DNA of 64,000 nucleotides from Epithemia pelagica (taxonomy: Eukaryota; Protista; Bacillariophyta). The notes below the pieces were generated by a model that did not search any database, had not been told where the DNA came from, and saw nothing but the letters and a program-made list of their open reading frames with translations. This document shows positions 1 through 64,000 of the stretch, in pieces. A program made the position numbers and the translations under genes. The DNA lies in NCBI GenBank assembly GCA_946965045.2, contig OX337230.1, positions 4,030,001-4,094,000 on the forward strand. Reading direction: 5' to 3'. The number at the start of each line of letters is the position of its first letter. Within the stretch, counting starts at the first letter, position 1.

Positions 1-2210
1 AAGCCACCCAAGACGACCCCCACCTTGGCCAAATTCGTCATGGTTTGGCGCAAGGCCCGAGCGCGATGCTGTCGGTGCCACGGTGGTTCGTTCGTGTCGT
101 CGTCGTGTTCCATCAAGAGGGGCGGCACAAAGGATTGGGCCGTCAATCCAAGAGAATCGGCCAGGGGCGTAATGCTATAAAAAAAGCTCAAAATGACTTG
201 TTGGGCCGCCATGGCCAAGGTCCCCATGGTACTGGATACGACATGACTCATGGCGACGTAACACGAGACGCGACCAATCTGGGTCGACGTGACGGGTAAG
301 AGGTAGGGCCCAAATGCGCGTCGGACGGCGGCCGAAGGAATCTGGGTCAACTCGTGCAATCGACCCTCCAACAAGCCACGTGTCGCGGCCGCCGAGTTGG
401 TAGTGGTGGCGTCTGTTGTTGTTGCTGTTGTTGTTGTGGTTGTGGCGACAGGGGACCGCTGACGACGGTACCAATTCCTCCTCCTCGGTGGTTGTGGGAG
501 GGTGTTGGTTTCCGGAGAAGCGCGTGGTGTTTGGGCATGGACCGAAGTGGTGGTTGTTGTCCTTGTGGATTTACCACCACTGCGCATGAGTTCGAGAATG
601 GATCGGGAAATATTGACCGTGCGTGCCGTTTTCGTAATCGTCGAGGAGGAGGATGATCGTGGTGGTTCTTTCAGAGTAGTGTCACTCCTTGCTGCGGCTT
701 TGCGACCCAGCCATTGGACAAAGAGGGCGACGGCCGCATATTGCGAGAGGGTCGTGGCCCAGGCGGCTCCGGCGGCCCCGCCCAACCAGGAAATGTGCGA
801 TTGTCGCACGAGAATTAAATCGCCGAGCAAATTCACCACGGCCGCCGCCACCAAGACGGCCAGGGGACTTGTGGCATCTTGCAGTCCCAAACAAGCGGCT
901 TGCGCCGTGCCAATCCAGGCGGCGGCCGGCATGCCCAAGGCTCGAATGCGAACATAGGTCGCGGCTGCCTCGACAACCGCAGGATTTTGGAGGGCACTGG
1001 ACGAGCCCAACAAGAGTCGGACTCCGTGCGGGGCGCCCACAAACAAGACGAGTCCCAAGGCGAGTCCGACGTAGGTGGACAATTGCAAGGACCCGAGCAG
1101 GGTCGACTGGACACTGTTATTGTGGTTGTTTGGGTCGTTGTTTGTGGATTGTGCCGCCGCGACGCGAGCGCGGGCCATGAGATTGGTCGTGCCGGTATAC
1201 AAAAAGGCAATGCACAGGGCACTGTATTCCGTCACGGCCACGGCTGGATTGAGAGCGGCTTGATGCGTCGTGCCGGCCAAGAGTCCGACGGTCGACGTAT
1301 CAATCAAACTGAGCAAGGGACTGCACAACCAAACGCCCGTCGCTGGAATGGCAAAGCGAATCATTTGCCACAAGGTGGGAGCTTCCATCACAGACGACGA
1401 AATAGCAGCAGCAGTAGAAGACAATGGTTCGAGTTGCTCTTGTGGCTCCTGCTCCGGATCCAGTGTCGGAACCGAATCCTTGTCCTCGGGGTGACCCTCG
1501 AGGACCACACTGGCAGCCGTCACAATTGGTGGCGGTGGGTCATCTTGTTCCATGGCAGAACGAGTCGTTGTGGTGGACGATTCGGGAAAGGTTTCGAGTT
1601 GGTCCGCCACTTGTTGGGAGACAAACGAGGCTTCGGCTTCCACAACCGCCTCTTGGGAAGCGGCCAAAATGGCTTGCACGGTATCCTCCGTGGCAGCCAA
1701 GACTGGATCATCTTCTTGTTGCTGTGCTTCTTCCAGTGGTTCTTGGGACAGCTGCGAAACGGAGGAATCCTCCTCCTCCTCCAAGCTGCTTTGTGTCCAA
1801 AACTCTTGGACTTGCTGCGCGGATGGAGTCGCGGCATCTTCTGGTTGTTGTTCCAAAAACTGCCATGTCGCTTGTAGACCCATGACATCTTGCTCGGGAA
1901 GGAACAAACCGTCTTCTTGTGATGAAAGGGACGAATACTCCAGTGCGGCTTGTGGTTGTGGTTGTTCTGTGGATGCATCTTTGCTCCACTCGACAATGTC
2001 CTGCTGGTCCAAAGAAGAAGATGGAGGAAAGGATGCATCCTGAAGAACAACCCTGCCACCCAACCGTCCCTTGTGATACAAAAGATTCTTCTTCTTCTTC
2101 TTGTTGGTAATAGCAGGATGGATCAACCAAGAAGAAGAAGCAGAAGAATGATGGGGCGCTTGAAAGGCTAGACTTGGAACAATGGTGAGCCACCACCATG
2201 GCAGCAGCAT
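1..2210 (-). CDS. MATE family transporter, plastid-type (EDS5/DTX46-like); 3' end lies beyond the left edge
   Basis: Manual translation from ATG 2210 is open to position 3 (736 codons, no stop), which is why the ORF track omits it. It begins MLLPWWWLTIVPSLA-FQAP (signal peptide plus ASAF-like cleavage motif), then an acidic linker, then MATE motifs IRFAIPATGVWLCSPLLSLIDT, HQAALNPA, YVRIRALGMPAA and QIGRVSCYVAMSHVVSSTMGTLAMAAQQV. Confidence 0.9.
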   Translation of the reverse strand, partial: MLLPWWWLTIVPSLAFQAPHHSSASSSWLIHPAITNKKKKKNLLYHKGRLGGRVVLQDASFPPSSSLDQQDIVEWSKDASTEQPQPQAALEYSSLSSQEDGLFLPEQDVMGLQATWQFLEQQPEDAATPSAQQVQEFWTQSSLEEEEDSSVSQLSQEPLEEAQQQEDDPVLAATEDTVQAILAASQEAVVEAEASFVSQQVADQLETFPESSTTTTRSAMEQDDPPPPIVTAASVVLEGHPEDKDSVPTLDPEQEPQEQLEPLSSTAAAISSSVMEAPTLWQMIRFAIPATGVWLCSPLLSLIDTSTVGLLAGTTHQAALNPAVAVTEYSALCIAFLYTGTTNLMARARVAAAQSTNNDPNNHNNSVQSTLLGSLQLSTYVGLALGLVLFVGAPHGVRLLLGSSSALQNPAVVEAAATYVRIRALGMPAAAWIGTAQAACLGLQDATSPLAVLVAAAVVNLLGDLILVRQSHISWLGGAAGAAWATTLSQYAAVALFVQWLGRKAAARSDTTLKEPPRSSSSSTITKTARTVNISRSILELMRSGGKSTRTTTTTSVHAQTPRASPETNTLPQPPRRRNWYRRQRSPVATTTTTTATTTDATTTNSAAATRGLLEGRLHELTQIPSAAVRRAFGPYLLPVTSTQIGRVSCYVAMSHVVSSTMGTLAMAAQQVILSFFYSITPLADSLGLTAQSFVPPLLMEHDDDTNEPPWHRQHRARALRQTMTNLAKVGVVLGG

Positions 2211-3138
2211 CCAAAGGAGACCCACCAACGTCATGATGATGATCGTATAAAAATCAAAATCTGAAACAACGGACGATTCGTAGTACTACCTGGATAATAG
2301 AACAACAACAACCACGGGCGCATACTCTCCCTGTTGGATGGATGAAACCAAAAAAAAGATTGTGAGCACACAAACCCACACACACACACGGCGGCGGAGA
2401 GAGATTCTCTCGCCCCTGCCTGACGCAATCCCAAGAGAGCCGTGGCCTCGGTGGCCTTGGGGGAAGCAAATCCTTTTTGGAGAGTGCCACATGTCAACTG
2501 TCAACCCGAAGATGATACCGAATGTTGATGTCCGATGCTTCTTTGCGTACGGCTTTCTGCGTGGCGCAACGTGGTCAGCCGGCCACGTGTAGTGACGTGT
2601 GCAATCGGGCAGTCGCACACACTATGGGACGACCCACCGACGGTCCAACGGCCATTCCACACACCATCGCCGGCAGCATCTTTTTTTGGAACTCTCGAAA
2701 CCATTGTGGAACAGCACCATGGCTCGATGTGAACCGTCCAAAACTCCAGCTGCCATTCCACCATATGCGCGGCCATCATGCCATCACCAAATCACCAAAA
2801 ATCACAGCGCGCTGTCTCACCATCATCAAAAAGACCATTCATGACGAGGAGGAGGATCAGCATCATCATCAGCCTCGTCACAACCACCACAACCACAGCG
2901 GTCGACACGCACGTCTTGAACATTGCACCGAATTCGTAAGACACCAAGAATCACAAAAAGAAGAAGAAGAAGAAGACAAAATCGTCCCTGTCCCAAAACG
3001 ACCAGGAGGATGAGGACGACGACGATGCGCCTCTCTTGGACGGCAACGATGCCTGGTGTGATGCCGGCACGCAAAAATCCCTCGATCATGGTACTAGTAG
3101 AATCACACAAACGTTTCTCCAAAACTTGGAACAGCACC

Positions 3139-4583
3139 ATGGCGCGCAGGCGAATCATTATTGTGGATGGCAAACCTGTGCATCTCTCCAGTCACCAAGA
3201 ATACAACGACTATATCAATCGAAAGCGGGTGGAGTGCCTTGAAGATACGGACGGCGCAGAAATGGGCGGTTTTGAATCCCTTGATGACAGCGGCACCTAC
3301 CGGTTGGGTCCGCCGGTCCAACCAGTGAGTTTGAATGATTTGTGATTGTGTATATATCTGTATTCGATGTTGAGATTCGAATCTCTCGTTGCCTATGAGT
3401 TCACCTATTATCTGGACGGATGGCTGATAGGGAACTACACTGCCGCAGCAACATGATTCAATTTCGCGGGACAGCATCAATGAATGGAAGCCTCTACGCA
3501 TTATCTTTCTTCCACTTACCTGCATCTTTTCCCTACTCTCTTTTCATTACCGATCCGACAATGGCGTCATTTGTCGTCCATTGAAAATAACCCTCTTGTT
3601 TGGAATCCCTCGTGGATGGCGACACGAACCGATTCGCCGGCAGCATAACGGTAAGTTGCGTGGCTTGGTTGGTGTTGGAGTCCGATTGTATATAGTGCTG
3701 TATCATCACTGCTCAACCTCTCGCTTTGGGTTACCTCAAGAGCTTCTTTCCGACGATTCCCTCGTACGACGTACCGAGGAAATGGTTGAATCAATGCTAC
3801 TCAAACATGGCATTTTGGAGAACAAGCAGCGTCCCAAACGAACTCTTTCCTACGTTACCAAGAGCCACGCGTTCTCATGCCTGATTGCCAAGAAACGAAT
3901 GTCCTTTCAAGCGGATTTCTTTTTCGATCTAGTTGATCCAGTGAAGACAAGTGCATTCCGCAATGATGGTCCAGATCCATCTGAGGACGAAAACAAGAGC
4001 CACCATGGTTTTTTTTGAAAGAAATGACAACACTCATCGAATCGGCAGTGCAAGCCGGACGAACCATTCACCAGCAACTACATTGGAGTAAATCAGGCCA
4101 TCGGCTCAAATTAGACGATGGAATATCTGCCGGCGTGGAACCTGATTTTTGTACAACTGATTGTATTCACTACATCGAGACATTCGCCCTGAAAATATTA
4201 TGCAAGACGCCAACGGCAACCTGTATCTGATTGATTGGGGATTTGCTCTGTTAAGTCAAGACGCTGATGATAATGAGATACATCCATTCGCAGGAACCTT
4301 TCGGTACGGAATCGAAGCTGCCGTGAGTGCTGCACTTCAAGAACGTTTGTATCACTACAGCTCTAGAGATGACCTAGAGTCTTTTGTAAAGACAGTCATG
4401 GCGGTCAACTCTGGCGGGCATCGCATCTCATTGGGTATATCCACAATAAGGCAAGGGGATTTTGCCGCAGCTCTGGAATTTTGGCGGGATATACGCCAAA
4501 GCTTGCCGCCTCATTTCAATAACATGTTTGATGCCGCCCAGAACAACGACTATGAAGCGTTAAAAGGAGGCCTAGTGTTTTGA
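3139..4583 (+). pseudogene. Crinkler/CR-like kinase gene, degenerate
   Basis: Exon 1 at 3139-3324 (MARRRIIIVDGKPVHLSSHQEY...GTYRLGPPVQP) ends at GTGAGT and is homologous to exon 1 of the gene at 8249. Downstream pieces fall in different frames. The kinase C-lobe HRDIRPENIM...YLIDWGFA...AGTFRYG is at 4161-4583. Confidence 0.7.
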
Positions 4584-4719
4584 CGCAACGTTCGGCATTG
4601 AATGTGGTCGACTTGTAAACATTTTTTCGAATGAAAGACCATTTCCCCTTGCTTTGGCTTGGCGTGTCGTTTGCCCAAAATGGTGAGCCAGGACAGGCCC
4701 GCTTGAGCGCCTTTTAAAA

Positions 4720-4985
4720 ACAACGACTCTTGTTGGGACACAACGATTTGGCCTTTGTCGGGTAAATTGGATTCGGCCTGGTTTGTCGTGGTGCCCATTG
4801 CCATGTTGCGACTCCAACAGTCGACCGTTCCATTGGCCTCGGTCTGGCAAGTCGTTTTGGTCTATCAACTCGTCCAATGTACGACGTGGGTCGGTCGGTC
4901 CCTCCTCTTGCAATGACGGACTGAAGCACGCGTGTCATCGCAATCCTGAAAGAAAAGAAGAGGACTTTGGAGATGGATCTACATG
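4720..4985 (+). pseudogene. Degenerate 3' fragment of the MATE gene
   Basis: Nucleotide similarity to 43225-43460 (gatttggcctttgtcgg, gccatgttgcgactc, tatcaactcgt, acgtgggtcggtcggtccctcctcttgcaa) with frameshifts. Boundaries approximate. Confidence 0.75.
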
Positions 4986-6290
4986 AGGATGACGACTCTT
5001 GCTTGCATGCCGGCGGCAGGTTTCATGATACGCCGAGGACCGAGCCGAACCGAAACGGAATCTCCACACGTGGGATCCCTCGATTTGTGGTGATATATAT
5101 GCAATCCATATACTAGCTGCACGATTCCTGCACAGAAATGAGGCATTCCTGATATACCTGTGTTGTTTGTTTCTTGTTCTAGCCATTCAGTTCTTTGGTC
5201 TCCCGATCTTCTTCTTTACCCCTAGTGTTTATTATCTTCTTCTACGAAAAAGTGGTCTCCTATCATCATCCTTTTGTCGTTTCTTTTCTTGCCTTGTGGT
5301 GGAGGGTGTTGCCGTGGAATCGCACTGGGAGTTTTGTACGGTGCATCGACTTTCCAACCGCGAACCGCGACCCATGTCTTGTGGAAGAAGTTCGCCTTTC
5401 TGTTCTCAAAGTACACTACAAAAGTTTGTCCAGCTTCCGTCGTCCGCCGTCCGACATGCCTATTGTGTCGTGTTTTGTCGCCATGAGTGATGTCGTATCC
5501 AGTACCATGGGCACCTTGGCTATGGCCACCCAACAAGTCATTTTGAGCTTTTTTTTAGCACTACACCCCTGGTCGATGCTCTCGGATTGACGGCCCAATC
5601 TTGTGTTCCGCCCCTCTTGATGGAAAACGACGAAAAGAACGAATTGTCGTGGTGCCCACGGCCATGTTGCGACTCAAACAACTCCCAGTCATCCAATTGA
5701 CATCGGTCTGGCAAGTCTTTTTCGTCTATCAACTCGTGCGATGTACCACCTGGGTCGGTCGGTCCCTCCTCTTGCAACGACGCACGAGCGCGAAGCACGC
5801 CCATCACAACCATGAGAGAGAAGAGGAAAGGTCGTTTGATGGATCGACACGACGACGACGACGACGACGACTACTGCTTGCATGACAGCGGTAGGACTCA
5901 TGACACGACGAGAGCAGAGCCGGACCAACCGAACATAGCACCCCCCCCCCCCCCCCCCCAAACGGAATCTCCTGGTTTGTGAGGATATGTTTGCGCTGAG
6001 TTTGCTACATATGCAATCAATATACTAGCTGCATGATTCCTGCACAGAAGAGAGGCATTCATGAGGTACATTTGTTGTGTCTGTTTGTTTCTTGTTCTAG
6101 CCATGCAGTGCTTGGGAAAACGACTACCATGGTCTCGAGATCATGTTCGTTACCCCCAGCGTTTGCCATCTTCTGCTTCTACGAAAAAGTGTTTTCCTCT
6201 CATCCTTGTCGTTTCTCTGCGGTTCTTTGCTTGCCTTGTCGGAGGATCTGTTTCCGTGGAATGGCACTGGGAGTTTGTAAGGGAGGAATA
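4730..6290. repeat. Diverged tandem duplication, period about 0.9 kb (MATE 3' end plus downstream spacer)
   Basis: The ~5040-5340 and ~5960-6290 segments align (atatgcaatc.atatactagctgca.gattcctgcacagaa...gtttgtttcttgttctagccat). Both antisense ORFs start MARTRNKQ (5186 and 6104). Confidence 0.7.
5425..5830 (+). pseudogene. Second degenerate MATE 3' fragment with internal deletion
   Basis: Matches the MSHVVSSTMGTLAM...LGLTAQS region, then jumps directly to VPTAMLRLKQLP...VRCTTWVGRSLLLQRRT. Boundaries approximate. Confidence 0.75.
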
Positions 6291-6483
6291 TCTACCTAGG
6301 CGTGCCACGCGTGACGACTATAGATGAACGCTTAAGGGAGGACGTCGACAATGCAAAACATCTACGTGTCACTCAAAGCATGAGACCCTGTTCTAGTTTA
6401 CCATGTCCGATCTTCAGAACGAAACTCGAATGCTTTGCGCCATGAAGTTTACCACGCCATTGATCGCCATGCTCATCCAACAT

Positions 6484-8249
6484 TCAGCCAAAAAACTCGT
6501 GATCCAGAGACTCTGCTGCAGACAGGCGCTTCGCTGGATCCTCTTGCGTTTGTGTGTGTACGTAACGATGGCCATTAATGTCCAGCTGGTTCCACTGCTC
6601 AACTAGCTTTCCAAATTGCCACATATCACATGCTTTCGTCCAAGACCCCCCCGATTCAACCACAACAAGCTCTGGTGGAAGCAAATTGGGGTTGTAGTCT
6701 TCCAAATCTAAATCAATCCTGTTTGCCCATTCTAGGTCCATCAAGTACCACCTACTGTCCGCAAACATGACGTTTGCGGGTCGAATGTCTCTATGGACCC
6801 ATCCATGGTCGTGGAGCCAACGAAGGGCTGAAAGGACTTGGCGTCCAGCATTCTTTACCTCTGCAACATTTCGAGGCGATTTGCCACAAAATCCGACAGG
6901 ACTAATTTGTAACGTCAACCAGCCTCTCCTGGAAAATTTCCACTTCTCGACTGATATCAAACTAGGCACCTGCATTTTTTGAATTTCTCCGTACAGTTCT
7001 TCCAGGACAGCGTCATTAGTAAAGTGACAAGTTTTCTTCACCACAAAGAAACCAAGAATGCTTACGTCACTGGACTGCGTTTTAATTCGGTCTCCAAGTT
7101 TTATCACATTTCCCTCTGGATACTCCTCCTCCAATGACAACAAAACTCGCGAGATATTCACGGCGTACCTTACGCAGAGGCTTCTCCCCCCAACGGTGGC
7201 CAGATCAACCTGCGGTGCTATAGAAGTAAGTTTGCTGTCGTCCCGATTGATGGCCCAGAATTCCAGAATGTTCCCCCCGCAAGCATAACAGATCAGATAT
7301 GGCACACCTCCGAAATAGGCGTCAGAAAAACAATTTAGTTTTGTCACGAGCTCATCTCTGGCCGCCTGTATCTCACCCGGGGTCGCCTTGTCCTCTCCCT
7401 TGAAAGCCAGGACGCCCGAGGGCAACCAGACAAGCACGTCTGGCCGCAAGTTGGATACTGTAGCACCACTGAGGTCAACTCCGTTTCGATTCATTCTGAA
7501 AGAGCACCTTGCATATCTGCCGATTTTAGACATGATCCCTAAGACGAGGTTATCAATCGGCGAATGCACGCTGTCTTCATTATCACCATATTTTTGGAGA
7601 GAATGGACAGCATCTCTGACCAAACCAAGCTCAGGAATAATTACAGAATCCTCTAGCGCCGCAGAAGATGAAATAACGTCATCTATCGGACGGTCGGAGA
7701 TAGAGACAGGGTGTGCGGAGGGCAATGCTCTAGGTAATGGTGCCTGCACGACACGCCCCAGATCGTCGATTCCAGGAACGGGTGGGATATTTTGACACCA
7801 AGCTTCCAATATTTCCTCAGATTGGATGTTGATTTGATCGTGCTGACGCGCGGCGAAACCAGAGGCGGAGGATTGATTTTTAGGTACCGTGGTATACACA
7901 ACAAACTATCTAAGAAAAACAAATAATGTGTCATGACATTGACATACGGACCATCTCTTCTCCATACCAGCTCGTCCAGATAATTGATGAAATAGACAAA
8001 GAGATTCGAATCTCAAAATCGAATACAGATACACAAATAGAAATTCAAACTTACTGGTGCGATTGCCGCCTGGATAGGTGGACCCTTCCTGTATGTGCCG
8101 CCGGGCACGAGGGATGCAAAGCCGCCTATTTCTATGCCATTGGTATCTTCAAGGCACTCCACGCCCTTTCGATTTATGTAGCCGTTGTATTCTTGCTGAT
8201 TGGAGAGTAGTAAAGGTTTGCCATCAACAGTGATTTGCTTGCCCTCCAT
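6484..8249 (-). CDS. Crinkler/CR-like protein: small N-terminal header, PD-(D/E)xK nuclease-like domain and protein kinase domain; 2 exons, 538 aa
   Basis: Exon 1 is 8249-8055 (65 codons), the phase-0 intron is 8054-7906 (GTAAGT...TTAGATAG), and exon 2 is 7905-6484 with an open frame. Motifs: LRPDVLVW...FKGEDK (REase-like), then HRDIRPANVM and YLMDLEWA (kinase), DMWQFG, RLSAAESLDHEFF. Confidence 0.85.
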
Positions 8250-9022
8250 GGTGTTGTTCCAATCTTTCTGTGGTACTCCCAATTACCTTTTCACCAAAAA
8301 CCTATTCATTTCGCCGACTCACGAGGGAGTGTGAGGTTTCCTATCTCCTATCACCGAACTGCTGACGTTCCCTACTCTTCCTTCATATTCCCCTACAATA
8401 CGACTCATTCTACATCTCTCGGTTTCAGAGTTGTACTGTTTTCATTTTTTTGACGTCACTGTAGAGATTAAAGTATTCCCATGTTCGTCTGAGTTCAGTA
8501 TGAACGGGACGGGTGGGCCGTAAGGGGGCATGTTATCGGGCGCGCGGAGCATGGGCGGAGCATGGATATGGGGGGAGCAATGCATGCTCCACGATGCATG
8601 CTCCGCGCGTCTATATTATCGGTGGGCGGATGCAGAGATGCGGAGCATGCGCGGCGCGCGCGCTCAAAATCCTCGACCGTCACGGAAACGCGTATGGGTC
8701 GCCTTAAGTATGGAATCGAGCAACTTTGGGAAGACGATGGCAAGCAAAGGGGTGGTTTCCGGACACAATAATCATTCCCTTTATAGACTACTTATCATTT
8801 AGAGTATCCATTGGATATTTCACCTGTTGTTCTGTTGGCCCTACGAGCTCATGTGGGAAAGACACGTCAATTTCCATGCTCTATGGAAACACAACCTCCA
8901 CCATGAGGATGGAAAAGACTCCTAAAGAGCAAGGCAGCAACAGTTGGCCGACTATATGTACTTGTCTACAATACTAGTGCCTAGATAGACTCTGTCATCG
9001 CTTTTGTCCATGACAAATCCAT
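7657..9022. repeat. Segmental duplication copy A (partner 12815-14794)
   Basis: Near-identical to 12815-14794. The offset is 5158, becomes 5156 after a 2-bp indel, and 5772 after a 614-bp MITE plus TA in copy B. Confidence 0.95.
8524..9022. mobile_element. Right-truncated copy of the MITE at 14296-14991
   Basis: TAA followed by GGGGGCATGTTATCGGGCGCGCGGAGCATG left end. Identity to the full copy stops after acaaatccat at 9022. Confidence 0.85.
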
Positions 9023-9152
9023 ATCGTGTCGAATAGCCGTCATTAGCGATTCATGGATAAGTCCTTTCAATTCCTCCATTTTGCTACGCGTTGCGCTCCA
9101 AGAACGAAGGGGCGGATCATCTGGATCTGAACTCGATGCCTTTTTTTTGGGT

Positions 9153-10817
9153 TCAAATGCGGTTTTCAGTTTTTCCAAGAAAGCAGACCGAATACTGCGG
9201 CAACGACTGCAAAGTATTGTCGCAATAGGTCTTATCATTTGACTGCATTTTCCCTTTGGGACCGTTCTGGGGGGAAGGAACAGAATTGGGGTCCGATTTG
9301 CTTGGTGTTTTTTTGCGCTTGTGCTCCCGCTTTAGCTCGTTTTCTACATTTGGGTAGGTAAGACGATTGAATTGCATTGCCTGCAATTTTACAAATCCAA
9401 AGTAGGACAGAGATTCTTTTGGTTGCAGAAACCATAGCTGTGGTGTCGCACCATCGTCGACCGCCTTGCATGTTTTCACAAACTCAAGAATCATCCATTG
9501 CTTCACAGGGTGGTTTTTCTCAGCAACTGTCAGTTGAAGAGCCGCAATGGAAAACATTTCTCTCCTTTTGATCATGATGATGGCGTCAATCGCAGCAAAA
9601 GTCTCACTTGTGGCTTTCGCAAACACAGTAAACTCTTCCGTACTATGTGCATCCAACTTGGCCTTTGCCTTTTTCGAGAAATCCTGCATTGTCGTAAACT
9701 CGATGACTTCAATTTTGGATGCCGATTCCTGAAGCAGCACTTGAACAGAGGGCTTCATGTGATCCACGGGAAGCTCTGAACCGACGATGGTTATGTGCGC
9801 TTGATCGTTCCGCATATTCCTTGTTAGCAGAGGCTCCCAAATCCAGCCACCAACGCTGCGTGCCTTCGGCTGTGCAAGCAGGTCTTCCATTAGCTTCTGA
9901 AGTTTATCATCCGAACGGGACTCCTCCTTTTCCAGCAGCGATCGCCCGATGTATGGCGAGGGGATCTGGAGCTTGAACTTATTTCGGAAGCTGTCTGTAG
10001 GGATCATGTGTCCAACAAGGCCGGGATACAGTTTTTGCCCAACCACAGCGGAATTCCCCTCATTTGTTGGAGAAGAATCGTCCAAGACAGAAAGATGGTT
10101 TACTAGCTTTTCCACTCCGTATATCGAAATAGCTCCATCCACCAGCTCCTGCGCCTTCTCTGGATTTTGAAGGCAAAGGCTTGGGACACCTCCCACATAA
10201 TAGAATGCGTCTTTCGCTTCGGTAACTGCTTCAGGGCTCTTGTTGGCTGCCATTTCTATTACCTCACGCTTGCTTGCTGAATCAATGTAACAAAAATTAC
10301 CTTTAGTATCACTCCAATTTTGCTGTTGCCGAAGCCTGCTCCATCGTTCTTTGTTCGCTGAGCTTACAATGAGAAGGAAGCCGGAGGGGAAACTTCGAAC
10401 ACCTCCTCGGCTGAGATCCACAATGTGAAGGGTCTTATATTCGCTTCTCGGTTGGCCAGCCGCAATTTTGTTGCCGCTCCACGTGTAATGGACTTCCCAA
10501 CCAAAAAGCTTTGCCATGAATAAACCAATGATAGCACCAAGAATTGACTTGCCGGTTCCCTGGACTCCAGTTAGTACCATTGTGCTCTTTTTCCGGTCAT
10601 CGTCTGGCTTTGCATTTGCGTACTCTTGATGAGCTTTCTCAAAGAACGCAATCGTTGAGCAAAGAATGTAGGAATAACAGTGACGCCAATAAACTGAGCG
10701 GATTTCATAGTCAAACCATTCCATGCGCTTCACTTGGATGAACCGCTTCTCATTGACTTTCAAAAGCGAAATATCTTGATCAAAGAATACTTGCATCGCA
10801 TTGATATCGTTATCCAC
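9153..10817 (-). CDS. CR/RHS-like P-loop NTPase plus C-terminal restriction-endonuclease-like domain (554 aa open frame; true 5' end unresolved)
   Basis: Walker A LTGVQGTGKS, Walker B-like LHIVD, YYVGGVP helix motif, and C-terminal FAAIDA...LQLTVAEKNHPV resembling CR/RHS nuclease domains. Confidence 0.75.
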   Translation of the reverse strand: MDNDINAMQVFFDQDISLLKVNEKRFIQVKRMEWFDYEIRSVYWRHCYSYILCSTIAFFEKAHQEYANAKPDDDRKKSTMVLTGVQGTGKSILGAIIGLFMAKLFGWEVHYTWSGNKIAAGQPRSEYKTLHIVDLSRGGVRSFPSGFLLIVSSANKERWSRLRQQQNWSDTKGNFCYIDSASKREVIEMAANKSPEAVTEAKDAFYYVGGVPSLCLQNPEKAQELVDGAISIYGVEKLVNHLSVLDDSSPTNEGNSAVVGQKLYPGLVGHMIPTDSFRNKFKLQIPSPYIGRSLLEKEESRSDDKLQKLMEDLLAQPKARSVGGWIWEPLLTRNMRNDQAHITIVGSELPVDHMKPSVQVLLQESASKIEVIEFTTMQDFSKKAKAKLDAHSTEEFTVFAKATSETFAAIDAIIMIKRREMFSIAALQLTVAEKNHPVKQWMILEFVKTCKAVDDGATPQLWFLQPKESLSYFGFVKLQAMQFNRLTYPNVENELKREHKRKKTPSKSDPNSVPSPQNGPKGKMQSNDKTYCDNTLQSLPQYSVCFLGKTENRI

Positions 10818-11741
10818 AGTAGTCCTCTCTGAGGAGGGGCGTCGCTACAGTCATTTGGTCATTCAACACAATACACAACATTTGTCTCATGGACAGTCCA
10901 TCCATTGTTTCATGCCGAAGCGGACGTGGTGGCAGTTTGCGGACGTGGGCTCGAGTGTAAACCATTGAGTTCTTTTCGAGGAGGTGGAGACTGCGAAAGT
11001 TCGGTAAAGTGATATTCAACATGACGGGACTCGAAGAAGTTCACTGTGTGCCCCTGTTTCGTGAAATACCTTCAACGAAAGTATGTGAACGACGGTTCAT
11101 CATTCCTCAATGACTTTGAGCAATGTTACGAGAGATGATTCGGAGGTATCAAATCTATCTGGATTGGATAAGTGGTACACCTATATTCTGTGCCATTCCC
11201 GTCTCGATCATTGTACCCCCACACTATGAGGTTCGATCCGTTCGGAACGGAATCGTTTCTTTGTGTATGCCAAAGAGAATTACTGGAAGGTAGTTCCCTT
11301 TGTCTCTTTAAAATCGTGAGATTAATGACTCTTTTTGGAGTAGTAACTACGAATCGCATCGTACATGGAAAATAGATTGACATCGACTACTACAATAATG
11401 TATACTTCACTCCCTTCCGACTTCAGTTTCCGATCCATTAGCCAAACGGAGAGCAGCAACAAAAGCTGCGTTTTGAGAGTGCTCTGAATGCGCCATTGAC
11501 AGTAAGTCTTCGCATAGGTAGCCCTCCGACATTTGCATGGCCTGTTCAACCAAGACCGTCTCTTTTGCCATTGTGCGGTTGGAACGCCGGTCCAGGGTTT
11601 CAATCGTTGTCCCTACTCTTGGTCCTTGTTGATAGCCAATGGGTGCTTCTTTGATACGGAATCGGTTCCGTCATCTGTACAGGTACCAGATAATTTAACT
11701 ACCACAACGAGCTTCGAGAAAAGATGGTTCGCCAAGAGTGT

Positions 11742-12614
11742 CTACCTCAAAAGCTCCATGATACCACTCCTCGCATGCAGCAATATCCCACTTCCAAGAC
11801 TCGCGTGGTCCGAAACACAGCTATCCACCATCATTCGAGTAATTTCCTCTTCTCGAAGCTTTCGCTTTTTCCCAGCTCTAGATGCTTCTGTTTTGATCTC
11901 TTGCGCTGTCTTGGTTGTGCTTACAGACTCTGTATGGAGGGCAACTGCTTTGTTTCGGAAGATGTATGGTCCACCGCAAGACCCCGGAAAACCTCCATTT
12001 TGGTACGTGAGGGTTTTGGAACCAATCACTCCGACAGATGCTTCCTTTTGCATTACGTGACATGTATCAAACTCTAGATCGTCGAGAAACAATTGCAGAG
12101 GACAATGGTAAATGTGGATCTTTTCAAGAGTAGCAGGGGTAGGAATGTCCGACTTGGAAGTGGCTAGCGGAATGGCGAAGGGCAGTGCTGGAGCTCCGTC
12201 GTGAAGCTTTAAGGATGCCCAATCAACAGGAATATTGTATGTGTGCACAGTGACAAATCTTGTTGGCGATTCTGCTGAAATTTTTCCATCCGACAATCTT
12301 CTGACAATTGTTGTGATCTTCAGGTCCAGGACCACCGAGTCGGCCTTTTCATCTCTCGACTTGACCACGACGTTGTGACATGCTGTCAACAAGAGCTTAT
12401 CGGAAATTGCAAATGCTGTTCCGATCGGCTCGGCGTCCGTGTCTTCTCCCCGATACAGAATGAAGACTCCATCTGCGACGTTTATGTGCTGCTGCTGCTG
12501 TTGTTGCTGGTGGGCGACGGCCGCAGAGGGTAGAATGAGGATGTTGTGTGACAAAAAACAACGAGACACAGAAAATCCATCTAAAACTACCAAAAGATAC
12601 GCATACAAACTCAC
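11742..12614 (-). CDS. Trypsin/chymotrypsin-fold peptidase with Cys at the nucleophile position; probably exon 2 of a CR-like gene whose exon 1 has been displaced
   Basis: GTAFAIS...LLTACHN (His), VDWASLKL (Asp), GFPGSCGGP (GxCGGP; TGC codon at 11978-11976), then AVALHTES. The upstream sequence at 12814-12770 resembles the CR-family intron. Confidence 0.75.
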   Translation of the reverse strand: MSLYAYLLVVLDGFSVSRCFLSHNILILPSAAVAHQQQQQQQHINVADGVFILYRGEDTDAEPIGTAFAISDKLLLTACHNVVVKSRDEKADSVVLDLKITTIVRRLSDGKISAESPTRFVTVHTYNIPVDWASLKLHDGAPALPFAIPLATSKSDIPTPATLEKIHIYHCPLQLFLDDLEFDTCHVMQKEASVGVIGSKTLTYQNGGFPGSCGGPYIFRNKAVALHTESVSTTKTAQEIKTEASRAGKKRKLREEEITRMMVDSCVSDHASLGSGILLHARSGIMELLR

Positions 12615-12730
12615 CTGCTGGATTTAATGAAAGGATGTGCAAGAGTAATGAAAGATAAGGTCGGCAATCAAAGGAAAATTGATGGAAAAGACGGTTGGTT
12701 GTGACGCATGGAACAAATTATGAGTGAGTT

Positions 12731-13407
12731 TCAATGGCTTTTCAAATTGGGAACAAAGAAAACAAAACATAGTTGTTGCTGTGGCATTGTAGCTGAATAC
12801 CAGCCGGCCCAGATCGCCGCAGAAGATGAAATAACGTCATCTATCGGACGGTCGGAGATAGAGACAGGGTGTGCGGAGGGCAATGCTCTAGGTAATGGTG
12901 CCTGCACGACACGCCCCAGATCGTCGATTCCAGGAACGGGTGGGATATTTTGACACCAAGCTTCCAATATTTCCTCAGATTGGATGTTGATTTGATCGTG
13001 CTGACGCGCGGCGAAGCCAGAGGCGGAGTTATGATTGCTGGGTACCTTGGCATACACAACAAACTATCTAAGAAAAACAAATAATGTGTCATGACATTGA
13101 CATACGGACCATCTCTTCTCCATACCAGCTCGTCCAGATAATTGATGAAATAGACAAAGAGATTCGAATCTCAAAATCGAATACAGATACACAAATAGAA
13201 ATTCAAACTTACTGGTGCGATTGCCGCCTGGATAGGTGGACCCTTCCTGTATGTGCCGCCGGGCACGAGGGATGCAAAGCCGCCTATTTCTATGCCATTG
13301 GTATCTTCAAGGCACTCCACGCCCTTTCGATTTATGTAGCCGTTGTATTCTTGCTGATTGGAGAGTAGTAAAGGTTTGCCATCAACAGTGATTTGCTTGC
13401 CCTCCAT
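12731..13407 (-). pseudogene. Chimeric truncated duplicate of the CR REase-kinase gene
   Basis: Exon 1 (13407-13213) and the intron are copies of 8249-7906. Exon 2 follows the kinase gene only to DDVISSSAA (12815), then switches to unrelated intron-like sequence and stops. Confidence 0.85.
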
Positions 13408-14794
13408 GGTGTTGTTCCAATCTTTCTGTGGTACTCCCAATTACCTTTTCACCAAAAACCTATTCATTTCGCCGACTCACGAGGGAGTGTGAGGTTTCCT
13501 ATCTCCTATCACCGAACTGCTGACGTTCCCTACTCTTCCTTCATATTCCCCTACAATACGACTCATTCTACATCTCTCGGTTTCAGTTGTACTGTTTTCA
13601 TTTTTTTGACGTCACTGTAGAGATTAAAGTATTCCCATGTTCGTCTGAGTTCAGTAAGGGCTGGGTAAGCCGATCCATGTTCGGCTAAGTAGGCTCAGTA
13701 CAAAAGCTACGTAGAGTACATAAAATCAGATAGTACACGTCACGCCGGAAATGGTCGGAATTTCAAAAAAATGCAAAAACGCTCGACAATGATGGCGAGA
13801 TCCGGTGACGCCGTATGCATTCACCCATGCATCGCATAAACATCCAACCACCGTTAGTCCTTTGCCTTTACCTTTTAAATTGTTGTCTGAAATAACAGAA
13901 GATTTGCCAAGTTGGCTGAAAAGGTACGCTCATTTTTCTGCTGCGATGAAATCGAACGACCGCCCTAACTCATTCATTTTTCAAGGGTGCCTGAATCAAA
14001 GTGAAAGCGAAGTTGCTCTAGTAGTAAAGATTCTTATTGTAAAAGTGATTCAGGCAGGCTCAATTGTTCAGGAAGTTATTGCCATGGGGGTGATGACTTC
14101 CATCATTGTCGAGCGATGGCTTCCAATTTGCATTGTTTCTCGTGGCAGCACGTTTTCAATTTGCGACTCGATGTGACCATCCGCCCCACTTCGTACACAG
14201 ACGAAAATAGTACTACGTAGCTTTTGTACTGAGCCTACTTAGCCGAACATGGATCGGCTTACCCAGCCCTTATGAACGGGACGGGTGGGCCGTAAGGGGG
14301 TATGTTATCGGGCGCGCGGAGCATGGGCGGAGCATGGATATGGGGGGAGCAATGCATGCTCCACGATGCATGCTCCGCGCGTCTATATTATCGGTGGGCG
14401 GATGCAGAGATGCGGAGCATGCGCGGCGCGCGCGCTCAAAATCCTCGACCGTCACGGAAACGCGTATGGGTCGCCTTAAGTATGGAATCGAGCAACTTTG
14501 GGAAGACGATGGCAAGCAAAGGGGTGGTTTCCGGACACAATAATCATTCCCTTTATAGACTACTTATCATTTAGAGTATCCATTGGATATTTCACCTGTT
14601 GTTCTGTTGGCCCTACGAGCTCATGTGGGAAAGACACGTCAATTTCCATGCTCTATGGAAACACAACCTCCACCATGAGGATGGAAAAGACTCCTAAAGA
14701 GCAAGGCAGCAACAGTTGGCCGACTATATGTACTTGTCTACAATACTAGTGCCTAGATAGACTCTGTCATCGCTTTTGTCCATGACAAATCCAT
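12815..14794. repeat. Segmental duplication copy B (partner 7657-9022), interrupted by a MITE
   Basis: Direct alignment with copy A. The MITE empty site ttcagTAtgaacgg is visible at ~8494-8507. Confidence 0.95.
13657..14270. mobile_element. 614-bp MITE with perfect 58-bp TIRs and TA target-site duplication
   Basis: TIR AGGGCTGGGTAAGCCGATCCATGTTCGGCTAAGTAGGCTCAGTACAAAAGCTACGTAG at both ends, TA at 13655-56 and 14271-72, and the empty site in the duplicate copy has a single TA. Confidence 0.95.
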
Positions 14795-14991
14795 CATCGG
14801 AAGACTTCGACTGTTCGACGCATTGAGTGTGTGGTGTGTGGGCGCGTGATTTTGCTTCCAACCATGCTCCACCCGCACTCTTCCTCCGCATGTAAATTTT
14901 TTGGAGGAAAGCTCTATATCCGGGTTGGTTTGGCCTTTCTCCGCCCATATCATGCTCCGCACATGCTCCGCGCGCCCGATAATATACCCCC
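14296..14991. mobile_element. 696-bp PIF/Harbinger-like MITE
   Basis: TIR GGGGGTAT(G/A)TTATCGGGCGCGCGGAGCATG (30 bp, 1 mismatch, extending imperfectly) and TAA on both sides (14293-95, 14992-94). Confidence 0.9.
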
Positions 14992-15866
14992 TAAGGCTTG
15001 GGGTCTGGGGTGGGAATTTCCAGAAAGACCAGCTGTAAGGCCGTTCCTTACGCCAAACCAAACCAAACCTGAATCCTCAAATTTCACCATCATGACGCCA
15101 TATATCCGGGTATTTTGGCTTTTCAGGTTTGGTTCAGATTATTTTGATCCAAACCTGATATCAGGTTTGGTTCAGATTGGCGCGTTTACCAAACCTGAAA
15201 CACACTAGGGATAAAGTTTTCGTTATACTAATGTACACCTTTCATACAGTTTCGAATTCGACTTGGCATGCGTGCGTTGAACTCCAACGGTCACACGTCC
15301 CCCTATCTCTAATGAAATGAGACGACATGTGTACGATGGAATTCTTTTAGTATTCAATTTAATGAAGTCAAATGGGGGAAGTTGGGGGACGAGGCGCGGT
15401 CTCTGACTTTGGTTTGGTTGAGTGTAAGGACCAGGGTCTGGAATTCAAAAAGTGGGACTTTAATGACTTTAGGGAATGTAACTTAAATTTAGCTTGAATT
15501 AAGCCATTCAATTGAAATCCTCCTCCTTTACTTTCATTGAATTTCACAATCCACTCAACTCAATACCGATTTTTTCTTGGATTCACTATTCTGATTCAAG
15601 TCTCATCATCTCAGACGGGGAATGTCAATTCCCTGATTCAATTCCCAATTCACTAAAATAGACACTTCCCAATTCCATTCAATTCACTTCTTTATCAGAC
15701 GATATCAATTCCCAATCCAATCCAATTCCTTCTTACTCACTATAAGAATTTGAGAATCCAATCAATTTTCTCCTACGCACAGATGGAATTACCATTCTCC
15801 CCCCAATGTGTCATGTGAATTACGTTTCTATACAATATCACACAGTGACCCTACCTTCAACCGCCT

Positions 15867-16368
15867 AGTCGCAGTTTATGTTTTTAGCACCAGTCGCGTT
15901 TCCAAATTTGTATTTGTGTTTTGAAATATTGAATTTGCACGACTGGCAGTTTGTGTTGCATGACCCAATGATATAAGCCTACATGTCGGAATCCGCGCAT
16001 GCATAACGCGCAGGATGGGCTTTGGCGCCACAGAACGCCGGGCCACTCGCCGTTTGTGTCTACGACACTCATGTTTTGCTAACTAACCTATGACACAACA
16101 AACAACAAATGAGATAACTATCGTCCATTTGAATCAAGCTGTGCGTTGCAAGATAGCAGATCAATTCCTGGAAACCAAAGCGAGGAATCAAAATGAGGAA
16201 CTCAAGATCACTTTGTTTACTCTATAGCTTTAATCATAATATCGATACAGGAGTTTTTGCAACGCAAAAGACTTCTAGGTTGGTGTGGAGACTTGATCAA
16301 TCTCCACCCCGACTACGCGGTATTCCCCTAGCTATTAGTATACCCAGTGTATGCTAGTGACTTTGACA
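15867..16368 (+). repeat. Copia-1 5' LTR
   Basis: Identical by eye to 32905-33406; termini AG...CA. Confidence 0.95.
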
Positions 16369-16600
16369 GGTTATTATGCCCAAATTACAGCCTAACCCGC
16401 TACCGTTTCCTCTGTTCTAGCCCAACGACCATCATCGTCGGACTACCCCTTCTCGAGATTTTTGACAGGCCAACAAGCTGTCTACCCCAAGCGACGCTTC
16501 GCCATCGACTCTAGGGAGCCACTTCTCCTTTGAGCCAATTGAAGAAGAAATCGTCTTCAACAGTTCCAGTTCTCACGGAAACGCCTCGGACACCTCCAGC

Positions 16601-19600
16601 ATGGCAAGTTCTGAAACTACACCCAAGCCCACTTTCAAGCCACCCAAGCCCACAATGGGCGATCTTGTTCAACTCGACGAGTACAAGTGGGCGGCTTGGA
16701 CCGGCGGAAAGCCTCTCCCCACCTGGAAAGGACTCGACCCAACCGCCAAAACCTACCCTGCAACTCCTCACCAACGACGATTCGGCAAAGACATCACCGG
16801 ATTCGAGACTCGCTGCAGTGGATTGTCAATTCGTTACAAAAAGGGAGACAACCTCCACGAATTTATGAAGCGTCTCAACGACATCTTCGTACTCCGAGGT
16901 CTCGACACCATCTGCTACCTCGCCGATCCAGCCAACCCAAAAGAGATGCAACACATTGTCAATGAGCACACTCGCTTTAACCTCAAGCTTGTGCAGAAGG
17001 CAGCCCCTGTGCACTGCGCCAACTTCGACCCATATGATTCAGAGAACGACACCGCTGCACGCATGTGTCTCCTCGACTCTGTCGAACTGAAGATTCGCAA
17101 GATGTTAGAAACAAAGACGAACACAACGGACTCCTTTCTCGTTACCTGGATGACTTTTATTAACCTTCTCCAATCCGACTCGGTTCAGAAATACGATGCT
17201 CTATCCGCCAAGATCGCAAGCCGAACCCCATTCATGTATCCAGGGCAGAACATCTCTGAAATGGCTGCACACATGAAGGCAGATTGTGAGGATCTGTTTG
17301 CATCAGGATTTTACAAACAAACACTTACCTTGTCCGTTCTCCAAGCCTTTGCACTCGCAAATGGAGATCCTCTGTACAACCTTGGATTGTTGAATCTGTA
17401 CCCACAAGTTCAGCAACGAATTCTCGAGATTCGATACATGACGGAACAAGACCAACAAGATACTCTTGATAAAGAAGGACTCTCTTTTGCCCACATCTGT
17501 GACAAAGCCAAAGCTCTGTACATGGATGCCATGAACCTCAAGAAATGGCCAGCTTCCACCCACAACAAAGACTCCAAGACACCTCCTGCAGCCTTTGCCA
17601 ACCTCTCGGAAGTACAAGCCATGGCCCTTCGTCAACACATGGGAGACACCCCTTGTCGAAAGGAGCATGTCTAATTTGTGGCAGTTTCGACCACTGGGCG
17701 AAAGATTGTCCCCACAAAAGTTCCAAGCAAGCTTTTGGACCACGCGCACACTCGCGCGGTGGCAGTCGCGGATCTCTCAACCAGAAACCCAAGGGAAACT
17801 CCAATCGCACCTCCAGAAGCAACAACAAGACAACCACCAAATCAAACTCGGGATCCTCCGTCAACTGGAAGTACCAAGCACCCTCCCAAGGACAGTCCGA
17901 AACGAAGACAGTCGAAGGGAAAACTTGGTACTGGTGCGCCCACTGCGGCCGATGGACCGGCACCCACTCCACGGCACAGCACTCGGATGACTACAAGGGG
18001 CACTCCAAGTCCAACAAGAAAACATCCAACCCTGGCGGAATCACAGCCCCTCAGGCAAACATGATCTCCCTAGATCTTGATGCTGGCGCCTGGGCAGCAC
18101 GATTTCCCGTCCGAAACCTCCTCTCAGTCGAAGACTTTGACTCTGTCGCTCCTGATCAAACCCAAGACGACATCGACAGCATGCCATCCATCCCTGACTC
18201 GTTCTGGGACACGTTCTCCGCATCGGGCCCCAAAGATGATGATGATAATGTGTCGATTGTTGTTTCAGAGGGAGAAGAACGTCGAGACACCACACAAAAC
18301 GAGTCTCTCCTCAACAACACCGTTGAAACCACCGACATGTTGTTGGATACGAGACCGGTTGATTGTTGCGACGACGCCAAATCCAACGATGCAAGCGATG
18401 AAAGCTCTGCAACCACAGAACTGCCTCCACTGATTCCACGCTTTCAAGACGACGAAGAAGAGGATCCAGACTTGGCCTCTCTGTTCAGGAACGTCGATTC
18501 CGACCAAACCGACGAATCGGTCGAACTCCCACCTCTCGTTCCACGACCAATCACACCCTATGGCCTTCATCAAGCTCCGGCAACATTTCGTCCCCTCACA
18601 TTCATTGACCCCGACGACCTCTCAATCGCAGAATCATCGGACGAAGAAGAAGACAACGATCCAAACGCCCCAAACCGAGATTTGATGGCTCTTCCACCCA
18701 ACATCCGACAAGCCTTCATCCAAGCTGCAACGGATGAACTACGCCGCGTCATGAACCTGCACCGCATTGTTCATCCACCAGAAGACTCCGACGACGAAGC
18801 TACCGAGACAGGTGACACCGCAAGCACCACCGACAACGATGCAGCCGACGGAGAAAATGACCAAGACGATGAAGAAGATGACGAAGAGGAAGAAGATGAA
18901 GACACCGACGACGACGACCCAAATGGAGACGCCGACGACGAAGCAGATGACAACGATCACGATGATGACAACAACGACGGAGCCTGCCCACCTACGATGG
19001 CAAACGAAACAAACAACGAGAGTGAGACAGATGAAGAACAAGATCCAGCACCCGAACCACCGGACATCGACTTTACCGTAGATCTAAATAAACTGAATCT
19101 CACTGCCAAAGTGGCAACCATCAACTCACCTTGGAAAGAGTACAACAACTCAAATGTCGGCGAAACTGAACGAACCGACGACACCTGGTATGACTTCTAT
19201 GAAGCAACATTCACATTTGACAAGAATGCAGATCCACAGAACACTGACATCCACACGAAAATTCCGTCAGACTGTCCAGTGAAACACGAACAAGACCAAA
19301 AGGAACCGCCCAACTTCCATGAACAAGACCAAGCAACACCTGATAGGAAGATGCCGGCGATTCAAGACGATGAAGTATCCTCCATTGAGTGGGAAACGCC
19401 TCCCAGTACTAACAGTGCACTCTCGCCCAACAGCCTAGATCTGTCGTCCATCACCCCAACACGACTCTTCCACGCGCCGGGCGAGCCCTCAGCCCCCAAG
19501 AAACGTCCCTCCTCTCCCATTATTCCCTTTGCAACTCGTCAAAGGCAAATGATGGGAGAAGACGACCCAGCCATCCGTCAAGACCACATTGAGAGCCTAG

Positions 19601-19995
19601 TGGAGCACTTTATCCACACACACACGGCCTATCACAAAGAAGAAAATCCACGTTTGAAGAAGACTTTAGAACAACAACTACCTTCTCTCCAACAGAAACT
19701 GAAGGAAGCACTAACCGCTCTCCAACTAGACGAGCAAGTACATCACAGCCGTCTCAGCATGGAAACACCAAGTCTGAGCAGTACCCTGCACACGGCATGG
19801 GAGTTGGCCACCATCTCCGACTATGGTGCCATCATCATCAAGCAGAACAAACAAGGACTCCCTGGTCATGCCATGGATATCACCATCAATCCAAATGACA
19901 TCACCCCGGACTCCCACGACGAACATCTGACTAACCTGCCCAGCAAACAAGCCGCCCATGTCGTGACCACCAAGTTTACGACAAAACCGAAATGA
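16601..19995 (+). pseudogene. gag: Copia-1 gag region: capsid part, frameshift, zinc knuckles, long acidic low-complexity extension
   Basis: ORF 16601-17674 (WTGGKP motif) shifts by -1 near 17650 into the frame with CLICGSFDHWAKDC (CCHC) and WYWCAHCGRWTGTH. A D/E-rich tract follows, ending at a single in-frame TGA (19993-95). Confidence 0.8.
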
Positions 19996-21802
19996 AAGAA
20001 AAAGAAACCACTTCGTCTGAACCTTCCTTCTAATCCCAATCGTCATCAATTCTTTCCACCACTGACTTCTACAAGAACACTGATGATAACCGTGAAGCAA
20101 GGCGCTCTCACCGGTTTGCTCGGCACTGGTTTGCTGTATATTGGTCCACATCTGGCTCCCAGAAGGGCACTCCCATACCTCCTTTCCTGTTTTGGAGGCG
20201 CTACAGCTGCTTTGCAGATTGTTCACTCTTTGTCGCGTTCCCTCCACTCACCCGTGGACTGTCTCACCCACCGGTTGATTGTTACTTGTCTTCCACCAAA
20301 CTCTGGCATGTCTTTGGTCCGCTCTGTTGGACGATGGCTGCGATCAGCACTCGGTCTCTGTACCACATCAGAGGGAGAATACCAACCAACCCATGCCATT
20401 GCTGTGGCACCAAAACCTCGCTCCCACCACGACCGACACCGATCTCACCCAAAGTCCAAACCACGGAAACCAAAACATCGACAAAACCGTAAGAAACACA
20501 AACGAGACAGGACAAACAAGACAACGATTAGGCCACTGCAAGGACCACAGCCACTTCCATCACTCATGAGCACCACCACCATACAGGCACATGCTTACAC
20601 CATGAGCCAAAATCTGGCGCTCCAAGCTGCAATCAATCACCCACGAAAATTTCAGTCAGAAATGGAAGATAAACAAGCTTTTCTCCTCATTTGGGATTCA
20701 GGCGCAAGTGTCTCCATCACGAACGACAAGAGCGATTTCATTCCAAACAAAGTGAGGGACGTACCTCCTGACTATCAGGTCCAAGGTTTGGCCGAAGGAG
20801 CACAAGTCGAAAGCCAAGGAGTCGTGGAATGGTACATCAAAGACGTCCATGGACGGCTAAGATGCATCGAACTCCTTGCTCTGTACATACCCGCAGCTGG
20901 CTGTCGCCTTCTCAGTACAAGCAGCCTCTTACAACGATACCAAGGGGAAACCATAAAAATCGAACCACAAGGACTCAAACTCAGCGGTGTGAGAAACGAC
21001 CCTGCTCGAGGACCAATAAAAGTCGAAATCGAAGCCGAAAGCAACTTACCGAAAAGCATCTGCTACCACCGACTAGGAGTGAACCGTTCAGTCTCTGCAT
21101 TCGTTGCCACTGTCACCACAGTCGACGAACGAAACATAAACCTCTCAGCACCACAAAAGGTCTGGAGCCAATGGCACATCCGGTTTGGACATGCACCCTT
21201 CCGCGTCGTCCAGTTTGTTCTCCGCTCTGGTGTATTGTCGAATGATGAGACGTCGCGACGACTCCACACTGCCGTCTGCAAACTGACAACTCCTCCGTTG
21301 TGTGCCGCTTGTCTTTATGGAAAACAAAAGACCAGGCACTCCCCAGGACAGAAAACCGTCAAAATACAAGACAAAGAAGGAGCCCTGAAAAAGAACCACC
21401 TTTTTCCCGGTCAACAAGTTTCAGCAGACCACTTCATCTGCTCGACAAAAGGACGCCTCTACACATCAAAAGGCAAAACCAAAGAAGAAGCAATGCTTAG
21501 CGGTGGATGCATTTTCGTAGACCACGCAAGTGGATACATCGACGTATCCATGCAAACTCACCTTAACACCCACCAAACACTAAAAGCAAAAACAGAATAC
21601 GAACAACGATGTCAGAACCAAGGAGTGATCATTCAACAATATCACACAGACAATGGCACCGCCTTCACCTCGAAGAAATACACCGAACACCTGCAAGCCT
21701 TTCAGCAAGTAACAAGCTTTGCCGGTGTAGGCGCACACCACCACAATGGCGTGGCAGAGCGCAGCATCCAAACCATCATGTCCATGGCAAGGACCATGAT
21801 GT
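19996..21802 (+). pseudogene. pol: Copia-1 pol, 5' part (protease and integrase N-terminal/core)
   Basis: Same frame as the upstream ORF. LIWDSGAS protease, WHIRFGH...CAAC (HHCC), VSADHF, YHTDNG, HHNGVAER. Broken at TMM|LHA by copia-2. Confidence 0.9.
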
Positions 21803-22585
21803 TGTTACAATTCTTTCTGAATCGTAGGGACATTGATGCTCGGTAGAGCAGACAATCAGGTAGGTCACCAACCGATACAAGCTTCTCAGGGTCAGAGAAG
21901 CAAGCAAGTCGAAGTCTATCAGAAGGATAGTCGGGACACAAAAGAGGATGTGATAAATGGTGATATTGTTAGATTGTGTGTTGATTACTACGATAGGTCT
22001 ACGTGAAATGTTCGGTCCTGCCAAGGGTCATGTATCATAGGTTCTTGGCGGCAACAGGTTTGGAATAGTTGGAGTTGATTCATGTGATGTATATGACATG
22101 TATATGTGGGCGGATAACATATACAGGGTCAACAGCTCTTGCTTTGGGTTGGCATAGTTGTTTTCATGGCGCGCAGCTTGTTGACAATTTGGAGATTGTG
22201 GGAATGGAAATATGGTCTCGCGTGATCGTGTGTCGTGCTTGGGATACTTAGACCGTTGGATCGGATAGATGCCGATAGCGCTCGGATGTCGCTTGGGCGC
22301 GCTCGATGATTTCGGGCGCGTACGCTTAGGGCGTTAGTACAGTGTCCGAGCAACGGCCAAATTTACGTCCGTTGTAATACCGCACGACCCAATTTAGTCT
22401 TGAGAGTGAGTTCGTCAATCTATTCTCACTTTTCATGATTTGCGAAGAAATATAGGTCGATATAGCGCGAAGCTAGGAAACATAGCTCGAAGCTAGAGGG
22501 CATGATGCGATAGCACGAGGCTATGTGACATGGGGAATCGATGAGATGTAGAATCTAACCACCATAGACGGTGAGAATTCTAACA
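21803..22585 (-). repeat. Copia-2 3' LTR
   Basis: Identical by eye to 29404-30186. Confidence 0.96.
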
Positions 22586-25500
22586 CTCCCCACAACTCGT
22601 CGTTTCAGCCTTGTCATCATTGGATTTGTTGAGGTCTTGAACTTCTCCTTTCCAAAACAACAATGGCTTGAGCATGGGCCAGATAGATACGAAATCCCAA
22701 TGTTTGCTAAGGATATCGGCGGGGTTGGTCTTTCCATCTTTCCAGTAGAATGCAACATACTTTGCTGCGATGGCTTCACGAACTCGGTGGTATGACAGAA
22801 GATGGTGTCTCTTGGATAGTATGGAATGAGGAACGGTTGCATTGGGCACAACAGATCTGTTATCTCCGTACATGTAACTTCGCTCTCGGATAGGTACTCC
22901 AAGGTAGCGGAGAGAATGTCGTAATTCTGTAATCTGATCTATTGCTGTCCTTGCAGCCACGAACTCGGATCCATAGGTAGCAGTTTCCACTGTGCTCTGT
23001 CTCTTGCTGTACCAGTCAATAGGTGTTCCGTTCAACAAATGTAGAACAGCAGTGACGGATTTACCAGTGACTATGTCATGCATGAGATTGGCATCAACAT
23101 AATGAGTTGTAGTAACATAGCGGCCAAGAGGTGTTGGGCAGTCTTCAGGAATACGTTCACTTGCATTCGAATAGACAGTGCGAGTCCAATCAAATTCTTG
23201 GGTAGGAAGACTTGAATAATCAGGCTCTCCAATCCTAAATCTGATTGCGCCTTCTGGGAGATGTGCAAGGTATCCATAGATACGCTTGGCTCTATCAAGA
23301 TGTCCTTTCCTCGGAGCAGCACGAAAGCGTGATAGCGTCATTGTAGCGGTGAAGACGTCGAAACGACCAATAGTGATCACCCATTGAAGTTGTCCAATCA
23401 GAGTTTGGAAATGGTTAGTACCTTCTTCATCAAGGAGCTCAGAATCGTCCAATTCAGGATGGTCTCCACCAATAAGAGGTGTTTTGGCTTTCTTGGGTTT
23501 CTCCTTGAAGATTCGTTCGAAAGTGTCCATCATCTTACCAATGTAGCGTCTTGGATCTGCTACTAATGTTCCATCAGAATCCTTGGTGTAACAACATCCC
23601 AAGTGGAAATCAATAGGTCCATCTCCTTTGAGTTTGAAGTTGTATTTCTCCTTCAGGATCTTGCAGATATTCCCAGGATCAGTAGAAATAATGGCTAAGT
23701 CATCAACGTATACGGCAATGTATTCGTAACAGTCTTCTCCAGGTGCCTTCCTCATCCAGATATCCGGATCTGCTTTGCTTGGTGAAAATCCCATGTCTGT
23801 CAAAACATCGAATAAGACATCATGCCAGCGTGCGCCTGATGACTTCAATCCATAAAGTGCCTTGTATATAATCAGGATGTGACCTTCTAATTCCTTGAAT
23901 TCAGGTCCTGCGACAATGAAAAGTTTCTCCCCTGTCAAGGCTTCCAGATATGCGTTTCCAATATCTGCTCCCCATATTTCCAAGTCATTCAAAGTACCCA
24001 GGAATAAGGCAATGCGGAGGTTGCGAATGGAAACAACACCTGAATAGATTGTCTCAACAGGTTCTTTTGTGAGATGTCCATCTGCGACAAGTCTTGCTTT
24101 ATGTCGTCCATCATGTTTTACGTCAAAGACAAGATGTACACGTATCTTATGATATCCTTCAGGTGCATTGGATACTTTCCCTTTAATGAAGATGGCTTTC
24201 CCAAAATCCTTGAATGTCTTGTAGGACTGGATCTGTGACAATTCTAATTCTGTTGCATCTTGCCACCTTGTGTTGCCATGTTGTTTATCAAGAGTGACAG
24301 CTTCCTCATAATTGCGTGGTACTTGGAATCCAAACTTATACTTGACGGAATGGTGAACTTGTTTAATCCTTGACTGTTTGGCTGCTCGAATGAGACGTTT
24401 GCTTGTTTTGACATAACGTTTCAAATGCTTCCATCCAGGTTCGTTGAGTAAATCATGTTTCTTTCCATAAATTGCTACAGTGATCGGATCATCATTGGCG
24501 ATGAGTGATAAAGGTTCATAGGTAGTCTCCCCAGTTTCCCAATCAACAAGCAAATTATATTTGCTCCCCTTGTAATCTGGATCAGTTGTGTTCAGTGGGC
24601 CTTGATGGGCAATGACGTCCCTGAACCTGAAAAGATTATCTCCAGAGGTTTGAGCTTGGTTATCTCGTTCGATATACTCCATGAGTTGATTATAGGATAT
24701 CATCTCATCAACATCAGAATTTGTCTTTCGGTAGATATACTTGACACGTTCTTCCTGTTTCGTTGCTTCTTCATTAAGATCAATGACTCGTTTGATGACA
24801 CGTGCACGGTGTCGCTCCCCATTTTCTTCTGTGTCGCATAGGAATGTGCGTCCTATCATGTCGTCAAAATCGATCGTGGGCATTGGTTTGGATGGATCTT
24901 CACTATCACTGCGAATGAAGACAGTGTCAGCTTGCTTATCATTGTCATCCTTGTCAGACGAATCCTCCCCTGAAGGTCGATCCACACGTAGGTTAGGTGT
25001 AGTGGATTCAACACGGCGAACGGCAGAACGGTAGATGATCTGGTTATCCTGGGTGAGAATCTTCCAAGTAAAAGAATCACCAACGTTGTGAGCAAAACCA
25101 ACCCAGTGGCCAAGTTTCTCATCAGAAGAAGATGGATATGAACCGGAATTGGGTTCAGCGGGGTCGACACGATAGTAAACCTCATCCCAGAAAGGGAAGA
25201 ACAAGAGATGAGTAATGTCGGGTGGGCGTCCGGAGAGAGCCTCAAGAGGAGTGCGACCGGAGTGGGTGGGTGATGACGTATGGTTCAATAAGTCACAGAC
25301 ATACTCAAGGCAAAGAAGCCAGGTGTTGGCAGGGCAACCAGTGGCATTCATGAGAGCGTTGGTCATACGTTTAACGGTCTGGTAACGGTTTTCAGCCTTA
25401 TTCTGGTGTTGATGATAAGGTTCGGATCGATACTCCCCAATAAGCAAAGTGCGAAGAATGTCTTTAACCTTTTGAGAGATGAGAGATGAACCACCATCAC

Positions 25501-28267
25501 TGATAAGAGTCTCCATGGCACCACGAAACCGGATGTTGTCCTGAAGAGTATTGACAAACTGTTTGGTTGACTTGATCCCATAGATATCAGTAACCAGAGT
25601 ATCTCGACCAACAAAGATTTGTGCGACTTTACCGCCATGGTCAACAGCAGGGGTGTCGGAGAAAACCGAGTCAGTAGCAACGGGTTCATGGCGTCGAGGT
25701 ATATTAAGGACCGGATTGCGAGCCTTGAAATGTTTCTTGAGGGTGTCGTGGTCAAAAGTAATGCTACCATTACGTGTAGTGTGCTTGAACGTATCGGCAA
25801 TAACATCTTCAGATTGCCAACCAAAGAATGGACGGAACTTCTTCCAGTCATACGCTTCCTGGTAACGACGGTGGACAGAGGCATGAAGTGTAGGATCATT
25901 ACCTTCTGCGTCAGCATAGATAGAAAAGAAGGGTGCGTCGTCAGGTCCATGATCGTATGGGAGATCCAAAAGGAGATTGAGGTTACAAACAACACGATCA
26001 GTGTACTCCCCATAGTTGTCATATGGATGGTTCGACATACTACCATCAGTCTTGACGTGTTTCCAATCAGGATCATTGTCAGAGGGTGTGGGAGAATACG
26101 AATGGTCCAGAACACCAGGATCCCATGTGTCGGGTGACGTGAAGATGATCTGAGGTAAGGTATCCATGTCATCGTCGCTGGGGATACCCAAGGAGTGGAT
26201 GTAGGCTAACCCATCCTTGATGTGAAGGGGTATGGCACGACCATCAAGTGTAGTGATGCGTTGTTTACCATCAACTTTAACAGATCGTTCATCAACAGCA
26301 AGTCCGAAATGCTCGAATTGACCAGGAGCATGGATAGATAAGCCCTTCCCATAATAAGCATATTCATTGAAGATGCCGACAATAGGTCCATCATTGGTCT
26401 CAAACTTTGCGGCACATGTGACGACAGGAAGTCCAGTAAGTTCATGGTTATCAATACCCACAATAGTGATATGGCGGCCAGTCTTAGAAAGGATGCGCAT
26501 GTCAGAACCAGCAAGTCCTCCATTAGCACCACGGTCAATCAATTGATTCCCTGGTAAAGTAGATTTCCTGGAAAACAGATAGCGTGGAACATGTCCTGCT
26601 TGTTTATGCATGTTGGCTTTGAAAGTAACCTTCTTGCTCGTCTTGGACTTGGCGTTAGAAAGAACACTAGTCAGGTCAGTTGCCGGGTGATTGATATCAG
26701 TCGTCATGGCTTGGTTGATAAATTGTGTAACCGGATCTGAATCATCTGAATGCTCAGTGACTACGCCAGGTGAGTCGTCATCAGATACAACTTGGTTGGG
26801 ATCAGGATCAGGTTCCGGATCAATGTCGAGGGCATGTGTTTGCACTGTCCTCGGTGTTGTTGATGAAGGTGCTTGAATCATCTTGTTATATTCAATGATC
26901 AACTTGCGATCTTCTTCAGAAAGTTTGAACCATAGGTCACGCGGTAGACTAACCTTGGACGAAGAGGATGGAGATTCAGATGTCGCTTTGGTGTTGTGGA
27001 CATGATACTCCATATCATCTTGTGAGGTTATGTCAGCATCTGTATCTTGGCCATATAGTGATTCATGTTGTTTGACATGTCGACGGCGACTATGAACAGA
27101 TGACTGGGTTGCTTGATCATGGTCATAAGCTGCGTCTAGAAGGAGACGGAAGTATGATTGATAGCAAAGGGATTTTGCACCGGATTTGGTGTTCACCACA
27201 TTATCCAAGATCTTGACTCGGCGGAGATCAGGTACCTTTTCTACAGCTTGCATGAGGAAGGTCATCCTGGTATGATCAGGGATGCGATCAGACAATGTCA
27301 CTAAATTGTCTAGCAAACGTAGCTGCTCTTGAAAGTGTAGAAGAAATTGACGTGTTGTTCCGCGCCATGTGTCGTCAAGACGTAGATTGGAAATGTAGTT
27401 GGTTAAGCGGAGGACTTCTCGCTTTGCTAGGTCGGATTCGGTATGCAAAGAGTGTAACTTCTGCAATACGGCACGCGCATCTTCATCATGTTCATGTTCA
27501 CGTACATAGGCTCGACCTTGGTCAGTCTGAATGATACGGACAAGAACGGAGTAAAGAAATACTTGTTGCTCTTGAAAAAGTTCTTCGGCATACTCATCAT
27601 CATGGGGTGGTGTGTATTTGAAATTCAGAACGTTGGATAGGCCTTGAGCCTTAGCTGTAGTCTTGAATACACGCCAGAATGAATCGTAGTATCGTTCATC
27701 CTTGAATACCTCATATGCAGTTGCGTCGCGCTTAGTTCCCTTTCTGAATGCTGTAAGGTCTTGTTGAGATTGGGATGCGGCAGTAACTGTGCTGACAGAT
27801 TTCACAGATGACGGTGACTTCATTGGCGAGACTGGGACTTGGCTAGGTGGTCCCTTAGAGAAATCTGTGTTGATCCTCCAAGTGTTGAACTCTTTCCTCG
27901 TTAGGTTCATCCAGTCGCTATTGGATAGCTCGTCTTGAATTTCATTGGTCTTGTATGTGGCCCAATAAGCCAAGAGCTTGATCTGCTGTCTTGTGGGGCC
28001 TTGTAGATCATGTGTCTGTTTGTTGACCTTGTATTGTGTCAGTTCCTTCATGGATTCCTCGGTATTAGTTTGCATATACGAGATAACATGGGTAATGTTC
28101 TCAAAACCATGGTATTTCATCCACTTCATTAAGTAGTCAGCCCTTTCTTTGGTAAAAAATTGGCAGACAGTAAATATGATGTGGTCGAATAGGTCTGTGT
28201 CCGAGACATTGTCTTGGTTATCTTCTCCCTTAGGAGTCGTAGGTGTCTTGGGTGATTGAGGATCCAT
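22580..28267 (-). CDS. gag-pol: Copia-2 gag-pol polyprotein, 1895 aa
   Basis: Uninterrupted ORF. Protease LIDRGAN; integrase VATDSVF, LISDGG, NKAENR; chromodomain-like YNLLVDWETGETTYEPL; RT ADIGNAY, YGLKSSG, YVDDL; RNase H YVDAN, GSEF, GDN, ADILSK. The stop codon lies inside the LTR. Confidence 0.97.
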   Translation of the reverse strand: MDPQSPKTPTTPKGEDNQDNVSDTDLFDHIIFTVCQFFTKERADYLMKWMKYHGFENITHVISYMQTNTEESMKELTQYKVNKQTHDLQGPTRQQIKLLAYWATYKTNEIQDELSNSDWMNLTRKEFNTWRINTDFSKGPPSQVPVSPMKSPSSVKSVSTVTAASQSQQDLTAFRKGTKRDATAYEVFKDERYYDSFWRVFKTTAKAQGLSNVLNFKYTPPHDDEYAEELFQEQQVFLYSVLVRIIQTDQGRAYVREHEHDEDARAVLQKLHSLHTESDLAKREVLRLTNYISNLRLDDTWRGTTRQFLLHFQEQLRLLDNLVTLSDRIPDHTRMTFLMQAVEKVPDLRRVKILDNVVNTKSGAKSLCYQSYFRLLLDAAYDHDQATQSSVHSRRRHVKQHESLYGQDTDADITSQDDMEYHVHNTKATSESPSSSSKVSLPRDLWFKLSEEDRKLIIEYNKMIQAPSSTTPRTVQTHALDIDPEPDPDPNQVVSDDDSPGVVTEHSDDSDPVTQFINQAMTTDINHPATDLTSVLSNAKSKTSKKVTFKANMHKQAGHVPRYLFSRKSTLPGNQLIDRGANGGLAGSDMRILSKTGRHITIVGIDNHELTGLPVVTCAAKFETNDGPIVGIFNEYAYYGKGLSIHAPGQFEHFGLAVDERSVKVDGKQRITTLDGRAIPLHIKDGLAYIHSLGIPSDDDMDTLPQIIFTSPDTWDPGVLDHSYSPTPSDNDPDWKHVKTDGSMSNHPYDNYGEYTDRVVCNLNLLLDLPYDHGPDDAPFFSIYADAEGNDPTLHASVHRRYQEAYDWKKFRPFFGWQSEDVIADTFKHTTRNGSITFDHDTLKKHFKARNPVLNIPRRHEPVATDSVFSDTPAVDHGGKVAQIFVGRDTLVTDIYGIKSTKQFVNTLQDNIRFRGAMETLISDGGSSLISQKVKDILRTLLIGEYRSEPYHQHQNKAENRYQTVKRMTNALMNATGCPANTWLLCLEYVCDLLNHTSSPTHSGRTPLEALSGRPPDITHLLFFPFWDEVYYRVDPAEPNSGSYPSSSDEKLGHWVGFAHNVGDSFTWKILTQDNQIIYRSAVRRVESTTPNLRVDRPSGEDSSDKDDNDKQADTVFIRSDSEDPSKPMPTIDFDDMIGRTFLCDTEENGERHRARVIKRVIDLNEEATKQEERVKYIYRKTNSDVDEMISYNQLMEYIERDNQAQTSGDNLFRFRDVIAHQGPLNTTDPDYKGSKYNLLVDWETGETTYEPLSLIANDDPITVAIYGKKHDLLNEPGWKHLKRYVKTSKRLIRAAKQSRIKQVHHSVKYKFGFQVPRNYEEAVTLDKQHGNTRWQDATELELSQIQSYKTFKDFGKAIFIKGKVSNAPEGYHKIRVHLVFDVKHDGRHKARLVADGHLTKEPVETIYSGVVSIRNLRIALFLGTLNDLEIWGADIGNAYLEALTGEKLFIVAGPEFKELEGHILIIYKALYGLKSSGARWHDVLFDVLTDMGFSPSKADPDIWMRKAPGEDCYEYIAVYVDDLAIISTDPGNICKILKEKYNFKLKGDGPIDFHLGCCYTKDSDGTLVADPRRYIGKMMDTFERIFKEKPKKAKTPLIGGDHPELDDSELLDEEGTNHFQTLIGQLQWVITIGRFDVFTATMTLSRFRAAPRKGHLDRAKRIYGYLAHLPEGAIRFRIGEPDYSSLPTQEFDWTRTVYSNASERIPEDCPTPLGRYVTTTHYVDANLMHDIVTGKSVTAVLHLLNGTPIDWYSKRQSTVETATYGSEFVAARTAIDQITELRHSLRYLGVPIRERSYMYGDNRSVVPNATVPHSILSKRHHLLSYHRVREAIAAKYVAFYWKDGKTNPADILSKHWDFVSIWPMLKPLLFWKGEVQDLNKSNDDKAETTSCGEC

Positions 28268-28587
28268 GGTGTTATTTGGTTGGTTCGATGTTTATTTAAT
28301 GTGCGGTGTGATGTGGTTTATTTAATGTGTGATGTGATGTGAACCCGGATGTACCACGTGTGCCACGTATGTACCACGTATGTAATACCCGGATGTGTGT
28401 TGTGATGTGCGACTCCTGGAAATTTCCGTTGATTTCGACAAATTTTCGCCGAGTTTCAACAAATTTTCGCCGAATTTTCGCGATTTGACGGGAATGTGTG
28501 GCGTGTTGTGCGACCAAGGGTACCCGGATGTGCGTTGAGTTTAAGTCTTGGAAAGGTTTTGAGAGGACGGGAGTTAACTATGAGTAA

Positions 28588-29367
28588 TTAAGCTTCGGTC
28601 TCTGAATCCTCACCCTCTTCCGAATGATCAGAGTCGCTTCCAGGCTCAGATGGGGCAGCACAAGCAACAGAAGAAGGGGTATCACCTTCAGCCAGGTGGT
28701 TCTCGACCTCGGTACGCAAAGGGTAGATAGTTGCACGATGGTCCTCGATGGTATGGACCTCGTGGATGTAGGCAACGTAGTTATCTAGGCGTACAACGTT
28801 AGGAGGCAGAGGGCAAGTCGTCGCGTTCACGACGTAGATGGTATTGTAGTATCCAGTTGGGCGCTCGAAGGTTAGGAAGCGGAGGTGGACAGTACGGATG
28901 GGGTTGCCCGAGAGGGCGGCAAAGATGAGGCGACGCCTCGGAGAGCGGTGAAGTTGGTCGTTCAGACGGTCAATGTCTTCTTGGTCGACGATGTGGGTCA
29001 CCGATTGGAACTGGCGTTCGATCTGGGTCTCCCCACGGATGATCTCGGGATCGAAGGTCGAACAAGTTGGTTGGCGGAAGTACTTGATATGATCAGCAAT
29101 CAACCGGGTGGTACGACGGGATCGAGAAGGGACGAGCCGACGAGGCGGACTCGGGGGCCGAAGCAACGGCGCAGGGATCGGAGCGTGAGGCTGGGTTGGA
29201 GTCTCGAATGGGTTGCTGTTGGAACTGTCGACGGAGATGTTGACCGATGTGTTGGCTGCCTTCGGCGTCGGCACCAGTTCCTGCTGCACCAGGGTATCGG
29301 GCTGCCCGGGATGCAGGTTGGCTCGATAGATCTGTCGTACAGGAGTGATAATCTCGTTAGTATCCAT
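28588..29367 (-). CDS. Extra 259-aa ORF of unknown function between the PBS and gag in copia-2
   Basis: ATG 36 nt after the 5' LTR, same orientation as gag-pol. Pro-rich N-terminus, globular-looking centre, acidic tail; no motif recognised. Confidence 0.6.
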   Translation of the reverse strand: MDTNEIITPVRQIYRANLHPGQPDTLVQQELVPTPKAANTSVNISVDSSNSNPFETPTQPHAPIPAPLLRPPSPPRRLVPSRSRRTTRLIADHIKYFRQPTCSTFDPEIIRGETQIERQFQSVTHIVDQEDIDRLNDQLHRSPRRRLIFAALSGNPIRTVHLRFLTFERPTGYYNTIYVVNATTCPLPPNVVRLDNYVAYIHEVHTIEDHRATIYPLRTEVENHLAEGDTPSSVACAAPSEPGSDSDHSEEGEDSETEA

Positions 29368-29392
29368 GAAACCACAAGGAAATAAGCTTTGA

Positions 29393-29403
29393 GACTGTTA
29401 ATC
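29393..29403 (-). promoter_or_regulatory. Copia-2 primer-binding site complementary to the tRNA-Asn(GUU) anticodon arm
   Basis: GATTAACAGTC directly follows the LTR-terminal CA. Its complement GACUGUUAAUC matches positions 30-40 of a tRNA-Asn anticodon arm as recalled for yeast. Confidence 0.7.
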
Positions 29404-30186
29404 TGTTACAATTCTTTCTGAATCGTAGGGACATTGATGCTCGGTAGAGCAGACAATCAGGTAGGTCACCAACCGATACAAGCTTCTCAGGGTCAGAGAA
29501 GCAAGCAAGTCGAAGTCTATCAGAAGGATAGTCGGGACACAAAAGAGGATGTGATAAATGGTGATATTGTTAGATTGTGTGTTGATTACTACGATAGGTC
29601 TACGTGAAATGTTCGGTCCTGCCAAGGGTCATGTATCATAGGTTCTTGGCGGCAACAGGTTTGGAATAGTTGGAGTTGATTCATGTGATGTATATGACAT
29701 GTATATGTGGGCGGATAACATATACAGGGTCAACAGCTCTTGCTTTGGGTTGGCATAGTTGTTTTCATGGCGCGCAGCTTGTTGACAATTTGGAGATTGT
29801 GGGAATGGAAATATGGTCTCGCGTGATCGTGTGTCGTGCTTGGGATACTTAGACCGTTGGATCGGATAGATGCCGATAGCGCTCGGATGTCGCTTGGGCG
29901 CGCTCGATGATTTCGGGCGCGTACGCTTAGGGCGTTAGTACAGTGTCCGAGCAACGGCCAAATTTACGTCCGTTGTAATACCGCACGACCCAATTTAGTC
30001 TTGAGAGTGAGTTCGTCAATCTATTCTCACTTTTCATGATTTGCGAAGAAATATAGGTCGATATAGCGCGAAGCTAGGAAACATAGCTCGAAGCTAGAGG
30101 GCATGATGCGATAGCACGAGGCTATGTGACATGGGGAATCGATGAGATGTAGAATCTAACCACCATAGACGGTGAGAATTCTAACA
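29404..30186 (-). repeat. Copia-2 5' LTR
   Basis: Identical by eye to 21803-22585. Confidence 0.96.
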
Positions 30187-32878
30187 GATGTTACACGCCG
30201 CCACCCATTGGCCCGAAGTTGCAGACCCAACTCTTTGGCCCATGGCCGTCGACCATGCTGTTTTCATCTACAACCGACTCCCCAAGATTGAAACAGGAAT
30301 TTCCCCCATCGACCTCTTCACCAAGACAAGATGGGAGCAACGCCGCTTCCACGATCTTCATGTCTGGGGTGCACCGGCATATGTTCTGAACAAAACAATA
30401 CAAGACGGTAAGAAATTACCACGATGGAAGCCAAGAAGTCAACGCTGCATGTTTGTTGGATTCTCCCAACAACATGCACTCACCGCTCCACTCGTACTTA
30501 ACCTCGACACGGGCACAATCTCACCGCAATACCACGTTGTCTTCGACGACTGGTTTGCAACAGTGGCAGCAACCAACGAAAACTCCCACTCACCACATGC
30601 AACAGTTGACCAAATCTTCGCAAACATGGACAACATTCTGCACTCACCAGGATACGACGATCCATCAGCAGACGACGATTCTCCAAATGACGCGCCCGAA
30701 GCCACTGCCTCCGAACTCACCAAAAACAAGATCTTTGAAGCCATGGAAAACGCGACCCCTCCTGTTCCACTGGAATACGACACCCCTGCCGTCCCACCAA
30801 CTTCAACCACGGCTGCCCCTCCCTTGCCCCACCCAGTCAGTACTCCACGTCCAGTGTCTGCCCCACCCAGTGTTCCGTCGTCGCCTGCCGATGCTCCGTC
30901 GCGCATGTCGACCAATCCTCCTCCCACCACTTTGGCTGCACCGCACAAAATCCCTCCCCTTTCCCTTGAAGATGATTGGACCATGCCCACGGAGCAGAGG
31001 GAGAGTACACCAACACAGGCTCCTCCTGCCCCCAAATCACAACCACCTGAACACAAGCCACAGAGGGAGCCAACCAAACAGAGGGAGCCAACCAAACAGA
31101 GGGAGCATGCCTCTCCAGCCCCTCGTCGATCCGGCCGAAACCGACGTTCACCCAATCGTCTCGTCGAATCCATGGACCCCACACACAAGTCCTACCTTGC
31201 CCACGTCGATACTCTTGACAACCTACCCTTTCAAGCCACAATTGGACTCTTCAAGGCAACCATCGTAGACCCCGACACTCTGAGCTACGATCAAGCGTTG
31301 AAAGATGCAGACCTTCTTCACTGGCGCAAGGCAGCAAAACAAGAAATTGATGAGCTAACAGAAAAAGAGACATGGATTGAAGAGCCACAGTCGGCTGCCA
31401 AAACCAAGATTCTACCAGGCACATGGGTTTTCAAACGAAAACGCCACGCCGATGGAACAATCAAGAAGCACAAAGGACGCTACTGCGTGAGAGACGACCT
31501 TCAAGAACAAGCACCAGACGCCTATTCACCAGTTGTAAATTGGGCAATCATCCGAATTTGCATGATCTACGCCCTAAGTCAACAATGGGTAATGGTATGC
31601 ATAGACTTCAGCAATGCCTTCGTCCAGGCAAAACTCAAGGAACCCATCTGGATCCACATACCACCTGGTTTCAAGTCAACCCGCTCAGAACCCACCTGCC
31701 TACGTCTACTGAAGAGTCTCTACGGTTTGACCATTGCCCCTAGATTATGGTATGAAAAACTCATTGAAGCTCTTTTGGAAGATGGTTTCAAGAAAAGCGA
31801 CTATGACGAATGTTTCTTCATGAAACCAGACATGCTTCTCTTTATTTGGGTGGATGATTGTGGCATCGTTGCACCCACCATGACTCTTGTGGATGCATTC
31901 ATTGAACGACTGAAAACAAAAGGTTTCAAATCGTCAAAAGACTCCGATTTCGCAGAATACCTGGGAATCGATTTCAAGCGGAACAAGGACGAGATTGTAA
32001 TGACTCAACCCGGCTTAATCAAGCGCATCCTCCAAACCACAAAGATGGAAGACTGCAACGGAAATTGGACCCCTGCAGCGCAGATTGGATTGGGAAGTGA
32101 TCCCAACGGACCTCCCATGAAAGACAATTGGAACTATCGGTCAGTGGTTGGTATGTTGTTGTATCTCTCCACCAACACACGGCCAGATATAACGTTTGCC
32201 GTGAGCCAAGTGGCACGTTTTTCCAATGATCCAAAACAATTGCACGCTCAAGCCGTCAAAGCCATCATCCGATATCTCTCACGGACCATCGACAACGGCA
32301 CCATCTTTCGCCCAAGCAAAGATTATCGGCTTGATTGTTATGTCGATGCAGACTTCATGGGTCTGCACGGCCGAGAACCAGAAGATGATCCAACAAGCGC
32401 CAAGTCCCGAACTGGGTATATCATCTTCTTCGGGGGAAGTCCTCTGGTTTGGAAATCTCAATTGCAAAGCGAAATTGCAACGAGCACCTTTCACTCCGAA
32501 TACGTGGCTCTGTCCCAAGCCATGCGAGTTGTAGTCTGGTTGCAAGAAGTCTTGAACGAGTTAAACTCTTGTGTGAGAATCAATCCAAGTGTGCCACGGA
32601 TTACTGCAGAAGTCCATGAGGACAACAATAGTGCTTACCTTGTGGCCACCAACCAACGTCTCACCTCTCGATCTCGCTCGCTAAACAACAAGTGGCACTG
32701 GTTTTGGTCCCAGGTGAAAGCCACAAACGCAACCATTGTGTCCTCGAAATCCAATATGGAAGATCGAACGATTACGATTTCCAAAATTGACACCAAGTTG
32801 CAATGGGCCGACATCCTCACGAAAGGTCTGGCTCGAGAAACCTTTGAGACCATCCGAAAACTAAATCAAGGATGGTGA
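30187..32878 (+). pseudogene. pol: Copia-1 pol, 3' part (integrase C-terminal, RT, RNase H)
   Basis: LHAATHWP continuation, WVFKRKR, YGLTIAPRLWY, WVDD, YVDAD, HSEYVALS, HEDN, ADILTK. The conserved CVRGD motif reads CVRDD. Confidence 0.92.
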
Positions 32879-32904
32879 CCTGTGACACCAAGCCCAAGAG
32901 GGAG

Positions 32905-33406
32905 AGTCGCAGTTTATGTTTTTAGCACCAGTCGCGTTTCCAAATTTGTATTTGTGTTTTGAAATATTGAATTTGCACGACTGGCAGTTTGTGTTGCATG
33001 ACCCAATGATATAAGCCTACATGTCGGAATCCGCGCATGCATAACGCGCAGGATGGGCTTTGGCGCCACAGAACGCCGGGCCACTCGCCGTTTGTGTCTA
33101 CGACACTCATGTTTTGCTAACTAACCTATGACACAACAAACAACAAATGAGATAACTATCGTCCATTTGAATCAAGCTGTGCGTTGCAAGATAGCAGATC
33201 AATTCCTGGAAACCAAAGCGAGGAATCAAAATGAGGAACTCAAGATCACTTTGTTTACTCTATAGCTTTAATCATAATATCGATACAGGAGTTTTTGCAA
33301 CGCAAAAGACTTCTAGGTTGGTGTGGAGACTTGATCAATCTCCACCCCGACTACGCGGTATTCCCCTAGCTATTAGTATACCCAGTGTATGCTAGTGACT
33401 TTGACA
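32905..33406 (+). repeat. Copia-1 3' LTR
   Basis: Identical by eye to 15867-16368; followed by TSD CGCCT. Confidence 0.95.
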
Positions 33407-33583
33407 CGCCTCATCTTTGTGACTTGTGACACTCTCTTACCTCTCACCTCTACCGTCCATCCACCAATCCTTCAACAGTTCATTGTCTGTTGCAGCTTGC
33501 AACACATGTTGTCTGGCTTGATTGTGCGTCTTAATCATCTTCAAAGCCCAGCATCCTTGTCCACCCTGTCTGGATCTACCATC

Positions 33584-36500
33584 ATGTCAACACAACCGAC
33601 GATGGCAGAACAAGAGGAGACACCCCCGGCTCATCCCACACAAGCAGAGAACCCAGACCCTCCACCTGCACAGCAAGACGAGAACCCACCCGCTGCTTTA
33701 GCCCCCCAAGGGAACAACAATCAACAGAATAGGCAACACCCTACCCAAGCCCAACGAACCGAAGCAATTCATCAAGAAATCAAGAAAGAGAAAGACTATG
33801 TCCCCTTCCTCAAAAGTCCACTGAGAGAGCATTTCAAGAATCTGAATATCTACTGGGGAACAGTGAGACACTTGGACTTTTGCCAGTTAACAGAATTACA
33901 AGCAAGACTTGACACCAAAGAAGTTAGCAAAATGGAAGGTATTTCTCAATGCTTTGCTGTACTCAACCAAGCATCAAAAGAGGACCAAACAGCACCCAAA
34001 AAGTCATGGGGATCCATATGTAAGCGTCTTGTGGTGTGCCCGATTTGCTTTGAAGACCCAGACAAGTCTTTTTTCGCCTCTACCATCCTCTGTGGTGTCA
34101 GCAAGCAGAAGAAAAGTGGCTCCTCTTCGAATGTTAGCCAACATATGGATTCTTTCCATCCGCATGTGAAAGAAGAAATGGAACGAAAAAAAAAATTGGA
34201 CCGAAGTCCAATGTAGAAAGCAACCAACCACTTATGACATCCTACAAGGGTTCCATGATGTCAAAGGACGAGGCTAGAATCAAGTTTCAACAATCAATCT
34301 ACCAGTTTGTCAACGACAACGGCTTACCCACTTCAACAGTGGAAAAGAAGTCCTTCCGAGCTATGCTGGAATTCGCCATTCTTAACGCCCAGAAGCTGTC
34401 GACAAAAGATTGTGTCATGAGCAACAAAGCCATCATACGCAAGCGACTTGATTCCTACAACAATTTTCTCCAAACTGTTTCCTCCCTATGCCTGAATGTC
34501 CGGATGGCCTACAAGCTAATTTGTGGCAAAACAATTCCCTTCGCCACAATTTGTCATGACATATGGCAAGGCCATCGAAAAGACATCCTTGGATTGTGCC
34601 TAATGCTGATTGACCCCAGGAATTGCGTGTTTTACAAGATTCCCGTAGGTCTCTGCGAAACAGACGGCCACACAGCAGCCCAAGTGGCGACCCACACACT
34701 AAAAATCCTCACAACCGTTGGAATTACGCAGTCTGACCTCTCCTCTTCCGTAAACGACAATACAAATTCGGCAGTCCTTGCCGGAAAGTACATTGTGGGA
34801 AATCAGACTGGAGGAAAGTGCGATATGCATCGTGCGGAATTAATTCTTAAGCACGCCACCGGCTTGGCTGTACGACGAAGGGGGGGAAGGGTAATCGACC
34901 AGTTTCCCGGATTTGTGGACACATACAAGAAAGCCTTGAAGTTAGCTTCAATCCTGATGACGAAGAGAAAGAAGAGATTCCAGGCATTGAGGGACTACGC
35001 AACAAAAAATCACCAAGTTGTAGTGGAGATCCGTATGCCGAACACAACCAGGGTTCTCGGATGCGCTCTCACATTCCATGATCTCCTACGTGATAAGTAC
35101 GTCATGGATGACTACAATTCACAAGAGTTTTCTGTAGACAAAGACTTCCGCGAGAATTATCTGTCCAAGGAGGACTGGCAGGCCATAGCAGAATTCGAAG
35201 GAATTCTTTCTCCACTCAAGAAATGCGCCATGTCCTTACAAGCAGACGATCCTTCCTCTGCTGCAGGCTCTTTGCTGGAAATCTTTGGTTGCCATCATGG
35301 AATCAAATACCACAAAGACAACGGTGTCTCTGTTCTGCTTGTGAACCCCACAGAACTAGACACAGAGTTCCAACGTTGGGATGCCAGGTTAACCATAGAG
35401 AAACTCCGTTCCAAAAGGAAAAATATCAAGTTTGCAGATTTACTGCCCGCCTCACGGATGCTTATTAACCGGCTTCTACGTGAATTTCGCACCTACATGA
35501 TGAATGGTGACGACGTCCATGCAGAGAATGCTATCTGCGGTCATCCGTTTCTCTGCTACATGGCACCGTACATCCTAAAAAAATCAAGATCTACGACGAC
35601 TACGACGTCTCCAGAATCCAAAAACAATTTGTTGATGACATGGTAGCAAAGTTTTCCACTCCTGAAAGGTTGGCAATGAATGGACCAGCCCCAATGGCCG
35701 GGACAGCCAATGAGGAGGTTGTAGATATAGAAGACGACGACTCGGATGATGACGATGTGTTCAATATTTTTTGGAATCATGGAGAGAATGAAGACAGCAC
35801 GTCCGTGGAAAACAACAATCTTAACACGTTGGACGAGCAGAAGAAGAGCTTTAGAGAACAATGTAACAACAAATTCAAGGGGTTCAAGGATTACTGTCAG
35901 CGCATTATCCACAGTTCCTGGGAATCGTTGATTAGGGAGTATCCCACCGTTCTTTTTTTCTGAAAAGTCACCAAAATGGACGCCTCAAGAAAAGAAAAAG
36001 TTCAGACGGGCATGTAATGATCAAGATTTCAACAGTGTGGGCAGGTATTTTGATGTCTTACAGTGGTGGCAGGCGAACAAGAGTAATTTCAGGATGATTT
36101 TCCCAAGTGCCCTCGTGTGGCTCTCGAAGCCTTCTACAAACGCTTTCCAAGAGAGGATATCTTCTTTCTCCTCATGGTTTGATAGCAATAGATTGATGAG
36201 GAACGAGCTCAAGAAACATTTCGAGATTCGCACCATGGAGATGGTAACAAGAAAGGTTCGTGGAGAGATTGAGGTTAATGAAATGACCCTGAAAAAGAAA
36301 TCTCAACACACCACAGAGAACGAGGACAAAGCGCAAACCAGGGGTAAGGCCGAGGAGCAAGCTAGGAGTAATGCCACACAGCGCCAGATAAGTCAACAGG
36401 AGCAACTGCAGAACCAACAAAGAACAGCTTCAAGCCAAGAGAGAGACGAGGCCCAGGCCAAAATAGAGGCGGAAGTAATCTCCGTGGTTGATGACAATGA

Positions 36501-37350
36501 CGATGAAGACAACAATGGAACTGACAACGGCAGTGGCGAAGATAATGAAGAACAAAATGAAGCTGTTGAGGAACATGAGCAGGGAACCGATGAAGTCTCG
36601 GTATGGGATTCCATTGCTGAAGGGACCACTCAAGGTCATATGAAACGTCTGAAAACCATTTTGAAGGGTGTAAAAGATATGCAGAAGCACCACAAGGCCC
36701 GGGAACAGATTGAACTTGATGAAGACGAAGGGAACGATGGGATTGTTGGTTCAGAATACGAATACAAATGCAGTGATTCTAATCTGGATTTGGTACAAAA
36801 ATTCGATGACGTAGTGCTCATTGATATAGTGGACGAAGGGGACAAGGAACAAATGGAATGCATGGGTCGTCTTGGGAAAGACAAGGACCCATTTCAGTCA
36901 GATAGTGATGCTTGCATCATTGAGGCGGTCAAACTACAACAAATGAACTTGATGGCTGGTTCTAGTATTTCTGCATCTTCAAATCGAACAATGAATCCCA
37001 CTACATCGACGACAGATCAAGGCAACAGTACCAGTGCAAGTGTTCAAGGAAGTGTGACAGGAATTGTTTCGACGACAACTCCTGCTACACACAGTACCAC
37101 ACCAACAACCCAAAGACCCACCACCTTATCAAAAAGGAAGGCAACAACTCAAACGAGTGCATCTTCCAAAAGAGTGCGCCAACAATCCATTCAAGAATCG
37201 GCATCTCGAACAAAGTCCAAGTCCAAATCGTCGAGAGCAAAGAAACCACCTCCTGCAGAACACATCGGAGAGCAGCAAGAAGAACAACGACAACAACAAC
37301 GATGGACAAGTCTGCAACGCCGCACCAATAACAGTAATGAAAACCACTGA
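33584..37350 (+). CDS. hAT transposase (~1250 aa once three homopolymer frameshifts are corrected)
   Basis: BED-like finger CPIC...HMDSFH, catalytic-type CHDIW and VNDNT, CDMH (CxxH), NTTRV, and dimerisation-domain WW...PSTNAFQERISS. Frame changes fall in A10 (34186-95), A7 (35577-83) and T7 (35953-59) runs. Confidence 0.85.
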
Positions 37351-37493
37351 TAAATACAGAACATGACGGAACAGAAAACGAAAAAGACTACATACGACTA
37401 CATACGAGAACGACTTCATACAAGATACATGCGAGAACCAAAAAGAAAAAGAACAAACAAGGAAAAACAGATAGTAACTAATAAGAAATTGAC

Positions 37494-39361
37494 TCATGAG
37501 GAACTGCAATAGGACCGATACAAATGAAGGAAATTGTTGTGTAGGTTGTAGATCTCTTTGCTGTCTAAGAGTTTCTTCTTATGGTCTTTGTCAAGACGAC
37601 GGACTGTGAAATCCATCTGGATTTCTGCACATTGGTGACGTGTCTTTGGGTCTTGTATTAGTTGCCCGAGCGCTCCAAACATTGGGTTGACCCATTCCCA
37701 GTACTCCTTTGGAATCCAAGACTCCAACAAAGCCGAGCACATGTCTGGGTCGTTGCATGATTTGGGGATCCATCCCAGGGCTCGAGAGCAGCGATGTACA
37801 TGCACATCAGTTGGAATTCCGTCAATTCTTTGAAATGCAAATGCCAAGACAATTGTGGCAGTCTTGTACCCAACCCCATGCAGACACGTTAGTTCTTGCA
37901 CCGTAATGGTTTCTGGTATAATTCCAGAATGCCGTTGGATGAAGTAGTCTGCTGCGTTGACAATAGCCTCAGCATTCTTATAATATAGACCAGTCTCTGC
38001 CAATAGGGAACATACAGCGTCCATCCCATAGTTGAGTGCAATGTCACTGGTTGCCCGACTAGAGACAAACCCACATTGGAACAAAGTGGGTACCACTTTA
38101 GCTAATTGTTTGTCGCTTGTGCTGGAACTCATAAGAATCACAACCAAGCACATGAAGGCTCGGTCGGATTCTGGTGAGAGATGGTCGTTAATCCAGTCTT
38201 CCCAACTGTCTCTTGGAGCTTCCAGACCTTTGGAAAGGAAATGTTCATGAAACTTTTTCAAATACTGCAAGTCAACAACCCTCTTTCTCAAAGTCTGTTC
38301 AGATATTGGGGGGGGGGGGGGGGGGGGCAACTTTTTGTTTTGTTGTACAAGGAGAGATCATTGGGTTTCAAACGAACAGGTTGACCAGGCATGTGTCGAA
38401 TATTGTTCTTATCTTTGATAATCTGAGAATAAGGTGGGTTGCTGTGTTTGGCAACAGAAGATCGCTTTGTCGGAGTGTCAGGCTTTGGCTTTGCAACAGC
38501 GATTTCTTGTGATGATGAGTTGTGTTTTGCATTGACTGGAGATGGTTTTGTCGATTGAGATGGTGATGTGGGTGGAGATGGTCCATCAATGGGGAAGGAA
38601 TCAGCAGGTACAATCGAATCTGGAGGAGTAGTTACTGGAGTAGACAGAATGGTTGGATCTCCTTGGGATATAATCTTGTTGGATATTTTGGACAACATTG
38701 ATGTAGCAATGCATTGTAAGAGAGGATCGATAGAGACTGGGTGAATTGTTCTGTTGTGTGATGTAGAAACAGAAATGAGTGCATCACGATGTATCATCCA
38801 CTCCAGAGTATAGTCTTCCATCGATTGAACATTGAGGTCTTCTTGAGTATCAATTTGCCCATTCAACAATACATATTCAATTGCTTCTTTGTATCCAATG
38901 TCGTCGGTGCCGACTTCATACATAGGTTGACAGCTGCAGTGGAGGTGCAATACTGGGAAATCATCTTTAGGCCGGCTCATTTTGAACTTGGGGTTGCTCA
39001 ACAGGAAGTTGGTGGGAATTTCTTGCGAGGGATATAAACCATGGTGAACCAGTAATAAGATAAGGTAGATGGATTGGTCCATAGAAAGAGATGGCTTGAT
39101 CTGACATGGATGGCTTGTCAGAATATCAAGAGAGCACGAAGTGTAGCGAATTGAAGCATCTTCTCGAATGAGCCAAACAAGAATGGTGTCTTGTATTGCT
39201 TCCATTCTCAAATCAAAAGACATGGTTGACAAGTCTGGGAGTTCTTCTCGAATGAATTTGAAAAATGAGTGTGGAGCTTGAGAGAGAGAAACAACAGGAG
39301 AGCATATGCTTGACAAAGATATTGTTGGGCGACAACTACTTGGGTATTGTTGGGAGCTCAT
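37494..39361 (-). CDS. HhH-GPD (endonuclease III/NTH1-like) DNA glycosylase with uncharacterised N-terminal domain, inside the hAT element
   Basis: FMCLVVILMSSSTSDK, TGLYYKNAEAI, HhH LHGVGYKTA (catalytic Lys), IPTDVHVHR (catalytic Asp); only one Cys where the FeS motif would be. ORFs 38288-39490 and 37494-38330 join through a C20 run (38308-27) and would fuse in frame with 18 or 21 C (~620 aa). An alternative upstream ATG is at 39490. Confidence 0.85.
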
Positions 39362-40071
39362 TGAGACAATAGGTACGATAAAATGTGACGACTGAGAGTA
39401 TACGATGTACAATGGTGTAAGATGGAAGACATCAGGAATATGGACAAGCTCCACAAAGGAGTGTGTTGCTGTTTGTCGATACTGAAACATACAGGCGTAC
39501 CTAACATCTTCTTAGTTGTATGTTGTACGACTATAATGGTGGAGAAAGGATAAGGAGTACAGTGTGTGACTGTGAGTCATAATTCAGAGAATGAATGGAA
39601 TTTGTGAATGTGTAATTCATTTGTTCTGAATGGTGGTGTGAATTGGGAATGATTCATTCAATTCAAATTCGTTCGAAAAGGGAATTGGGATTGGAATTTA
39701 ATTCCAATTGGTTCGAAAAGGGAATTGGGGATTGAATTCAATTCAAAGGGTATGAAATAGGGGAATAGTAAAGTTAAGTGAATTTATTGATTGTAAACAT
39801 AATTGACTTTGGTAATTAAGTTCATTTACTATGCGTAAATTAGTACACTTTCAAGATTAATTCAATTGTGTATATGTCGTGAAGTGAATCGTTAATTCTT
39901 AATTTAATTCTAAACTGATTGGAAAAGTGAATAATCAATCTACATTCAAGTTTAGATGGCACATAAAATGACTTCCAGACCCTGGTAAGGACGGCAAATC
40001 GCACCTTTTTCCAAACAAATCCTGGAAAGGTCTTCACAGGTTTGGTTTGGTTCGGCGTAAGGAACGGCCTA

Positions 40072-41811
40072 AGGGCTGGGTCATCGATTTGACTGCACGT
40101 TTTGAAAATGCTAAGGGGCCGTATAGGGTTAAGGATTTCATCATAGATTTTCAAATTACGCGGTGATTTCCCTCACATTTTCTTTCGCAATGACCATGGC
40201 GGTCTTCCATTGTTGATTGTGAGCCCCGTAGTCAAAAGTAACTGCACAAAATATCATAGGGAGCAAGATAAGTCTTCAAGGAACACATTGATGCCATTTT
40301 GTGCAGTTACTTTTTCGAAATGAGCTCTAAAATGGAAGATTCCGAAGCCATCACGAAAGCTCTACAACGTAGTTGAATGATCAGGACAAAGAGATGCTAC
40401 TCAGCGCAGATCAACTTGCACCTTAGTGATCTTGCAAATCCTTTCCTCCATTGATGCTTCTGTCAGTGATCCAGTCCACATGCCCTGACCCTCTTTCGAT
40501 GTTTTACCAACTAGATTCTTGTACCTTTTAGGCCTATGTGGGAGAAGTGGAAAGTCTTCAGTCGAGAAGCACCCTTATCTCTTATATTTCATGCAGATGG
40601 CTCTACCTAGCTTGCCACAGATGATAATGTAGGTGTTACAACATCCCGTCTTTTTCAATGACTCGAATGCTGGACCAAAGTTGGGCAGGCAAAGGGCGAC
40701 TCTCTGATGTTGGCCAACTCGGGTCTGAGGCATTTCTGCCGCTCCTGTCTTTTAACCATATGCTCTCGATCTCCAGTACTGTCGTGAAGAGACTTCCAAT
40801 ATGGATGGAAGCAGCCCACTCAGTCGCACAGCTTTTTGTTGGAAGTGGAGCATCGGTGGGAGGGTATAGCCATGGTTCGCCTAAAAATTGCGGAGCAAGA
40901 CGTAGACGTAGACACAAAACTTGCTGATCAATCTCTCCACGTGCTCATCCTTCTTGTTGGTCACATACATCAATCTCTCGTCAGCTCCATTATTCCGCAC
41001 CTTACGAACATTCTTCATGGGAAGTTGACTCTGAAGTTTAGCACTGGGCAACTCAAGAGGTCACATCCTCGGTCGTGGACAAAGTCACGTTTGGAGACGA
41101 TAGTGGAGATGCTGGCTGTGCCTTCGAAGAGATGTCGACCAAGTCTGTCGTGTTCCCTCTTCTGGAATTCACCTGGATATGGACTAGGCAAACCAGTGGG
41201 CAAATGGCACGGCCTCGAGGCAAGCCTGGTGTCGATTACCGCATAAAATAGAGAATTGATGAAACACAGATACTTCTGAGAACAAAGAATACAATGTAGG
41301 TCAAGACTTTGGTGCTTACCATTGCTTGAAATGTGCCAGAAGAGCCTCTGTTACGTCGTTTCTCGTTGATTGTTGTGTGCTAACGTGCAAAACAGAGCTG
41401 TTTGTGAGTGATAAGCTATCTAAAGCTGCACTTCCCCCTCCACACCCATCACTCCACATCGCTTTGAATACTACTGAAGAAGAACAGGAAGAAGTATCAG
41501 GGTGTGAGAAAGTGAAATAGACGAATAGCAACGTAAATGGTGCAGCACAAGCAAAATGGTAAAAAATCACAGAGCAACGCAGATGAACGACTTCATCTCT
41601 ACCGCCCCTACGATTTTTCGCACGAAACTCACACATCGTATCTAATGCATACTTGTTTTGACACTCACGAAGCTACGACCTCTATCCGAGTCTTGATCTG
41701 ATGAACGGCGGCATCAAATGCGGGGCGTCATGGTGAGGTGGTGATTTTAATATTTATAACTTTGACCCTAGTGAAAATTAAAACGTGCAGTCAAATCGAT
41801 GACCGAGCCCT
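40072..41811. mobile_element. 1.74-kb non-autonomous TIR element related to the AGGGCTGGGT MITE family
   Basis: 32-bp TIRs AGGGCT(G/C)GGTCATCGATTTGACTGCACGTTTT at 40072-40103 and 41780-41811. Flanks are TA (left) and TG (right), so the TSD is imperfect. No recognisable transposase inside. Confidence 0.75.
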
Positions 41812-42692
41812 TGCCGAAAACGGACGGACACTAGAGTAAAAAGTACAATTGAGCAAACATGGCGGTTGATGAAACGGTTAAATATATATGGCAATGATAT
41901 AGCAATGATTATTTTAATGGTCAGTCATGGTATGATTTGCAGGTGCACCTCCAACCGCATAAAATGTGAGTGGCGACTCACCCTTGACGTATCGTTACTA
42001 AAAATGTAAGACTCCCAACCATCAATCTATGACCTCTACAAGCCATTTTTCTGTCGAAGCCTGTAATTTGACGTTGAATGACGTTACAATACGAGCTCCC
42101 TGCTCACGATCGCACCACTGTTTGATCGCTGCAAAATAGCACCACCATCACCATGAACAGTAAAGCCGCAGTGCACCTCCAACGAAAGGTGCTAGCACTC
42201 CTCCGACCATTAAGCATGCCTCAGAATGGAGTGTACCGTGAAGGTTGAAAAGGGCGGCGATGAGTTGGATAGTTTGATCGAGCTACAACTACATTTGCAA
42301 TGTCTTCCAGTTTGATAAGTGATGAGGGAAAGTCGTGACAAGAATATCAACAATGGAGACAGATAACGATGGAAAGATAAAGATCACAACGGAGGAACGA
42401 CGGAGAAGATTCAATTCGGGTCAAGGAATGATGGACGACCCGGAAATTGAAACACGGCAATCAGACGGGTGGTTTTGAAGCATCAAGGAAGTATCTGTCA
42501 GAAGACAACGATACAGCTTCTGTTGTCGGTGACAATGGTGGCGGTGCTGCTGCTGCTTCGAGTGGATACCGTGGAGCTGTGGTGGCAGTCGAAGATCGCG
42601 TGGTCGTTCTTCTCCTTCCGCCATGCGACAAACGTTGAGTCACATAGCGTCGTTATTGACGAGCGGCCACAACGACCAGGACTGGACGAAAA

Positions 42693-43457
42693 TCGGCGGC
42701 CGCGACACGTGGTTTGTTGGAGGGTCGATTGCGCGAGTTGACCCAGATACCTTCTCGGACCGTCCGACGCGCCTTTGGACCCTACCTCTTGCCCGTCACG
42801 TCCACGCAAATTGGTCGCGTCTCATGTTATGTCGCCATGAGTCATGTCGTATCCAGTACCATGGGTACCTTGGCCATGGGGGCTCAACAAGTCATTTTGA
42901 GCTTTTTTTATCGCATTACGCCCCTCGCCGATTCTCTTGGATTGACGGCCCAATCCTTTGTGCCGCCCCTCTTGACGGACGACACTACGAACGAACCACC
43001 GTGGCACCGACAGCATCGCGCTCGGGCCTTGCGCCAAACCATGACGAATTTGGCCAAGGTGGGGGTCGTCTTGGGTGGCTTCATGGTGGCGGCCATGTCG
43101 AGTATTCCCTTCTTGGCACAATGGTCCACGTCCGATCCGGCCGTCTTGGCCGTCGTGGCCGAAACCATTCCCTACTTGGCCGCTGCCTCGCTGGTTCATC
43201 CCACGGTCACAGCCTTTGAAGGACTCTTGTTGGGACGCAAGGATTTGGCCTTTGTCGGCAAATTGTATACGGCCTGGTTTTTGCTGGTGCCTACAGCCAT
43301 GTTGCGACTCAAGCAACTGCCAGGCGTGCCTCAATTGGCGTCCGTCTGGCAAGTCTTTTTTGTCTATCAACTCGTGCGGTGTACGACCTGGGTGGGTCGA
43401 TCGCTCCTTCTGCAACGACGCACTGAACGCGAGGCCGCACGCTCCTTACAACCATGA
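42693..43457 (+). pseudogene. 5'-truncated duplicate of the MATE gene (C-terminal half, frame still open, 247 aa)
   Basis: High identity to the reverse complement of 1-390 (positions 1-60 match 43022-43081 exactly). No N-terminal half is present upstream. Confidence 0.85.
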
Positions 43458-43840
43458 GAGAGGAGAGGACTTGGGAGATGACGTACTCCTTCTACTACTT
43501 GCATGTCGCTCGCACGTTTCATAACACGACACACGATGTTGGGACCCAAATAATGAGGCGCATTCATGGATGATATATTCCTTGGTTGGTTGTATCTCTT
43601 GTTGTTGTTGTTGTCTCGTTGGGACGAGGCAGTTTCGTCCTTTGGATATTCTTTGAATCAGTGACACGCTCCGGAACGTGTTGCTGCAGACTCTTGGACA
43701 AACCAATCCAGTGCTCAAGTTATTATAAGTGCTATCTTTTAGGGAAGTACGTTATATCGTTGGTCTTTATTGATCTTGTCACGAGACGGATTCCAAAGGG
43801 TTGTCGTCGTGTTTGTCTGCTTCTAATAATTCAATAAAAT

Positions 43841-45955
43841 TCACACACTCGTAACATTCTCTTGATCAGTTTCCTTGGACACAAAGACAGGGCTCTTAGT
43901 TTCTTTCTCAATGACCCTGCAAGCTTGGAAACTGTCCATTGTGGTTTTGACAAAGCCATTCGCGTCGCCTGGTGGAATTTCCTCTAGATCGGCAAGGTCG
44001 TACAAAATGACATGCTTTTCTCCGTCTTCCGTTGTATAGTACCCAACATGACGCCATCTTACGTCGTCCTCCTTGTATCGACGGCCATTGCGTAGAAATT
44101 GTTCATCAAGAACTTTTTCCATACTGTCCAACGTAGAAGAATCGACTCGCTCATTCTTTGTCAAAGGATGAATGAATGGCATGACAAGGCATGGTCGACC
44201 AAACAGTTTTGCAGTCTTGACTTTATCCTGGAACAATTCTGGGTAAAAGAGGAGGAGAAGGTCCTTTTCCCGTTCCACTGCTGCAGTTGCAACAGTCTGA
44301 AATGCCGAATCGTCGAGACTCTCATAGTGGTCACCATACCTCTTGACGTAAACTTTAATGGCAACGTGCTCTCCATCCGAGGTAAGAGCTTGAAAGACGT
44401 TTGAGGTTGAACCCTGACGTATACTTCCAATAATGTAATACGACTGTTTGTCATTGCTGTCAATCGTTTCTTGCTTGGCTGCCCTTGGTTTCAAGGACTG
44501 GTGGTGTTTGCTACTTACGATCTGGCAACCCAGTGTGGCCTGCAACTTTCCCCAGCAGTACTTTTCTTTCTCACCAGCGACAACACAAAGTGTCTTTGGA
44601 AACTCGTACGATTTATTAGCATCGAGCTTGAAGATCTGAGTCGTGGATTTCTTGTACTTTGATTTAGCAATCTTGATTGCATCATACAACATCCTAACGA
44701 GATCATGCGGTCGATGCGAAGTTGTCGAGTATAATTTTCGATCTTGTTTTCGAGTTTGCTCCGCAAGAAAGGTCGACATGGAACTTGTCTCATTCGTCGA
44801 TCCAGTCTTTACATCGGGAGTGGAGACTGGGTTTGAAGAATATCTCGAGTTCCAGCGACACCAGGTGAGGTATCAGTGCACCGCATCGCTGATCTCTTGG
44901 TCTCAGCCACATTGATATTCTTCACAGCTTGATTAGCCGTCTCGGTCTCAACCACGACGTCGTCTTGTAACTGTTCAGCCGAGCAAAGACCATCCGGCTC
45001 CAAGGAGCAAAGATAGGATTCTTTAAAAGACGAAATTACGACGGTCGATGTTCCTTGCCCGAAAGCGGTCATCGCTTGAGCTTGGTCATAGGCATGGCCG
45101 ACAACATTTTCATAATCAATCAACGTCCTCTCAACAGGCTGTTTCACTACGATTGCAACCAATCCGATTCCATCCTCGTCTCGGATCACAATCATGTCCG
45201 GGCGGTACCCGAGAAGACTCCGTTCCAACCTAGGAGATACTTTGTTGGCCGTGACGATACCTGCTTGATCTGCTAGAAAAATACTGTCCCTTACAGCCGC
45301 CAAAATGAAAGAGCAAATGTCTGCCTCGCTCCCATATGCTTTTGGAATCCACTTTCTTCCATCCCTATTCCGAAATTCTTGAACAAGAGCCGATGGGCGT
45401 ATCATGGCGCCTACAACCTACAATGGCTCGGTGGGGACCACGTAGCTTGAACTTGGTGTCAAACACGGGTTGTGCTCCAAAATGGTTGCCCTTGGCGTGA
45501 GAGAAGAGAAATGTCGCATTTTTAACTTTCAAGTTTTCCGCGTTGGCAGTCAACAGTGTTTCAAACGAAAAGCGACGTCGTTCTTCATCTAGTGCCTGTA
45601 GTTGTTCACCTTGTTGTGCCTGTAGTTGTTGATCTAGTGCCTGTAGTTGTTCAGCTCGTGCCTGTGGTTGTTCAGCTCGTGCCTGTAGTTGTGCTTGCAG
45701 TTTCCGAATGGTTTCTTGGAGACGACTCTTGTCTCCGTCATTTGTTGCGGGTTGGTAGTTTCCAAAATTGTTGTAGCCACGAGAAGATTCTTCCTTGTCA
45801 TGGCCGATCCGCGGGTGCTTCCCTCCCCTGCTGATGCCGTGGCTTTTCCCACCAGGACCACCGTAGCGGCCAGCGCCGTTGCTGGTCGAATCACCGTCGT
45901 CGTCGTCATCTCCTAGTGGACGCTTTTGCTTGGTAATGTCGTCGTTGCGATTCAT
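43841..45955 (-). pseudogene. CR-like gene: coiled-coil N-terminus, REase-like domain, divergent kinase-like domain; two frameshifts
   Basis: LQAQLQARAEQ heptad repeats, YRPDMIV...VVKQP, then VAIKVY, CLVMPF, DVRWRHVG, ILYDLAD. Frameshifts come from a 7-bp duplication at 45410-45423 and a 1-bp loss near 44812. Confidence 0.75.
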
Positions 45956-46412
45956 CGGTCTGCGGTTTCGTTGTTCCTTTCAATGTTATTAATGTGTCTT
46001 TTTCGTTCTGTTACGATTGTATAGTTGTTGTTCCGTGTTTGTCTTTGTCTTTGTGTTTAAGCACCACACACAAAACCTGTCCAAACTATATATATATACC
46101 CATACCAGCATGGGCATGGGATGCGTATTTTTTTACATCTCATCACGCCAAAAAACTCCTCCGTGGACCGTATCGCACAAAATCTGCGTGACGCTCGATG
46201 AAAACGTTCAATGTGTGGACCGTCCAAAACTCCCACTGCCATTTCACCATCTGCGCGGCCACACACAATCACAGCTGTCTCCCCATCAAACCATTCACAT
46301 CACAAAACAGAATACAAATCTTTTCGGTTGTGACTCTGTGAGTGTGTGTTTGGGTTTGTCACTCATATCTTTGGCAGTTTGTCTCTCGTGTCGTCGGTAC
46401 AACGACGACGAG

Positions 46413-48182
46413 ATGGCAATACCAGAGGTTCCACATCAAACAGTACGACGGGTGGTGCAACAACAACGACAAGGACAGTTTTCCTCACGGTTCGTACTTC
46501 TCATGTGGTTCTTCACGACAACGACAACGACGACAAGCACAGTCTTTTCGGTGGGGCGTTGTGCTGGTTCTTGTCAACGGGCGCTACCTTCTTTTTCTGC
46601 TTTGCGATTCTTTGAGACTGGGAGGAGTAGTAGTACGGTCCGAAGAAGGTTCCATTCCATGCCGAACTGGACGCAGAACAATCACAATGCTGTTTTGGAT
46701 CCTTCCAGTAATCGAGGGTCCTCCTCCATTACATCGTCGTTGTCCGTTCGCAGATCCTTTTCCGCCTTGTCGGCTGCCACAAAACCATCCACTGAACAAG
46801 CGCCGGATGTATCTTCTTCTTTGGAAGAAAAACAACAAAAAACCAAGAAAACGCAATCACAAGTACCTTCCTCTTCTTCTGCCACACAATCTTCTTCTTC
46901 GTCATCCTTGATTCGTCCGAGCAATACGGGTGGATTGCGCAAATTGCCCGTGGTCCGTCCGAGCAATGAAATTGTCGCTCGGGCGCTTAAGGCCATTCGG
47001 CACTTGTCGCCGCCTAAACACGAAGGCAATATTCGCACTCGAGCTCGCAAACATGGCAGCCTGACCTTGCAAACGTTGCAACAAGAATTGTGTTTGCCCT
47101 TGCGGGATACGGCGGCCGGGTATCGTCGCGAATGGAAACACTTGCATCCCTTTGAACGCGTCGTGGCCAACTTGTCGGTCCGATCGCGGGAAAAAATCGA
47201 TGGCCTCACCCTGAATGCCGTCTTGGATGACTTGCATGAGGCTCGCAAGGAATTGCGCGAATTGAGCAAGGATTGGATTGCCAAGGTCAAACAGGCCGAA
47301 ACGGCCAAATTGGCGGGAGAAGCCATGCAACAAGGCATTGACTCTCTCACACAAACCTTTGTGGAATTGACGGACCGTCCCATTAGTAATTTGGTCGACA
47401 TGCAAAAAAAGTTGCGCAGTAGTCCCATTGTGGCCTTGGATACGCCGGCCGTGGTCTTGGTCGGTGCTCCCAATGTGGGCAAATCCAGTATTGTCCGACG
47501 CATTTCGTCGGCCACGCCCGAAGTCAACAATTACCCCTTCACGACACGGGGCATGACGTTGGGTCATGTCGAAGTCTTTTGGTCCGACAATGTCACCGTC
47601 GCCGAAGCGGTGATTCATTCCAGTCTCAAGAAACGACGGACCGAACACAAACACTTGCTCGACCAATTGAACAAACCGGGCGCTCGGACCGAATCCAAAG
47701 AGGGCTTGTTGGGCAATTATGCCTTTTCGCAAGTGTGTCAAGTCATGGACAGTCCCGGTTTGTTGAAACGCGATTCCGAAGCCGATCGGAATGAAATGGA
47801 AGCCTTGACGATTGCCGCCATGCAACATTTGCCCACGGCTGTCATGTTTGTCATGGATTTGACGGGCGAGGCGGGAGAAAAGTGTAGTAGCATTGCCGAT
47901 CAATTGCACTTGCGACAAGAAGTGCGCAAACGCTTTCCGAAACGACCGTGGATTGATGTCGTGAGCAAATATGATTTGGGCATTGTTGACGGAGCGTTGG
48001 AACAATTGGAACAAGTGATTGGTTCCGACCAGTACATTAAAGTGAGTTTGCAAGAAAATATTGGTGTCGATGAACTCAAGGAACAAGTCTTGAGGGTGTT
48101 GGGAGAAGTGCGGGTCGTACTCGATGCCATGGCCGCCGTCGATCTTCGAACCGAACGACCGCCGTCGACGGGAACGTACTAG
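46413..48182 (+). CDS. NOG1-like (OBG superfamily) GTP-binding protein, probably organelle-targeted
   Basis: G1 GAPNVGKS, G2 NYPFTT, G3 DSPG, G4 SKYD, preceded by a NOG1-type helical region (LHPFERVV) and a Ser/Thr-rich presequence. No NOG1 C-terminal extension. Start codon choice is inferred. Confidence 0.85.
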   Translation: MAIPEVPHQTVRRVVQQQRQGQFSSRFVLLMWFFTTTTTTTSTVFSVGRCAGSCQRALPSFSALRFFETGRSSSTVRRRFHSMPNWTQNNHNAVLDPSSNRGSSSITSSLSVRRSFSALSAATKPSTEQAPDVSSSLEEKQQKTKKTQSQVPSSSSATQSSSSSSLIRPSNTGGLRKLPVVRPSNEIVARALKAIRHLSPPKHEGNIRTRARKHGSLTLQTLQQELCLPLRDTAAGYRREWKHLHPFERVVANLSVRSREKIDGLTLNAVLDDLHEARKELRELSKDWIAKVKQAETAKLAGEAMQQGIDSLTQTFVELTDRPISNLVDMQKKLRSSPIVALDTPAVVLVGAPNVGKSSIVRRISSATPEVNNYPFTTRGMTLGHVEVFWSDNVTVAEAVIHSSLKKRRTEHKHLLDQLNKPGARTESKEGLLGNYAFSQVCQVMDSPGLLKRDSEADRNEMEALTIAAMQHLPTAVMFVMDLTGEAGEKCSSIADQLHLRQEVRKRFPKRPWIDVVSKYDLGIVDGALEQLEQVIGSDQYIKVSLQENIGVDELKEQVLRVLGEVRVVLDAMAAVDLRTERPPSTGTY

Positions 48183-48844
48183 GAAAAAAGACACTCTGTA
48201 CTAGAAAGCAATCCAACGAAAGAATTCCTTCTCTACTCCTATGATACATGGATGAATTTTGGAACTCAGACCTAGCAGAGTAGTAGCGACCCTGGAAAGA
48301 CTATTCCATAGTATATATTGCTTTGCCTTGGTACTGTCGACTCGTGTCAGTTACAACGTTCTGGGGGAAACTAATGAGATTGGTTGGAACACTGTGCAGT
48401 TTGCGTCGAAATGTGCAGTTTGCATAGAAACGCATACATACATTCGGAGTGTAAGAGACAAACCACATGGATGGGGTGAAAGATCGAAATCGCAAGACAT
48501 CCGAGAGGGCTACTAGAAGAAGTCTCACACGATATTGAGCTTCGTCCTTCGAACCAAACCATTGATGAAAAGAGCCAGTAAACATTACTTACTAGCCGTC
48601 GGTTCTACATTAGTTTTTTGTTGCCACGTGGAAGTCAAAGTCGAAAGCTCTAATGAAAGGTTGCGAGTTGCGACCTTTTCGCTTGAACAAAAGATCTCTT
48701 TTGTTTGCGTCGGAAACTCCTAAAATGGCAAGGACAACGACTGGACCTCAACGATCCAAGTGACCAACATAATGTCTCTTCCGGAAGCGATGATGGAGGT
48801 ATTAAACGAATCGGATACGCCATGGAAGCGATCTGACACAGCGG

Positions 48845-48902
48845 TGAAGCGATCGGAAACACTGGCTGCGTTGGTCTGTAGGCGGTGTTTCCGATCGCTT
48901 CA
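48845..48902. repeat. Perfect 18-bp inverted repeat with 22-nt spacer
   Basis: TGAAGCGATCGGAAACAC (48845-62) and GTGTTTCCGATCGCTTCA (48885-902). Confidence 0.85.
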
Positions 48903-50906
48903 ACGGCGTGTCCGACGCGGTCGTGGTTCTGGATCCGGCGGTTCCTCGTTTCTAGGACAAGAACCTAGTCTACTAAGCGATTGCCGATCGAGAGGCGCCA
49001 GTCAATCTATTAGATTTGGATCAAGAGACACTGTGTGGCTTGGTATGGACAGTGGCTCGCCCATACAACTATATCCGTGACGGGGGCATTCTTCAAGGGC
49101 TCGCCGGTGCAATGGTCAAAACCATTACACCACATCCCGAAACCACAGAAGGATATGGTAGGGTCAACGACGACGAATGGCGGAGCTTGAATGGCGTCGA
49201 ACATTGACTGGGGCCCTGCGGAATGAAGGTTGTGGATCGAAAAGAACCACAGTCCAGACAGAAGACCCATTACAGCAAAAAATCAACCATAAACGGCAAT
49301 TGAGACTTAAACAGCAAGGAAGAAAATCCCAGAATCAGCCCCACCCTTGGATCCCCTACATGGGACGTTGATCTTAGCCCCAAAATGAAACGAAAACAGG
49401 TGGATCACTTTGAAGAACGAGGCCCAGAAAGGAGAGGCGGCGGAAGCCGTTGCAAAAGGCATGAAAGAGGCCTTTTCTTTCATGCCTTTTGCAACGGCTT
49501 CCGCCGCCTCTTTCGGGGCCTCGTTCATGCCGCTCCCAAAACGGACTGTGCCTCGCCCCTACAACTATCGGTGACGGGGGCATTCATTCAAGCGCTCTCA
49601 TTTGCCAAAACTAGGATATGAAACGACGAATGGCGGAACTTGAATTGCGTCGGACATTGACTGGGGCTCTGCGGGATGAAGGTTGTAGATCGAGGGCTCA
49701 GAAACGAACCACAGTCCAGACAGAAGACCCATTACAGCAAAAAATCAACCATAAACGGCAATTGAGAGTTAAACAGCAAGGAAGAAAATCGCAGAATCAG
49801 CCCCACCATGGATCCCCTACATGGGACGTTGATCTCAGCCCCAAAATGAAACGAAAACAGGTGGATCACTTTGAAGAACAAGACCCAGAAAGGAAAGGCG
49901 GGGGGAAACCGTTACAAAAGGCATGAAAGAGGCCCATAAAGAGGCAGCGCATGCCGTGCTTCCGACGTCTCTTTATAGGTCTCGTTCATTCCTTTTGCAC
50001 GGATATGCCTCTACCACAATGGACCAACACAAAAAGTCACTGATTGAGGGGCGCGCGCAAGTTTCATTCTAGATTTGGAATGTGGCTGGATACGGACTGT
50101 GGCTCTCGCCCATATGACTATCAGTGAAGTGTGGGCATTCCAGCGCTCTCGCCGGTGCAGTTGTCCAAACCACCACACCCTATCCGAGCTATTGTAGGGT
50201 GTGGTGCTTGTGATAAATGCCCAGGCGAGGAAACCGGATCAGCTGCAACGGGAAACGACTTTTGGCGGAGGTTCCATGGACGAGAAACGGAACCAACCAG
50301 TTCCAATGGATTCCTCACAACTCATGGAGAAGCATCCGATGCCCGAATAGCAATGGCCGAGTATTTGATGGGACAATGCTGGCAATTCATGGATTTGTGA
50401 ATGGTGCCTTCCCAACGGGCACTCCGAATTGCTCTCAAACTGCCAGAACAAACGTTGTGTGTTGTGCAATGAAATGATTCGAGTACAATGAGATGATTCC
50501 AGCATCTCATTGTACTGGAATTATTTCATGGCGCAACGCATTGCACAACACAAAGTTGACATTTCCAGGAGATGGATTCAATCCATTGAAAAATGGTTGT
50601 GCAACGAGACGAAACAAGGTCGGCACAGTAGCGCGCGCGAACCCGGAAATACCAGTGCTTTGTTGTGCCGTATCATCTATGGAGCCCGATGGAGTAACGC
50701 CATTTTGTCGGTAGAGGTTCCTTTATCTGTTTTGTTTTCGATTGACCGGTAATCCTACGACCGACAGACACCTCCGTTCTCAAACAAACATCCATTTCTC
50801 TCGTGAAATCAGTCGTGCTTCCAGTCCGCACCCATCAGCATCAGCGCATCACAGCGGAGCACAGCAAACCACCGAATCATAAATTCTGCAGTCAACGTTT
50901 GAAACC

Positions 50907-51389
50907 ATGAGCATGACACTGAAAGAACAAGCATGGCAGTCGGGTCTTGTCCTTTTGGACGAGACAGCAGAATGGAATGAAACCAAATGGCCTCCTCTTG
51001 TGGGTGGATGGCGTGACGATCATGCTACAGTCGTACTTGATCATTCCAATAAGGACAACGATACCAACAACAAGGGGCAGACGGTTGTCGTGTTGGGAGG
51101 ACGAGAACGAGGCCAAGGCGTTGTCAATTCCGTTCTTGTATTAAATTTAACAGATCCAAATAAGCAGTGGCGAGAAGGACTGCCCATGAATAAGAGTCGT
51201 GAAGGACATGCCGTTGTTGTGTGCAACGACGGTGTCTACGTGATGGGAGGATACAACGGAGGATCTTTGGTTTGTATCGAACGAATTGATTCCAATGATT
51301 TACTACAAGCAGCTTTAACAGAAATACCAGTGCTTTGTTGTGCCGTATCATCTATGGAGCCCGATGGAGTAACGCCATTTTGTCGGTAG
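50907..51389 (+). pseudogene. 3'-truncated Kelch gene copy
   Basis: Kelch N-terminal part to LLQAALT, then reads into the next repeat unit. Confidence 0.85.
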
Positions 51390-51581
51390 AGGTTCCTTTA
51401 TCTGTTTTGTTTTCGATTGACCGGTAATCCTACGACCGACAGACACCTCCGTTCTCAAACAAACATCCATTTCTCTCGTAAAATCAGTCGTGCTTCCAGT
51501 CCGCACCCATCAGCATCAGCGCATCACAGCGGAGCACAGCAAACCACCGAATCATAAATTCTGCAGTCAACGTTTGAAACC

Positions 51582-52064
51582 ATGAGCATGACACTGAAAG
51601 AACAAGCATGGCAGTCGGGTCTTGTCCTTTTGGACGAGACAGCAGAATGGAATGAAACCAAATGGCCTCCTCTTGTGGGTGGATGGCGTGACGATCATGC
51701 TACAGTCGTACTTGATCATCCCAATAAGGACAACGATACCAACAACAAGGGGCAGACGGTTGTCGTGTTGGGAGGACGAGAACGAGGCCAAGGCGTTGTC
51801 AATTCCGTTCTTGTATTAAATTTAACAGATCCAAATAAGCAGTGGCGAGAAGGACTGCCCATGAATAAGAGTCGTGAAGGACATGCCGTTGTTGTGTGCA
51901 ACGGAGGGGTCTACGTGATGGGAGGATTCAATGGAAGATATTTTGATTGTATGGAACGAATTGATTCCAATGATTTACTACAAGCAGCTTTAACAGAAAT
52001 ACCAGTGCTTTGTTGTGCCGTATCATCTATGGAGCCCGATGGAGTAACGCCATTTTGTCGGTAG
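51582..52064 (+). pseudogene. 3'-truncated Kelch gene copy
   Basis: Same structure as 50907-51389. Confidence 0.85.
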
Positions 52065-52256
52065 AGGTTCCTTTATCTGTTTTGTTTTCGATTGACCGGT
52101 AATCCTACGACCGACAGACACCTCCGTTCTCAAACAAACATCCATTTCTCTCGTAAAATCAGTCGTGCTTCCAGTCCGCACCCATCAGCATCAGCGCATC
52201 ACAGCGGAGCACAGCAAACCACCGAATCATAAATTCTGCAGTCAACGTTTGAAACC

Positions 52257-53384
52257 ATGAGCATGACACTGAAAGAACAAGCATGGCAGTCGGGTCTTGT
52301 CCTTTTGGACGAGACAGCAGAATGGAATGAAACCAAATGGCCTCCTCTTGTGGGTGGATGGCGTGACGATCATGCTACAGTCGTACTTGATCATCCCAAT
52401 AAGGACAACGATACCAACAACAAGGGGCAGACGGTTGTCGTGTTGGGAGGACGAGAACGAGGCCAAGGCGTTGTCAATTCCGTTCTTGTATTAAATTTAA
52501 CAGATCCAAATAAGCAGTGGCGAGAAGGACTGCCCATGAATAAGAGTCGTGAAGGACATGCCGTTGTTGTGTGCAACGGAGGGGTCTACGTGATGGGAGG
52601 ATTCAATGGAAGATATTTTGATTGTATGGAACGAATTGATTCCAATGATTTGCTACTGCAATCATCTTTTACAACAAGCAGTACGCATGAGAGTTATTGG
52701 ACGACATTAAACTGTCGATTGTCAACGGGACGATATGGATGTTGTGCCGTTGCGGTGCACAATCGATATATTGTTGTAATCGGTGGATGTAACATTCGTT
52801 ATTTGTCGTCGGTCGAGATTAATGATACCACGAACCACACTGTCATTGAGGGACCATCCATGAACGTTCATCGATCATCTTGTTCCAGTGCGGTCGTTGG
52901 CCACCGCATCTTTGTCGTTGGAGGATATAATAACAATCACGGTAATCTTGACTCGGTGGAGTATTTAGACTTTACAGTGCCAAGTGAGAACGAGGAGACG
53001 AAGGTGGAAACGGCTGCTTCAGTGACTTATTCCTCCTCGTCCTCTTCCTCTTGGACGACTCACTCGGATCTGGTGCTTTCCGAGCCACAATTTTGTTGTT
53101 CCGTGGTTGCTGAGGGATCTTGTCTGGTGGTGGCGGGAAACAATCGAACCATGCAAGTCTTGGACACGCACCACAATCGCGTGTGGAATCTCCCAGCACT
53201 CGTAAATCGACATCGCTGCAGTATGGTGACGGTTGCCAATCAAGTTGCCATTATTGGTGGATATGAGAATCCAACCTGTGCGACACTGCCACTCATGGAC
53301 AAGAATTCGTGGTGCTTTCAACGACTCTGTGAGCAGCATATCCAAACGCATGTTCTCATTCGTGAGAAGAAGGAGTGGGTATGA
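52257..53384 (+). CDS. Stand-alone Kelch-repeat (beta-propeller) protein, 375 aa
   Basis: Repeated VVVLGG, VYVMGG, IVVIGG, IFVVGG, LVVAG, VAIIGG blades with downstream Y/W. No BTB, F-box or signal peptide seen. Confidence 0.9.
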   Translation: MSMTLKEQAWQSGLVLLDETAEWNETKWPPLVGGWRDDHATVVLDHPNKDNDTNNKGQTVVVLGGRERGQGVVNSVLVLNLTDPNKQWREGLPMNKSREGHAVVVCNGGVYVMGGFNGRYFDCMERIDSNDLLLQSSFTTSSTHESYWTTLNCRLSTGRYGCCAVAVHNRYIVVIGGCNIRYLSSVEINDTTNHTVIEGPSMNVHRSSCSSAVVGHRIFVVGGYNNNHGNLDSVEYLDFTVPSENEETKVETAASVTYSSSSSSSWTTHSDLVLSEPQFCCSVVAEGSCLVVAGNNRTMQVLDTHHNRVWNLPALVNRHRCSMVTVANQVAIIGGYENPTCATLPLMDKNSWCFQRLCEQHIQTHVLIREKKEWV

Positions 53385-53917
53385 GTATTTGTTGGGAGAA
53401 TCCTGGCAATTCATGGATTTGTACATGGTGCCTTCCATACGGGCACACTCCGAATTGCTCTCGAACTGTCGGAACAATGATATGTTGTGTTGTGCAATGA
53501 AATGCTTCGAGTACAATGAGATGCTCGAATCATCGTGGAATCATTCATGGCACAACACAAAGTTTACATGGAGATTCCATCATGGTTATTCCATCATGGT
53601 ACACAGTATGTGAGTTGGGATGGTGTGGTGGTGCATTGTCAATGACGTGACAAATAGGATACACAAGATATAACTAAGGAGTTAACCTATGATCTCCTTT
53701 CTAAAAGCTTCCTAAAAGCTCGTGACGACAACATGGCAAGTATTATTGAAAAGTAGAATTTCGCGGATAGTGCTTCCTCAGCTTTGGACGTGATATATGC
53801 AACCTGTTGCACACTACCTGCCATCCTCCTCGTTACCACCCTGTCAGACATGTGTATTGGTCCTGACTTAGTATTATTGCTTACGAATTGATTTCGAGGT
53901 TGTGTAGGATGTTGCAT

Positions 53918-55054
53918 TCACAGTGGGGATACCAACTCCTTCTTTTCACGAATGAGAGCATCCGTTTGGATATGTTTCTCACAGAGTTGACGAAAACACC
54001 ACGAATTCTTATCCATGAGTGGAAATGACGCACAGGTCGGATGATCAAATCCACCAATCACGGCAACTTGATTGGCAACAGTCACCAAACTGCAGCCTGT
54101 ATGGTAGTTTTCGAGTGGTGGGAGATTCCACACGTGGTTGTGGTGTGTATCCAAGATTTCCATGGTTCGATGGTTTCCCGCCACCACCAGACAAGATCCC
54201 ACGGCAACCACTGAACGACGCATTTCTGGCTCCGAAAGCACCAGATCAGAGTGAGTCGTCCAATAAGAGGACGAGGAAAAAGTCACTGTAGCAGCAGCAG
54301 TTTCCACCTTTGTCTCCTCGTTCCCACTTGGCGCTGCAAAGTCTAAATACTCCACCGAGTCAAGAATATGGTTGTTGCTAAGGCCTCCAACGACAAAGAT
54401 GCGGTGACCAACGACCGCACTGGCACATAATTCTCGAGGAACGTTCATGGATGGTCCCTCAATGACAGTTTGGTTCGTGGTATCAATAATCTCCACCGAG
54501 GATAAGTCATCTCTCGCCCTGTCCTTTCCACCCATTAAAACAATATATCGATTGTGCACCGCAACGGCACAACATCCTCTTCGTTGTGTTGATAGTCGAC
54601 AATTCAATGTTGTCCAATTGATCTCGTGAGTGGTGCTTGTTGTTAAAGCTGCTTGTAGTAAATCATTGGAATCAATTCGTTCGATACAATCCAAAGATCC
54701 TCCGTTGTATCCTCCCATCACGTAGACACCGTCGTTGCACACAACAACGGCATGTTCACGGCGTCTCTTTTTCATGGCTGGTCCTTGTCGCCAGTGCATG
54801 TTGGATTCTGCTAAATTCAATACAAGAACGGAATTGACAATGCCTTGACCTTGTTGAACTCCTCCCAACACGACAACCGTCTGCCCCTTGTTGTTGGAAT
54901 CGGTGTCCTGATCGGGATGATTCAGTACGACCGTAGCATGATCGTAACGCCATTCACCCACAAGAGGAGGCCAATCGGTTTCATTCCATTGCGCTGTTTC
55001 GTCCGGTAGGAAAAGCCCCGACTGCCATGCTTGTTGTTTCAGTGTGGTGGCCAT
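53918..55054 (-). CDS. Stand-alone Kelch-repeat protein, 378 aa
   Basis: Paralog of 52257-53384; start taken at MATTLKQQAW (ATG 55054) by homology. Confidence 0.9.
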   Translation of the reverse strand: MATTLKQQAWQSGLFLPDETAQWNETDWPPLVGEWRYDHATVVLNHPDQDTDSNNKGQTVVVLGGVQQGQGIVNSVLVLNLAESNMHWRQGPAMKKRRREHAVVVCNDGVYVMGGYNGGSLDCIERIDSNDLLQAALTTSTTHEINWTTLNCRLSTQRRGCCAVAVHNRYIVLMGGKDRARDDLSSVEIIDTTNQTVIEGPSMNVPRELCASAVVGHRIFVVGGLSNNHILDSVEYLDFAAPSGNEETKVETAAATVTFSSSSYWTTHSDLVLSEPEMRRSVVAVGSCLVVAGNHRTMEILDTHHNHVWNLPPLENYHTGCSLVTVANQVAVIGGFDHPTCASFPLMDKNSWCFRQLCEKHIQTDALIREKKELVSPL

Positions 55055-56881
55055 TGTTCCTTCCAACAGGAAGCCGTCGAGCAAAAGTGTTGGATGAGCA
55101 AATCGCGTGCAAGCTTTTATAGTGTGGTTGAGAATGGAGGTCTCGGTTCCTCGTATACTATCGAACACAGCAGGATGGAAATGGACCGAATGGGCTCCAT
55201 ACCAAAACTGATGATGCGCAAAAAGGCACTGGTATTTCCGGGTTTACGTCCAACACGTACGGCGGACGGACAAAGGCGAACGCCGGGGGGGGGGGCGAAC
55301 AACACGAAACACCCCTCGTTCCACCCTAAATCTCAATATCTTCTGGGCAGTGCCTCCGGGCGCCCCCACATTTTTTGGAGGAATGCCGTCACACTTTTTT
55401 CCCTTCTCCGTTTCGGCAGGAGCACAAAACAACAACAACACCCACACCATGGGACGCTATTGTCTTGAGAATGACGACCACAATGACACTAGGGTTACGA
55501 CGAATGGTGGAAGAACTTGGCCCTTTGTGGCACAAGAAGGAGAGGAAGGATCTCTCGTCCCATATGGTATGGACGAATGCACGGGGGAGGCACTCGGATC
55601 AGCCCCCACAGGAGACAAACGACGACGAATGGCGGAGCTTCCATGGCGTCGGACATTGACTGGGACCCTGCGGAATGAAGGTTGTGGATCGAGGGCTCAG
55701 AAAAGAACGAACCACGGTCCAGACAGAAGACCCATTTTAGGAAAAAAATCAACCGCACACGGCAATTAAGCGAAACAGCAAGGAGTAAAACCCCAGCATC
55801 AGTAGCCTGGATCCCCTATACATGGGACGTTGATCTCCGCCGCAAAATGAAACGAAAACAGGTGGAGCACTATGGAGAACGAGGCGCAAAAAGATGCGGA
55901 GAACGTCGTTGCAAATGCCGTTGCATTTGCAACGGCTTCCGCCGCCTCTTTATGTGCCTCTTTCATATGCCTCTACCAAAATTGACCAACGCACACAAGT
56001 CACGGATGGAGGGGTACATTCTAAATTTGGATCGAGACACTTGTGGCTTGGTACTGTGTGTGTCTGTGGTTCTCGCCCATATGACTATCAGTGACGTGTG
56101 GGCATTCCAGCGCTCTCACCGGTGCAGTTGTTCCAACCACCACACCCTATCTCCGAGCTATTCTGGGGTGTGGTGCTTGTGACAAATGCCCAGGTGGGGA
56201 ACCCAGATCAGCTGCCACAGGAAACGACTTTAAGCGGAGGTTCCATGGACGAGTGACGGAACCAACCAGTTCCAATGAATTCCTCGCAAATCATGGAAAA
56301 GTAACAAATGCTATATCAGCAATGGCTGAGTATTTGTTGGAACAATGCTGGCATATCATGGATTTGTGCATGATGCCTTCCCAACGGGCACTCGGAATTG
56401 CTCTCAAACTGCCAGAACAAACGTTGTGTGTTGTGCAATGAAATGATTCGAGTACAATGAGATGTTGGAATCACCTCATTGAACTGAAATCATTTCATGG
56501 CACAACGCATTGCACAACACAAAGTTGGCATTTCAAGGAGCGCTGCGATGGACTCAATCCATCGAAAATGGTTGTGCAACGAGACGAAACAAGGTCGGCA
56601 CAGTAGCGCGCGCGAACCCGGAAATACCAGTGCTTTGTTGTGCTGTATCATCTATGGAGCCCGATGGAGTAACGCCATTTTGTCGGTAGAGGTTCCTTTA
56701 TCTGTTTTGTTTTCGATTGACCGGTACTCCTACGACCGACAGACACCTCCGTTCTCAAACAAAACCATCCATTTTTCGTGAAATCAGTCGTGCTTCCAGT
56801 CCGCACCCATCAGCATGAGCACATCACAGCGGAGCACAGCAAACCACCGAATCATAAATTCTGCAGTCAACGTTTGGAACC

Positions 56882-58024
56882 ATGAGCATGACACTGAAAG
56901 AACAAGCATGGCAGTCGGGTCTTGTCCTACCGGACGAAACAGCGCAATGGAATGAAACCAATTGGCCTCCTCTCGAGGGAAGATGGCGAATCGAACATGC
57001 TTCGGTCGTACTGAACCATCCCGATCAGGACAACGATACCAACAACAAGGGGCAGACGGTTGTCGTGTTGGGAGGACGTCAACGAGGCCGACGCTCTGTC
57101 AATTCCGTTCTTGTATTAAATTTAACAGATCCAAATAAGCAGTGGCGAGAAGGACTGCCTATGAATAAGAGTCGTGAAGGACATGCCGCTGTTGTGTGCA
57201 ACGGAGGGGTCTACGTGATGGGAGGATTCAATGGAGGATCTTTGGATTGCATGGAACGAATTGATTGCAATGATTTGCTACTGCAATCATCTATTACAAC
57301 AAGCAGTACGCACGAGAGTTATTGGACAAAATTGAAATGTCGATTATCAACGGGACGATATAGATGTTGTGCTGTTGCGGTTCACAATCGATATATTGTG
57401 GTAATGGGTGGACGGGCCAGGGGGGAAAGCTTGTCGTCGGTGGATATTCTTGATACCAGTGACCACACTGTCATGAAGGCACCATCCATGACTGCTCCAC
57501 GAGTATCTTGTTCCAGTGCGGTCGTTGGCCACCGCATCTTTGTCGTTGGAGGCAATAATTTCAATCACGGCATTCTTGACTCGGTTGAGTATTTTAACTT
57601 TGCAGTGCCAAGTGAGAACCAGGAGACAAAGGTGGAAACTGCTGCTGCTACAGTGACTTTTTCCTCGTCCTCTTATTGGACGACTCACTCTGATCTGGTG
57701 CTTTCGGAGCCAGAAATGCGTTGTACAGTGGTTGCCGTGGGATCTTGTCTGGTGGTGGCGGGAAACCATCGAACCATGGAACTCTTGGATACACACCGCA
57801 ACCACGTGTGTAATCTCCCACCACTCGAAAATCGCCGTACAGGCTACAGTATGGTGACTGTTGCCAATCAAGTTGCCATTATTGGTGGATATGAGAATTC
57901 TACCTGTTTGACACTGCCCCTCATGGACAAGAATTCGTGGTGCTTTCAACGACTCTGTGAGCAGCATATCCAAACGGATGTACTCATTCGTGAGAAGAAG
58001 GATTGGGACAATCCTGGCAATTAA
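56882..58024 (+). CDS. Stand-alone Kelch-repeat protein, 380 aa
   Basis: Paralog with the same MSMTLKEQAWQSG start and six GG-type blades. Confidence 0.9.
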   Translation: MSMTLKEQAWQSGLVLPDETAQWNETNWPPLEGRWRIEHASVVLNHPDQDNDTNNKGQTVVVLGGRQRGRRSVNSVLVLNLTDPNKQWREGLPMNKSREGHAAVVCNGGVYVMGGFNGGSLDCMERIDCNDLLLQSSITTSSTHESYWTKLKCRLSTGRYRCCAVAVHNRYIVVMGGRARGESLSSVDILDTSDHTVMKAPSMTAPRVSCSSAVVGHRIFVVGGNNFNHGILDSVEYFNFAVPSENQETKVETAAATVTFSSSSYWTTHSDLVLSEPEMRCTVVAVGSCLVVAGNHRTMELLDTHRNHVCNLPPLENRRTGYSMVTVANQVAIIGGYENSTCLTLPLMDKNSWCFQRLCEQHIQTDVLIREKKDWDNPGN

Positions 58025-58644
58025 TGGATTTGTGCATGGTGCCTTCCAACCGGGCACACTCCGAATTGCTCTCCAACTGTCGGAACAATGAAATGTTGTG
58101 TTGTGCAATGAAATGATTCGAGTACAATGAGATGCTCGAATCATCGTGGAATCATTTCATGGCACAACACAAAGTTGACATGGACTGTAATGCAACGACA
58201 CACAACCGTGACGGCATCCACTTTGGTTGTGTCGACCCAGCGAGATTCCATCATGGTGATTCCATCATGGTACACAGTATGTGAGTTGGGATGGTGTGGT
58301 GGTGCATTGTAAATGACGTGACAAATAGGATACACAACATAACTAAGGAGTTAACATGATCTTCCTAAAAGCTCGTGACGTCAACATGACAAGTATTGGA
58401 AAGTAGAACTTCACTGATATTGCTTCCTCAGCTTTTGACGTGGTATGCAACCTGTTGCACCGTAAGTGCCATCCTCTTCGTTGTACCACCATGTCAGACA
58501 TGTGTATTGGTCCTGACTTGGTATTGCTTACGAATTGAGTTCGAGGTTGTGCAGCATGTTGCATTCCCATTGGGGATACCCACTCCTTCTCATCACGAAT
58601 GAGAGCATGCATCCGTTTGGAGGTTGCTCACAGAGTTGTAAATC

Positions 58645-58856
58645 TACTTTAATAGCCAGGGTGGACGAGGAGGAGCTAGGGTGTGAGGAGTGGCTTAACT
58701 CCGAGAAGGGCAATAGCGACGAGGAGTGGACTGCCCCTGTGAGATCCGCGTAAGCGGATCGAGGGGGCAGTCCACGACGAGAAGCTATTGCCCGACGAGG
58801 AGTTTAGCCACGAGGAGCGCCCTGCGACGAGGAGTCCCCCCGGGGCTATTAAAGTA
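58645..58856 (+). other. 212-nt rod-like hairpin with GTAA tetraloop and purine-rich symmetric internal loops (structured RNA or ssDNA candidate)
   Basis: Stems tactttaatagcc/ggctattaaagta, tggcttaactcc/ggagtttagcca, gggcaatagc/gctattgccc, tggactgcccct/agggggcagtcca and gatccgc-GTAA-gcggatc. Loops are built from CGAG(G/A)AG on both arms. Confidence 0.8.
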
Positions 58857-59263
58857 TGTTAGCTTCCTTTGTCACGAGGAGTCCTGCCCGCGCACCCTAG
58901 GTAATTTTCGTTCTTCCTAAGTGATCGTTTCTCTCAATTGATACTTAGTAATCGCTGGCCTATTTAGCTTTCTACATTCACGCCGGCACAATGTTAGTTA
59001 GGTATCTTGCTTGCGTGCTTGCGCACCTCATCCGATTGCTCGCGTTGCTCAAATAGCATCATACTGTCGTGCTTGCGCAACAAATCCGATGGCTCGCGTA
59101 AGTCAAATAGGTACATAGGACAAGTCGTGTTGTTTACATAGGCGTGACACACTAATACATAAGTAATTTCTATTTATTACTTACATCCCCCACCCCCCCC
59201 AACTGACAATCCCACGATTCTCTCGTACAGACGACACATTTTGTGCAACGACAACACAACAAC

Positions 59264-62200
59264 ATGATGAGAAAAGGAAGACAACCGACCATGGTGACTC
59301 CTCCTCCTTCTGGAGGAGTTGGTAGTGCTTCCAAACAGGTTGATTGTGAAGTCGTAGACCTTTGCACTCCTCCTCAAGTAATAGATCTTTGTAGTTCGTC
59401 TTCCTCGTCTAGTTGCTCATCAGACTCTTCGGGGGAAACTCTTGTCTTTATCACAAAGGACAATGCAACAGACGAATGGGATGGTAATCTCTTTCGCCGT
59501 TTGGAGATCTACTACGACTGCACTGGGTCATCCGACGACTTCAGCGCCTGTAGTTCCGACCCTTGGATCATGGAAATCCTACAGAGACGGTAAGTTTTCG
59601 CCGCGTTTCCCACCATTGTCGTGTGTTTTCCTTCCAGACGTCTTCCCAAAATTTCAAACCACCTGCCGTGCGCGCGCGCATGGTCGAGTCGCTGTTATGT
59701 TTCCTACTGATTCCTACGTACAGCCTACGTGTCCGCACATTGTTGCAAGTGTCACCGTCTTCACTTTCCTCACCCTCATTTTTCATTGTGCACTGTTTTT
59801 TCATCGTCGTTTCGCAGCCCGACCATGGCGACTCGACAATCTTGCCGCCAAATGGAGCGGGCAGCTGCGAGAAACAACGACGACACCACCAACTCAACCA
59901 ATAACGTCAACCCGTACCGCAATTCCAGGCGCCCACCCGACAACCGTGCGAATCGTCCACCTTTGACAGAAACAAATATTCCTCCTTCCCGAAATCGTCG
60001 TCAACAACAACAGGACGATAACCAAGCACCTGAGCAATCAAAGTAAGTACGAGTGTGTTCTACTGTTTTCTATCGTTATCTGAGTTGTAACTAACCACCG
60101 TGTTTCCTTATACCCCTTCAGCATTGTTGCGAGGCCTGATCCTTCTTCCCGTCGTCGTCAACTGGAACAACTTGACCTTCCCAACCATGCGAACGACGCC
60201 CTTCTGAATGCTGCCACGGTTGTTGAATCATGCAAAGTAGATACCAAGTTGGTCTCCCAAGCATTGGTGAAGCGGATGTATTTGACATGGGATACCGAAA
60301 CAGGCACCATGCGGATTGGTGAGGCTTCATTCAACCCGCCCACCATGGACTCGTCCTGTGCACGATCGTTGGCTGCCTGGAGCCAGTATTGTCGCCTCTC
60401 TCCCACCATCTACGGGAACAGTACCTTCACCATCCGAGACCTTACCGGATGCAAGGCTTCCTACGATAAGGAAAAGTCGGCATCGGTCAACAAGTTTCTC
60501 GAATGCTTGCAAAAGCATCACGAGATGCACTTCCTTTTGGAGATTCTTGAAGACATCGACGAGTTGTCTGGTGCACAAACACCAACCCCACTTCTTTTCC
60601 TAGCACTTCGAGGAGTCAAAACTCCATCCAAGTTGACATTGTTGAATAGCGCCGTAATGGTTTTCTTGGTGAACCACCGAATGCGTGGATTCAACCCGGA
60701 GACAGACGACGTGGAAGATCCCAAGTATTTCTTCCAACCCAACACAACAATGAAGATGCTGAACCATCTCTTTGCTCTTCTACGAACACATGGCATCGTC
60801 ATCGCCCAAAGCGATCTTCGGAACGGGCATGGCAACTACCATGCCTACCTTGCCGACATTTGGAACAAGGCAGCCCTCGTCCGTCCCGAATTCGGCCGCC
60901 TCCCGCAACGTGCACCCACGGCATTCGACGATGAAGAAAAAATGCGGACGTGCGAGCCAGAGCTTCGGCCGTTCGAACCCGGCCAATATGCGACGGCCTT
61001 GAGCATGGGAGTGTACAAATCGTCACGAGATTTTGGCCTTCGGGGACCAGAAGTAAGTTGTTGTTGTTGTGTTTGTTGACTGTTGTCGTTGTTGCTGTTG
61101 TCTAACAGTTTGGTTGTTGCATGTTGTTGTCTCCAGATAAGATTATTTAAAGTTTCGGATCTTATCTTTATTGCACGTCTAGACAAATCATACGGAATGT
61201 TGGCTGGGCTTCCCGCGATTATTCTGAAAGAATCTGTGCTTGAGAAATCGTCGCATCTCGCGACGAACAATCTCGCCTTCGATCGAGTCGCGAACGACAC
61301 CCGAGACTCGACCCATATGGTAATCGAAAACCCTGACGACAAATTCTCGACGTACAAGATCCTGACGCACCTCATGAAGGTGGGTCACCCGCCAGGGTGG
61401 CAAGGTCTGTTGTTTCTGGAGCAGGTACCCGCCAAGCACATGGCGGCCCGAAAGGATGGTGCGAAGCACCTCGGTTGGACGGAGTTAGTCCCTGAAACTT
61501 CGCAGACCGATGCGGATGGATCGGGCTTCAAGTGTGCGGGTAGATTGGGCTCAAACTGGCCGAATAGGAATGCCCGTCAACTTGCCATTCGTTGCAAGTT
61601 TGACAACGCCGAGAAAGTAACGTTTCGGACCGGACGACGAACTGGCATCTCAAAAGTTGCCAACTGTGGAGTACCCCAAAAAGCCTCCGATTCCTTCGCC
61701 CGTCATAAGTCATCTTCAGTCAACGTCTTGTACCAAGACTTGACAGCGGAGAACCACCAACGGACCATAACGGCAAATTGGTACCGGCCACCCGAAAAGA
61801 ACGACGAGGAATCCGACAGCAACAAAGAAAACGTGAAGAAAGGTACGTACAGCGGTCATGACATGATCGTTACTACTATTTACTCTCTCACTGTATTGTT
61901 TTCTTGTGATTCAGACGACAAAAAGAAGAAGAAGAACAAGAAGAAGAAGAAAGAGTCGTCTTCCCCCTCATCGTCATCGTCGTCGTCGTCTACAGACATC
62001 GATACATTTCTCCAAAAGGCTAAGAAGAAGATTCTTCGTCGTAAGGCATTGGAGAAGCTGAAGGCTTCGAAGGAGGATGATTCCTCAATCGAAGATGAGA
62101 ATTCGTTGGCTCGCATCTATCGTCTCTTGGACGACAAGCCATCCAAGTCGTCCAAGTCCAAGTCGAATGGTACGTTGATTGTTGTGTTTGTGTTTCATAA

Positions 62201-63307
62201 CTTTTTATCGTTGCATCTTCTCACTTTCTCATGTTCTTTTTATCAGTCTCGGAATCCAAGAAGAAACGCAAGAAGAAGAAGAAGAAGACGAGTAGGAAGT
62301 CAATCGCATACTCTTCGTCCTCGTCGTCATCGTTGTCTGGTTGCATCGAACTTCTTTCTCATCATCGCAAGAAGAAAAAGATGACTCCCCCCAACACCAT
62401 CACTGGTACGTTGATTGTGTGTGTTTTTTGTTGATTGTTGGTTTGTTGTTCTCATGTGATGTTTTCCCTTTCTTTCATTGTTGTATTCTCAGTTCCACCA
62501 CAACCGTCGTCTCTTGTTCCGCAGCTTTCCCCCTCTCAATCCACGCAACCTCCACCACCAACAGCAACTGTGAAACCGCCGCCACCAACAGCAACTCTGA
62601 AACCGCCGCCACCACCATCCTCAACAACAGACCATCTTGCACCAGCTCAAACCAACGGAGCTTTGCAACCAGGTCCACCACCAACAACAACCACCATCGT
62701 CGAGGCGACTGTGCAACCTGCACCAACAACAACCACAACAACCGCCATCGTCGAGGCGACTGTGCAACCAGCACCAACAACAACCACAACAACCGCCATC
62801 GTCGAGGCGACTGCTCCAATTGCGCAACCACCACCAGTTCCACCGCCACCCATTTCCGCTACGACCCCCGCCATGCCACCACCAACAACAACAACAGCAC
62901 CTACCGTGCCAGCACCAGCTCCTCCGCCAACGTCGACGGAACACCAACCATACCACCACCAACCATACCACCACCAAGAGTTTCGCACTGGTTCCGGCGG
63001 CCACAACGACGGTGGTCGCGACCGGTCGGTTGATTGTCGTGTGGAGGAGCACCATCGTGTTGCTTACCATCGCAACAACTGGTACCCCCCTCCTCCACGG
63101 TCGGATACACCACCACCATACCATCATCACCATTCCTCACGAGGATACAATCATCACCGCCCATACACGCCATCGCCACCGCCGTATTACCATCACCACC
63201 ACCGTGGCAGTGGATACACCCCTCCACCTCCCCCTCCACCTCGTCACCATCATCGCGGTTCACATCATCATCATGGAAGTAGCCACGGATATGGCTACAA
63301 CTACTGA
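59264..63307 (+). CDS. Tyrosine recombinase, 7 predicted exons, ~1138 aa
   Basis: Exons 59264-59589, 59818-60042, 60122-61052, 61137-61842, 61915-62169, 62247-62405 and 62493-63307. All introns are GT-AG with matching phases, total 3417 nt, open. Motifs: FGLRGPE|IRLFKVSDL (box I Arg), FRTGRRTGIS (box II Arg), FARHKSSSVNVLY (His and Tyr). Confidence 0.8.
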
Positions 63308-63780
63308 AATACCGTAGTCTTCGGTACGTTTGCTGTTGTTATTGCATTCTTGGTTGATTGTTGTATCGTTGTCTTACCATTCTATCACTCTTTTTGACAG
63401 ATTGATATCGCTTTTGCTTTTTTGCATGTCTTTTGCAAGGTGGCCTCTAGCTTGATGTCTCGATAGGTACGTTGAATTTCCCGAACCGCCTACCGCTCCA
63501 CTTTACGCACCACTTTCTCACACGATCTTGATTTTTGCTATTTTGTCTTGGCATGAAATTTCGTGGTGCATTTCGCTTTGCTACTGAATTTTCCGTGTCG
63601 TGTGTACGCTTTGTGTCGTGTGTTTGTTTGTTGCGCCCTGCCTCGTGATTCTTGTTTCCATGTCTGTGTTTCCGTTGCTCTATCTACTTGATTCGTGTTG
63701 TTCTCGCCATTTCCGTTGGTGCACCTCTTGTTCGCTTTTTCCTGTTAATGTGTTTGTTCTCTCGTTGTTTTCCCTACGGA

Positions 63781-63832
63781 TTTCCTGGGTGTACTACTTT
63801 TCCTGGGTGTGCTACTTTCCTGGGTGTGCTAC
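63781..63832. repeat. Three copies of a 17-18 bp unit near the right end of the Crypton-like element
   Basis: tttcctgggtgt(a/g)ctac x3. Confidence 0.85.
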
Positions 63833-64000
63833 TTTTTCGTTTGGGCTATTCTAATTTTTCTACACTAAAATAAAAATCAAAGTACAGTAATTTTTCGGGC
63901 TTATGTAGAGTGGGGAGTAGGTGGGGGAGGGGTAGGACGACGAGTGAGAAAGGTAGACGAAAACACCACGTATTCTTGTCCATGAGTGGGAATGACGCAC

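Follow-up and report, generated by a model that had tools for sequence, protein, structure and literature searches.

Near the right-hand end of the window—the whole 64,000-nucleotide stretch of Epithemia pelagica DNA that was analysed—an element of 5318 bp (58638–63955, plus strand) is inserted in a Kelch paralog, whose two halves, both on the minus strand, form its flanks. The features of the locus are listed here, with the evidence for each in parentheses.

58579–58637, minus strand: split Kelch paralog, C-terminal remainder (blastn to positions 1068–1126 of the intact paralog)
58635–58638, plus strand: left junction GTT / G, in which the GTN comes from the target and the G is shared (29 independent 5′ junctions)
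58638–63955, plus strand: whole element (the match to 8 long and about 40 short copies begins and ends exactly at these positions)
58645–58856, no strand: subterminal rod palindrome of 212 nt, beginning 8 nt inside the 5′ end (inverted-repeat search and fold)
58864–58897, no strand: inner partner of the 3′ terminus, which lengthens the palindrome once the ends are joined (fold of joined ends)
59264–59589, plus strand: exon 1, with ATG, Ser/Asp-rich (93% identical to the sister subfamily, gapless)
59818–60042, plus strand: exon 2, Arg/Asn/Pro/Gln-rich (a single 6-nt gap relative to the sister subfamily)
60122–61052, plus strand: exon 3, core-binding-type DNA-binding domain with box I at its end (Arg 61041–61043, Glu 61050–61052)
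61137–61842, plus strand: exon 4, catalytic domain (Lys 61245–61247, Arg at the first-His site 61626–61628, Arg II 61635–61637, His 61704–61706, Tyr 61731–61733)
61915–62169, plus strand: exon 5, Lys/Ser-rich (gaps of 6 and 6 nt only relative to the sister subfamily)
62247–62405, plus strand: exon 6, Lys/Ser-rich (every gap relative to the sister subfamily a multiple of 3)
62493–63307, plus strand: exon 7, Pro/Thr/His/Tyr-rich low-complexity tail, stop TGA (composition)
63308–63955, plus strand: 3′ non-coding region (last ~130 nt common to short derivatives)
63923–63955, no strand: 3′ terminal segment, the last ~33 nt, complementary to 58864–58897 (fold of joined ends)
63953–63964, plus strand: right junction GTA / G, six variable bases, then target AC at 63963–63964 (24 junctions)
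63956–64000, continuing past the window end, minus strand: split Kelch paralog, upstream part (blastn, 85% identity over 790 nt)

Insertion into a Kelch paralog

An intact Kelch paralog lies close by at 56882–58024, and in blastn comparisons the right flank of the element aligns with it up to position 1066 and the left flank from position 1068. The joined flanks (...CACAGAGTT/GACGAAAAC..., the slash here and below marking the junction) are found uninterrupted at 116 places in the genome with no more than 3 mismatches, compared with 0 for a reversed control, which bears out the placing of both junctions by the split Kelch paralog in the preliminary description of this DNA. Since the joined flanks correspond in register to uninterrupted Kelch paralogs, the insertion measures exactly 5318 bp and neither duplicated nor deleted anything; the boundary can be slid by one base because a G is common to both junctions. 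The upstream part of the split paralog is frameshifted, with open reading frames in two frames, and is truncated by a copia fragment (a copia-type open reading frame, L001 7648–8292). The element landed in a Kelch paralog that was already multiplied and is now decayed.

Contigs from two of three read runs join position 58637 to 63956/63957 and were considered as a candidate empty allele; they were rejected because upwards of 100 Kelch paralogs contain that joined sequence, including one that shares the T variant, and the contigs are not assignable to this locus. Neither a circle, nor an empty allele, nor an identical second copy of the 58638–63955 element was found among the read contigs and the genome copies.

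The recombinase gene

The seven exons, joined by six GT-AG introns, give 3417 nt and 1138 codons with the sole stop terminal; CTAAC precedes the acceptors of introns 2 and 3 by 31 and 35 nt, respectively. The same exon map yields open frames of 1151–1156 aa in the sister copies L002–L006, and comparison with these copies (18% diverged) shows differences at 16.7%, 9.6% and 34.5% of codon positions 1, 2 and 3, respectively. All gaps in exons 1–6 are multiples of three, whereas those in the introns are not, and the exon 3/4 junction abuts gaplessly on a 1027-aa transcriptome-derived protein of Entomoneis paludosa. Judged by these comparisons, the seven-exon, 1138-aa frame previously proposed holds, and the gene is intact and evidently under purifying selection. 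Counts of residues also agree with the earlier account of the tail, exons 5–6 being 26–27% Lys and 24–25% Ser, and exon 7 being 24% Pro, 15% Thr and 10% His; a composition like that of exon 7 is seen in the tails of the diatom relatives P0005, P0015, P0044 and P0047.

The comparison with profile and structural models suggested in the preliminary description was run, with homology searches made exon by exon and the joined frame used for length and stop count only. Both the catalytic and the core-binding domains were modelled and the top structural matches are recombinases, showing a predicted two-domain recombinase fold. Language-model neighbours are the Phage_integrase and DUF3504 clusters (at 0.96), and a profile search matched XerA and the Tn1549 integrase with motifs in register—the conserved Tyr, Arg I, Lys, Arg II and His line up with those of XerA—and the PDB profile search gave a weak E-value of 0.15. 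There is structural similarity to QRICH1, and the exon 3 domain resembles ALOG, a domain traced to the DNA-binding domains of DIRS-type recombinases.

Pfam models do not detect the lineage. A Pfam scan of all open reading frames and the seven exon pieces gave nothing relevant, phmmer with exon 4 found no match among PDB sequences, and Foldseek against the PDB gave nothing at an E-value of 0.001 or better, with QRICH1 and the Tn1549 integrase among the weak matches; DUF3504 and Phage_integrase models applied to the whole genome left the element family untouched. A word-based protein search recovered four relatives for exon 4 and two for exon 3, and an exhaustive profile search was needed for more. 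The lineage comprises 137 protein clusters, all unnamed.

The conserved active-site set is Arg, Glu, Lys, a second Arg where the first His would be, a third Arg, His and Tyr. As previously read, the box II first-His position is occupied by Arg (FRTGRR, R at 61626–61628), and this is not peculiar to the present copy: all intact relatives examined have Arg for the first His of the canonical R-H-R-Y tetrad, and the other three residues are present. The substitution is kept in relatives of 22–85% identity and in 10 of 12 sampled paralogous exon-4 copies of the genome, the exceptions being one decayed and one distant copy; the 39% identical copy L047 has the motif RTGRR. The tetrad characterises the enzyme family and does not enter into the definition of the transposon.

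Ends, target sites and copies

The ends of the element read GTAAATC...AAAGGTA, and the TATGG termini reported missing in the preliminary description are indeed absent. Its suggestion that both ends be compared with the genome by BLAST was followed, and this defines both the shared termini and a target preference. At the 5′ junctions there is a G at −3 (29/29), T at −2 (28/29), any base at −1 and G at +1 (29/29); in the 3′ flank there is a G at +1 (23/24) and A and C at +8 and +9 (22/24 each; 7/8 in further copies). The target rule is therefore GTN/G-N6-AC, spanning 12 bp with the AC 8–9 bases downstream; GTNG is common to the junctions of about 30 copies, and target-site duplications are absent. 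The earlier view that only GTA is shared must be replaced, as the shared bases are GTN/G (here GT(T/A)G, spanning each junction). A crossover within GTA alone (3 bp) was considered and rejected because the left flank always has its own GT before the GTA of the element. Heteroduplex resolution in a 7-bp overlap, which predicts target-derived bases in the first 7 nt, has a loose fit in one odd copy only (L065, with GAGGGAG where others have GTAAATC).

Terminal inverted repeats had been described as lacking, which is correct at the extreme termini but not further inside, where the joined ends complete a palindrome of ~290 nt. The 212-nt palindrome near the 5′ end has a DNA fold of −64.3 kcal/mol (z = −10.2; equalled by 0 of 200 shuffles) and is also kept in the short derivatives. 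When the ends are joined computationally, 63923–63955 pairs with 58864–58897, with −81.4 kcal/mol over 360 nt, and the same pairing is seen at a natural head-to-tail junction (L003:6791–7120; z = −8.9). Query positions 5184–5318 match DNA beside short copies, and the private variants of the 58638–63955 subfamily include GAGAAAGGTA at the 3′ end.

These features suggest a mechanism in which the recombinase would excise the element as a circle, so placing the joined ends (...AAAGGTA/GTAAATC...) within the ~290-nt palindrome. The circle junction GTA/G would then recombine with a genomic GTN/G by conservative strand exchange, leaving GTN/G on the left and GTA/G on the right, and the AC 8–9 bases downstream may be the outer limit of an exchange region of 7–8 bp. 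The proposed geometry fits inexactly: counted from the junction, the element's own TAC comes one base later than the AC of the target.

Eight long copies are present, all with the same single-gene layout and with introns retained, together with about 40 short copies, the short derivatives keeping only the two ends. Six sister copies are 97–99.6% identical, and head-to-tail tandems with the junction AAAGGTA/GTAAATC, which speak indirectly for an excised circular intermediate, are found in L003, L005 and L006; by these sequence relationships, the family has evidently moved recently in the E. pelagica genome. Every other copy differs by ~18% from that at 58638–63955, which is a singleton. The earlier suggestion that the element may still be mobile is thus apt for the family, but this copy has no sign of recent movement; it looks coding-competent but appears to be an old singleton of its own subfamily.

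Such a copy could be a dead relic, intact by chance or recent descent and encoding an inert Arg-for-His enzyme, with mobility provided by another enzyme. Its divergence from all other copies, the failure to find an empty allele, the missing hallmark His and the decayed Kelch host, which suggests some age, all accord with this explanation, and yet the frame stays open over its 1138 codons, none of the twelve splice sites is damaged, the codon-position bias and in-frame gaps indicate selection on the protein, and the element encodes no other transposase. Moreover, the Arg is kept across families 38–61% identical that have near-identical young copies, so that Arg-motif enzymes evidently move DNA. 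We regard the relic explanation as improbable, though deserving of serious weight.

Classification and known systems

We conclude, with a probability of roughly 85%, that this region holds a single copy of a DNA transposon of Crypton type whose sole gene encodes a tyrosine recombinase, of a lineage so far seen in diatoms. The preliminary assignment to the tyrosine-recombinase transposons agrees with the working definition of a Crypton, namely a single recombinase gene with no reverse transcriptase or DDE transposase; neither of these nor any other domain was found in the element by Pfam in all open reading frames and exons. There are no inverted repeats at the extreme termini and no target-site duplication, and short bases are common to ends and target, as in other Cryptons. 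By definition the element is a Crypton, of a variant lineage unrecognised by standard databases. Group-specific features are lacking: there are no terminal direct repeats of TATGG (or of 5–6 bp) as in CryptonS, GCR1_C, the domain that follows the recombinase in CryptonF, has no Pfam match in the low-complexity exons 5–7, and the CryptonA/DUF3504 model PF12012 is unmatched in the exon scans and in the six-frame genome scan at the locus.

That the recombinase is instead part of a DIRS/Ngaro-type retrotransposon is highly improbable. Tyrosine recombinases and unusual repeats are found in those elements too, and the exon 3 domain is ALOG-like; however, the 5.3 kb contain no match to a reverse transcriptase, RNase H or methyltransferase, all eight long copies share the single-gene layout, and the short derivatives keep DNA ends only. 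The retention of introns in all genomic copies also argues against passage through spliced RNA.

A closer question is whether this is an ordinary member of CryptonS, comparable to CryptonS-1_PTri, in which the motifs have diverged, rather than a separate lineage. The host is a stramenopile, and the preliminary description's premise of a GCR1-type domain in stramenopile CryptonS was mistaken: according to Kojima and Jurka (PMC3212892), GCR1_C is not encoded by CryptonS and belongs to CryptonF, so that its absence here is not atypical, and CryptonS has a conserved C-terminal region of its own. The only published diatom Crypton has 7-bp CTGTAAG repeats containing GTAAG, as compared with the 5′ end GTAA(A/G)TC here, and the stretch R-R-x-G...A-N after box II is common to both. 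On the other hand, the His is retained (HSxRRG; HSAKRS in P. tricornutum) in every CryptonS of supplement 4 of that study (PMC3212892), and Trp occupies the later His/Trp site, whereas the present lineage has Arg and His at the two sites throughout; the termini are not TATGG, and no sequence search linked the two groups (Repbase sequences lying outside the comparison). The catalytic motifs, RxxRR with R-H...Y as against HSxRRG with G-W...Y, support the distinctness from published CryptonS that had been proposed, and ordinary CryptonS membership seems unlikely.

We suggest more tentatively, and as a doubtful though possible extension, that diatoms may harbour a separate tyrosine-recombinase lineage at the superfamily level, with an active Arg-for-His enzyme whose pocket is nearer to those of type IB topoisomerases, a ~290-nt palindrome present only in the excised, joined-end form, and a GTNG-N6-AC rule undescribed for any Crypton. 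If so, the embedding of the recombination site in a palindrome would point to DNA of hairpin or cruciform shape as the substrate.

No other class of eukaryotic DNA transposons is as poorly understood as the Cryptons, whose ends are in most cases difficult to define; we know of no Crypton recombinase that has been studied biochemically. This family offers unusually clean material, with ends fixed exactly by about 40 copies, a target rule of 12 bp, minimal cis sequences from short derivatives, and natural head-to-tail junctions that mimic the presumed circle. How Cryptons choose and cut their targets, and whether the first histidine is dispensable in a recombinase, become testable questions, as the Arg-for-His lineage is evidently active without the hallmark residue. 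That standard domain libraries miss a whole lineage of diatom transposons also matters for the annotation of algal genomes.

Among known systems, CryptonS of oomycetes and Phaeodactylum tricornutum (Kojima and Jurka 2011, PMC3212892) resembles the element in its stramenopile host, single recombinase gene, lack of GCR1_C and of terminal inverted repeats, non-autonomous derivatives, and short bases common to both junctions, which were read as target microhomology. It is set apart in a by-eye comparison of motifs (HSxRRG and Trp, supplement 4, as against RxxRR and His), in its termini (TATGG, or CTGTAAG in P. tricornutum, as against GTN/G) and in its length (2.5–4.7 kb, as against 5.3 kb with seven exons) (PMC3212892). 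Unlike CryptonS, the element has long disordered N- and C-terminal regions and the ~290-nt joined-end palindrome. CryptonA/DUF3504 proteins (QRICH1, ZMYM; Glomhopper, PMC13465315) keep the first His (HSxRA) where the element has Arg, and their hosts are animals and fungi rather than diatoms. Cre, XerA/XerD and the integron integrases share 9–21% sequence identity with the element recombinase, which differs in its Arg for the first His, its large disordered extensions of eukaryotic type, and its loose choice of targets as the enzyme of a transposon, the others being fixed-site. Type IB topoisomerases relax DNA and do not recombine it; they presumably lack the core-binding domain seen here, and as structural matches we take them to be much weaker than the recombinases.

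Insertion site, target and ends

Similarity to all other copies of the element begins at 58638 (GTAAATCTAC...) and ends at 63955 (...AAAGGTA), and both flanks are parts of one minus-strand Kelch paralog, the split gene from which the preliminary description had correctly defined the two junctions. Because the flanks, once joined (...CACAGAGTT|GACGAAAAC...), are found without interruption at 116 genome sites (three mismatches or fewer; 0 in a reversed control), the insertion is exactly 5318 bp, with nothing duplicated and nothing lost. An empty allele was also sought in three public runs; contigs in two of these join 58637 to 63956/63957, and they are indistinguishable from Kelch paralogs, which are so abundant that the contigs are not assignable to the locus. 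The Kelch family is very large, the 116 sites being genome-wide matches to the insertion-point 31-mer, with dense clusters on contigs 8, 9 and 13 and a run spaced exactly 8202 bp on contig 11 (C11:1422249-1463289). The interrupted copy is itself decayed, carrying a frameshift (near 7076-7116 of L001, the studied locus) and a copia-type fragment that adjoins and truncates its upstream (5') part, and the insertion need not have cost a working gene.

Feature flanking the split Kelch copy
L001 7648-8292 (window-equivalent ~64785-65429, past the window end), minus strand: copia-type polyprotein fragment, RNase H end

Junctions gathered from long and short copies comprise 29 independent 5' and 24 independent 3' examples. 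Before the element's G, the left flank has G in 29/29 and T in 28/29, followed by any base; the right flank begins with G in 23 of the 24, with A at +8 and C at +9 in 22/24 each, and the AC is present in seven of eight additional copies. These counts give a target of GTN|G-N6-AC, the element's own joined ends reading GTA|G. Only GTA had been thought to be shared; the microhomology is instead four bases long (GTNG), and a dinucleotide 8-9 bases downstream is conserved as well. We infer that the spacing of the AC is similar to the length of tyrosine recombinase exchange regions (6-8 bp), with one misfit: the element's own TAC lies one base farther from the junction than the target AC. One short copy (L065; G000:C11:3389343-3390565, minus strand) begins GAGGGAG rather than GTAAATC and lacks GTN in its left flank, while its 3' end and G-N6-AC flank are normal; resolution of a 7-bp exchange region in another way could explain it, as could a mere mutation.

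Structured feature of the 5' end
58645-58856: rod palindrome, 212 nt, beginning 8 nt inside the 5' end (z = -10.2)

At a natural tandem junction (6791-7120 of L003, a related copy), the terminal ~50 nt of an element pair with sequence located immediately past the following element's hairpin (z = -8.9), and when the ends of the studied copy were joined in script, 63923-63955 paired with 58864-58897. The presumed circle junction would thus sit within a ~290-nt palindrome; the reported lack of terminal inverted repeats holds for the extreme termini, and fails in that the joined ends form this palindrome.

The recombinase gene and its fold

Plus-strand open reading frames in 57000-64000 are fragments only (ORF list), and seven exons joined at six GT-AG introns (72-228 nt) give 1138 codons (3417 nt) with no stop ahead of the terminal stop codon, matching exactly the model proposed from the sequence. 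CTAAC lies 31 nt (intron 2) and 35 nt (intron 3) upstream of the acceptor.

Exons of the recombinase gene, joined at GT-AG introns
59264-59589, plus strand: exon 1
59818-60042, plus strand: exon 2
60122-61052, plus strand: exon 3
61137-61842, plus strand: exon 4
61915-62169, plus strand: exon 5
62247-62405, plus strand: exon 6
62493-63307, plus strand: exon 7

The model was tested by comparison with related copies; searches and folds used the exons singly, and the joined frame was counted in scripts only. Projected onto the diverged copies L002-L006, the map gives open frames of 1151-1156 codons, with GT and AG preserved at every cleanly aligned site. Between the studied copy and L003, differences at codon positions 1, 2 and 3 are 16.7%, 9.6% and 34.5%, and all gaps in exons 1-6 are multiples of three (intron gaps include 1, 2, 10, 17 and 22 nt). 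A transcriptome-derived Entomoneis paludosa protein (P0015, 1027 aa) aligns across the exon 3/exon 4 join with no residue extra or missing (...YRSKE versus ...LRGPE at the end of exon 3; MLTLVRSKL versus IRLFKVSDL at the start of exon 4). We regard this as comparative proof, at the level of sequence, of the predicted seven-exon gene. In other families, database ORF-style calls (P0148, and P0009, 340 aa, which corresponds in sequence to the L044 copy at G000:C2:5493558-5494235) run through an intron after box I (R-G-x-E), from which the position of intron 3 seems to be conserved across families just ~38% identical.

A Pfam search of the element's ORFs and exons gave no match, nor did exon 4 alone against PDB sequences. 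An exhaustive profile search recovered 137 protein clusters, every one unnamed or 'hypothetical', the taxon-labelled ones being from diatoms (Entomoneis and Cylindrotheca). A 36-sequence profile weakly matches XerA (E 0.15) and the Tn1549 integrase (E ~1), with box II, His and Tyr in register. In structure comparisons the Z-score of each domain is middling, and the two adjacent domains (exon 3, core-binding type; exon 4, catalytic) match a shared set of proteins, in the expected order, among them QRICH1 and Ndc10, both Crypton-derived host proteins (PMC3212892); language-model neighbours are the Phage_integrase and DUF3504 clusters. We take the tyrosine recombinase fold predicted for both domains as established. 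Relatives P0005, P0015, P0044 and P0047 from diatoms also have the disordered tail rich in Pro, His and Tyr, which is thus a lineage trait. At G000:C17:2111311-2112574 lies a distant relative of both domains (E 4.5e-13 with the exon 3 profile, 4.3e-5 with that of exon 4) that has a different box II (LRGQLRHY) and is the best weak genome match of the DUF3504 model; it possibly represents a domesticated gene or another, second lineage of recombinases.

Copies, subfamilies and mobility

Eight other long copies are present in the genome, which fall into three subfamilies ~18% apart; the studied copy is the sole member of its own, and a second has six copies with mutual identities of 97-99.6%. There are also ~40 short derivatives (711-1014 bp) that retain ~340 nt from the start and ~130 nt from the end of the element, and three long copies are each followed head-to-tail by a short one at the junction AAAGGTA|GTAAATC, as would be expected of a circle inserting into the end of a resident copy. 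Near-identical sister copies with intact frames, short derivatives and tandems all indicate recent activity of this Crypton family in the genome. For the studied copy itself the signs are intactness and past purifying selection; it could still be mobile.

Among the studied copy, L003 and a merged L008/L010 copy, representing the three subfamilies, the first ~1.18 kb (window 58638-59817: 5' end, exon 1 and intron 1) is 92-98% identical; most of the remaining gene is 67-84% identical, intron 3 being a second conserved exception. This mosaic suggests either that the subfamilies have exchanged sequence by recombination or conversion, or that cis sequences are strongly constrained well past the ~340 nt of the short derivatives. 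Two of the latter (L016 and L023; G000:C3:2334214-2336356) lie tail-to-tail in opposite orientation, ~10 bp apart.

Classification and the box II arginine

A 2026 paper includes under the name Crypton every DNA transposon of eukaryotes that has a tyrosine recombinase, and emphasises that Cryptons are not monophyletic and that their short repeats reflect target microhomology (PMC13465315); by that definition the element is a Crypton. The argument from absence of a GCR1-type domain rested on a false premise, CryptonS lacking GCR1_C according to the published description of that group (PMC3212892); the TATGG termini ascribed to CryptonS are right. The preliminary description is confirmed as an observation and supported in part only as an interpretation. 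In the literature outside Repbase, no description was found of the diatom lineage, the Arg motif, the palindrome or the GTNG-N6-AC rule. The locus contributes a clean target rule, a family-wide Arg motif with evidence for a two-domain fold, and comparative support for a seven-exon gene.

In a profile alignment to XerA the first His of HxxR faces the Arg at 61626-61628, as already read from the sequence, and the conserved Arg faces the Arg at 61635-61637. The motif R-[ST]-x-R-R is preserved in most relatives, down to ~25% identity, and in 10 of 12 sampled paralogous genomic copies of exon 4 (38-61% identical; of the exceptions, one is decayed and one distant), and several families that carry it have near-identical young copies. 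Arg for His is therefore not a lesion but a trait under selection in a lineage that is mobile. Type IB topoisomerases have a basic residue at the place equivalent to the first His of box II. Published CryptonS and CryptonA sequences retain that His (supplement 4 of PMC3212892), whereas the diatom lineage described here has Arg.

Follow-up and report, generated by a model that had tools for sequence, protein, structure and literature searches.

A conserved rod hairpin with periodic tandem G.A mismatches at the left end of a Crypton-like tyrosine-recombinase element in a diatom

A 64,000-nt stretch of the genome of the diatom Epithemia pelagica (contig OX337230.1 of assembly GCA_946965045.2, positions 4,030,001 to 4,094,000 of the forward strand; hereafter the window) carries a long fold-back sequence on the same strand as a gene for a tyrosine recombinase (YR). 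A preliminary description of this stretch noticed that the interruptions of the stems are occupied by the same purine motif on both arms, and proposed a selected RNA or single-stranded DNA structure of a eukaryotic YR transposon. What does such a structure do at the end of a mobile element, and in which nucleic acid does it fold? The structure in question is the following:
58645 to 58856, plus strand: rod hairpin of 212 nt, with stems of 6-13 bp, tandem G.A loops of the GAGGA/GACGA type and an apical loop GTAA.

The plus strand of this segment folds into a single unbranched rod of -138.2 kcal/mol with RNA parameters, compared with -70.3 +/- 4.5 kcal/mol for 200 dinucleotide shuffles (z -15.1), and the 212-nt fold-back is thereby borne out as one rod. 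Alignment of arm against arm gives 74 Watson-Crick pairs, 21 G.A oppositions, 2 G.T wobbles, 7 other mismatches (3 G.G, 2 A.A, 1 C.T and 1 T.T) and 4 gaps, which recovers both the tandem G.A/A.G zipper and the two wobbles described before. The symmetric loops on both arms read GAGGA, GACGA or GACGAGGA. There are 11 copies of the motif ACGAGGAG in the window where 1.7 would be expected; 6 of them lie within 58665-58881, all on the plus strand. A looser motif, CGAG(G/A)AG, starts at 58666, 58684, 58702 and 58720 on the left arm, with a spacing of exactly 18 nt, and at 58760, 58778, 58796, 58811 and 58828 on the right arm; one further copy outside the hairpin starts at 58875. With these starts mapped on each arm, the repetition of the purine motif on both arms is confirmed. 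The GTAA cap closed by a C-G pair is present in the window as described, but the apical loops of other lineages read GTCA or GCAT and the GNRA type is not conserved. With this qualification, and one on strand specificity given below, the preliminary description was correct at every point checked. The 18-nt period was also considered as a coding repeat (GAC-GAG-GAG, Asp-Glu-Glu), which was ruled out by stops in all three frames in every lineage. Rfam 15 gave no RNA family match for the hairpin; the sole match in the element is a chance one to CrcZ (E 0.45) and lies elsewhere in it.

The hairpin stands at the left end of an insertion, of which the following parts are needed here:
58639 to 63956, plus strand: whole element, 5,318 bp, inserted in a Kelch paralogue without target-site duplication.
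58639 to 58644, plus strand: terminal hexamer TAAATC of the left end; in the extended rod, pairing is weak around the joint G^TAAATC.
60249 to 61079, plus strand: recombinase exon or exons, N-terminal part of the catalytic domain, with an R-x-x-E-V box that is invariant in the alignment.
61140 to 61811, plus strand: recombinase catalytic exon with RxxR, RH and Y.
63862 to 63910, plus strand: right-subterminal conserved block, ACACTAAAA..GTACAGTAA..GGGCT.TAGTA, common to the element of the window and its relatives L001, L002 and L003.

The bounds of the element come from alignment with an uninterrupted Kelch paralogue at 53961-53992, and one boundary G is ambiguous. The left junction is at 58638/58639, and the hairpin therefore starts 6-7 nt inside the element, in agreement with the 7 nt given in the preliminary description. 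The left junction reads TTG^TAAATC, the right one GGTAG^ACGAAA and the empty site TTG^ACGAAA, with one G in common, and no target-site duplication is present around the hairpin. A contig joint, 58637>63956, has precisely the empty-site sequence; it was dropped as proof of a polymorphic insertion because the paralogue at 53961-53992 contains identical sequence. The element disrupts one paralogue of a Kelch-repeat gene array, which occupies 50100-58640 of the window in direct and inverted copies and includes three exact 675-nt tandem units (50646-52295).

The element gene is multi-exon and lies on the plus strand, and the start of its first conserved ORF is ~400 nt downstream of the hairpin. Between the two, at 59015-59100, there are two ~32-nt direct repeats (GTGCTTGCGCA..ATCCGAT.GCTCGCGT) ~54 nt apart, which are also found in the related copy L001 and may be promoter or protein-binding elements. 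The RxxR, RH and Y residues of the recombinase are nearly invariant among 24 aligned homologues. A profile of this block aligns to XerC-like and XerA chains at E ~1 only, and Pfam Phage_integrase gives a weak match in distant homologues only. Language-model neighbours of the recombinase fall into Phage_integrase and DUF3504 clusters. An AlphaFold (AF2) model of the catalytic exon (pLDDT 81) matches Cre (Z 6.7), an archaeal Xer (Z 5.9) and the DUF3504 protein QRICH1 (Z 5.6); its top matches are tyrosine-recombinase or topoisomerase IB folds only, and QRICH1 is the top Foldseek match. The ORFs of the element gave no match to reverse transcriptase (RT), RNase H or any other Pfam family (E<=0.01-0.1), a Pfam search of the same ORFs found no Rep/HUH nuclease domain, and DIRS-type genes (RT/RNase H, methyltransferase) and inverted LTRs are absent from the element. 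The remaining 1.8 kb of the element is low-complexity sequence. The last 1.2 kb of the coding region (62100-63320) is of this kind, rich in Lys/Ser and then in Pro/Thr/His, with 51-nt repeats; several of its frames are open, and no family matches it.

Cryptons carry 4-6-bp terminal direct repeats, TATGG in CryptonS, and CryptonS is already known from stramenopile (diatom) hosts (Kojima & Jurka 2011, PMC3212892). This hallmark is not found here: a single G is shared between the ends, as it is in the other insertions. The element resembles Cryptons in having a YR only, with no RT or LTRs; Cryptons also lack terminal inverted repeats, and a circle route has been proposed for them (Goodwin 2003; PMC3212892). 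Consistently, QRICH1, one of the best structural neighbours of the model, is a Crypton-derived protein. The element is a Crypton-like tyrosine-recombinase transposon without the textbook 4-6-bp terminal direct repeats.

An exhaustive HMMER search with the catalytic exon returned 88 proteins, and the contigs of nine were fetched. All long contigs of relatives come from one ENA assembly, ERZ21939226. Loci L005, L006 and L009-L015, on metagenome contigs too short upstream, were left out of the hairpin comparison, which covers these copies:
L001, hairpin at ~3441-3656: recombinase 87% identical to that of the window.
L002, hairpin at 3808-4007: recombinase identity 50%.
L003 and L004, hairpins at 3591-3789 and 3599-3797: recombinase identity 44%; the two copies are 98.7% alike.
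L007 and L008, hairpins at 3843-3985 and 3691-3865: recombinase identity 40-42%.
L017 and L018, hairpins at ~4400-4560: recombinase identity 46%; the two copies are 99.2% alike.

A rod of the same design is present in all nine intact related elements fetched, ~2.4 kb upstream of the catalytic exon and on the same strand; these belong to five lineages, whose independence is limited since the relatives all come from one assembly or organism. Wherever two copies set the boundary, the rod starts 6-10 nt inside the left end, and in all 10 loci examined it lies this close to the left end of a YR element. L001 is the same element with the same ends in different flanks. The recombinase homologue at L016 (5900-8400, 36% identity), from which the RxxR box has been lost, lacks a hairpin upstream; it is a decayed or else a domesticated copy. 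At the nucleotide level, the hairpin is better conserved than any other part of these elements. Between lineages, BLAST matches are confined to the hairpin and one short block at the right end (L002 against L003); the right-subterminal block lies at 8657-8705 in L001, at ~7727-7787 in L002 and at ~8007-8065 in L003. The pattern of stem pairs of the conserved core had no match in metagenome contigs or in viral contigs.

The stem sequences diverge between lineages yet remain complementary, and RNAalifold finds changes on both sides in 18 of 71 pairs (window, L002 and L003/4). The covariation check proposed in the preliminary description was thus run on the collected copies, and compensatory changes exist; the hairpin, whose absence from other copies had been named there as evidence against a selected structure, is present in the same position in nine relatives. 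These results support a fold under selection in a eukaryotic YR element, which on comparative grounds would be a strand-specific single-strand structure.

The mismatches have a regular chemistry. In a script-based arm alignment pooled over the window, L002, L003 and L008, there are 278 Watson-Crick, 79 G.A, 7 G.T and 16 other oppositions, so that G.A accounts for 79 of the 102 non-Watson-Crick ones (77%). The G.A mismatches are arranged as 5'-GA-3'/3'-AG-5' tandems. The common loop is GA-N-GA on both arms, with a middle pair that is usually G-C or C-G (GAGGA opposite GACGA) and covaries between the two. Since the middle base is normally paired, the "loops" are two purine tandems flanking one normal pair, often in a CGAG context. 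CGAG is the classic context for sheared tandem G.A in both RNA and DNA. SantaLucia and Turner, and Chou, Cheng and Reid, are said to have found pyrimidine-GA-purine tandem G.A unusually stable in RNA and DNA.

Except in the core of L001, the purines of the mismatches lie on the recombinase-coding strand in every lineage. With purine pairs on the coding strand and C/T mismatches on the other, only one strand would form a continuous rod and the duplex would make a poor cruciform. The strand-specific fold proposed in the preliminary description stands as to the side of the purines and under RNA parameters, where the minus strand is weaker than the plus strand (-113.6 against -138.2 kcal/mol). It does not extend to DNA energy parameters, which give almost no asymmetry (plus -64.0, minus -60.1), nor to the L001 core; the computed asymmetry hinges on how a parameter set scores G.A, because the RNA set rewards it and the DNA set gives near-equal values.

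A quasi-palindrome of this length might instead be a passenger without function, kept by templated repair of its arms, or a separate fold-back or MITE-like repeat at the end of the element. We regard this explanation as highly improbable, and the L001 copy bears on it directly. At L001 3487-3608 the hairpin core is inverted relative to that of the window; the stem there is perfect over 28 bp, the gene strand carries pyrimidine loops, one loop pair has turned perfectly paired, and there are 8 C.T oppositions on the plus strand. A single replication template switch reproduces this arrangement, leaving at stem 4 of the right arm, copying the left arm inward through the apex and returning at stem 5. 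When this switch is applied to the window, the identity of the left 292 nt with L001 rises from 87.6% to 96.3%; the two copies are 85.8% identical over the 5' 3.1 kb as a whole and 77.5% over the last ~950 bp at the 3' end. Template switching is a known mutational behaviour of quasi-palindromes. The inversion is read as a derived mutation in one copy. A parvovirus-like flip/flop was ruled out for L001, in which only the inner part is inverted and one loop has been perfected non-reciprocally. L001 shows that template switching works on this palindrome, as the passenger explanation has it, and its core with pyrimidine loops means that a copy can exist without full strand specificity. However, given such a homogenising force, it is all the more telling that the purine loops persist elsewhere. 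Templated repair perfects the arms, as in L001, and would erase the same-strand purine loops, yet these are kept in five lineages. Because it would also render the loops complementary, it cannot explain same-strand purines on both arms.

Word depth concerns the same explanation. Over contigs of three runs of the organism, the summed word depth of the hairpin bin is ~8,000-14,000, and that of zero-mismatch single-copy interior contigs is ~70-105. The hairpin bin is thus at ~80-130 times the single-copy level and the interior of the element at 1-5 times, so that many hairpins are unattached to this particular interior, and solitary or non-autonomous copies may exist. However, the last bin (63839-64000, comprising the last ~118 nt of the element and 44 nt of Kelch flank) also has a high depth of 5,700-9,000, which is what non-autonomous derivatives or sister families would give, and not a hairpin on its own. 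The excess depth at the ends indicates that roughly a hundred related ends of either kind exist. The position of the rod 6-10 nt from the left end, its strand and the junction-spanning helix described below are all conserved, which likewise speaks against a passenger. In the same data, one contig of run X2 lacks 58 nt (58716-58775) between direct CGACGAG copies with a 7-nt overlap, so that the hairpin tip is removed, and one contig of run X1 (58788-58888) steps back by 101 nt. Slippage between the direct motifs may have given rise to both as variant copies, or they may be artefacts of assembly.

A second pairing, which the preliminary description did not notice, involves the right end of the element. 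Two further segments take part in it:
58857 to 58922, plus strand: post-hairpin segment, which is complementary to the right end and prolongs the 3' arm in the manner of an internal complementary region (ICR); 58857-58890 is best supported.
63897 to 63956, plus strand: right end, which pairs with 58857-58922 on joined ends; its CGACGAG at 63938-63944 faces the CGAGGAG at 58875.

The termini are not inverted repeats of each other. The right 45-60 nt are instead complementary, in inverted orientation, to an internal segment that begins some way in, ~220 nt from the left end. When the two ends are joined, as in a circle, the predicted fold reaches -198.4 kcal/mol for the window and -195.4 kcal/mol for L001, compared with -171.1 and -174.8 kcal/mol with the genomic left flank, and 63925-63956 pairs with 58857-58890. 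A compensatory G-C to C-G change is seen in this helix between the window (TAGGA/TCCTG) and L001 (TACGA/TCGTG). In L003/4 the junction helix is built of 11 perfect base pairs, a single G.A tandem and another helix. In L017/18, the right end and the post-hairpin segment are recovered by BLAST as a 93% match in inverted orientation, and the junction fold gains ~41 kcal/mol over the control. The junction-spanning helix is therefore present in the window, L001, L003/4 and L017/18, which represent three lineages. In all six loci compared, no other 45-nt window of the element pairs as well with the post-hairpin segment as the right end does. For the element of the window this duplex has -48.4 kcal/mol, the best of 121 such windows (next -39.1), with a modest margin over composition-matched shuffles (z ~-3.5); for L017 it has -64.5 against -31.5 kcal/mol for the next best.

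The hairpin thus forms the inner two-thirds of a ~330-nt rod. Because the outer rod forms only when the right end lies beside the left end, the 3' arm and the next ~35-65 nt together are a region complementary to both adjoining termini. Such a region is known from DIRS-1: its ICR, the complement of the two termini placed next to each other, is essential, and the element has single-stranded DNA intermediates (PMC7192593). This DIRS-like feature is present in the element of the window and also in L003/4 and L017/18. At the joint itself the 5' arm is weakly paired or looped, with strong helices on either side. The joint forms a small dyad in the window and L001 (GTAG^TAAAT-CTAC) and a palindrome or small dyad in L003/4 (G^TAATATTAC).

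The rod could also be a structure of RNA, located in the transcript of the element on the strand of the recombinase gene, where it would control expression of the recombinase, serve the protection or localisation of the RNA, or bring in a protein. The purines always lie on the coding strand, RNA parameters give a large asymmetry (-138 against -114), CGAG-context tandem sheared G.A is a classic RNA motif, and the distance of ~400 nt to the first conserved ORF start would suit a leader. We nevertheless consider a transcript structure unlikely. Scanning ribosomes should be blocked by a hairpin of -138 kcal/mol in a 5' leader. No RNA run that holds the sequence was found, the only runs that hold it look like genomic DNA with contigs of up to 509 kb, and no Rfam family matched. 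The covarying pairing of the right end with the post-hairpin segment points to the joining of ends, which is impossible through RNA for an element without RT.

Alternatively, the sequence could act as duplex DNA. The ten direct CGAGGAG/CGACGAG copies would then, like the arm-type sites of lambda attP, be accessory sites bound by the recombinase or by a protein of the host, and the complementary spacers would be inverted protein-binding sites or would aid cruciform extrusion in a supercoiled circle, with no single-stranded stage. The motif is kept as sequence beyond what the geometry of the mismatches demands, the inner core of stem, motif and stem is identical between elements whose recombinases are 50% identical, and the left-arm spacing is exactly 18 nt. 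The joint dyad of the window and L001 resembles a classic core site, and judging from their sequence the dyads of both the window/L001 and L003/4 joints could also act as ordinary duplex core sites. However, the stems differ from one another, each occurring exactly twice and mirrored about one centre, and they covary between lineages, which sites bound by a single protein would not do. Covariation as G-C or C-G is also seen at the middle base of the loops, and 5x5 mismatches every ~10 bp would presumably be unfavourable for cruciform extrusion. We therefore assign the duplex explanation a low probability.

The polarity of insertion is relevant here as well. In six of six independent insertions (the window, L001, L003, L004, L017 and L018) the element keeps its own first bases at the left, and its last G runs directly into unrelated target at the right without duplication. 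Such insertion in one polarity is expected if the top strand only is exchanged, and under a staggered double-strand exchange over a heterologous overlap each insertion would come out this way with a chance of only one half; six of six has a probability of ~1.6% under this 50:50 model, which is weak statistics. At L018 8872-8973, a second hairpin-bearing element begins 59 nt past the right end of the first, at the end of the contig, which suggests clustered insertion.

With the anatomy, conservation, covariation, strand bias and junction-spanning complementarity observed here, we favour, with moderate confidence, a reading in which a diatom Crypton-like YR family has the hairpin as its conserved, cis-acting left end, which serves as a strand-selective, single-stranded scaffold, probably of DNA, for the end and the circle junction. 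We infer that the molecule is DNA, single-stranded in vivo and bound by protein, and that one strand is exchanged. In the mechanism that we propose with this reading, the coding strand would fold once single-stranded, and the purine tandems would let it do so alone, with the cruciform disfavoured. The rod would bring the ends together, either in an excised circle or in an integrated strand that folds on itself. The rod would then hold both ends or present the circle joint as a quasi-duplex recombination site, and would offer its purine-zipper modules and invariant inner core to the recombinase or a partner protein. The recombinase would exchange the coding strand only, and replication would finish the event. 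A bolder version, which we put forward tentatively, is a eukaryotic YR transposon that moves altogether through a folded single DNA strand, with a 3' arm that would splint both ends.

Such a single-strand route has bacterial parallels. In the integron attC site, acted on by IntI, and the attP(+) site of CTX phage, acted on by XerCD, an imperfect palindrome on one strand folds and thereby reconstitutes a recombination site. Non-Watson-Crick features set the strand choice, one strand is exchanged and replication finishes, with no duplication and little need for homology. These bacterial sites are 60-150 nt long, are conserved in structure rather than sequence and have extrahelical bases, whereas the predicted diatom rod is much longer and eukaryotic, with tandem G.A and a core of invariant sequence. 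The IS200/IS605 and Helitron/Replitron elements also use strand-specific subterminal hairpins as recognition elements and insert without duplication. However, their hairpins are ~20-40 nt and are used by an HUH nuclease, and here there is a YR and no HUH ORF. DIRS-1 shares with the present element an internal segment that is the complement of the circle junction, in an element that encodes a YR. As retrotransposons, DIRS elements encode RT, RNase H and a methyltransferase and have inverted LTRs; the ICR is situated close to the right one. In contrast, the diatom element has no RT, the complement lies directly beside the left end and so makes a hairpin, and it has periodic G.A tandems. Compared with Cryptons, it has one shared G and a ~330-nt purine-zipped rod that spans the joint. 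The tandem sheared G.A motifs of CGAG sequences and of centromeric and parvoviral purine hairpins have the same 5'-GA-3'/3'-AG-5' arrangement in a pyrimidine-GA-purine context. Known examples are isolated motifs or simple repeats, whereas the diatom rod has a periodic series of them in a covarying 100-bp helix at the end of a transposon. A full-text literature search for tandem or sheared G.A hairpins in transposons gave nothing relevant, and the Crypton papers PMC3212892 and PMC13465315 (2026) report no hairpin, palindrome or structured end. The class of the element is thus known, and the end structure and its junction-spanning logic appear to be undescribed.

The window contributes a further copy with an exact empty site, a template-switch account of the inverted variant, the lineages, a mismatch census and a depth estimate. 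The way in which Cryptons move is not known to have been demonstrated. They have been described as lacking defined end structures (PMC3212892; PMC13465315). A large, conserved, strand-asymmetric end with the joint inside it makes the choice between a duplex circle and a single strand testable. A natural long helix with periodic tandem G.A, of which one strand is foldable, is also of interest for nucleic-acid structure and for the design of strand-selective recombination substrates. The logic of the DIRS ICR in an element without reverse transcriptase bears on the proposed Crypton origin of YR retrotransposons. If the proposed single-strand route is true, this family would provide the first eukaryotic analogue of integron attC and CTX-phage recombination, as well as an RT-free counterpart of the DIRS ICR, and would be a mechanistic bridge between Cryptons and DIRS retrotransposons.
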